Shown here piece after piece: positions 1-50,106 of a DNA stretch of 50,106 nucleotides (its first letter is position 1; each line of letters starts with the position of its first letter). Origin of the DNA: Macrostomum lignano. Taxonomy: Eukaryota. The notes under the pieces are model-generated. The model had not been told where the DNA came from. It saw only the letters and a program-made list of their open reading frames with translations, and did no database searches. Position numbers and translations under genes: made by a program. The DNA lies in the NCBI GenBank assembly GCA_002269645.1, contig NIVC01000502.1, positions 1 to 50,106 of the forward strand, given 5' to 3'.

Positions 1-7
1 TAACTAG

Positions 8-880
8 TTTGTGAAGTGTCTATGGTTTGTGAAGTGTCTATGGTTGTGTGGCGTGTCTATGGTTTGTGACGTGTCTATGGTTTGTGGCGTGTCTATGGTT
101 TGTGAAGTGTCTATGGTTTGTGACGTGTCTATGGTTTGTGGCGTGTCTATGGTTTGTGAAGTGTCTATGGTTTGTGAAGTGTCTATGGTTTGTGGCGTGT
201 CTATGGTTTGTGAGTGTCTATGGTTTGTGGCGTGTCTATGGTTTGTGAAGTGTCTATGGTTTGTGAAGTGTCTATGGTTTGTGAAGTGTCTATGGTTTGT
301 GACGTGTCTGTGGTTTGTGACGTGTCTGTGGTTTGTGAAGTGTCTATGGTTTGTGAGTGTCTATGGTTTGTGGCGTGTCTATGGTTTGTGAAGTGTCTAT
401 GGTTTGTGAAGTGTCTATGGTTTGTGACGTGTCTGTGGTTTGTGACGTGTCTGTGGTTTGTGAAGTGTCTGTGGTTTGTGACGTGTCTGTGGTTTGTGAA
501 GTGTCTATGGTTTGTGACGTGTCTATGGTTTGTGGCGTGTCTATGGTTTGTGAAGTGTCTGTGGTTTGAGAAGTGTCTATGGTTTGTGACGTGTCTGTGG
601 TTTGTGAAGTGTCTATGGTTTGTGAAGTGTCTATGGTTTGTGAAGTGTCTATGGTTTGTGGCGTGTCTATGGTTTGTGAAGTGTCTATGGTTTGTGGCGT
701 GTCTATGGTTTGTGGCGTGTCTATGGTTTGTGAAGTGTCTATGGTTTGTGAAGTGTCTATGGTTTGTGAAGTGTCTATGGTTTGTTTGTGAAGTGTCTAC
801 GTTTGTGAGGTGTCTAGTTGGTGTTAGTGTCTGTGTTTTGTGAAGTGTCCAAATCACAAACCCTAGTTTGTGAAGTGTAT
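8..880 (+). repeat. 18-bp tandem satellite (GTTTGTGAAGTGTCTATG and variants)
   Basis: Direct reading: about 45 head-to-tail units with GAA/GAC/GGC variants. Explains the low-complexity ORFs at 11-857. Confidence 0.97.
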
Positions 881-1124
881 ATAATTAATTTGTAAAATGT
901 CTAGTTTGTGATATTACTAGTTAGTGAATTGGTCTAAGTTGTAAAGTTTATGATTATTCAGTAAAATATTCTTGTTCGAAAACTTCCCAGTTTGTGAAGG
1001 GGCAAAGTGCCAATCCAGTTATTACCAGATCATAATACGCAGGTAGTTCTCTTTCCCTGCCTTTCTCAATTGTCCTGGCTGTCCCAATGCCTTCATAAGA
1101 AGGGAGGGTGGGGGGAAGGGGCAC

Positions 1125-1148
1125 AGCCAATCAGAGCCAGCCAATCAG
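1125..1148 (+). promoter_or_regulatory. Two tandem CCAAT boxes (AGCCAATCAG x2) upstream of the mbl start codon
   Basis: AGCCAATCAG at 1125-1134 and 1139-1148, about 200 bp upstream of ATG 1345 and matching the NF-Y consensus. Function is inferred. Confidence 0.45.
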
Positions 1149-1344
1149 CGTTCGCCATGAGGTCCTTCCTCTCTCTTATCTAAAAATATGGCACACTTCT
1201 AGAGCTCTTCAAAGAGAAGTCGCTTCCCCCAGGCCAGTTTCCTTCTTTTTGTTTCAATTCCTATCCAACAGCAAACAAGCAGGCACTAAAGGAATAAAAG
1301 ATTACAAAGAAATACTGTTTAATTGTTTCAACCTTCAGGCAAAA

Positions 1345-1536
1345 ATGTCTCTGGTAAACCCGGGCCTGCTCCAGCTAGCCAGCATGAAGGACAGTCGATG
1401 GCTGACCCTGGAGGTCTGTCGCGAGTTTCAGCGCAGCAAATGCTCCAGGACGGAGATTGATTGTAAATTTGCCCATCCGCCCAAGCATGTCGACGTGCAG
1501 AATGGGAGAGTGGTCTGTTGCTATGACTACATCAAG
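1345..1536 (+). CDS. mbl: Muscleblind-like splicing regulator, coding exon 1 (ZF1 and start of ZF2)
   Basis: MSLVNPGLLQLASMKDSRWLTLEVCREFQRSKCSRTEIDCKFAHPPKHVDVQNGRVVCCYDYIK carries the MBNL signature WLTLEVCREFQR..C..C.FAHP..V.NGRV..C.D..K. Acceptor TTCAG ends at 1338; donor AAG|GTTCGT at 1536/1537 (phase 0). Confidence 0.95.
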
Positions 1537-1571
1537 GTTCGTTTGCGACTGAGCTGATTTACTATTTGGGA

Positions 1572-1848
1572 GGTAGCAGAGGTCTGGTGACAGATCCCAC
1601 TGAATACTCGGGGTAGCAGAGTTCTGATCCCACTGAATACTCAGGGTAGCAGAGGTCTGATCCCACTGAATACTCGGGGTAGCAGAGGTCTGATCCCACT
1701 GAATACTCGGGGTAGCAGAGGTCTGATCCCACTGAATACTCAGGGGTAGCAGAGTTCTGATCCCACTGAATACCCAGTGGTAGCAGAGGTTTGATCCCAC
1801 TGAATACTCAGGGGTAGCAGAGTTCTGATCCCACTGAATACTCAGGGG
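1572..1848 (+). repeat. 33-bp minisatellite in mbl intron (GTAGCAGAGGTCTGATCCCACTGAATACTCGGG)
   Basis: About 8 tandem units read directly; 11-aa period in the antisense ORF 1375-1851. Confidence 0.95.
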
Positions 1849-2056
1849 CAAGAATTAAAGTCTACGTAATTAATTTGCTAAGTGATCTAGACTACTAATC
1901 AGACTAATCAGATACCGAAGAATTGCCGGAAACTAATAGCGTTATAGTTACTCGCGCTGTTTACTCTAATATTATCAAAACATTTTAACAAAACCATGTT
2001 AAATAAATAGTTGAGCCAGTTTAATTCTGATTCAATACCAAAACTCTAATCGTCAG

Positions 2057-2227
2057 GGCAAGTGCCAGCGCAAGGAGCCGCCCTGCAAGTACCTGCATCC
2101 GCCGCAGCATCTACGCGAGCAGCTGCTGCAGAACGGCCGCAACAACCTCATCATTAAGAGCATTCACATGCAGATGCTGTCGCAGACTTTGGCGGCTGGT
2201 GGCACACAGCTCCTGCCGCTGACAGCC
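2057..2227 (+). CDS. mbl: Muscleblind-like, coding exon 2 (ZF2 C-terminal half)
   Basis: CGTCAG| then GKCQRKEPPCKYLHPPQHLREQLLQNGRNNLIIKSIHMQMLSQTLAAGGTQLLPLTA then |GTGAGT. Matches MBNL GRC.R..CKYLHPP.HL..QL..NGRNNL; phase 0/0, 171 nt. Confidence 0.95.
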
Positions 2228-2799
2228 GTGAGTCGAGTGACGCTTTGTTTTAACCAGCAAACTTAAAACCAATTTGTGGTGTCATGAGACAAACATTCAG
2301 CATAAAAGGGAGATTGGAACAAAAATGGCTACTTATGAACGGGGATTGGAGCTATTTTTTCGATTAATAAATCAAAGCGGGATTAAACTATCCCGGATGT
2401 GAGAAGTGGGATTGGGTTCGAAATTTCACGAATATGATTAAAATTCCGAATTTGAATGGCGGAACTTACAGGGAAGATACTAAAAATAAAGCATTTTCAA
2501 TATCCTATGATATTTTATTTACAAATACGGCATGACCTCAGAGACTAAAATCCCTTCTTTTTATTCCAACCAGCCTGCAATTCTGATGGATTGAAAAAAT
2601 CCCTAAACCAGAGCGTGCCATTTCAGTAAGCTTTAGCGGCTTAGCGCAATTTTTGTTAAATGTCATTTGGCGCAGATTTGAATTTGCCGGAGAATGATGA
2701 TTCTAGAGAAATTTCTAGGATAAGTCAGCCGCCATCTTGGAAAGCCGTGAACGCGTGAAGTCAATCAGGGAGCCGGGGTATAGGCGTGCAAGTGTAACA

Positions 2800-3800
2800 A
2801 ACCAGACACCTCACAAACTAGACACTTCACAAACTAGACACTTCAAAAACTAGACACTTCACAAACAGACACTTTACAACTAGATACTTCACAAACTAGA
2901 TACGTCACAAGCCATAGACACTTCACAAACCATAGACACGTCACAAGCCATAGACACTTCACAAACCATAGACACGTCACAAGCCATAGACACTTCACAA
3001 ACTAGATACGTCACAAGCCATAGACACTTCACAAACCATAGACACGTCACAAGCCATAGACACTTCACAAACCATAGACACGTCACAAGCCATAGACACT
3101 TCACAAACCATAGATACGCCACAAACCATAGACACTTCACAAACCATAGACACGTCACAAGCCATAGACACTTCACAAACCATAGACACTTCACAAACCA
3201 TAGACACGTCACAAACCATAGACACTTCACAAACCATAGACACTTCACAAACCATAGACACGTCACAAGCCATAGACACTTCACAAACCATAGACACATC
3301 ACAAACCATAGACACTTCACAAACTACAGACACTTCACAAACCACAGACACTTCACAAACCACAGACACTTCACAAACCACGGACACTTCACAAACCATA
3401 GACACTTCACAAACCATAGACACTTCACAAACCATAGACACATCACAAACCATAGACACGTCACAAACCATAGACACTTCACAAACCATAGACACTTCAC
3501 AAACCATAGACACGTCACAAGCCATAGACACTTCACAAACCATAGACACTTCACAAACCATAGACACTTCACAAGCCATAGACACTTCACAAACCACAGA
3601 CACTTCACAAACCATAGACACTTCACAAACCATAGACACTTCACAAGCCATAGACACTTCGCAAGCTATAAACACTTCACAAACCATAGACACTTCACAA
3701 ACCACAGACACTTCACAAACCACAGACACTTCACAAACCATAGACACTTCACAAGCCATAGACACTTCACAAACTAGGCACCTCACAACACAAACCAGAC
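2800..3800 (-). repeat. Same 18-bp satellite in inverted orientation (CATAGACACTTCACAAAC)n
   Basis: The unit is the exact reverse complement of the 8-880 unit; about 55 copies in the mbl intron after exon 2. Confidence 0.97.
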
Positions 3801-4368
3801 ACTTTACAGACTAAACAATTCTATATTTATACTTTTAATTGATGCATGATAATGCAGAAGGAAACAAAGCAACGAAACCGCCAGGTTTTCGAACAGAGAC
3901 CTAGAGGAGGGGAGAACTGCTTTCGGCAATTCGACAAGTTGGCTCCGATGCATCCAGGGCAAAGGAATCTCTTGTGCCAGCTCAATTCATATGATTTACA
4001 GCCCGCGCAGGGAGCAACTGCCGTTTCTACAGAGTCTTGGCAGTCTTTGTCTTGCCACTTGGCTGCCCTTGCAACTAGGTGCCCCCCTGCTCCTCTACAG
4101 TCCCAAGGGTGGCAATCAAGATTTAAATAAGTCTCTGCTTATATTTTCCAGAACCTGAGCTGCAGCCAGCTCAACCGCGGAACCCCCCCCCCCCCCTATT
4201 CCCGCATATTGATATTCTCAATCTCATAGTATATAGACACGTGTGTGTCCGTTGCCATGGTCTACCTATATAGTAATTAAACTGGACGGGGTATGGGGCT
4301 GGCAGGTGGGCTGAGATGGTGGCTTGGTAGTTAAGGGATGTGAAAGCAAGTAGTCTGGGGATGCGATT

Positions 4369-4935
4369 TGAGGGTTGGGGATGTGAAGATTGGGGATGTG
4401 AAGGTTGGGGATGTGAAGGTTGGGGATGTGAAGGTTGGGGATGTGAAGGTTGGGGATGTGAAGGTTGGGGATGTGAAGGTTGGGGATGTGAAGTTTGGGG
4501 ATGTGAAGGTTCACAAACTGGACACTTCACAAACCATAGACACTTCACAAACTGGACACTTCACAAACTGGACACTTCACAAACTGGACACTTCACAAAC
4601 TGGACACTTCACAAACTGGACACTTCACAAACTGGACACTTCACAAACCAGAATATAATCCGATATTCTCCCCATGTGAAGGTTGGGATGTAAAGTTTGG
4701 GGATGTGAAGTTTGGGGTGTGAAGGTTGGGGATGTGAAGGTGGGGATTTGAAGTTTGAGGATGTGAAGGTTGGGGATGTGAAGTTTGGGGATGTGAAGGT
4801 TGGGGATGTAAAGTTTGGGGATGTGAAGTTTGGGGATGTGAAGGTTGGGGATGTGAAGGTTGGGGATGTAAAGATTGGATGTGAAGGTTGGAAATGTGAA
4901 GATTGGGGATGTGAAGGTTGGAAATGTGATGTAAA
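4369..4935 (+). repeat. 15-bp minisatellite (GGGATGTGAAGGTTG)n interrupted at ~4512-4650 by a 16-bp (CACTTCACAAACTGGA)n block
   Basis: Direct reading. The internal block is related to the 18-bp satellite in reverse orientation. Confidence 0.92.
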
Positions 4936-5741
4936 TGTTGGGCTTGAGGATGTGATTTGAATGTTGGGGATGGGATGTGGAGGTTGGAATATAAAGGCAG
5001 GATGATAAGGTTTGGTGTTTCCTGTAATAAAAGCAGCTGTTTTGACCTATTTTATTTAGTCTCTAATCTAACGCCAAGAGTTAGACAGACAGAGGTGTCC
5101 ACACTGCCCAGGTGCATGTCAATGCTCCAGTCCAAGAGGAAGTCCATGAATAAAGCTAACGCAAATATCAAGTAAATAGAAATAAAATGTCATCTCGGGT
5201 GTAAATAGGGGCTGGGGTGGTAATTTTGGCTTCCAATCCAAATTTCAAACTGCAGTAGTCCCTGTTCCCCTATAAACTGGTTTCGAGATTTCCAGATTTT
5301 TTATCTACTATCATAGATAATATCTGGCTTTAATGCCACTCATTCCAAGACCAAATGACGGCGGCAGCCACTGCATCTTCTCTTCTTCTAGAGGACAGAG
5401 GAGAGGTTGTTATGGTGGGAAAGCAAACCCACATGAGTCAGGTTTGGCATGGGGGCACTCAAAGTTGAATAGATAAGGTTGGGAGGGCCTGGAGGCTCGG
5501 GAGGGTGTTGCTGCTTATGGCTTGCTTTTAGTTCCCCAAACACAGCGGCTCCGATTTGGAGCCAGCAGAGGTTTTTGAAACAGAGTTTTACAGAGTACAG
5601 ACTCAAAAAAGGCAAGTTTGGGAAATGAAAAAGAATATATTGTTGCAATGAGTGAGCAGATTGAAAAGCGGAGTGAACAGGATGGGACTTATGAACTGAA
5701 TATACATAAAATGGAGTGAAATTATGCCAGCCAATGCGACC

Positions 5742-6177
5742 ACTCTCCCCTCTCCCCTCTCCCCTCTACCTTCTCCCCTCTACCCTCTCCCCTCTACCTT
5801 CTCCCCTCTACCTTCTCCCCTCTGCCCTCTCTTCTGTACCCTCTGCCCTCTCCCCCTCTCCCCTCTACCTTCTCCCCTCTACCCTCTCCCCTCTCCCCTC
5901 TCCCCGCTACCTTCTCCTCTCTATCCTCAGCCCTCTCCCCTCTCCTCAGCCCTCTCCCCTCTCCCCTCTACCCTCTACCTTCTCCCTCTACCTTCTCCCC
6001 TCTACCCTCTCCCCTCTCCCCTCTACCTTCTCCCCTCTGCCCTCTCTTTTGTACCCTCTGCCCTCTCCCCCTCTCCCCTCTACCCTCTCCCCCTCTCCCC
6101 TCTGCCCTCTCCCCTCTACCCTCTGCCCTCTCCCTCTACCCTCTGCCCTCTCCCCCTCTCTCTACCCTCTCCCCCCT
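5742..6177 (+). repeat. CT-rich degenerate tandem repeat (CCCTCTCCCCTCTACCTTCT-like)
   Basis: Direct reading; produces spurious Pro/Leu/Ser ORFs. Confidence 0.9.
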
Positions 6178-6700
6178 GCCATCCAGTATCCACTCAGAAT
6201 TTTTTTCCAATGTCAAGTCAATTATCCAATGACGGTATTTTTTAAATTCCACGTTTGTCTTTCGCATTCTATTCTCTTGATGTCCTTATCCTTACGAGAA
6301 TAACAGCCGCCACAATGAAGTCTCGCTTTAAAGTTTCCCATGCACTTTACGAATCAAGACTCGCACCCCCAGCACAACAAACTTCCCAAAAAGTTGCTAG
6401 CGATCAACTTTAAGATAAAAAAGCAAACTGAATATAAACCTGGCATTTCCGCAAGTTTTACAACTGGGTAAGCACTAGAAGAGCGGCATATTTATCCTTC
6501 CCCGCTTTCCTTCACTGCTTTTTCGAACATACCAATTCTATATAGTCTTTGTTAGAATTCGAGGACTATCTTTGTTACATTGTCAGCTACATAAAGAACT
6601 GGAAAGCTGACCTGCTGGAGTGTTGCCGGATCGTAACAGCTGCTTGAGCTGGTGGTGCAGACCTCATTTGTGGCGCAGACTTCATGCAGAGCGCATGGAG

Positions 6701-7714
<1,014 letters not shown>

Positions 7715-8095
7715 GTCCCCTCAATCTGACCCTGCTCAGAACAGGCGGCTAAAGAGAGCCCAATTTAGTTTTCAACAAAGTGAAAGGCATTATCAGGCAG
7801 ACAAAGCAGTCATTAAATTTGTGCAGTTTGGTTAGTGGCCGGACCCTCTTCAATATAGTCAAACATTTGCACTCCGCCCTGCTCGATATGATGAAGAAAG
7901 AGCATCCAGCGGTCGCTCAACAAAGTCGACTGGTCTCCCCAAGGCGACCCCAGTCCGACAAATGGAACGCTAAACAATCTTGACTGTGCATACAATTGAA
8001 GAGTCGCAGCGAATGTTATTAGGTTACTACGAGCGTACGGTAATGGCTTTGCAAAGGCAAACAAACAGGCAGTATATTATAGCACACAGTTATAG

Positions 8096-8113
8096 CCAGG
8101 TTCTGTTGCGCAG
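8096..8113 (+). CDS. mbl: Candidate 18-nt mbl microexon (PGSVAQ)
   Basis: TATAG|CCA GGT TCT GTT GCG CAG|GTAAGA: strong donor, phase 0/0, compatible with the flanking exons. The acceptor is weak and there is no transcript evidence. Confidence 0.3.
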
Positions 8114-8574
8114 GTAAGAAATTATTGAACTAGACTTCGGTTCGATGCAGCAGAAGACCATGGCTCCGAGAGAATTAGGGGGAGAGAGAGGGAGAGATGA
8201 GAGATTCCCCGGATTGTTCTCACGGGTGGCGTCTGAACATACAAGCCGTGTGTTTGGCCTACACTGTGGGTGACTCTGCAGTACCAGCATTCGCAAAATT
8301 AGCTCGTATAACTTCAAGCCAAGAAAAAAACGCTAAGCAATTAGACTTCATGCCTCACTGGGCTCCCTGCAACTGCAGTCTGGTGTACCAATTTGTGTGC
8401 TGTTGGTTGCTGTGTATCGATTTTTAGCGCTATTAAACTTGCATCTCTGTGCTGCGAGTGAGCCTACGAGCCTACATTGTATTGACTGATGGCAACCATG
8501 AGCGTTGCTGTGCTGAATGCGTATTAGTCCCTTGAATTGATGCTTTCTCGGTTTCGGTGCTGAATTCATTCGCT

Positions 8575-9365
8575 CACTCTGTCACTCTCCCTCTGTCACT
8601 CTCTCTCTGTCACTCTCCCTCTGTCACTCTCCCTCTGTCACTCTCCCTCTGTCACTCTCCCTCTGTCACTCTCCATCTCTGTCACTCTCCATCTCTGTCA
8701 CTCTCCCTCTGTCACTCTCCATCTCTGTCACTCTCCCTCTGTCACTCTCCCTGTCTGTCACTCTCCCTCTGTCACTCCCCCTCTGTCACTCTCCCTGTCT
8801 GTCACTCTCTCTCTGTCACTCTCCCTCTGTCACTCTCCCTGTCTGTCACTCTCCCTCTGTCACTCTCACTCTGTCACTCTCCCTCTGTCACTCTCCCTCT
8901 GTCACTCTCCCTCTGTCACTCTCCCTCTGTCACTCTCCCTCTGTCACTCTCCCTCTGTCACTGTCCCTCTGTCACTCTCTCTCTGTCACTCCCTCTCTGT
9001 CACTCTCTCTCTGTCACTCCCTCTCTGTCACTCTCCCTGTCTTTCACTCTCCCTCTCTGTCACTCTCCCTGTCTGTCACTCTCCCTCTCTGTCACTCTCC
9101 CTGTCTGTCACTCTCCCTGTCTGTCACTCTCCCTGTCTGTCACTCTCCCTGTCTGTCACTCTCCCTCTCTGTAACTCTCCCTCTCTGTCACTCTCCCTGT
9201 CTGTCACTCTCCCTGTCTGTCACTCTCCCTCTCTGTCACTCTCCCTCTCTGTCACTCTCCCTGTCTGTCACTCTCCCTCTCTGTCACTCTCCCTCTCTGT
9301 CAATCTTCCTCTGCCACTATCCATATTCTCTCTTACCATCGCCATTCTCTGTCACTCTCCCTCAC
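8575..9365 (+). repeat. 14-bp pyrimidine-rich minisatellite (CTGTCACTCTCCCT)n
   Basis: Direct reading, about 55 units. Confidence 0.95.
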
Positions 9366-9532
9366 CCTCTGTTACACTTACGGATCGTAACAGCTTCTTG
9401 AGTTGGCTGACTGGTGCAGACCTTATATTTGCTGTCACTCTTCGCGTACCTGTCACTCCATCTCTCTCATGAAACTCCCAGCCTCCCAAGTCGGAAATCT
9501 CGCAATCCTGAACTTCCATTCGAATCCCGCAG

Positions 9533-9814
9533 CCATTCGTCAGCTCCTCGCTGTCAGCTCAGGCAGCTGTGGCCGCGGCAGCCGCAGCTTCGGCCCAGGG
9601 CTTCGGCGGCTCCAGCTTCGGCTTGCCGCAGCACCTGTTCAGCCCCGCAGATGCCGCACTGCTCTCAGCAGCGCCTCCGCCGCCGCCGCCGCCGCCGCCG
9701 CCTCCGCAACCAGCCAACCCGCCATCAACCAGCATCCAGTCTCAGCTGACTGCCGGCTTGCCTTCCGCTGCTTGCGCCGGCTCCAGTTTCAAGCTGGACT
9801 GCAGCGACAGAGAT
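9533..9814 (+). CDS. mbl: Muscleblind-like, probable coding exon 3 (Ala/Pro-rich linker)
   Basis: Acceptor GAATCCCGCAG| and donor GAT|GTGAGC, 282 nt, phase 0/0. PFVSSSLSAQAAVAAAAAASAQG...PPPP...SSFKLDCSDRD; the end resembles the MBNL KL..RxDRL linker terminus. Confidence 0.7.
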
Positions 9815-10134
9815 GTGAGCCCGCGCTTTCTGTCTTCTTGCCGAAGGGCAAGAGGCCCTCCATTATTTCTGATAATTGATCGATCCAATCTGAGTTGTCA
9901 TTTATAATTAATTAGCTTTGTTAGTAGTCCTGGGGCTGTACATGTATTTACTTGAAGCAGAGTGTGTTCCCTTTTCTTGCGGATAGTTGGGATTTTTTTA
10001 ATGGAGAGAATAAGACATTTTTAACTCCTCACCTGCCTTCTCCATCAGTAATTCGCATCTGCTCCTTCAGCCCAGCTTCCTACCTGCCGTAAATTCCCTC
10101 AGCCCTTCGGCTTTCCCTCAGTCCTACCCATATC

Positions 10135-10840
10135 CGCCTTTCATCCGCCCCTCATGCGCCCCTCATCCGCCTCTCATCCGCCTCTCATCCGCCCCTCATC
10201 CGCCTCTCATCCGCCCCTCATCCGCCTCTCATCTGCCCCTCATCCGCCTCTCATTCGCCCTTCTGACAGCCCTTTCATCCGCTGCCTCATCCGCCCCTCG
10301 CATCTGCTCCCTCATCCGCCTCTCATCCGCCTTTCATCCGCCCTTCTGACAGCCCTTTCATCCGCTGCCTCATCCGCCCCTCGCATCCGCTCCCTCATCC
10401 GTCCTTCTGGCAGCCTTTTCATCTGCTGCCTCATCCGCCCCTCATCCGCCCCTCTCACCCGCCCCTCTCATCCGCTCCCTCATCCGCCACTCTCATCCGC
10501 CCTTCTGACAGCCCTTTCATCTGCTGCCTCATCCGACCCTCATTCGCTCCCTCACCCGCCCCTTTCATCCGCTCCCTCATCCGCCCCTCTCATCCGCCCC
10601 CTTCTCACCCGCCCCTCTCACCCGCCCCTCTCATTCGCTCCCTCACCCGCCCCTGTCATCCGCTCCCTCATCCGCCCCTCTCATCCGCCCCCTTCTCACC
10701 CGCCCCTCTCACCCGCCCCTCTCATTCGCTCCCTCACCCGCCCCTGTCATCCGCCCCTCTCATGCGCCTCTCATCCGCCCTTCTGACAGCCCTTTCATCC
10801 GCTCCCTCATCCGCCCCTCTCATCCGCCCCTCATCCGCTT
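10135..10840 (+). repeat. ~13-bp degenerate minisatellite (TCATCCGCCCCTC)n
   Basis: Direct reading. Confidence 0.92.
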
Positions 10841-12054
10841 TCGGCCACTCCTGTTTGTCTCCCATTTTACCGCCATCTGATCCCTCCACCAGCCTTTTCA
10901 TCCGCTTTTCCTCTCGCCCCGGTGAAAACGGTGAAGGAAAAAGGCGGCTGAAATGATGCAGAGCATTTCCCGAGCGCCTCTGAAAGCTTGAAACGGAAAG
11001 CAAAACGGCGGAAAGAAGAAGATACAAAAATACTGTTGCTTTCGCTGAAAAAGCAGCCCAATTATCAGCCCGAACCAGAGGCAGACTTTCTCTGTTGCGT
11101 CCCAACCAGTATTAGAAGGGCCTTATAAATGCATATACTCTAGCTCATATTGCTAGACACACCACGAAAATTCAGTGTTGTTTCAACCCTTCCCTCCCCA
11201 ACTGATTGATTAACGAAATGTTTGGGGGGAGTTACCTTTGAAGTTGATTTCTCTTTGAGTTTGCCTGATGTCCACTCGGCAACTTAAAGACACCTGCCTG
11301 ATTACTCGTGGCTTTCTTTCTTCAACCAGTGTGGACTGGGGTCTTTCCAATCTTACTAAGTATGCACCTGCCTGCCTTTGTGTCTACCTGCCATCCTCTC
11401 CAGGATCGCTCCAATTTTATCCCATGAAATTTAATCACACGCAGTCGCTTCCTAGTAAATCCCGATCCCCGGGCCACAAGGCATTGCTGTATACATGCGA
11501 GCGTACACAATAAAACCGTCCCAAACAAAACAAAGGAAGTTCAATATTTTTTCGTTTGAGATTTAAAAAATGCATTTATTTTTTACTCACTCGCTAACTG
11601 CTTTTGATTTGCAACGCTTGAGCAGTCAAGAGGCTTTAGCCCCGGCGAAGCAGATAGGTGCTTCGGTAACTCCCATCCCTATGGAGCTCTTTTTCTCTCG
11701 CTCATTGCTGCTTTCCGCTGTGAAAGCAGCCTCTCGAATCCTCTTCTGTTCAGTAAAAAAGGAAAATATTTTTTATTTAAAAATCCAGTTAATTGTTCTA
11801 TTCAGTCAGACTAATTGCTGCAAAATATCCCTGCATGTTTCTGTAGCATCGCTCAATAAGAGAAAAATACTACTGAGTTTTTTAGTCTGCTTAGATTTAA
11901 TTTTCTCTACTATTTATCACTTTGCACGATCAATAAATTAACTTTGTTTAACTTGGCTAAAACATGCGAGTGCAGCATTATGCGAGTGGCTATGCGTTCT
12001 CGATGCTTTTACTTACAATAGACTGTTGCCGCTCGTCCCTCCAGTTTAAACACC

Positions 12055-12310
12055 CCTCTACCCCTACGCCCAGTCAAAACACCCACCTCACTCTAAGCCC
12101 CCTGTCCCTCTGCCCCTTCACCCAGTCAAAACACCCATCTCACTCCAAGCCCCTCTGTCCCTCTGCCCTCCGCCCAGTCTAAATACCCACCTCACTCCAA
12201 GCCCCCTCTGTCCCTCTGCCCCTCCGCCCAGTCTAAACACCCACCTCACTCCAAGCCCCCTCTGTCCCTCTGCCCCCCACCCAGTCTAAACACCCACCTC
12301 ACTCCAAGCC
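12055..12310 (+). repeat. ~55-bp tandem repeat (CCCAGTCTAAACACCCACCTCACTCCAAGCCCCCTCTGTCCCTCTGCCCC...)
   Basis: About 4.5 copies read directly. Confidence 0.9.
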
Positions 12311-12612
12311 TCTACTTGCCACGAAACCAGTGACGATTTGAAAATCTAACGAGACAGCAGGAATCAATATTTCATTTTTTACTAATTATTCAACAATCAA
12401 AAATTTCTGCTCAATCTTTTTTCGCCTACGTAGATAGCAACAGCATTCGCAAGCATTGCTAAACAGAATTTTACTAACCACCAACAGCAAAACAGCTTTA
12501 GTTGTACGAATGCAGATTGTAGTACACGATGTGCTTTGTTAGCCCTGTTGCCAATTGTGCCGCGAACCGCTTTTGTTCACAATTCCCAAATGCATGCAAT
12601 CCTTGCGGATAG

Positions 12613-12744
12613 AGCTATCCACTGATGGCGGCGGCCGCGACGGCTCTGCAGCAGCAGCAAGCAAATTCTGAGGAAAGCTTTGCTTCCAAGAAGAGGAAAC
12701 TGACCGAACTAAACGACCAACAACAGCAGCTACTGCTTCCAATG
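12613..12744 (+). CDS. mbl: Muscleblind-like, candidate coding exon 4 with basic KKRK motif
   Basis: GGATAG| SYPLMAAAATALQQQQANSEESFASKKRKLTELNDQQQQLLLPM |GTATTT; 132 nt, phase 0/0; Ala/Gln-rich composition like Mbl C-terminal regions. Confidence 0.55.
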
Positions 12745-13244
12745 GTATTTTTGCTGCTTCGCTTATTCAGAATTTACTTATTAATAATATCGCCTTTATC
12801 TACTAACAAACCCTAATACTATAGTCAGGAAATGAGTATGAGTTGCGCCGGTCGCAGCAGCTAGCAGATAGAAGACTAACCATTATTCTAACTATTAACC
12901 GCCTTTCGCTTATTAATTACTGTCTCGGACACTGACACTTTCCTATAACACTTACCTTGCACTTTTCTATGCACCTAATTGTTTATTAGTTTTGCTATTT
13001 TTATTTCTGTTGCATAGTCCTACTTAATACAGACTGCATGCAGCAGCTGGTCCTCACTAAGTTTTGTTTGATGTGGTATTTCTCATGGTACCTGTATCTA
13101 TCTACTCCGGGCGTCTATGTACCTTAATTATAAATCTACTCTATTATCTACCTTACCCTAAATTCTTATTTATCTACTCTATCATTAAATTACCATAGTT
13201 TTTTATCTACCCTAGTATCCATCTGTCATAATATTAATCAACCC

Positions 13245-13733
13245 AGATATCTATCTACCCTAATATCTATCTACCCTAATATCTATCTACCCTGATATCT
13301 ATCTACCCTAATATCTGTCTACCCTAATATCTATCTACCCTAATATCTATCTACCCTGATATCTATCTACCCTAATATCTATCTACCCTAATATCTATCT
13401 ACCCTAATATCTATCTACCCTAATATCTATCTACCCTGATATCTATCTACCCTAATATCTATCTACCCTAATATCTATCTACCCTAATATCTATCTACCG
13501 TAATATCTATCTACCCTAATATCTATCTACCCTAATATCTATCTACCCTAATATCTATCTACCCTAATATCTATCTACTCGAATATCTATCTACCCTGAT
13601 ATCTATCTACCGTAATATCTATCTACCCTGAAATCTATCTACCCTGATATCTATCTAGCCTAATATCTATCTACTCGAATATCTATCTACCCTGATATAT
13701 ATCTACCCTAATATCTATCTACCTTAATATCTA
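13245..13733 (+). repeat. 17-bp minisatellite (CTAATATCTATCTACCC)n
   Basis: About 28 units, each containing a TATCTATC core. Confidence 0.95.
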
Positions 13734-14164
13734 CCCTCTCTCATCTCTCTCCTCATATAATCGATTTCTCCAACTTAGAAGCATCGCCGCAAGGCGAGTC
13801 TCGCTGCCGAGAAAAGGAAGAAGACTGCAAGAAAAAAACTTATCGAATCGAATGTAAAAAAATTCAGTCTCGTCAAGCCCTACAGGGAAATCAGAGGGAC
13901 ATCCCGACGGAGCATGGACACGCAGAAGCAGTTTCTGTTCTTCGATCCAGTCCGCACATACGCAAACTGGATCCGTTGACTGAAAAATTTGCCGGCAAAG
14001 GCTGTTGGGGAATTTGGAAAAAGCAGAAGAGTAAGACAAATAACAGAGTAAGACATCTGAAAGTAGCGAAAATTCAGATAGGCTTTTGCCCTCTCCTTGG
14101 CTCAAAACACTTGTTCATCTGTCATATCATCAGCTGACGGATCTGCTTTCGTGTCTGTCCGATT

Positions 14165-14960
14165 GTCTGTTTAATGTCCTATTGTGTCTGTCTTAATGTC
14201 TTTGTGTCTGTCTCATTGCCCTATTGTGTCTGTCTTAATGTCTTTGTGTCTGTCTCATTGCCCTATTGTGTCTGTCTTAATGTCTTTGTGTCTGTCTCAT
14301 TGCCCTATTGTGTCTGTCTTAATGTCTTAGTGTCTGTCTCATTGCCCTATTGTGTCTGTCTTAATGTCTTTGTGTCTGTCTCATTGCCCTATTGTGTCTG
14401 TCTTAATGTCTTAGTGTCTGTCCCATTGCCCTATTGTGTCTGTCTTAATGTCTTAGTGTCTGTCCCATTGCCCTATTGTGTCTGTCTTAATGTCTTAGTG
14501 TCTGTCTCATTGCCCTATTGTGTCTGTCTCATTGCCCTATTGTGTCTGTCTTAATGTCTTTGTGTACGTCTGTCTCATTACCCTATTGTGTCTGTCTTAA
14601 TGTCTTTGTGTACGTCTGTCTCATTGCCCTATTGTGTCTGTCTTAATGTCTTTGTGTCTGTCTCATTGCTCTATTGTGTCTGTATTAATGTCTTTGCGTC
14701 TGTCTCATTGCCCTATTGTGTCTGTCTTAATGTCTTTGTGTCTGTCTCATTGCTCTATTGTGTCTGTCTTAATGTCTTTGTGTCTGTCTCATTGCTCTAT
14801 TGTGTCTGTCTCATTGCCCTATTGTGTCTGTCTCATTGCCCTATTGTGTCTGTCTTAATGTCTTTGCGTCTGTCTCATTGCCCTATTGTGTCTGTCTTAA
14901 TGTCTTTGTGTACGTCTGTCTCATTGCCCTATTGTGTCTGTCTTAATGTCTTTGTGTCTG
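14165..14960 (+). repeat. 42-bp minisatellite (GTGTCTGTCTTAATGTCTTTGTGTCTGTCTCATTGCCCTATT)n
   Basis: Direct reading; 14-aa period in ORF 14174-14554. Confidence 0.95.
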
Positions 14961-14999
14961 TAGTGTCTGTCTTAGTGTCTTAGTACCTTAGTATCTGTA

Positions 15000-15172
15000 G
15001 TGTCTGTCTGTCTGTGTCTGTCTGTGTCTGTCTGTGTCTGTCTGTGTCTGTCTGTGTCTGTCTGTGTCTGTCTGTGTCTGTCTGTGTCTGTCTGTGTCTG
15101 TCTGTGTCTGTCTGTGTCTGTCTGTGTCTGTCTGTGTCTGTCTGTGTCTGTCTGTGTCTGTCTGTGTCTGTG
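15000..15172 (+). repeat. 10-bp repeat (TCTGTGTCTG)n
   Basis: About 17 perfect units. Confidence 0.97.
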
Positions 15173-15824
15173 TCCTAGAGCAAGTCTTGACTTCATCCTG
15201 AGCTCCTGGCGGGGTCTACAGCTGTACTTCACAACGCATGCTTAAAAAACGAAACAAGCGAATTTTGCTTGAATTCCCGGACACGCCAGCGTTAACTGTA
15301 ATGTTTTTAAGTCTCATATATTAATCCTGGCGCGTTCGCTTCGGTTTCACAGCCCACAGCAGCAGTGACATGCATGAAACAAATACACTGTATCATTGTA
15401 GTGCTTCTCTCCGCGCTTTTTGCTGCTTTTGCTAATTGCTTTGCATGGTGGGGGAGGGAGGCTGGCAGACCGAACCCCCTGCCATAGAGATTCAGCATCA
15501 TAATAAGCAACCGTTCCCCCACTTTCCCACACGGGCCTACATAGCTGTGACAGCCTGCTTCAGAAGCCACTGTGCGCCCTTTGTTCGGCTTCTGTAATTA
15601 TGCTCTGTCTGAAAAGGGGCCGGGTGACTTTCTAAGAAACCCGACACCCGCCTATGGCTTGAGTTTTGCAACTGGTAGCGTTTGTGTTTGACTGAAATCT
15701 GGATACTTTCTGGATAGTGCTGCTGCGTAGGGTTTTGCTTCCCAGCTTGGCTGAATACTGGGGCTTTCGCATGAGTGATTTATCACTGAGTGACTGCCTG
15801 CGATTGCTGCACTGCCTTTCACCC

Positions 15825-15829
<5 letters not shown>

Positions 15830-15919
<90 letters not shown>

Positions 15920-15947
15920 CATCTATCTATCTATCTATCCATCTATC

Positions 15948-16032
<85 letters not shown>

Positions 16033-16041
16033 GTCTATCTG

Positions 16042-16092
<51 letters not shown>

Positions 16093-16093
16093 G

Positions 16094-16189
<96 letters not shown>

Positions 16190-16190
16190 C

Positions 16191-16227
<37 letters not shown>

Positions 16228-16228
16228 A

Positions 16229-16294
<66 letters not shown>

Positions 16295-16295
16295 A

Positions 16296-16340
<45 letters not shown>
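15830..16340 (+). repeat. (TATC)n microsatellite, ~0.5 kb
   Basis: Direct reading. Confidence 0.99.
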
Positions 16341-16904
16341 GTCCTGCAGAATTGCCAAATTCCAATAGACTTCATCAGTCAGATACCCAAAGCGGCATTC
16401 ATCTCTCAAAGGCCCTTATCGATGTGGCTGATTTTTAGGTGCGGGCCTTTGACTAAGCATGAATTATTAATTAGATCAGAGGGGAGCACATTGATGGCCC
16501 ATTAGAAATGATTTTAATCCCTTAGGGGCCAACTGCGCTGGGTTTTAGTGAAACCTGAGGTGGGAAGGCGCCAGAGAGGGTCAGAGAGCAGGGAAATTAA
16601 AATTCCAAATCCCAAAATGGGATCGTAAAAATATGACCGCTCTGGCGAAAAATGGAATTATTCGTTTCCCCACCAACTGCAGAGATCCCTCCATTCAACG
16701 AGTCATTAAAAGGCTTGGGAAGCCCCGGCTTGTTATCAAGATCCCATGGGAATCAGAACGAGAAGGGACGAGAAGCGACTGTCTCCATAAATGTGCTTTT
16801 CTTTTTTAAATGCAGCAACAGGATCGAGTAATTCATTTGTAACATTTCTGCCTTCAGAGATTATTGGTCTAGTTAACAGATCGTAAGCGCGGGAATTCGA
16901 ATTT

Positions 16905-17430
16905 AGGGTTGAGAATGGGATAGAGACAGAGTGAGAATGGGATAGAGACAGAGTGAGAATGGGATAGAGACAGAGTGAGAATGGGATAGAGACAGAGTGA
17001 GAATGGGATAGAGATAGAGTGAGAATGGGATAGAGATAGAGTAAGAATGGGATAGAGACAGAGTAAGAATGGGATAGAGATAGAGTGAGAATGGGATAGA
17101 GATAGAGTGAGAATGGGATAGAGACAGAGTAAGAATGGGATAGAGACAGAGTGAGAATGGGATAGAGATAGAGTGAGAATGGGATAGAGACAGAGTGAGA
17201 ATGGGATAGAGACAGAGTGAGAATGGGATAGAGACAGAGTGAGAATGGGATAGAGACAGAGTGAGAATGGGATAGAGACAGAGTGAGAATGGGATAGAGA
17301 CAGAGTGAGAATGGGATAGAGACAGAGTGAGAATGGGATAGAGACAGAGTGAGAATGGGATAGAGACAGAGTGAGAATGGGATAGAGACAGAGTGAGAAT
17401 GGGATAGAGACAGATTGAGAATGAGATACT
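16905..17430 (+). repeat. 22-bp purine-rich minisatellite (GAGTGAGAATGGGATAGAGACA)n
   Basis: About 23 units. Confidence 0.96.
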
Positions 17431-17823
17431 CAACGTTGCAAGTTTACGAAAGCATGTTTATTTAGCATCTCATCTGTCTCGAGGCTGTTTCGATTGGAGC
17501 TACCAGCTTCCTATAATTAGTTCCCTATGCAGTAAAGTACCCAAAATCAAATTAAAATGTCTACGTTCGATGCCGAAGTTCATCGCTGTTTAAAAAGGTT
17601 CAATTAATTTATGTAGGGGTAGGCCTAGCTAATCTCTTGCTTTAATTCCGAGTTGTCTTTATTATCTTTAGCTTGGTGTATAATAATATTTTTGGTGCTG
17701 TACCACATTTAATAAACTATTCTCAATCCGTTCTGAGAATCCGTGCCACCAAGAAACCAAATTAAATACTGTTGTTCTTTTCGCTTACTATAAGTAGTTT
17801 CCATCAAATTTACCAATTTTCAG

Positions 17824-18004
17824 TGCCTACCGACATCGGGATTTCCAGGCGGAAAACGTGCAGCCGTTGCCGACGCAAAAAGCGGCATCCCGGTTTATCA
17901 GCCCGGCGCGGCCGCCTCCTATCAGCAGCAGCTGACGGCCGCTGCTTTTCAATTGCCACCCAACCAGCAGGGCCCCGCCACCGGCGCTTTTATACCGACT
18001 TCGT
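17824..18004 (+). CDS. mbl: Muscleblind-like, C-terminal conserved exon
   Basis: TTTTCAG| CLPTSGFPGGKRAAVADAKSGIPVYQPGAAASYQQQLTAAAFQLPPNQQGPATGAFIPTS T|GTAAGC. The KR.A..KSGIPVYQPG...YQQ motif matches invertebrate Mbl C-termini as I recall them; phase 0 start, phase 1 end. Confidence 0.8.
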
Positions 18005-18498
18005 GTAAGCAAATATTTACCTTTGTTAAGTTGTTTTTCGATGCATATCGGCTATAGTCTTTAGTTGGGTTGCCTATCTTCAACATCTATTAATAATAGA
18101 AAGTTTAATTAAGTAAATATGAATCATTATAGCTATAATTATAAGTTGTAATTGAAAAAATAATTCATTATTTTTCGTTAAAATGCCTAGAACCTGTTTC
18201 TGTAATAATTTTTCAATACATATCAGCAAGTCTAATATTCAATTTTTGATTTCGCGAAAAAGGAGTCCAGTAGACATATATTATTTCGATACATATCGGC
18301 TAGGTAATGTAAATGCTATTTTTACTACAATCGATTTTGTATATTGTTCTCTGCACATACTTTGCTTTTGATCAAAACACGTAAAGGAAGTAAGTCCAAT
18401 TCAAATACGGATAGGTAGTACATCTGCTTAATTTAGTTTCCTTCGATACCATAAACATATCGCGGCCATAAAATTGCTTAAACTGTTTCCAATTCCAG

Positions 18499-18551
18499 GG
18501 ACTGGAGATCTATTTCAAGAAGCTTCGTGTCCAACTCTCACCTGGGTTTGA
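18499..18551 (+). CDS. mbl: Candidate mbl terminal coding exon (WTGDLFQEASCPTLTWV*)
   Basis: Acceptor TTTCCAATTCCAG| compatible with the phase-1 donor at 18004; AATAAA signals follow at ~18640 and ~18673. No homology support. Confidence 0.25.
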
Positions 18552-19579
18552 ACTACCATGGAGCGCTTGAAACTCAGCTAAAAAGGTGATAAGCCCCTGC
18601 TATACTCGTAGATATAGAATCCACTTTACTGCATGTGAGAATAAAAATATCGATTTTTTACCAGGTTGAATCAATAAAAATTTGAAGCTAGCTAATGCTC
18701 CCGTTTGGATACAATTTTACAAGCCCGGCTGATGAAGCGAGAACCCGCATTGTAAAAAAGCAAAAAACTCCTCTATTCAATTGATCCCCATCCCAGCAGA
18801 AAATCATTTCAATTTTCAATGAAGCTAAACGCTCAACAACCAGCAGCTTGGTTGGGTGGAAATCTGCCGCCTTCATGCTCCCATTCTCAGTCGGGCAGAT
18901 GAAACAAAAAAATTTAACAATGCCATAAATTTATTAGCCATCTGAGATGGAAAAATTGTCGATTCCGCATGGCCTGACGGATTTTTTTAATGGCTCCGAT
19001 AAATTTTACTTACAATGCTCTAACTAACTGCTCGTAAGTAGCCAAGTCTAAGGTTTTGTTAATATTCTTCCACTTGCATTTCAGATAATATCTGAAGATA
19101 ATTGAAAATTGGAAAACAAATAGTGCTTGCGAGTCCAACGATGGAAGTCTAAAATTTATATGAACTGCAGTCATATAGTATACTGTAAATTTCCCTTATC
19201 AATTCACTAAAACAATATTAGCAGTATGTGTAGTATACAATATTTATATATTGCTGTTTGCAAGACTGCACGTATGAACACCAATATTAGGCAAATATTT
19301 TGGTGTCCGTTACATGTAGTTCTGTATAAAATCACATATGATTTACCATGCAGTTTAATAAATCTGTGTATTTTATTCGTCAATATTTAATTTATTAAAA
19401 GTTAAATTTGTTTTAAAATTTGGCGTACCAGGTTTTTTATATATTAGTAGTTTGTTTATGTGTCGATCCTCCACAAATTTTAAAGTCTGTCTCTTCCGTT
19501 TTGTATTTTGCATATTTTTCTGTCTTTCCCTTTTCGTGTAATATTTTCAATACCACGTTGGAAACCCGGACTAAATCAG

Positions 19580-20675
19580 TGACCCCTAGCTACCACCGTG
19601 AGGTTCATTCAGTGACCCCTGGCTACCATCAAGGTCCTTCCAGTGACCCCTAGCTACCATCAAGAAGGTCCTTCCAGTGACCCCTAGCTACCATCAAGAA
19701 GGTCCTTCCAGTGACCCCTAGCTACCATCAAGAAGGTCCTTCCAGTGCCCCCTAGCTACCATCAAGAAGGTCCTTCCAGTGCCCCCTAGCTACCATCAAG
19801 AAGGTCCTTCCAGTGGCCCCTAGCTACCATCAAGAAGGTCCTTCCAGTGACCCCTAGCTACCATCAAGAAGGTCCTTCCAGTGCCCCCTAGCTACCATCA
19901 AGAAGGTCCTTCCAGTGACCCCTAGCTACCATCAAGAAGGTCCTTCCAGTGCCCCCTAGCTACCATCAAGAAGGTCCTTCCAGTGACCCCTAGCTACCAT
20001 CAAGAAGGTCCTTCCAGTGCCCAATAGCTACCATCAAGCTACCATCAAGGTCCTTCCAGTGCCCAATAGCTACCATCAAGCTACCATCAAGAAGGTCCTT
20101 CCAGTGCCCAATAGCTACCATCAAGCTACCATCAAGAAGGTCCTTCCAGTGCCCAATAGCTACCATCAAGCTACCATCAAGAAGGTCCTTCCAGTGCCCA
20201 ATAGCTACCATCAAGCTACCATCAAGAAGGTCCTTCCAGTGCCCAATAGCTACCATCAAGCTACCATCAAGAAAACCCTTCCAGTGCCCCCTAGCTACCA
20301 TCAAGAAGGTCCTTCCAGTGCCCCCTAGCTACCATCAAGAAGGTCCTTCCAGTGCCCCCTAGCTACCATCAAGAAGGTCCTTCCAGTGCCCCCTAGCTAC
20401 CATCAAGAAGGTCCTTCCAGTGACCCCTAGCTACCATCAAGAAGGTCCTTCCAGTGCCCAATAGCTACCATCAAGAAGGTCCTTCCAGTGACCCCTAGCT
20501 ACCATCAAGAAGGTCCTTCCAGTGCCCCCTAGCTACCATCAAGAAGGTCCTTCCAGTGCCCCCTAGCTACCATCAAGAAGGTCCTTCCAGTGACCCCTAG
20601 CTACCATCAAGAAGGTCCTTCCAGTGCCCCCTAGCTACCATCAAGAAGGTCCTTCCAGTGCCCCCTAGCTACCAC
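19580..20675 (+). repeat. 34-bp minisatellite (CAGTGACCCCTAGCTACCATCAAGAAGGTCCTTC)n with a central block of 45-bp variants
   Basis: Period measured as 34 (19681 to 19715). Units at ~20010-20280 carry an extra 11-bp CTACCATCAAG duplication. Confidence 0.96.
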
Positions 20676-20814
20676 CACGAGAGCCGCCCATTCACCCCAG
20701 TACGTACGCAGTTCAGAACCTTCAGTCTTCAGCCTTCAGTCTTCACATCACTATTGATCCGCAGAGAAACCTGCCACAAATAAAGATGACGCAATCGGCA
20801 TACAAGTTGAAAAG

Positions 20815-20955
20815 GTTCTGCTTTCAGCAGTAAATTGCTAATTTATTTATTTGTTACTAAACATTACAAGCATTGCTTTGTGCAAACGCGAAACGCTCTG
20901 CTAAACTCTGTTTGCTGTTTGCTTTTCACTATTTTTTCGGCTTCGCTCGCTATAA
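20815..20955 (+). promoter_or_regulatory. YGCY-motif cluster in U-rich context; putative MBNL-binding element in the mbl 3' region
   Basis: Nine TGCT/CGCT motifs counted in about 140 nt. YGCY is the established MBNL-binding motif. Confidence 0.45.
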
Positions 20956-21289
20956 ATTCATAACTATTACTTGTCTCTCTGTGTATTTTGTTTGTTTTTT
21001 GTAGCTTTTAACTTGCTAATTTCAATGTACTATTGATAAAGTTGATTTCCCCTCTGATTCTGCCCGTGCCTCGTGTCATGCTCTTTAAAGTTCTGCATGT
21101 ACTTATACAGCAAATTGAATCACTGCAGGCGTGTTAACATTTCTCTTGCTATTTTTTCTACCGATCATATGTATTACGTCTGTGTCTCAAAACAAATACA
21201 CAATATAGAAGTGCATGATCATGGAAATCAATCAATATTGATACCAACAGTTGGATAGCAAACTTGTTTGGATGTGTTTCAGCCCAATA

Positions 21290-22434
21290 TGGGATCAGTA
21301 TCTGAGTTTGGGATCAGTCTATGAATGTGTGATCAATCTCTGATGAGGGATCAATACATGAATGTTTGATCTATACATGAATGTGGGATCAATACATGTA
21401 TGTGGGATCAATACATGAATGTTTGATCAATACATGAATGTTTGATCAATACATGAATGTGGGATCAATACATGAATGTGGGATCAATACATGAATGTGG
21501 GATCAATGCATAAATATGGGATCAATGCATGAATGTTTGATCTATACATGAATGTGGGATCAATACATGAATGTGATATCAATACATGAATGTGGGATCA
21601 ATACATGAATGTTTGATCAATACATGAATGTGGGATCAATACATGAATGTTTGATCTATACATGAATGTGGGATCAATACATGAATGTTTGATCAATACA
21701 TGAATGTGGGATCAATACATGAATGTGGGATCAATACATGAATGTTTGATCAATACATGAATGTTTGATCTATACATGAATGTGGGATCAATACATGAAT
21801 GTGGGATCAATACATGAATGTGGGATCAATACATGAATGTGGGATCAATACATGAATGTGTAATCAATACATGAATGTGGGATCAATACATGAATGTGGG
21901 ATCAATACATGAATGTTTGATCAATACATGAATGTTTGATCTATACATGAATGTGGGATCAATACATGAATGTTTGATCTATACATGAATGTGGGATCAA
22001 TACATGAATGTGGGATCAATACATGAATGTGGGATCAATACATGAATGTGGGATCAATACATGAATGTTTGATCAATACATGAATGTTTGATCTATACAT
22101 GAATGTTTGATCAATACATGAATGTGGGATCAATACATGAATGTGGGATCAATACATGAATGTGGGATCTATACATGAATGTTTGATCAATACATGAATG
22201 TGGGATCAATACATGAATGTGGGATCAATACATGAATGTGGGATCAATACATGAATGTGGGATCAATACATGAATGCGGGATCAATACATGAATGTTTGA
22301 TCAATACATGAATGTGTTTGATCAATACATGAATGTGGAATCAATACATGAATGTGGGATCAATGCATGAATGTGGGATCAATACATGAATGTGGGATCA
22401 ATGCATAAATATGGGATCAATACATGAATGTGGG
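21290..22434 (+). repeat. 19-bp minisatellite (GATCAATACATGAATGTGG/TTT)n
   Basis: About 58 units read directly. Confidence 0.96.
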
Positions 22435-22756
22435 CAGGGGAGTTGCCATGCATAGATTTTATGGAGCCATGAATTCTTCATGTACATGTACATTATTTAC
22501 ATTGTACATATTGTACATAATGTACATTATTCTCAGAATCGGTGTTGTAAGCGCTCATTTTGGCGCTGCAGGCACGATTATTTCGGTGCCGCAGGCCCTA
22601 TATTTTGTCACCCTGAAGCAAAAGTATTGATTTCCATACCGGGCCACAAGGTTGGGTGAGTGTGGGGGGGGGCAAATAAAGCATTGTATGGCATTGCCCC
22701 ATAGCTTTTACTGGGGGACATACCCCCTCCCCCCCCCCCCGGTTGCGACGCCCCTG
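22435..22756. mobile_element. hAT-like MITE (~322 bp)
   Basis: Imperfect TIR CAGGGG(A/C)GT(T/C)GC, with the 8-bp direct repeat AATGTGGG at 22427-22434 and 22757-22764. Caveat: that 8-mer is part of the host satellite unit. Confidence 0.6.
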
Positions 22757-24075
22757 AATGTGGGGATCAATCTCAGAATGTATAACAATTAATGTGTGAT
22801 CAACGTATGAAATTGGATCACTATAATATGAATGTGATAAATCTCTGATGAGGGAATATGATCGAATTAGGACCAATCTTAAAATGTTGGATTAATGATG
22901 GCTGAGTGGGGGGATCCAATATCGGTCCAAGTATATCGATCCAATATCCTAATGTCGGTGGAATTTATTTCAGAAAATGGGTAGGGAGATCCATCTCTTA
23001 ATCTTGGATCAATGGGACTGTGCGATAAATCTCAAATACATTGAGACACGCATAAATGAACATCTTCGCAGTTCGCACAGCCCCGTTGGGAACTGTCAAA
23101 CAGTGTAGCAGCTAGAATGTAGATTAGGCCCTATTAATTAAAAGATAAGATAAGATGAGCAAAGATGACGCTAATACTATATTTAGATTTGAGTCACCGA
23201 AATTTCGTCGAGAGTTTAAAAGTGAACTTCAGCGTCAAAGATAATAAAAACTGGACTGTGGGATTGACGCATGCATGTTGCACGCCTATTTTTGAGCTAA
23301 GTGGTGAAAAACTGAAACTCTTTTAAGCACTAATATAATCGCTGTGCTTAGTGCTAGGCTTGCTGGTTGCAAAAGCTTTCGTTTCGCCCTGTCTTTCTTC
23401 GGTCTTGTCTCCTGTCCAAAAGCAATAGGCATATATCTACAGCAAGAGAGTAGTAGGGCTTTTTACTGCGCAAAGCTCGCGGCTAGCCGTGTAATCCACT
23501 CCACTAGTCCAAAAACGCACGGCTAGCCAAGTGGATCCACCGTGGACCCACACTGGGCTAGCCTACTGGCTGTAAAGCAAACCCCAGGCCCGGGGAAGGG
23601 GGGTTAGTGGTTAAATCAGTGTACACTGGTCCCGCTGTGTAGATTCTGCCGCCTGTACATTTGTACATTTGTGCCCCGCCCTAATTTTGTCTCTCATCAA
23701 CCCCCTTCCGCTGTACACTCGTGAAGAGAGAGAGAGGAGAGAGGCAAGAAAACAAGCGAAGATTATCAAGTCGTAGAGCTATTCCGCTGTTTATGCGTCC
23801 TCTGTTCAGTTTAAATTGTAGAGAGCGCTTAACAAATTTTTGCTTTAGACTACGCTCTACCTAAGCTGCAAGCAGTGCAAAGATACGCTAGCAGCAGGCT
23901 ATTATATAGAATAAAAGAACGAACCTGTCGAAGCACAATAGCCTACCTATAGGAGCATTTCTTATAAATAGACAGAATATTTACTGTGTTGCACCTGGCT
24001 GACTAAGCTCCAAGTAGCAACTTTGACGAAAATTACAATACGCTAGCTAAACGAGAGACTTGACTAGGCTTGAAT

Positions 24076-24375
24076 ATGCCTGCTCAGGTGCCTACTAACA
24101 AACCAAGCGAACTGCTTGACAATGATGAGAACAACCTAGTGTTCAGTCTGCTTGGTCCCAAGTGCATCACCTTGGCAACTACAGTTGCTCAACTATACTA
24201 CGGCGAAAACAATCGTTGGACCCACATGGGTACCGGCATTCTGTGCTTTGTTCGCGATGCCAATGTTCGCTCGTTCTTCCTGCGGTTCTACGATATCGAA
24301 CAGCGAAAGATGCTGTTTGAGCAGGAGATCTACAAAAATATGGCTTATGACAATAAATATGCATTCTTCCACCAG
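24076..24375 (+). CDS. WASp: WASP/N-WASP family protein (copy 1), exon 1: WH1/EVH1 domain N-terminal part
   Basis: PSELLDNDENNLVFSLLGPKCITLATTVAQLY...W....GILCFVRD...RSFFLRFYD......FEQEIY is a WH1 signature; donor CAG|GTAAGT at 24375/24376, phase 0. Confidence 0.95.
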
Positions 24376-24450
24376 GTAAGTCTACTACCTTTATTATCCA
24401 TTTGATCTTGGTTCGCTTTCGCTCCTTGTTCTTATTGTTATTGACTTCTT

Positions 24451-25440
24451 CACTGCAGCATCCTGACCCTTGATCCTCCACTGCAGCATCCTGACCCTTG
24501 ATCCTCCACTGCAGCATCCTGACCCTTGATCCTCCACTGCAGCATCCTGACCCTTGATCCTCCACTGCAGCATCCTGACCCTTGATCCTCCACTGCAGCA
24601 TCCTGACCCTTGATCCTCCACTGCAGCATCCTTGATCCTCCTCTCCAACCTCCTTGATCCTCCTCTCCAACCTCCTTGATCCTCCTCTCCAACCTCCTTG
24701 ATCCTCCTCTCCAACCTCCTTGATCCTCCTCTCCAACCTTGATCCTCCTCTCCAACCTCCTTGATCCTCCTCTCCAACCTCCTTGATCCTCCTCTCTAAC
24801 CTCCTTGATCCTCCTCTCCAACCTCCTTGATCCTCCTCTCCAACCTTGATCCTCCTCTCCAACCTCCTTGATCCTCCTCTCCAACCTTGATCCTCCTCTC
24901 CAACCTCCTTGATCCTCCTCTCCAACCTTGATCCTCCTCTCCAACCTCCTTGATCCTCCTCTCCAACCTTGATCCTCCTCTCCAACCTCCTTGATCCTCC
25001 TCTCCAACCTTGATCCTCCTCTCCAACCTCCTTGATCCTCCTCTCCAACCTTGATCCTCCTCTCCAACCTCCTTGATCCTCCTCTCCAACCTCCTTGATC
25101 CTCCTCTCCAACCTCCTTGATCCTCCTCTCCAACCTCCTTGATCCTCCTCTCCAACCTTGATCCTCCTCTCCAACCTCCTTGATCCTCCTCTCCAACCTC
25201 CTTGATCCTCCTCTCCAACCTTGATCCTCCTCTCCAACCTCCTTGATCCTCCTCTCCAACCTTGATCCTCCTCTCCAACCTCCTTGATCCTCCTCTCCAA
25301 CCTTGATCCTCCTCTCCAACCTCCTTGATCCTCCTCTCCAACCTCCTTGATCCTCCTCTCCAACCTCCTTGATCCTCCTCCAACCTTGATCCTCCTCTCC
25401 AACCTCCTTGATCCTCCTCTCGAACCTCCTTGATCCTCCA
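24451..25440 (+). repeat. Composite intronic array: 28-bp unit (CACTGCAGCATCCTGACCCTTGATCCTC) x~6, then 22/19-bp units (TTGATCCTCCTCTCCAACC[TCC])
   Basis: Fills almost the whole WASP copy-1 intron 24376-25456; explains the long antisense ORFs at 24179-25800. Confidence 0.96.
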
Positions 25441-25456
25441 TCCTTCACAAACGCAG

Positions 25457-26351
25457 GTAGAGGCTGACAACTGCGTTGTTGGCTTCAATTTTGTCGACGA
25501 CGATCGAGGCCAAGACGAGGCCCACGAGCTGTACGAAGTGCTCAAAGCCAAGGTGGACAAGATGTCCACCCCGGCGGTGGCCCGCCAGCAGAATGTCCAG
25601 ACTGCGCCAGTCGTGATTGGTCGGCAGGCTTCGATTAGCAACAGCGCAGGCCAGCCGCAGACCCTGACCTCCGGCGCCGCTCCTAAAAAGTCGACAAGCT
25701 CGGCTGGAAAATCCGACAAAGCCGAGAAGCGCAAAGGAGGTGGCGGCGGCGGCGCCGGTCGCGGCCGCATCCGTCGCGAGGACATCGGCACGCCGACCAA
25801 TTTCCGACACGTGCAGCACGTCGGCTACGACACCCTGTCGGAGGCGGACGGCGGCGGCGATATTCAACGAGTGGAGATCGCTAACGATCCCGTGCTGAAA
25901 TTTCTATTCGGCCAGATTGGCGAGAACTTCGAACAGACAATGCAAACAAAGAAGGGCGCGAGAAAAGTGGAACAGTTTATTACTAATATGGGCGGCATTG
26001 ACAAAGTCCGGCAAATGGCCACGGACACTGGGTACGCGCCAGCGCCTGGCAACCAAAAGCAGCAGCAGCAGCAGCAGCCGCAGCCGCCTCCGCCGCCAAG
26101 CCGGGCGGCCCCGCAAGTTGCCAGGGCGCCGCCGCCGGTGCCTTCCGTCGGTGGCGGAGGTCGAGCGCCGCCGCCTCCGCCGCCACCGTCGAGACTTGGC
26201 GCTCCACCGCCGCCACCGCCGCCGCCGCCTCAGCAGCAGCCGCCGCCTGTGCCGAGCGCTCCGAGGCCCGCGCCTACCGTGCCGCCACAGCAGTCGCACC
26301 CCGTCCACCCCGTTGGAGGCTCCGGCGCTCCGCCACCTCCGCCGCCACCAC

Positions 26352-26400
<49 letters not shown>

Positions 26401-26776
26401 GAGTTCTGGAGGCGGCGGGCCTCCGCCGGCGCCGCCGCCGAAAAACGCTGACTTGACGGCTGCTCCACCCTCGTCTGGCGGAGGAGGCGGCGGTGGAGAG
26501 CGCAATTTCCTGTCTGATATTCGCGCCTTCAATAAGGACAAGCTGCGCCCGGCAGCCGAGACTAAGCAGGCTGCTGGTGGGCCAGGGTTCGATTCGGCTG
26601 GCGGAGGTTCAGCTGCTGGTGGAGGCGGCGGAGGAGCCGGTGGAGGCGCCGGCGATGGCGGCGGGCAAGACATGCTCAGCGCGTTGAAAGCCGCCATGCG
26701 CGACATTAACAAAGGCGCTCAGGGTGACTCGGACAGCGAGGAGGAGGAAGATGACAACGAATGGGAGGACGATTGA
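25457..26776 (+). CDS. WASp: WASP/N-WASP family protein (copy 1), exon 2: end of WH1, basic region, CRIB/GBD, polyproline, WH2-C-A (VCA)
   Basis: Acceptor ACGCAG|GTA GAG. CRIB DIGTPTNFRHVQHVG; GBD FITNMGG; long polyPro; WH2 RNFLSDIRAFNKDKLRP; central DMLSALKAAM; acidic EEEDDNEWEDD. Joined CDS is 539 aa. Confidence 0.95.
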
Positions 26777-27080
26777 TTTATTGATCGATTGATTGTTTAA
26801 CCAGATATTGATTTTATGAATAAAGGAAACAATTCGTACATTTATTGTTTATTTGATTGATTGACTGGTTAACTAGTTGATTGATTGATTGATTGTGTAG
26901 AGTATCATTCCTTCAGATTGACTGATTGATTGATTGATTGGTTGACTGGTTGAATGATTGACTGGTCGATGAATTCGTTGGTTGTTTGATTCATCCATTC
27001 ATTCACTGGTTGATTTATTTATTGATCGACTGATTGATAAATTGATTGGTTGGTTGGTTGATTGGTTGATTGATTCAAGT
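26775..27080 (+). repeat. Degenerate (TTGA/TTGG)n microsatellite in the WASP copy-1 3' region
   Basis: Direct reading. Confidence 0.85.
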
Positions 27081-28445
27081 AGCAGTTAATTGAAGGATGG
27101 AACATACCGATGACTTACCGATAATTGACTTGTTTCGCAAAGCACTTTATTTCGCAAAAACAGATACAATAATATTTAATGAAAAAGTTATTATTTTAGA
27201 ACAGATTAGCGCACCTGTGTGTGTACATGAGATTGTCAAATCAATTTTTCATCTTGCATAAATATTTATTATTTATTAATTAAATAATTTACTATACTTA
27301 TTCGTGATTCCTTAATATTGATCGCTCGGCTGTATTCAGTCTTATTTTTCGTGCTTCATAACTATAGCTGATCAAATAAAGACATCATTACTATTATTTA
27401 ATTCTAACATGTTTGCAACCTAATTTAATTATTTATCAAACCGAGTGCTATTAAAATCATGCTAACAGTATGCAATCCCTAAATTATTTTAACTATACAA
27501 GAAAACTGATAAATTATGAACATTGTACCTTTTCATTCCATTTTGTGCAGTCTTTGATGTTGGCCGTATAGATATTACACAGAAAAAATTGAAGTAATTT
27601 CGCAAAATTTTAAAGAATCATGTGGCATACACAAAAATTATTTGAAGCTTGTTTTTTGTTTTTTGTATTAGCGCAGAAAAGCTTCAATCTCAACACTTTT
27701 TACTGTTAGTAGCATTATTTGAACTTGAAGTTTAAATTTGTTATTGAATGTTAGAAATGTCGCCATCATAATTGATAGGTATATATAGGTGAAAGTCTGC
27801 CAATATTGATGGGTCGGTCCGGAGTGGCTGGGTTACCAAAGCAACAGCAACAACAACAACAACAGCAATTCTTATCAGCAGCAGCAGCAGCAGCAGCAAA
27901 CCCAGCCACGCTAATTTGACCGACCTTTTGCCCCCCTGCTGTACGATTGATTCAATTCCATTAGCTCTTATAACCCTGACTTTTGTTTAGAAAACAACTT
28001 TTCTTAATAGTACAGATTAACATTTTACTTTTGGTGAGAGATTCTTTCATCCTCCTGTCATTTCACTCTCAATTCACTTACTCAAAGTCACGACGTAACC
28101 AAGACAATTTATTGCCGCCGATATGTATAGAAAGCTACTATAATACACTATAAAAACCATGACTGATCAACTTTACGTTTTACGTAAGAGCAGTTTCGAT
28201 CTATTCAGATTTTATATAGGAATCACGCAACACGACATACATACATATCCGCTTCTCTAGATAGGTCTCTCGACTATGTTAAAAAACGTTTTTAGCGGCA
28301 AAGCGTATAGGCAAGACCATTCTTCTATAGGAGTGCGGTGAATTTATCGATCAACACAACACCCAAATCTAGTGCGTGTGGTAGCGAGCAGAGAGACCTC
28401 TAGCTATTAACTATGCTCTCTCATTAGCCACGTACCTCGGAAAGA

Positions 28446-29080
28446 GTCACCATCATAAGCTGGAAAAGTCACATCGTCGAAAAGTTTAGCAACCATCACA
28501 AGCTGGAAAAGTCACATCGTCGAAAAGCATCCACACCATCATAAGCTCGAAAAGTCGCATCGTCGAAAAGCATCCACCATCACAAGCTCGAAAAGCCCAG
28601 GTTAGGGTTAACTTTTCGACGATGTGCCTTTTCGATCTTGTGATGGGGCCCCTGTTTCGACAATGTGATTTTTCGAGCTTAGATGGCGACCCACTATAGC
28701 GTATCTAACCCTAAGGCTCAAGCTCAACCCTAACCCTAACCCTTTTCGAGCTTGTAATTAATGGTTGCTAAAAATTTTGACGATGTGACTTTTCGAGCTT
28801 GTGATGGTGGTTTCTTTTCGACGATGCGACTTTTCCAGCTTGTGATGGTGGTTGCTAAACTTTTCGATTGTGACTTTTCGAGTTTGTGATGGTGGTTGCT
28901 AAACTTTTCGATTGTGACTTTTCGAGCTTGTGATGGTGGTTGTAAAAATTTTCGACGATGTGACTTTTCGAGCTTGTGATGGTGGTTGCTAAACTTTTCG
29001 ACGATGTGACTTTTCGAGCTTGTGATGGTGGATGCTAAACTTTCGACGAAGTGATTTTTCGAGCTTATGGTGGCGACCCC
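28446..29080. mobile_element. Foldback/MITE-like element built from inverted ~45-bp repeat arrays, with short telomere-like TTAGGG/CCCTAA runs
   Basis: Left units ACCATCACAAGCTGGAAAAGTCACATCGTCGAAAAG (28446-28595); right units are their reverse complement (28612-29070). GTTAGGGTTA at 28601 and CCCTAA runs at 28705-28742. Confidence 0.6.
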
Positions 29081-29260
29081 TCGGAATTACCGGAGAATTG
29101 ACTATAGCTAAATGTCATTGTTAGCTACCTCCGCTGAAACTTACGCAGAACTTACGAAGCATGTACGATGGAGAATGGACTAATAATTTTGATCTATGTA
29201 TTGCGATCTCAGAGCTCTATTTGCCACTAGACAGAAGGGATATTTTAAGAAATAAAAATA

Positions 29261-29979
29261 CGAGGGGTGTCCCAGAAGTAGTGTCACTTTTGCTTGCTTC
29301 CACAAGTATTATTGTGTGACAAAAAATCAAATGCCCTAAAAGTTAGCGGCTTATTTTAGCTTTCATGCCACGAAAGTCCGATTTTTATAAGTGCTTCCTG
29401 CTGCAAGCAGCATGCATTAATTCACATACCCTTGGCTATAGAAATACACACAGCATAGTGCTTCATGCTCACTCAGAAGAAAGCCACAAGTAGAGCTGAT
29501 CAAGCACAGAGTTGCAAGACAGCAGCTGCAAGATCTGTTCCAGTCATGGACCCTAAATTTTGGGTAAGTTGGCAACACACTGCTGGCCAGCCTCGAACTG
29601 TTCGATCCACCTGTAAACCGTTCGTCGACTGATGGCATCGGGAGTCGGGTCCGTGAAAGCGGGTCAGGTTTTCGTGAATATCAGGGCATTTTTTGACTGG
29701 AACAGATCTTGCAGCTGCTGTCTTGCAACTCTGTGCTTAATCAGCTCTGCTTGTGGCTTTCTTCTGAGTGAGCATAGAAGCACTATGCGGTGTGCATTTC
29801 TATGGCTAGGGTATGCGAACAAATGCATGCTGGTTTCAGCAGGAAGCACTTATAAAAATCGGACTTTCGTGGCATGAAAGCTAAAATAAGCCGCTAACTT
29901 TTAGGGCATATGATTTTTTAACACACATTAATACTTGTGGAAGCAAGCAAAAATGACACTACTTCTGGGACACCCCTCG
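29261..29979. mobile_element. Tc1/mariner-type MITE, 719 bp, ~286-bp TIRs
   Basis: TIRs 29261-29546 and 29694-29979 begin CGAGGGGTGTCCCAGAAGTAGTGTCA and are flanked by TA at 29259-60 and 29980-81; 147-bp spacer. Confidence 0.9.
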
Positions 29980-30589
29980 TATTTTAACGCCAACTCACCC
30001 ATAAGACACATCAACTTCAGCAAGGCAAACAATATTCAAAACAAGTACACAACAAAATTATTAATAAAAGTTATTTAAGACTATCTCCTTTTTAATCCCT
30101 TTCATTGATTTTTGAACGATTTGGGCCACATAAAAGCAACAGTATTAAATCAGAAAAAGTATAAAAAATGACATCGATATTTTTTATTGAAAATCAAAAG
30201 ATGTATTTTTTTTGTCACCTTGACTTATGAGCCATGAAGCTTGTAGCAAAGGCCAGCAGCTTCACCATCAATGTTTATTTATATCAAATGAAAATTTGAG
30301 CTTTAGATTACGAGCGAGTAAAACCAAAAAGAAACAGAAATCTTTTCTCAACAAGCTTGTCACAAAATAAGATTGAAATAAAATAATTAAAAACAAATAA
30401 ATGACTTTGTTTTAAACGAAAAGCCAAATGCAGCGAAAAGCTGTGAAAAGCAATATTAAAATGCACCATAAGAGACGTCGTCATGGGAGCAGACTCGATA
30501 GATTATTGCTGGCACTAATTCGTTCAGCTTGTTTCAGCAACTTTGCAAAGATAAATACCAAGAGTTACCAGCACATAGCAACAGATGTA

Positions 30590-32040
30590 ACTACGAATTC
30601 TCAGGACTGAATTGGGGTGATTCTCAGGACTGAATTTTGGTGATTCTCAGGACTGAATTTTGGTGATTCTCAGGACTGAATTTTGGTGATTCTCAGGACT
30701 GAATTCGGTGATTCTCAGGACTGAATTCGGTGATTCTCAGGACTGAATTCGGTGATTCTCAGGACTGAATTCGGTGATTCTCAGGACTGAATTCGGTGAT
30801 TCTCAGGACTGAATTCGGTGATTCTCAGGACTGAATTGGGGTGATTCTCAGGACTAAATTCGGGTAATTCTCAGGACTGCATTGAAATGATTCTCAGGAC
30901 TGAATTCGGTGATTTTCAGGACTGAATTCGGTGATTCTCAGGACTGAATTCGGTGATTCTCAGGACTGAATTCGGGTAATTCTCAGGACTGCATTGAAAT
31001 GATTCTCAGGACTGAATTCGGTGATTCTCAGGACTGAATTGGGGTGATTCTCAGGACTGAATTCGGGTAATTCTCAGGACTGCATTGAAATGATTCTCAG
31101 GACTGAATTCGGTGATTCTCAGGACTGAATTCGGTGATTCTCAGGACTGAATTCGGGTAATTCTCAGGACTGCATTGAAATGATTCTCAGGACTGAATTC
31201 GGTGATTCTCAGGACTGAATTGGGGTGATTCTCAGGACTGCATTGAAATGATTCTCAGGACTGAATTCGGTGATTCTCAGGACTGAATTCGGTGATTCTC
31301 AGGACTGAATTCGGATGATTCTCAGGACTAAATTCGGGTAATTCTCAGGACTGCATTGAAATGATTCTCAGGACTGAATTCGGTGATTCTCAGGACTGAA
31401 TTCGGTGATTCTCAGGACTGAATTCGGGTAATTCTCAGGACTGCATTGAAATGATTCTCAGGACTGAATTCGGTGATTCTCAGGACTGAATTGGGGTGAT
31501 TCTCAGGACTGAATTCGGTGATTCTCAGGACTGAATTGGGGTGATTCTCAGGACTGAATTGGGGTGATTCTCAGGACTGAATTGGGGTGATTCTCAGGAC
31601 TGAATTGGGGTGATTCTCAGGACTGAATTCGGGTAATTCTCAGGACTGCATTGAAATGATTCTCAAGATTGAATTGGGGCGGTTCTCAAAACCGAATTGG
31701 GGTGATTCTCAGGACTGAATTCGGATGATTCTCAGGACTGAATTCGGTGATTCTCAGGACAGAATTTGGTGATTCTCAGGACTGAATTCGGATGATTCTC
31801 AGGACTAAATTCGGTGATTCTCAGGACTGAATTCGGTGATTCTCAGGACTGAATTGGGGTGATTCTCAGGACTGCATTGAAATGATTCTCAGGATTGAAT
31901 TGGGGTGGTTCTCAAAACTGAATTGGGATGATTCTCAGGACTGCATTGAAATAATTCTCAGGACTGAACTGGGGCGGTTCTCAAAACCGAATTGGGGTGA
32001 TTCTGAGAACTGAATTGGGGCGCGACGATTCTCAGGACTG
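30590..32040 (+). repeat. 22-bp satellite (GTGATTCTCAGGACTGAATTCG)n with 23-bp variants
   Basis: Period measured as 22 (30721 to 30743); about 63 units, many containing GAATTC. Confidence 0.96.
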
Positions 32041-32132
32041 CAATAAGGCGATTCTTTAAACGACTCATTAGTGACAATGCATATCCATAGTGACGGTCCG
32101 GTTGCTATGTGGCGGGTAAAGCATCGGAATGA

Positions 32133-34460
32133 TTAGTCTTCCCATTCGCTTTCGTCCTCATCATCATCATCAGACTCTGTACTGTCCTTTTCCACCGAGT
32201 CAATTTTATTCACAGCAGATTTCAAGTTACTCAACAGCTCGGCTCGCTGATTGTCAGTGGCAATTTTTGTACCGGGCGCAGGCGTCTTATCTGTCTTCTT
32301 GAACTTATTTAAGATGTCCTTAAAATTTGTGGGAGCTTCTTCTTCTTCTTCGTCTTTTGATGTGTCTTTATCCTTGTCGAATTTGTCCACAACGGGACTG
32401 GAACTGCCCTTCCGATTGGCTAGCTTCCTTTTCATTTCATTCACAACGCAGTCTTGATTAGTAACAGGGTTTTTTTCTACCTTCCGTTCAGGAAGATTGC
32501 GATTGCCAACCGGATTCAATTTCGCTCTTCCAAGCTGCATCGTCTCAGCAGTCAAGCCGCCGCCACCAATGCCTGGCATGGCCACTGCGCCGGGAGGAAG
32601 ATTAGGTCCGGGCGGTGCCGGCGGAGCAGGTGGGATGGGTCCGCCACCTTTCTTGATGACGATGGGCGGAGGCGGTGGTGGAGGGGGCGGAGGAGGCGGC
32701 GGAGCAGGTGGGATGTTACCACCAGATGTCTTGGCGCCGAAGGGCGGAGGCGGGGGAGGAGGGGGCGGAGGAGGCGGCGGAGCAGGCGGGATGTTACCAC
32801 CAGATGTCTTGGCGCCAAACGGCGGAGGCGGGGGAGGAGGGGGTGGAGGCGGCGGCGGAGCAGGTGGGATGTTACCACCAGATGTCTTGGCGCCAAAGGG
32901 CGGAGGCGGGGGAGGAGGGGGTGGAGGCGGCGGCGGAGCAGGTGGGATGTTACCACCAGATGTCTTGGCGCCGAAGGGTGGAGGCGGTGGAGGAGGCGGA
33001 GGAGGCGGCGGCGGAGCGGGAGGTATCTCTCCTGTCGGAGTAGCGTCTGTCTTTTTGACATTCTTCAACTTGTCATGCTTGAAGGCCCGCAAGGCCGCAT
33101 TCAATGGATCATTGGATTGGCCAAACGGACTGCTTTCACTGTTGTCAGGACTGCCAGGTGATGCCATTGTGTCATTCCCTCGACTCAAAAAGCTTTTACT
33201 TGGACTTTCGGGTGTCTGTGCGTGAACGCTCGGAACAGCAGGTGTACTCAAACAGTAGCTATCGGACCCTGGAGAACGGGCGCTCATCTTCAGTTTTTCA
33301 CTGCTTTCAGGACTGCCAGGTGCAGAAGCCGTTGTGTCATTCCCTCGACTCGGAGTGCTGTGGATTGGACTTTCTTGTCTGTCTGTGTGCACGCGCAGAA
33401 CAGGTGGTGTAGTCTCATATAAGCTCTCGGACGCTGGAGAACGGGCGCTCACCTGGGACGCAGGTGTCATCGGAGAATCAAAGCCTTCAGCAACGGCAAC
33501 CGCGTGTACCTGTTCCATACCGCCTATGCTGTTCACAATTTCTGAAATTTGCTCCCTGCCATGACTTGACTGCACAGTCTTATCCAAGTCATGGCCAAGT
33601 TTTCCAAGCAGGAACTTCAATGCCGGATCCTTAGCGATGTCCATCTGGTACTGGGCGCCTGTCTTTTGAGTATCGTTGTACCCAACGTGCAACACGTGGC
33701 GCACGTTAGTCGGACCGCTAATATCCTCGGGGCGGATTTTCTTGCTTTTGCCGGCGCCATCTGCGGTCTTATCCCGGTCCTTGCTCCTGCCTGGCTTGTG
33801 CCGCTTGAAGAATGCCTTCAGTCGGGCGCCCGTCTTCATTTTTGGAGAATTATCTGTGCTTTCCTTGTCTTTTCCCTTTTTCTTCTTGCTGCTTTTAACG
33901 TTGGGACTTTTGCCAACTCCAGGCGTACCAGACCTGCTGGGCCCTGAAGAGGGGCTCGACAGAGGCTCCGGAGTTGCCTCTCGAAGGCCCATCCGCTCAA
34001 CTTGTTGATTGAGCTGATTGGCGATCTCAGCAGCTTCAGCGCGTCCGATTTCCGTATTTTCAAAGTTGAACCCCACAACTTGGTCGTCGGCTTCAAACTG
34101 GTGAAATGTGTCGTCTTGGCTTTCGTATTCCATGCCCTGATAGATCTCTTGCTCGAATTTCAATTGGCGTCTGATTATATCGTAGAAGCGTAGGAAAAAT
34201 GAGCGACGATTAGCGTCGCGAACGAAGCAGAGAACGCCAGTCTCCTTCGGCACCCAGCGGCCCTGTTGAGCGTAAAATATTTGAGACACGGTGGCTGCTA
34301 GGGCGGTGCAGCGATCGCCCAGCAAGTTGAACAGTATGCCGGTCTCAATGGGACTTAACAGTCGGCTCTGATAGTTCTGAAAGCGAGGCGACTGAGGCGA
34401 CTGAGGCGACTGCAGTGGCGACTGGGGGCTGGCTGGAGAGCCAGAATTCGCACCCCTCAT
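32133..34460 (-). CDS. WASp: WASP family protein (copy 2), no intron in CDS, ~775 aa
   Basis: WH1 (LLGDRCTALA...GVLCFVRD...FEQEIY...HQFEAD), basic SKKKKGK, CRIB-like DISGPTNVRHVLHVG, polyPro repeats, acidic DDDDEDESEWED. Start taken at ATG 34460 because the ORF's first 24 codons look like a polypyrimidine tract/acceptor. Confidence 0.92.
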   Translation of the reverse strand: MRGANSGSPASPQSPLQSPQSPQSPRFQNYQSRLLSPIETGILFNLLGDRCTALAATVSQIFYAQQGRWVPKETGVLCFVRDANRRSFFLRFYDIIRRQLKFEQEIYQGMEYESQDDTFHQFEADDQVVGFNFENTEIGRAEAAEIANQLNQQVERMGLREATPEPLSSPSSGPSRSGTPGVGKSPNVKSSKKKKGKDKESTDNSPKMKTGARLKAFFKRHKPGRSKDRDKTADGAGKSKKIRPEDISGPTNVRHVLHVGYNDTQKTGAQYQMDIAKDPALKFLLGKLGHDLDKTVQSSHGREQISEIVNSIGGMEQVHAVAVAEGFDSPMTPASQVSARSPASESLYETTPPVLRVHTDRQESPIHSTPSRGNDTTASAPGSPESSEKLKMSARSPGSDSYCLSTPAVPSVHAQTPESPSKSFLSRGNDTMASPGSPDNSESSPFGQSNDPLNAALRAFKHDKLKNVKKTDATPTGEIPPAPPPPPPPPPPPPPFGAKTSGGNIPPAPPPPPPPPPPPPPFGAKTSGGNIPPAPPPPPPPPPPPPPFGAKTSGGNIPPAPPPPPPPPPPPPPFGAKTSGGNIPPAPPPPPPPPPPPPPIVIKKGGGPIPPAPPAPPGPNLPPGAVAMPGIGGGGLTAETMQLGRAKLNPVGNRNLPERKVEKNPVTNQDCVVNEMKRKLANRKGSSSPVVDKFDKDKDTSKDEEEEEAPTNFKDILNKFKKTDKTPAPGTKIATDNQRAELLSNLKSAVNKIDSVEKDSTESDDDDEDESEWED

Positions 34461-35169
34461 GTTCGAAGAGGACACGAGCTGCGAATTGGGCGCCAGAAGT
34501 GAAAAGCGAAAGAGTATGTAATCAATAATCAATATGGGATCAAAATGTCAAGTAAAAATATCGTTTGGACCCTATAATTATTAAAGGTAACAGCGAGTAA
34601 AAAAATAAGCGACTGTGTCTGTACGATTCAGACAAGTAGACTAATTTACTAATTTCATATGCGAAAGCAATGCTAGTAATGAATCATATTCAATCAAAAG
34701 AATAAACATAGTGACAATATCGTCGTCAACTAGAAAATCACCTTTTTAGAATGTATTTTTATCATCTTTATGTGAACACTTTACACTGATGCTACAAAAG
34801 CGTTTTAAAATGCATAAACACCACACCCCAAGGGAAGGCGGACGCGAGTGTTTGCGAGTATTGAGTAGCGTGACAGTGTGAATAGACACAACGGTCTTCT
34901 CAGCAGAAAGTCTATTTGTGCAGTACAGGAAATAGAAAAAAGAAAAAACTTCATGCAGCGTGAAAAAGGTAGAAGGTGAGGTAGGCTGAGTAAAAGCCAC
35001 GCGATATAAACCTTACGGCGGAGGGGTGCAGCGCAGAGGGGGGTTGACTTGGGGTTGATGTTAACAACCAATCAGCAAACGCCGATTGGATACCATATGC
35101 ATATATCGTACTTGCTTGATTTAACATTGATAGGCTTAAAACAGTAAAGATGTCTATGGTGGGGGTTCA

Positions 35170-35530
35170 AGGGGGGCCGTAGCCCAGCGGTAGCGCAGCT
35201 GCTCTGGTGTGCCAGCGACCCAGGCTCGATTCCAAGTGCAGTCACATTAATTTGGGGCTGAATTGGAATCTCGGCTTGGCTCTGCTCGTGCAATTAACGG
35301 CCTTGAGAGCCAACCCCCCAAGGCGCAGTGAAGTGTACATGCCTAACAATAATATAAAGTTAGGGCCGCTGTACACTCCTGTGTGAGTGTGTGCCTGCGT
35401 ACGTATCCGCGCGCTTGTATGCCTGCTCAGGGGAGTCGGCGGAATGGGCAGTAATGCCTCTCGCCGGTTGTGTGCCTATGTCGCTTAAAGTGCGCCAGGG
35501 TGCACACAACCCCCCTGCCTCTAATAAAAA
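35170..35530 (+). mobile_element. tRNA-derived SINE (~360 bp)
   Basis: A-box TAGCCCAGCGG (35180-35190), B-box GGCTCGATTCC (35223-35233), A-rich tail TAATAAAAA, and 14-bp flanking direct repeat ATGGTGGGGGTTCA (35156-35169; 35531-35544). Confidence 0.75.
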
Positions 35531-36006
35531 ATGGTGGGGGTTCAGAATGTCCATGCTGGGCTTGGACAGACCTATGTGGACAATTCCCCGGAAAATGTTT
35601 TTCCCGGGACCCTGGTGATTTTCCCTCTGTCTCTAGGTGCCCTGATATCCTCCCCGGGGAGAATTTCCGTTTTGTAATTTCATGCTAAGTTAACGATAGA
35701 ACTACCTACTGTAAATCTCCTCCCCTCCCTAAAAATGTTATAAGGTACGCTAGAACGGAGCAACGGAAGCACACGACATTCAGTAACACCGGCTAACGTT
35801 TTGTTGTGCACTTTCTCAAACAAAAATCAAGTCATCAGCCGAAAACAATTCTTGTCAGAAGGTCGGATTTTTCTTGTAAACGCTAATGTATTCAATGCAC
35901 CTCGGTGCGACAATCAGCACTGCACCTCATTGCGGGCTAGCCCAACCTTCAAATTTCATCAGGACGTCGACCACATGTGCCTAGATCGGCTCTGACGACT
36001 TCGTTG

Positions 36007-36151
36007 GTCATTGTCGTTGCCGGACAGTACGAGAGCGCAAGCGCCCCATTGGATAGCCGGTTTACCAATTGGAGTGTGGGCCAGCACTATGGGCAAGCCG
36101 TAGGCCGACACCACCAGGACCGAGGTGAGAAATATTGCGGTCTCCCAGGCG
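36007..36151 (-). pseudogene. LEPROT: LEPROT/Vps55 copy B, truncated exon-3 fragment
   Basis: 36017-36151 is identical to 44012-44146. 36007-36016 matches 43957-43966, implying a 45-nt in-frame deletion. The acceptor, the 5' part of the exon and the native stop are missing. Confidence 0.85.
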
Positions 36152-36169
36152 GACATAATTCTTTAACCA

Positions 36170-36290
36170 GCTGCCGACTGCAAATGTCCGGCTGGCAAAC
36201 GTCGGCTGGCAAACGTGGCTTGCAAATGTCCGCTGGCAAATGTCCGGCTGGCAAACGTCGGCTGGCAAACGTCCAGCAGGCAAACGTCGT
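36170..36290 (+). repeat. Short degenerate tandem repeat (GGCTGGCAAACGTC / GGCTGGCAAATGTCC)
   Basis: About 8 units abutting the LEPROT-B fragment. Confidence 0.8.
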
Positions 36291-36764
36291 AGACCCAGAT
36301 TAAAAGCCCCTGCACGATGTATTTATTAGAACAAGTTAGGGGCATTTAAGATAACAGAGGGTCGCGGAGTCACAGTAGAGAGAAACGGTGGTTAGAGAAG
36401 GCGATCGATAATTTTATTTCACGCGTACAGCACCAGTAACTCTTAATACGTAGAATACGTAGAATATACTAATAAAATACGGTTGTTACGTAGAAAGAGG
36501 GGAGGGCCCAGCGAAAAAGAATGCGAGCGTAGCAAAAACGGACGAAATCCGGGAGCTGCAGAGCAAGACCAATTTCACAATAGTGAAAAAAGCAGAGTAA
36601 CAGCTTTTTTATTTTTCTTCCAGTAGTTGTTTGCGCAGTGCCCCTCATAAATTTAATGTGGCAGCTAAAATTTACTTTCCTCAATAGGGGGTTTGTGGCC
36701 ACAGGGGTTTTGAAATGCAATGAACGGCCAGCATTTAACTCGATAGACAAATGAACGCAAGAGG

Positions 36765-37236
36765 GACGAAACTCAGCCATCTAGCTCAGCCAATGAGAAA
36801 GCAGTAGGGAGAGAAGTCAAAGTCAAACTGACGAAACTCGCCCTAGGGGGGCAGGCCTAAATCTAGCTCAGCCAATGAGAGGGCAGTAAGGAGAGAGGTC
36901 AAAGTCAAACTGACGAAACTCGCCCTAGGGGGGCAGGCCTAAATCTAGCTCAGCCAATGAGAGGGCAGTAAGGAGAGAGGTCAAAGTCAGACTGACGAAA
37001 CTCGCCCTAGGGGGGCAGGCCAAAATCTAGCTCAGCCAATGAGAGGGCAGTAAGGAGAGAGGTCAAAGTCAGACTGACGAAACTCGCCCTAGGGGGGCAG
37101 GCCAAAATCTAGCTCAGCCAATGAGAGGGCAGTAAGGAGAGAGGTCAAAGTCAGACTGACGAAACTCGCCCTAGGGGGGCAGGCCAAAATCTAGCTCAGC
37201 CAATGAGAGGGCAGTAAGGAGAGAGGTCAAAGTCAG
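36765..37236 (+). repeat. 82-bp tandem repeat, ~5.7 copies, each with AGCCAATGA and TGACG motifs
   Basis: CTAGCTCAGCCAATG recurs at 36781, 36863, 36945, 37027, 37109 and 37191. Confidence 0.95.
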
Positions 37237-37686
37237 AAACAAGTAGGCAAAAGGAAAACCTAACTGTTTATCGGCCTTGCTGGGGGCTGAGACGCCACCC
37301 CTTTACTCACTTGCTCGCTATGCACACGCAATGAATTCGATTTTGGCGGTGCTCTCCTTAGCCTTCCTTTCAACCTCCATATCGTCTAGGACACTACGGA
37401 TATATATATATCCAGGTTTTACTCCGATAACCCGATAACCCTGGTTTGGTTCTGTCTGGCACATTTTAGCCATAGACTATGAAATGGACAGTTTGACAAA
37501 CAGACAGAAATCCTAGCAGTAAATTTTGGTTTGCGTAATCTCGAGTGCTTTTTTTGAATAAAATAAACGCATTTTCTCAGTCTGACTGTCTATCTCACAC
37601 TCAATGGATACGCATAAAATCGTAAGCAGGTCCAATGAAGATTGGCAGTAAAAGTACAATCAATTAGTTAAACAAACGAATCTCAC

Positions 37687-37762
37687 CCATACTGAGGCAG
37701 TGCGCAAGCCAACAATAGAAAGGTAAGACCGACCGAGGCGGAAAATGACAGTAGAATGATAC
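37687..37762 (-). CDS. LEPROT: LEPROT/Vps55 copy B exon 2 (intact)
   Basis: TTTTACAG|(G)IILLSFSASVGLTFLLLACALPQYG|GTGAGA, 76 nt. Differs from copy A by two synonymous changes. Confidence 0.8.
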
Positions 37763-37827
37763 CTGTAAAATCGAATGAAAAGTAGATTATTTACTAATCA
37801 AGTTTCAAAGTCAAATTCAAGACTTAC

Positions 37828-37846
37828 CTTTGACTCCGGCACCCAT
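37828..37846 (-). CDS. LEPROT: LEPROT/Vps55 copy B exon 1 (MGAGVK-G)
   Basis: ATGGGTGCCGGAGTCAAAG|GTAAGT, identical to copy A exon 1. Confidence 0.8.
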
Positions 37847-38924
37847 TTTGAATAAAGTGTTTTGAAGTTTAATCGAATTGGCTGAAACGAAAATGCATCA
37901 GATTATGAGGATACGCAAAGTGTAGGAGTCTAGAGCACTATAGTCTCTTTAAAATAGTTATCCTCTAATATATTTGAGAATCATAATTTTATATTTAGAC
38001 CTAAGGGATATGTTCCTTTCGTGTCAGATTCGTGTCAGAATGATAAGATATTTGAAGACGGTGAAGTTAGGATAGGCTATAACTAATGTTACTGTAGTTA
38101 AATTAGCAGAAAAGTTCCTATATTGATAGTTTTACTCACAAAACGAGGGCTTTAAAAACAGTACTTTAACGTGATCTAAAGAAATGGATACGACCGTCTT
38201 TTTTAAATTGATGAAGAAGGCCCACATGGCAATAGATACCCGTAGATCAATGGAACAGGGTCACCGGTCACCGTGAAAACAAGACGGATTGTGTTGAAAA
38301 TTCGAAAATTCCAATTATCGAATTCATTTAAATTGTGATGTGACCAAGAGGAATAAAAGACTTTATGATATGAAATTTAAAGCTTCTGAAACGCAATGAG
38401 TATAAGTACCTACAAAACAGATAGAAGCAAAAGAATATAAAAAAAGAATAAACAAAAAACACCAAAATATTTTCTTCTCTCAAATTAAAATAGTTCTCAT
38501 TTTACCGTTTGTACTTTTTTTCGTCCAAACGCAATAAAAACAAAAATGTAAATAAAATTTTAGTGAAAATAAAACGAAAGCCATATCGTGTTCATTAAAA
38601 GTAAAACAAAATGCAAAACTTCAATATGCATGTGACATGCATACGATAGATAAGCTGACCAGCTGATCAAACTTATCAGAATAATTAATTTAACTCAAAT
38701 CGAGACGAAAAAAAATCCTATTTGATAAAGAAAATGCAACCTAGAACAGAATTTATCAAGCATACCAAGCATGATAAAAACTTAAAATAGCTTTTTTCAA
38801 ATCAGACCAACGAGACGGCCTCAAAAGTAAAGACTCGTTGCAGAATAGCTGACATGGCATTTCATTCACGATTTTCCCTCGTAGCAGTCAGCCAATTGTT
38901 GTTAGCACAAGTAGGTCGGAATGA

Positions 38925-41018
38925 TTAGTCTTCCCATTCGCTTTCGTCCTCATCATCATCATCAGACTCTGTACCGTCCTTCTCCCCCAAGTCAATTTTA
39001 TTCACAGCAGATTTCAAGTTACTCAACAGCTCGGCTCGCTGATTGTCAGTGGCAATTTTTGTACCGGGCGCAGGCGTCTTATCCGTCTTCTTGAACTTAT
39101 TTAAGATGTCCTTAAAATTTGTGGGAGCTTCTTCTTCTTCTTCTTCTTTTGATGTGTCTTTATCCTTGTCGAATTTGTCCACAACCGGACTGGAACTGCC
39201 CTTCCGATTGGCTAGCTTCCTTTTCATTTCATTCACAACGCAGTCTTGATTAGTAACAGGGTTCTTTTCTACCTTCCGTTCAGGAAGATTGCGATTGCCA
39301 ACCGGATTCAATTTCGCTCTGCCAAGCTGCATCGTCTCAGCAGTCAAGCCGCCGCCACCAATGCCTGGCATGGCCACTGCGCCGGGAGGAAGATTAGGTC
39401 CAGGCGGTGCCGGTGGAGCAGGTGGGATGGGCCCGCCACCTTTCTTGATGACGATGGGCGGAGGCGGTGGTGGAGGGGGTGGAGGAGGCGGCGGAGCAGG
39501 TGGGATGTTACCACCAGATGTCTTGGCGCCGAAGGGCGGAGGCGGTGGAGGAGGCGGAGGAGGCGGCGGCGGAGCGGGAGGTATCTCTCCTGTCGGAGTA
39601 GCGTTCGTCTTTTTGACATTCTTCAACTTGTCATGCTTGAAGGCCCGCAAGGCCGCATTCAATGGATCATTGGATTGGCCAAACGGACTGCTTTCACTGT
39701 TGTCAGGACTGCCAGGTGATGCCATTGTGTCATTCCCTCGACTCAGAAAGCTTTTACTTGGACTTTCGGGTGTCTGTGCGTGAACGCTCGGAACAGCAGG
39801 TGTACTCAAACAGTAGCTATCGGACCCTGGAGAACGGGCGCTCATCTTCAGTTTTTCACTGCTTTCAGGACTGCCAGGTGCAGAAGCCGTTGTGTCATTC
39901 CCTCGACTCGGAGTGCTGTGAATTGGACTTTCTTGTCTGTCTGTGTGCACGCGTAGAACAGGTGGTGTAGCCTCATATAAGCTCTCGGACGCTGGAGAAC
40001 GGGCGCTCATCTGGGACACAGGTGTCATCGGAGAATCAAAGCCTTCAGCAGCGGCAACCGCGTGTACCTGTTCCATACCGCCTATGCTGTTCACAATTTC
40101 TGAAATTTGCTCCCTGCCATGACTTGACTGCACAGTCTTATCCAAATCATGGCCAAGTTTTCCAAGCAGGAACTTCAATGCCGGATCCTTAGCGATGTCC
40201 ATCTGGTACTGGGCGCCTGTCTTTTGAGTATCGTTGTACCCAACGTGCAACACGTGGCGCACGTTAGTCGGACCGCTAATATCCTCGGGGCGGATTTTCT
40301 TGCTTTTGCCGGCGCCATCTGCGGTCTTATCCCGGTCCTTGCTCCTGCCTGGCTTGTGCCGCTTGAAGAATGCCTTCAGTCGGGCGCCCGTCTTCATTTT
40401 CGGAGAATTATCTGTGCTTTCCTTGTCTTTTCCCTTTTTCTTCTTGCTGCTTTTAACGTTGGGACTTTTGCCAACTCCAGGCGTACCTGAACTGCTGGGC
40501 CCTGAAGAGGGGCTTGACAGAGGCTCCGGAGTTGCCTCTCGAAGGCCCATCCGCTCAACTTGTTGATTGAGCTGATTGGCGATCTCAGCAGCTTCAGCGC
40601 GTACGATTTCCGTATTTTCAAAGTTGAACCCCACAACTTGATCGTCTGCTTCAAACTGGTGAAATGTGTCGTCTTGGCTTTCGTATTCCATGCCCTGATA
40701 GATCTCTTGCTCAAATTTCAATTGGCGTCTGATTATATCGTAGAAGCGTAGGAAAAACGAGCGACGATTAGCGTCGCGAACGAAGCAGAGAACGCCAGTC
40801 TCCTTCGGCACCCAGCGGCCCTGTTGAGCGTAAAATATTTGAGACACGGTGGCTGCTAGGGCGGTGCAGCGATCGCCCAGCAAGTTGAACAGTATGCCGG
40901 TCTCAATGGGACTTAACAGTCGGCTCCGATAGTTCTGAAAGCGAGGTGACTCAGGCGACTGAGGCGACTGCAGTGGCGACTGGGGGCTGGCTGGAGAGCC
41001 AGAATTCGCACCCCTCAT
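38925..41018 (-). CDS. WASp: WASP family protein (copy 3), no intron in CDS, ~697 aa
   Basis: Near-identical to copy 2 but three 26-aa proline repeats shorter; acceptor TTCAG| at 41052/41051 lies upstream of ATG 41018. Confidence 0.92.
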   Translation of the reverse strand: MRGANSGSPASPQSPLQSPQSPESPRFQNYRSRLLSPIETGILFNLLGDRCTALAATVSQIFYAQQGRWVPKETGVLCFVRDANRRSFFLRFYDIIRRQLKFEQEIYQGMEYESQDDTFHQFEADDQVVGFNFENTEIVRAEAAEIANQLNQQVERMGLREATPEPLSSPSSGPSSSGTPGVGKSPNVKSSKKKKGKDKESTDNSPKMKTGARLKAFFKRHKPGRSKDRDKTADGAGKSKKIRPEDISGPTNVRHVLHVGYNDTQKTGAQYQMDIAKDPALKFLLGKLGHDLDKTVQSSHGREQISEIVNSIGGMEQVHAVAAAEGFDSPMTPVSQMSARSPASESLYEATPPVLRVHTDRQESPIHSTPSRGNDTTASAPGSPESSEKLKMSARSPGSDSYCLSTPAVPSVHAQTPESPSKSFLSRGNDTMASPGSPDNSESSPFGQSNDPLNAALRAFKHDKLKNVKKTNATPTGEIPPAPPPPPPPPPPPPPFGAKTSGGNIPPAPPPPPPPPPPPPPIVIKKGGGPIPPAPPAPPGPNLPPGAVAMPGIGGGGLTAETMQLGRAKLNPVGNRNLPERKVEKNPVTNQDCVVNEMKRKLANRKGSSSPVVDKFDKDKDTSKEEEEEEAPTNFKDILNKFKKTDKTPAPGTKIATDNQRAELLSNLKSAVNKIDLGEKDGTESDDDDEDESEWED

Positions 41019-42268
41019 GTTCGAAGAGGACACGAGCTGCGAATTGGGCGCCTGAAGTGAAAAGCGAAACAGTATGTAATCTATAAACAATACGGGATAA
41101 AAATGTCAGGTAAAATATCGTTTGGACCCTATAATTATTAAAGGTAACAGCGAGTAAAAAATAAGCGACTGTGACTGTACGATCCAGACAAGTAGACTAA
41201 TTACTAATTTCATATGCGAAAGCAATGCTAGTAATTAATCATATTCAATCAAAAGATAAAACACCGTGACAATATTGTCGTCAACAAGAAAATCACTTTT
41301 TTTGCAGTGTATTTTTAACGATCCCAATTTAAACACTGTACAGTTGTGCAAGAGCCTAGGACAACATTTTGTATACGATTGATTTAAATACGTAGGCTTG
41401 AAACGGTAAAGGATTGGTACTAGTGCAATAAATTTATTCAGATTTAAACAGACAGCGTGCAATAGGGCGGGCTGAGGTGCGAAGTTGTTCGACCGGGTGA
41501 CTGGACTTGAAGCTGGTGAGGGGTTAGGCTAGGAAAACAGAAGCAGATCCAAATTGCCGTAGAAGGCTTCAGTGTCGATGAGACGCGCTTTGGTCATTAG
41601 ACTGCCAGTGTAGGTAAATGCAACACTATCCATTGGCATGCCTGTAAGGGGAAATCTAGTGTGCAATGTTGGTTACACTGTAAAGGCATACAAAAAGGCA
41701 GGCTGGCAGTCAAATATCGTGGAATTTTATAGTTGTAAACAAAGTTAGCCTTCACGGAGCTATAAAACTATGAGCTGGAAAATTGGGAAATTCCTACATG
41801 TAAAATGCACTAATTGAAAACAGTAATATAAGAAAAAGAACAAGTCGTCAGACATTGATAAATGTAAATATAGTCACTGGATGAACCATATACATGTAGT
41901 GTGCCAGGCCATCTCGTAGCTGCTTCTGTCACTGTGTTAACGACGCACGACTGAAATGGCCAATTGTTGAAATGTTTTCTACTTTTAATTTATGTAAAAT
42001 TTGCTGGTAAAAAATCCGAAATATTTTTATAAAAACTCGCATAAAACGTATAGCGAATAAACGTAGGACGCCTGTTCATAGTGGAATATAGCCGTGATTT
42101 TTACTCGTAACCTCTGCAGGTTTGGCGAGCCAATGTGTTCAGCTGCAGTGTTGGACACGTTTCCGTTAATAAGAGTTGATGCTTTTTTTAGAATAATCAA
42201 CGGACCATCGTTAATTTTTTAGGTAAGGGAATAGCAATTTTGCGAAACTCTTTGTCGCCTTCCATTAC

Positions 42269-43009
42269 CTTGTTACTTCTTTTTCTAGATTTCCTACAAG
42301 ATTTTTCACACTTTGTCGTCCCACTGACGACAGTTATTTTAGACATAATCGGCTTAGCTTTCTTAGAAAGCTGTTATTTTAAATTTCAGATCAATTGCGT
42401 AATCACAATATACTTAAAAAAGTATATACTACTAGCAGTAATGCTACTGGCACACTTGGTAGATGTACCTTGGTGCGCACTGCATGGGTGGCTGGCGCGG
42501 GCGATTGTTGGCTGCAACAGGGGAGGGAGAGCTCTAGTTTTTCCATTTTTAACGTAGTGTGCTGTTAGAAAGTTACTTATTTTTTATTTCAACACTATAA
42601 CGTTTTTGCCCCACTATAGTGAAATTTACTGTTTTTAACAACGCTGTGCAACACTGCTCAGATGATTATGACTAAATTCCTGACAAAGAGCATTCCAATT
42701 CCATTTTGTGCTTTGAACATGGCACAAATTTAACTGGGAAACTTAAAACTTCATTAACATGGTTCATCTCAAGCTCAAGTTCTCAAGCAAGCTTGATTTT
42801 TTTAAACTTTAACACGTGTACAGCTTTAAAGTTATCAACATTTAATGTGGCATCCGAGTTTGAAAAGGTTAAGCTTAGAGCCTAAAAATCGAAAAGCAGG
42901 CCATTTGATTAATGATTGGAAATAAAGCAAAAATTAACTAAAACGAAACACAAACTTAAACAATTATAATTCGAACGGATAAACAAACAACTTACGTCAA
43001 TGCATCCAT
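42269..43009 (-). other. Candidate unannotated spliced gene (exons 43009-42996, 42511-42469, 42370-42269)
   Basis: Three segments with GT/AG boundaries and mutually consistent phases read MDALTQQSPAPATHAVRTKLSKKAKPIMSKITVVSGTTKCEKSCRKSRKRSNK; no recognisable homology. Confidence 0.3.
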
Positions 43010-43374
43010 TCCTATATGCTTGAAGCGGCGAATTTGAACGCGTGGTTTTTTCATAATTTTTATTTTGTGAATAGTATACAATCTTTTTGGTACAATGAAA
43101 TTTTACAGCACTGAATAATCGCTATTACACAGCGCAAATCTAACAGCTAATACATGTGAAGCCATATAAAAAACAATGTACAAAAATAGAAATAACTGTA
43201 ACAGATGAGAATTTTTAAAGCGCGATTCTCGTACCATCTGTCAGAGAAGCAGTGTTGAAACTGAAGTTGAAATAAAAAAACAGCATAATCAAAAACTTGA
43301 AGCGAGCCTAGAATTCCCACGATAGGTTCAAGTCCTTAAGGTGGCTTCAATGATGCTTATGATGGACTAAGAAT

Positions 43375-43752
43375 GCCTATGGTAGGTTCAGGACTTCAGG
43401 TTGTCCATGGTGGGTTCAGGATGTCCATGTTGGGTTCAGAATGTCCATGGTGGGTTCAGGATGTCCATGTTCGATTCAGAATGTCCATGATGGGTTCAGG
43501 ATGTCTATGATATGTTTCGGATGTCCATAGTGGGTTCAGGATGTCCATGGGGTGCTTAGGATGTCCATAATGGGCTCAGGATGTCTATAGTGGGTTCAGG
43601 ATGTCTACGGTTGGTTCGGGATGTACATGGTTGGTTCACAATGTCCATGGTGGGTTCAGGATGTTTTTGGTGGGTTTAGGATGTCCATGTTGTGTTCAGG
43701 ATGTCCATGGTGGGTTCAGGATGTCCATGATGTGTTCAGGATGTCCATGGTG
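43375..43752 (+). repeat. 20-bp degenerate minisatellite (GGTGGGTTCAGGATGTCCAT)n
   Basis: About 18 units downstream of the LEPROT-A stop. Confidence 0.93.
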
Positions 43753-43932
43753 GTATAGACCAATCCTGTGAACTCAGAATGAGTTTTAGTGAGCTCAGAA
43801 AGTATTTGGCTCCAAGAATTTCAGGAAGATATACGTTTTAGTGCAAGAGAAAAACCGGTTGCACAACATAGAAGAGAATAGATATGAGGCAAAAAGTACA
43901 AAATCTTAGGTATTAGTATCAGTTACAGCCAA

Positions 43933-44245
43933 TCACCAAGCCGAATAAGAGAATCCGTCATTGTCGCGGAATACTAGAAAGAATCCCAGAATAGTGAGAA
44001 ACATGACGGTATTGCCGGACAGTACGAGAGCGCAAGCGCCCCATTGGATAGCCGGTTTACCAATTGGAGTGTGGGCCAGCACTATGGGCAAGCCGTAGGC
44101 CGACACCACCAGGACCGAGGTGAGAAATATTGCGGTCTCCCAGGCGACGCCAGACGTTGATATCGAGTCCGAAATGCGCTTGGCTAACAGGTAGGGCACC
44201 GGAGCCAACAGGTAGAAAATTAGCACAAACATTGGCCACCACATT
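43933..44245 (-). CDS. LEPROT: Vps55/leptin receptor gene-related protein (LEPROT/endospanin), copy A exon 3
   Basis: CCGTTAG|A ATG TGG TGG: (G)MWWPMFVLIFYLLAPVPYLLAKR...[23 protein letters not shown]...[27 protein letters not shown]...FSYSAW* matches the Vps55-family pattern (WPLFVL.F...P.P..IAKR...VSAFG.P..L...I.WGA..LVL.GN). Confidence 0.92.
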
Positions 44246-44605
44246 CTAACGGATTGGAGGGTTGCGTGGGCGATGTGTAAGACGGCGCAATCAAAGTCCA
44301 GAGCAAACATTGTTTTTCACAGTGTATGCGGCCATTTTTTTCTATTTCCTGCTTTCTACATTATACTCCTGAGCTTTAAACCTTATTTCATAAATATTCT
44401 CGTTGCTTTAGACCAGAAGGAAAGCATAAATGCATATAACACTGCAATTAAAATAATTTATTGATGGGCTCCTTATCGAAAGTACAAATCGCTGCTTGAA
44501 ACTCTGCTTAGCCATCTTTTCAATCTCCCTATCGTCCAGTTTAGGACATTACGGATATTTATAACCAGGTTTTACATGTCGCAGACGCCCTGGTTTCGTT
44601 CTGTC

Positions 44606-45054
44606 CACAGATACTAGAATAACTAGTTGGGCCACTCAGCACATTTGCGTGTAAGCTATTTTCAGTTCAGTAGCAATTTAAACGGAAGCATTTTAATATA
44701 TTTTAAAGATAAGGTTCATTTATTGCTTAACCCCCGTCCAATTAAACCTCCAACCGCGCTTTTCTTTCCAATCTACCCCCCCCGCCCGCCCAATTTTAAC
44801 TGCCTTTCTCGGAAATTCCAGCCTAAAGCGGCCATGTACATTTCAGTGGACTGGCTAATGTACATCACTGCCGAACCAATTAGCAAGCTGTTTACGCCTG
44901 CAAGCTTGGGCTTATAAACTTATCAAAGTGATTTCAGCTGCCTTTGTTTATAAAATAGCTTATGCATTCTTCTTTGCTACTGAACTGAAAGTAGAAAGCT
45001 GTTTTACTAAGTATATATGCCTGAGTGGCCTATCTAGTTACTTTAGTATCTGTG
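44606..45054. mobile_element. P-element-like (or hAT) MITE, 449 bp, in LEPROT-A intron 2
   Basis: ~34-bp imperfect TIR CACAGATACTA.A.TAACTAG.T.GGCCACTCAG; 8-bp TSD GTTCTGTC (44598-44605; 45055-45062); a single GTTCTGTC (empty site) at the paralogous position 37449-37456. Confidence 0.85.
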
Positions 45055-45308
45055 GTTCTGTCTGACACATTTTAGCCATAGGCTATAAAATGGACATTGG
45101 ACTGTCAGAAAAACAGTCAGAAATCCGAGCAGATAAATTTTGCTTTGCGTAATCTCGAGTGCTTTTTGAATAAAATGAACGCATTTTCTCGAGTCCGAAT
45201 GAGTCCACCTCACACTACTCAATGGATATAAATCATATAGTAAACAGGTCCAATGCAGTAAAACGAGCAGTAAAAGTACAATCAATTAGTTAAACAAACA
45301 AATCTCAC

Positions 45309-45384
45309 CCATACTGAGGCAGTGCGCAAGCCAACAATAAAAAGGTAAGACCGACTGAGGCGGAAAATGACAGTAGAATGATAC
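45309..45384 (-). CDS. LEPROT: LEPROT/Vps55 copy A exon 2
   Basis: TTTTACAG|GT ATC ATT CTA...CAG TAT GG|GTGAGA: (G)IILLSFSASVGLTFLLLACALPQY(G), matching the first TM segment of LEPROT; not in the ORF track. Confidence 0.88.
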
Positions 45385-45450
45385 CTGTAAAATCGAATGA
45401 AAAGTACATTATTTACTAATCAATGTTTCAAAGTCAAATTCAAGACTTAC

Positions 45451-45469
45451 CTTTGACTCCGGCACCCAT
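45451..45469 (-). CDS. LEPROT: LEPROT/Vps55 copy A exon 1 (MGAGVK-G)
   Basis: ATGGGTGCCGGAGTCAAAG|GTAAGT, compare MAGVKA in vertebrate LEPROT. The joined CDS (19+76+313 nt) gives a complete 135-aa protein. Confidence 0.88.
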
Positions 45470-46442
45470 TTTGAATAAAGTGGTTTGAAGTTTAATCGAA
45501 TTAGCAGCAACGAAAACGCATCAGATTATTGAAACATGCGAAGTGTAGAAGTCTAGAGTACCAGTCTCTTTAATATAGTTAGCGTCTAACATCATTTAGA
45601 CTTAACAGTGACACTGACCCATTCTTTGTGTCTGATACGTGTCAGAATGACAAAAAGTGAAAACGGTTGAAGTGAGGTGATAAATGATGTTATGTTAGGC
45701 AAACTAACTTGAAAGGTTTTTTAAATTGATGAAGAATGCAAAGAGCAGGCGCTCAGCGAAACAGGGCAGAGATAAGAACAGATGGATAACTTTCAGAAGC
45801 TTGATAATTGCCACAGTCGAATTCATTTAAATTCTGAGCAAGCGGAATTGACTATTTTAAGCTTCTGGAACGTCATAAACATAAGTAGCGACACTAGAGA
45901 AAAACGAAAAATAAAATAAAATAAATAAAACCAAAGACAATGATATTGTATAAACTAAAATCAAAATAGCTCTATTTGTGTTTTTTATCAAATACTCGTA
46001 GTAGTAAACACAAAAACTTGCCCCCAAAGAGCAAAGCCCCGAGCAAAATCGGGTAAAATGAAAGCCATATCGAGTTCATTGAAAGAAAAACAAAATGCGA
46101 TATGCATGCAGCATGCATCAGACAAATAAGTTTACCAGCTGATCAAACTTATCGGAATGAATCAACTTAACTAAATAGACGGCAAAAACAAATAAAGTTT
46201 TTGATAACGAAAATGCAGGTGGGAAAATTTTTATTTAACAGAAGTTATTCGCGCGGCGTGTTTCAAACATAACAGAAACTTGTTTTTTTTCAAATTAGAC
46301 CAACAAGACGGCATCAAAAGTCAAGACTCGTCGCAGAATAGCTGGCATTGCATTTACGATTTGTGTCACAGAACTTGCTTAAAGTGCGTGTTTCTGTCTG
46401 CCAATTGACGGTTAATTTTAAATACGGAAAGGAAAGTCGGAA

Positions 46443-48727
46443 TCAGTCATCCCATTCGCTGTCTTCTTCATCATCATCATCAGAGTCGTCACTGCCATGT
46501 TGAGCTTTATTTATTTCGTCTAAAGCTTTGCTCAACGCATTCACAATATCATTTTTGTCAGGCTCTGCAGTCGTTGGCTTAGGCGGAACGGCGCGTGGCC
46601 CTTTGCCCTGGTTTATCGTCTTGAACACGTTCTTATAACAGATTGGACTATTGTCGACCCCAGAATCGCTTTCGTCATCCTTTTTAAATTCGTCCACATC
46701 GGGACTGGAACTGCCCTTCGCGTTGACAAAAGCACCTTTTATTTCATTCACAACGCAGTCATGATTAGTAGCAGGGTTCTTTTCTACCTTCCGTTCAGGA
46801 AGATTGCGATTGCCAACCGGATTCAATTTTGCTCTGCCAAGCTGCATCGTCTCAGCAGTCAAGCCGCCGCCACCAATGCCTGGCATGGCCACTGCGCCGG
46901 GGGGAAGATTAGGTCCGGGCGGTGCCGGCGGAGCAGGTGGGATGTTTCCGCCACCTTTCTTGATAACGATGGGCGGAGGCGGGGAGGGGGCGGAGGCGGC
47001 GGCGGAGCAGGCGGGATGTTACCACCAGATGTCTTGGCACCAAAGGGCGGAGGCGGTGGTGGAGGGGGTGGAGGAGGCGGCGGAGCAGGCGGGATGTTAC
47101 CACCAGATTTTTGGCGCCAAAGGGCGGAGGCGGGGGAGGAGGGGGCGGAGGAGGCGGCGGAGCAGGTGGGATGTTACCACCAGATTTCTTGGCGCCGAAG
47201 GGCGGAGGCGGTGGAGGAGGCGGAGGAGGCGGCGGCGGAGCGGGAGGTATCTCTCCTGTCGGAGTAGCGTTCGTCTTTTTGACATTCTTCAACTTGTCAT
47301 GCTTGAAGGCCCGCAAGGCCGCATTCAATGGATCATTGGATTGGCCAAACGGACTGCTTTCACTGTTGTCAGGACTGCCAGGTGAAGCCTTTGTGTCATT
47401 CACTCGACTCAAAAGCTTTTACTTGGACTTTCGGTGTCTGTGCGTGAACGCTCGGAACAGCAGGTGTATTCAAACAGTAGCTATCGGACCCTGGAGAACG
47501 GGCGCTCATCTTCAGTTTTTCACTGCTTTCAGGACTGCCAGGTGCAGAAGCCGTTGTGTCATTCCCTCGACTCGGAGTGCTGTGATTGGACTTTCTTGTC
47601 TGTCTGTGTGCACGCGCAGAACAGGTGGTGTAGTCACATAGAAGCTCTCGGACGCTGAGAACGGGCGCTCATCTGGGACACAGGTGTCATCGGAGAATCA
47701 AAGCCTTGGGAAGCGGCAGCTGCGTACACCTGCTCCATACCGCCTATGCTGTTCACAACTTTTGCGATTTGCTCCCTGCCATAACTTGACTGCGCAGTCT
47801 TATCTAAATCGTAGCCAAGTTTTCCAAGCAGGAACCTCAACGCGGGATCCTTAGCGATGTCCAGCTCGTACTTGGCGTCTTTGTTTTGAGCATCGTTGTA
47901 CCCAACGTGTAAGACGTGACGCGAATCAGTTGGACCGCTAATATCCTCGGGCGGATTTTCTTGCTTTTGCCGGCGCCTTCGACAGTCTTATCCCGGTCCT
48001 TGCTCCTGCCTGGCTTGTGCCGCTTGAAGAATGCCTTCAGTCGGGCGCCAGTTTTAATTTTTGGAGGCTTCTCAGCGCTTTCCTTGCCTTTTTTCTTCTT
48101 TTTACCGTTTTTGCCTTCTGAGCTGTCCGCTGATGGGCTCGACAGAGGCTCCGGAATATCCTCGCGAAGACCCATTCGCGTAACTTGGTGATTAAGATGA
48201 TTGGCTATTTCTTCAGCTTCAGCTCGTCCAATTTCGCTTTCCATAAAGTTTACAGCCACAACTTTATCGTCGGCTTCAAACTGGTACAAAGTTGGGTCCA
48301 CACGTTCGTATTCCATGCCCTGATAGATTTCCTGTTCAAAAATCAAGCTGCGCTCATTTATATCGTAGAAACGTAAAAAAAATGAGCGTCGATTAGCGTC
48401 GCGAACAAAAGAGAGGACGCCAGTGCACTTTAGCTTCCAGCGGCCATGTTTACTGAAGAACAATCTACAAACTGTGGTTGCTAAGGCTGTACAACGATCG
48501 CCAAGTAAGCTAAACAGTATTTCATTTTCGTTGGCAGTCAAAATTTGACTAGGACGGTTTTGATAGCGCATCGTCTGCGACCTTTGGCCAGCTGATTGCA
48601 TCAATTGAGCCGATGATTGCCCTGATCGTAACCAATCTGGAGTCGGTGGTGTTTGCGGTGATTGCGTCTGCTCCGGCCTGTTCGGCAGGACAGAGTTAGA
48701 GGCCGACGTGGGCTCCAATTGGGGCGC
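46443..48727 (-). CDS. WASp: WASP family protein (copy 4), broken by about seven 1-nt deletions (pseudogene or assembly error)
   Basis: WH1 and basic region in ORF 47837-48862; GBD, Ser-rich, polyPro and VCA pieces in ORFs 47634-47840, 46909-47412 and 46443-46892; ends DDDDEEDSEWDD*. Acceptor ACCGCAG| at 48728/48727; first downstream Met at 48601. Confidence 0.8.
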
Positions 48728-49495
48728 CTGCGGTATAACAATTGATTGGGTTCGTATGCTTAGTATGTGAACATGGACAGCTGACTGGATATCTTTATGA
48801 TCATATTTGTTGCTAAAATCTATATTTCTATCCTTTAAAAAAGCAAATGAAGGCAAGCACATAAAATCAAAAAGAAAATATCGACTTGCTACTCGAGCCT
48901 GAAAGTAGAACTGAATACGTATATTTTTTTAAAAAATATAAAAATTTGGAAAATATAAAGAACACGAATAGTCTTGATACTGTAAATTGTAAATTTTATA
49001 CATACAATATGAGCAATTATAAAATGGAAAAGGCCTTTTATTAGCTCAGTCACTTAAACAATCAATGAAGAATGAAGAATCCAATCAATCAATCAAACAA
49101 TCAATGAAGAATAGAAGCCTTTTGACGAATTTGACTAATATTGGCACATATTCATCCTTGCGTCGAATACTTGTATAATTAAAATCCGTGATTTTTTTGT
49201 TTCAACAGATGGTAAAACTAAGAAAAGTGAGAATAATAAAAAAGATGCGGAGCTAAAAAATCAGAAACTACTGCGATTTCTAAACCTAAAAATTTTTTTG
49301 CTAAATGATAAGTTGATTTTATCGAGGATCTTGTTTAAGTTTAAATTTTAATTTACTTTTATCAATGGGATGAGTGTACACGAAAAGCTTATTTATTGTC
49401 AACTCTTTTATTTGTAGACGAATAATTTGATTCTTTTTTGGAATAAAGGACAATCGTTACGATTAATAGACAAACAAGTGACAGACACGACGGGT

Positions 49496-50089
49496 ACCTC
49501 TCATTTCGCCGATTCTCGTTTCGCCGAATCTTATTCTGCCGATTCTCGTTTCGCCGACATTCTCATTTTGCCGATTCTCGTTTCGCCGAAATTAATTTCA
49601 CAACCATCTGGACATCAAACCATGGACAAATACACTAATATAAATGTGATTTAGATGTTTATGGCTTGAAAAATAAAGTTAAAATTAAGAATTCTTCCTT
49701 CTACATAGTCTATGGTAAAAAGTCTATAGCCAGTGGTATATATATATAGTAGGGTTGTGAAATACAAAAATGCCGATTGAAATCGTTTCTAGTGGCTTTT
49801 CTGGTGAAATAAATAAGTGGTTTTATTGCATTGACTTCTGAATTGAATGAGTTAAAACTACGCTCGTAATGCTGGTAAGCTAACGAAATTAAGCTGCAAA
49901 AAGGCTATGGTAGGTAAATACTCGCGCAATATTACTAATACAATACTTTATTTTTTAAGCCATAGTAGACATCTAAATCAACATTTGCATTAGTGTAGTT
50001 TGTCCTATAGTCTAATGTCCAGATGGTTATGAAATTAATTTCGGCGAAATGTACAGTAAGTACAAATGTACAGAAAATGTAAAGTACAT
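49496..50089. mobile_element. MITE-like element with ~50-bp subterminal inverted repeats
   Basis: TTTCGCCGAAATTAATTTCACAACCATCTGGACAT... (~49580-49630) is inverted at ~50000-50050; short ATTCTCGTTTCGCCG repeats at the left end; 13-bp direct repeat AGACACGACGGGT at 49483-49495 and 50090-50102. Confidence 0.55.
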
Positions 50090-50106
50090 AGACACGACGG
50101 GTCTTG

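Follow-up and report, generated by a model that had tools for sequence, protein, structure and literature searches.

A tandem array of WASP and LEPROT genes in Macrostomum lignano: a probable old duplication with later gene conversion

WASP is usually a single-copy gene in invertebrates. The window analysed here, a stretch of 50,106 nucleotides that constitutes the entire contig NIVC01000502.1 (contig 502) of the Macrostomum lignano assembly Mlig_3_7, had been described in a first-pass annotation as carrying four WASP paralogues, which raises the questions (i) whether all four are WASP genes in good order; (ii) how the copies arose and diverged; (iii) whether each of them is real rather than a product of assembly; and (iv) whether they represent a lineage-specific expansion.

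An array of WASP genes interleaved with LEPROT, which encodes a small membrane protein, is present in contig 502. Its minus-strand order is the one first proposed (WASP4 > LEPROT-A > WASP3 > relic of LEPROT-B > WASP2), the stop-to-stop spacings are indeed 7518 and 6792 bp, and the ORF positions confirm that WASP2–4 converge on WASP1, which lies on the plus strand. WASP2 (minus strand, 32133–34463 in an ORF of 32133–34532, ATG at 34463) and WASP3 (minus strand, 38925–41021 in an ORF of 38925–41090, ATG at 41021, preceded by a CAG acceptor at 41054–41052) are single-exon genes of 776 and 698 aa, each with one intact ORF, and a 23-bp minisatellite (30597–32020, no strand assigned) closes the array just downstream of WASP2. 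What holds of the four-paralogue claim is that four genes with WASP architecture occur in this order and at this spacing; WASP4 (minus strand, 46443–48601 from the first ATG past an acceptor at 48730–48728, in pieces between 46443 and 48862) has a broken frame and is not one ORF in the window.

Exon 1 of WASP1 (plus strand, 24076–24375, ATG at 24076) encodes the first two-thirds of the WH1 domain and ends in a GTAAGT donor, and exon 2 (plus strand, 25457–26776) encodes the remaining WH1, the CRIB motif, a poly-proline region, a weak WH2, the C helix and an acidic tail terminating in ...NEWEDD, for a complete protein of 539 aa. The splice junction is borne out by UniProt A0A1I8I9X7, which reads ...AFFHQVEADNCVVGFNF. 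The sole intron (plus strand, 24376–25456, phase 0, between ...FHQ and VEAD...) is filled by a 22/28-bp minisatellite, is polymorphic in length relative to contig 655 (NIVC01000655.1), and has no counterpart in WASP2–4.

Pfam searches and alignment recovered the WH1 domain, CRIB-like motif and tryptophan-bearing acidic tail that had been ascribed to all four genes. WH1 (PF00568, cut-off 22.4 bits) scored 79.3 bits in WASP2, 79.8 in WASP3, 73.9 in WASP4 and 69.8 in WASP1 exon 1, with E-values of 1e-20 to 1e-22 for WASP2–4 and 2e-19 for WASP1. The CRIB/PBD profile (PF00786, cut-off 21.3 bits) was passed by WASP1 (26.4), WASP2 (22.3) and WASP3 (22.6), while WASP4, scanned in its contig 655 reading rather than in the window sequence, fell slightly below it at 20.1 bits. 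Lys/Arg-rich stretches precede the CRIB motif in all four proteins, and from the translations the proline-rich region is built of 26-aa modules (IPPAPPPPPPPPPPPPPPFGAKTSGGN) in WASP2–4 and of long proline runs in WASP1. For WH2 (PF02205, cut-off 23.1 bits), no Pfam match was obtained in WASP2–4 (the scan is cited for WASP3 and WASP4), and WASP1 reached 12.6 bits; in the alignment, ...NFKDILNKFKKTDK... occupies the position of LLxxIRxGxxLK in canonical WASPs, and ...LGRAKLNPV... resembles ...QGRKLNPV... of Priapulus. The C helix and acidic tail align with those of nine canonical WASPs as AELLSNLKSAVNKI...DDDDEDESEWED in WASP2 and WASP3, DIVNALSKALDEIN...EEDSEWDD in WASP4 and DMLSALKAAMRDIN...DDNEWEDD in WASP1. 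By analogy with the family, these proteins would be Arp2/3 activators gated by Cdc42 and PIP2, with a putative layout of WH1, basic region, CRIB/GBD, Ser/Pro-rich stretch, proline modules flanked by WH2-like motifs, and a terminal V-C-A containing the conserved tryptophan; the copies would differ chiefly in WH1, in the C-terminal linker and in how many proline modules they carry (2 to 5).

LEPROT-A, a member of the Vps55 family (minus strand, span 43933–45469), has three exons (45469–45451, 45384–45309 and 44245–43933) encoding 135 aa, in a splice pattern that reproduces the annotated 146-aa, 5'-partial model of contig 508. It matches PF04133 (Vps55) with 93.3 bits (E 1e-26) over profile positions 14–119 of 120. 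LEPROT-B is broken, as had been noted: there remain exons 1 and 2 (minus strand, 37846–37828 and 37762–37687, with a small intron between them), which are about 98% identical to LEPROT-A and encode the same peptide, and a 135-nt patch of exon 3 (minus strand, 36017–36151), which is 100% identical to LEPROT-A 44012–44146 and in which homology stops abruptly at both sides. As exon 3 is only 135 nt long, the full four-helix protein cannot be encoded, and the fragment matches the Vps55 profile only at positions 63–102 (E 1.5e-9).

Intergenic homology between approximately 37370–38920 and 44520–46440, also reported on the first pass, was borne out by alignments of 37352–37456 with 44502–44605, of 37447–38127 with 45053–45730 (81% identity), and of the WASP3 3' flank (minus strand, 38199–38916) with the WASP4 3' flank (45717–46434, about 73–75% identity), into which the WASP3/WASP4 alignment runs unbroken through the stop codon. 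Taken together, the WASP3 3' flank and LEPROT 5' region are 72–87% identical to the WASP4 unit, with order and orientation kept. The whole WASP2–WASP3 spacer ("unit B", minus strand, 34793–38915) is colinear with the WASP4-to-WASP3 spacer, although degenerate, and contains tandem repeats at 36180–36289 and 36779–37237. Because the flanks are only 72–87% identical, the duplication of the WASP-LEPROT unit appears to be old, and because the unit includes an intron-bearing LEPROT, it was DNA, not mRNA, that would have been duplicated.

We consider it improbable that WASP2–4 descend from a retrocopied WASP1-like mRNA whose copy was tandemly duplicated afterwards. Each of these genes consists of one exon, without the only intron found in WASP1, in a species whose genes average about five introns (PMC5730564), but only a single minisatellite-filled intron is at stake, for which gain in WASP1 or simple loss is equally possible, and no poly(A) remnant is visible past the WASP stops. 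Moreover, the unit holds intron-bearing LEPROT and intergenic DNA, so that the tandem steps, at least, took place at the DNA level; the combination of intron loss, poly(A) remnant and absence of neighbouring genes that marks a retrocopy was not found for WASP2–4.

Divergence along the WASP copies is uneven. Between WASP3 and WASP4, identity is 61–79% in WH1, 97–100% in the centre and 45–66% at the 3' end, and dS by region is 1.13 (WH1), 0.35, 0.06 (centre) and 0.39 (C-terminus). The central tract of WASP4 (minus strand, 46800–47650), which is 97–100% identical to WASP3 (39300–39975) and to WASP2 and is flanked by sequence of 45–79% identity, is from this pattern a putative gene-conversion tract. 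WASP2 and WASP3 are 96–97% identical throughout 32124–34792 and 38916–41349, and no homology was found between their flanks upstream of 34792 and 41349; they differ in their number of 26-aa poly-proline modules (five in WASP2 and two in WASP3, with four in WASP4). The WASP copies are under purifying selection, with pN/pS of 0.17 for WASP2 versus WASP3, 0.07 for WASP1 and 0.05–0.09 for WASP4 across the three copies compared (23–25 synonymous versus 7 non-synonymous differences).

This last value bears on the broken frame of WASP4. Relative to WASP3, the gene has five one-base deletions (47952, 47658, 47585, 47435 and 47412) and a 4-bp gap near 46983, and relative to both sister contigs a base is missing at seven places between 46981 and 47949. 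Were WASP4 a decaying pseudogene, the array would have only two working genes of the WASP2–4 type. Consistent with this, every copy seen has a lesion: in addition to the seven deletions in contig 502, the contig 655 copy, which reads as one ORF, has three private one-base gaps in WH1 that scramble 20 residues, and the contig 508 copy contains a 917-bp element that has perfectly matching 15-bp terminal inverted repeats and is accompanied by a 9–10-bp target duplication. The CRIB score just below the Pfam cut-off points the same way. However, the pN/pS across the three copies is far from neutral, each small lesion is restricted to a single contig, one-base indels separate the window from contig 655 even in stretches with 0.0–0.2% mismatches, which is the pattern of consensus errors, and on two contigs WASP4 is covered by gene models derived from transcripts. 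We therefore regard the pseudogene reading as highly improbable. The seven deletions are probably consensus errors, since they are private to contig 502 and lie partly within a stretch that is nearly mismatch-free relative to a sister contig; they also fall largely in the tract that is 97–100% identical among paralogues. Read polishing is hardest in tracts shared by paralogues (the assembly method of Mlig_3_7 is given in PMC5730564).

The main caveat concerns WASP2, the youngest copy, which rests on a single contig of a redundant, triple-subgenome assembly. The M. lignano genome is neopolyploid and was assembled as three subgenomes, whose variants are about 2% divergent where they align, and 36% of the length of Mlig_3_7 lies in chimeric scaffolds (PMC10733133); raw copy counts are therefore inflated. 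The alternative to be weighed is that each subgenome has one WASP2/3 gene and that contig 502 places variants of it from different subgenomes in tandem, so that the true local count would be three WASPs, namely WASP4, one WASP2/3 gene and WASP1, which is the set on contig 655. Contig 655 has just one WASP2/3-type gene, running from LEPROT-A through this gene directly into the 23-bp minisatellite and on to WASP1; over the stretch examined, it lacks the WASP2–WASP3 spacer. WASP2, WASP3 (99.7% identical to its contig 508 copy, which has two small frame-disrupting indels) and the contig 655 copy amount to exactly three sequence types that are mutually equidistant, with pS of 0.035–0.048 and interleaved diagnostic sites, and the pS of 0.048 between WASP2 and WASP3 equals the divergence between subgenome copies; an identical pattern would be expected from a single gene with one allele per subgenome. 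Contig 502 is itself a mosaic, in which stretches nearly free of mismatches to contig 655 or to contig 508 alternate, the arrangement of WASP3, spacer and WASP2 is seen in this one 50-kb contig only, and expanded, collapsed and chimeric regions are known in Mlig_3_7 (PMC10733133; PMC5730564).

Against such stacking, the 4.1-kb spacer matches no subgenome variant seen. It diverges by 13–28%, compared with the subgenome level of about 2%, the WASP3/WASP4 alignment carries on through the stop codon into its right end with about 73% identity, and it carries LEPROT exons 1–2 and the exon 3 piece in the order and orientation of the tandem unit. What lies downstream of WASP3 is a 73–87% paralogue of the WASP4 unit instead of the minisatellite. 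For a false join, the break would have to coincide exactly with a stop codon, in a region of just 45–66% identity between WASP3 and WASP4, and the module numbers of WASP2 and WASP3 differ. Genes and flanks colinear at about 2%, as in uncollapsed haplotypes, are not what we observe: the genes fit (pS 0.048), the flanks do not. The internal structure of the spacer argues against simple haplotype stacking without proving the tandem arrangement, and we judge an assembly artefact somewhat unlikely. Given the subgenome-level divergence of WASP2 and WASP3, the single gene on contig 655 and the mosaic nature of contig 502, WASP2 is therefore provisional.

In the account that we consider probable, an old tandem duplication was followed by conversion among WASP copies that remained under selection, with the breaks in WASP4 as errors. 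In the Macrostomum lineage, a single-exon WASP would have been duplicated as DNA along with the adjoining downstream flank and a LEPROT gene of three exons. The surviving units would be WASP4 with LEPROT-A and then WASP3 with the decayed LEPROT-B, and WASP2 would be a third gene that ends the array against the minisatellite, facing WASP1. Later gene conversion would have homogenised the centres of WASP2–4 and nearly all of WASP2 and WASP3; in LEPROT-B its traces would be small patches of perfect identity. That contig 655 has a single WASP2/3 gene is most readily accounted for by unequal recombination in that subgenome, with WASP3 and WASP2 as partners, or by assembly collapse.

In a phylogeny, a check suggested on the first pass, WASP2–4 come out as one clade in 196 of 200 bootstrap replicates (98%). 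Their nearest relatives are WASP1 and Mlig017355 of M. lignano, not the WASPs recovered from parasitic flatworms, but the node uniting every M. lignano WASP reaches a bootstrap of only 58%. Among 1.84 billion representatives, no match from outside M. lignano was found at 40% to 63% identity, and the best outside matches are annotated N-WASP/WASL proteins from Priapulus, Bugula, insects and sponges. WASP1 (A0A1I8I9X7) and the Mlig017355/Mlig016111 group share the WH1 plus CRIB layout of WASP2–4 and group with them in the WH1 tree, with WH1 identities to WASP2–4 of 43% (WASP1) and 28–38% (Mlig017355). Unlike WASP2–4, WASP1 has kept an intron, and its poly-proline region is contiguous, with WH2 after it; Mlig017355 lies on other contigs. 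A fifth WASP type sits elsewhere in the genome. WASP1 appears to be older and more canonical than WASP2–4. The proposal of a lineage-specific expansion of actin nucleation-promoting factor genes is thus partly supported: the WASP architecture of all four genes, the WASP2–4 clade and purifying selection favour it, whereas the weak monophyly of all M. lignano copies, the inflated copy counts and the points raised above about WASP2 qualify it. We would only tentatively go further and see in WASP2–4 a Macrostomum-specific subfamily that is single-exon and selected, with conversion-homogenised centres, divergent WH1 and pre-VCA linker, variable proline modules between WH2-like motifs, co-transcription with LEPROT in a long spliced-leader-processed unit, and a role split between tissues or partners. 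Transcript support is indirect, consisting of annotated gene models that are partly chimeric, and Arp2/3 activation is predicted from what is known of the family.

M. lignano is a transgenic model for regeneration and stem cells, in which a WASP knockdown meets at least five paralogue types, each in up to three subgenome copies and with stretches that are 97–100% identical between paralogues. RNAi, CRISPR design and read mapping must allow for these near-identical paralogues. The locus also exemplifies three problems of this assembly: leftover one-base errors in the consensus that make a gene look like a pseudogene, annotated models that switch from one paralogue to another, and copy numbers that vary from one subgenome contig to the next.

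The array resembles concerted tandem arrays in its colinear units, mosaic divergence, a copy number that differs between homologous chromosomes, and a decaying passenger gene; unlike in those, the comparison here is between neopolyploid subgenomes in a draft assembly, and the assembler may cause part of the pattern. LEPROT-A is alike almost end to end to LEPROT/LEPROTL1 (endospanin; yeast Vps55) on the Pfam Vps55 profile, and its N-terminus and exon layout are similar to those of human LEPROT, whereas LEPROT-B, with exon 3 cut to 135 nt, is a relic. With WASP/N-WASP proteins (human WAS and WASL, Drosophila WASp, C. elegans WSP-1), the array WASPs share WH1, the basic stretch, CRIB/GBD, a proline-rich region, a putative terminal WH2-like motif, the C helix and the Trp-bearing acidic tail. 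They differ in having a WH2-like motif upstream of the proline modules, approximately 95 residues between the GRAKLNPV motif and the C helix, a proline region made of 26-aa modules in 2 to 5 copies, Val or Ser in place of Phe in the CRIB motif and, in WASP2–4, a WH1 just 30–38% identical to that of outside WASPs. Overall, the array belongs to a familiar class of gene-family expansions and does not represent a novel type of system.

Using an ORF list, Pfam scans and self-alignment of the window, we reproduced the gene map proposed in the first-pass annotation, in which WASP4, LEPROT-A, WASP3, a LEPROT-B relic and WASP2 follow one another on the minus strand and converge on a plus-strand WASP1. 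The stop-to-stop spacings that it gave (6792 and 7518 bp) are exact, and the intergenic homology that it claimed is real by self-alignment. The same locus is found on two more contigs of the Mlig_3_7 assembly, NIVC01000655.1 and NIVC01000508.1 (contigs 655 and 508; the window is contig 502). WASP2 (32133-34463, minus strand, 776 aa from the ATG) and WASP3 (38925-41021, minus strand, 698 aa) are each a single uninterrupted ORF with WH1 and CRIB domains detected by Pfam. WASP1, on the plus strand, has exons at 24076-24375 and 25457-26776, with a GTAAGT donor, a 1081-bp intron and a splice junction matched by UniProt A0A1I8I9X7; a 22/28-bp minisatellite at 24451-25439, the repeat register of which differs between contigs 502 and 655, fills nearly all of this intron. 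LEPROT-A, a gene of the Vps55 family of membrane proteins, is encoded on the minus strand in three exons (45469-45451, 45384-45309 and 44245-43933; 135 aa), and the same splice pattern also yields the annotated 146-aa, 5'-partial model of contig 508.

Several other elements were observed on the contig. Between WASP1 and WASP2, on the plus strand at 27810-27929, lies a gene resembling Y RNA and nematode stem-bulge RNA, which matches the full Rfam model RF01656 at 46.8 bits (gathering score 38) and Y_RNA (RF00019) at 25.3 bits, and which has the conserved GGUCCG...UUGACC stem and a UUUU end. The same intergenic region contains a 292-bp inverted repeat (29255-29546/29694-29985; 93.9% identical, 147-bp spacer), possibly of foldback or MITE-like type. 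Positions 1-23000 consist largely of minisatellites, in at least 15 arrays. Among these are two (ATCT)n arrays (6701-7714, 15826-16340) and an 18-bp array that occurs once in each orientation (7-849, 2804-3774). A plus-strand ORF at 1108-1557 encodes, mainly within ~1340-1540, a muscleblind-like CCCH zinc finger (Pfam zf-CCCH_10, E 1.7e-9), and probably represents a single exon of a larger gene that extends beyond the contig.

The spacer between WASP3 and WASP2 (34793-38915) bears on how the array arose. Past the WASP3 stop codon, the stretch 38199-38916 prolongs the WASP3/WASP4 alignment at ~73% identity, and is followed, in unchanged order and orientation, by a LEPROT 5' region with 81-87% identity to the WASP4 unit. 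As flank and LEPROT are thus colinear with the WASP4 unit, the original unit would have comprised WASP, flank and LEPROT, and would have been duplicated at the DNA level, long before the subgenomes diverged; a retrogene origin is unsupported. Along the WASP3/WASP4 pair, WH1 shows 61-79% identity, the centre 97-100% and the 3' end 45-66%, with dS values along the regions of 1.13, 0.35, 0.06 and 0.39. For WASP2 versus WASP3, an identity of 96-97% begins ~280-330 bp before the ATG and extends to 9 bp beyond the stop. Gene conversion thus appears to have overprinted the duplication history of the array.

The perfect patches of LEPROT-B are likewise best read as gene conversion. In this relic, the first two exons, together with their small intervening intron (37687-37846), are ~98% identical to LEPROT-A, and all that is left of exon 3 is a perfect 135-nt patch with abrupt edges (36017-36151); around these two islands of 98-100% identity, the spacer is 72-87% identical or unalignable. 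Gene conversion is the likely source of the conserved islands, with a truncated LEPROT-B product as a possible alternative. Splicing at a candidate AG acceptor (36161) would let the 135-nt patch continue the reading frame of exon 2.

How much of this arrangement reflects the genome depends on the assembly. Mlig_3_7 was built with Canu from PacBio reads, with subsequent Pilon polishing, and has known redundancy (PMC5730564); it contains three subgenomes, S, L1 and L2, with a SNP divergence of ~1.9-2.4%, and chimeric scaffolds account for 36% of its length (PMC10733133). In alignments, mismatches to the window amount to 2.0% for the fetched piece of contig 655 (L001) and 1.3-1.8% for that of contig 508 (L002), the latter compared up to its last 3150 bp, the stretch 3' of its WASP3; at these distances the three contigs fit the three-subgenome picture. 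Within 38900-50106, the window is a mosaic: mismatches fall to 0.0-0.2% against contig 655 (47-50 kb) and against contig 508 (39-42 kb), and between these stretches amount to 1.4-4.6% against both. This could be due to natural exchange between subgenomes or to a chimeric consensus.

Contig 655 carries LEPROT-A and one gene of the WASP2/3 type, followed directly by a 23-bp minisatellite and then by WASP1, and lacks any equivalent of the 6.8-kb, spacer-containing unit. We considered whether the assembler stacked three subgenome alleles of one gene. Such alleles would give identical distances, and WASP2, WASP3 and the contig 655 copy are indeed equidistant (pS 0.035-0.048), the last agreeing with either of the other two, interleaved, at the sites where these differ; the mosaic structure of the window points the same way, and WASP3 shares 99.7% identity with its contig 508 copy. 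Simple haplotype stacking was nevertheless rejected, as the make-up of the spacer is at odds with it: no sequence is known of which the spacer would be a ~2% variant, and it is built like a degenerate tandem unit, adjoins the WASP3 stop as judged from its homology to the WASP4 unit, and ends in a WASP 5' flank. Because of this anatomy, we favor a real tandem, one unit of which would have been removed in contig 655 by unequal recombination (or assembly collapse), as the probable reading, and regard an assembly artefact as unlikely. Independent support for the spacer and WASP2 was sought in word-indexed protein searches, which returned only the database records P0001 and P0002 and the window's own C-terminal WASP product, P0003; exact look-ups of a 125-aa ORF containing LEPROT-A exon 3 and of two spacer ORFs gave no match. 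WASP2 is to be taken as a provisional copy.

WASP4 is not a single ORF in the window. Relative to WASP3 it has five one-base deletions and a 4-bp gap, and relative to both sister contigs it is short by one base at seven places within 46981-47949. We read these deletions as consensus errors because the missing base is present in both sister contigs at every site; because the one-base indels persist against contig 655 despite 0.0-0.2% mismatches (47000-50000); because the window's deletions lie largely in the tract of 97-100% identity between paralogues, where short-read polishing is least reliable; and because the three WASP4 copies, with 23-25 synonymous versus 7 non-synonymous differences, have a pN/pS of 0.05-0.09. 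The same ratio, the near-zero mismatches and the restriction of each lesion to a single contig (in contig 655, three private gaps scramble 20 WH1 residues) led us to reject a pseudogene as the main reading. The only WASP4 lesion that is certainly real is a 917-bp insertion in the coding sequence of the basic region on contig 508 (L002 10689-11605, corresponding to window ~48045), which is found in neither the window nor L001. It is a non-autonomous DNA element, the 15-bp terminal inverted repeats of which (CCTATTGGAATAAGT) match perfectly, and has a target duplication of 9-10 bp (GGCGCCCGAC).

The annotated WASP4 models on contigs 655 and 508 begin right after a CAG acceptor (window 48730-48728), which is also conserved upstream of WASP3, and carry the number of a third gene within a transcriptional unit; the two upstream gene calls of contig 508 are a RING-finger gene and a short-chain dehydrogenase gene. 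Since polycistronic, trans-spliced units are frequent in M. lignano (PMC5730564), these models suggest that the array may be transcribed as a long unit. In the models of P0001 (L001 10001-19105) and P0003 (window 46886-38925), WASP4 sequence is continued by WASP3 from the homologous position onward, so that the products are chimeric or truncated; this switch is a mapping artefact.

Among 1.84 billion representatives, scanned in full, there were 620 relatives, with identities above 40% only in M. lignano. Named matches included WASP1, the Mlig017355/Mlig016111 group on three other contigs, which is a fifth M. lignano WASP type, and N-WASP-like proteins of many phyla. (UniProt A0A1I8IWF9, our record P0156, is likewise a chimeric model, with a prefoldin domain fused to the WH1 of a Mlig017355-type WASP.) Of 200 bootstrap replicates on the WH1 domain, 196 recovered WASP2-4 as monophyletic and 117 did so for all five M. 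lignano types, so that the deep node is weak; in the single WH1 tree, parasitic flatworms clustered separately from M. lignano, a grouping not recovered in bootstrap replicates. WASP1 is the M. lignano type least diverged from outside WASPs. In the library searched, we found no paper on Macrostomum and WASP/Wiskott-Aldrich, nor any on these gene identifiers. The lineage-specific expansion proposed in the first-pass annotation is supported by the WASP2-4 clade and its exclusively M. lignano closest relatives, with a weak deep node. Based on the scan, the named matches and the bootstraps, the expansion is plausibly specific to the Macrostomum lineage, of which M. lignano is the species sampled, and is larger than the window shows. 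The first-pass interpretation is partly supported. In our reading, the WASP paralogues of the array are lineage-specific, arranged in tandem and evolving in concert, with LEPROT as a passenger gene.

As had been claimed, all four WASPs retain WH1, a CRIB-like motif and the acidic-Trp tail, by Pfam and by alignment with canonical WASPs, the CRIB of WASP4 falling just under the Pfam cut-off. Their layout runs from WH1 through a basic stretch, the CRIB/GBD and proline-rich sequence to a terminal WH2-like motif, C helix and acidic-Trp tail, and this terminal part aligns with canonical WASPs; from knowledge of the family, WASP1-4 should be Cdc42- and PIP2-gated Arp2/3 activators. The Pfam WH2 domain was undetected in WASP2-4, WASP3 and WASP4 giving no match even at a relaxed threshold. 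In contrast to the standard WASP layout, WASP2-4 have a Ser/Pro-rich tandem duplication after the GBD, a WH2-like motif (LNAALRAFKHDKLKNV) before a series of 26-aa proline modules (five in WASP2, two in WASP3 and four in WASP4), and a second WH2-like motif, LGRAKLNPV, after these modules, separated by ~95 residues from the terminal V-C-A.
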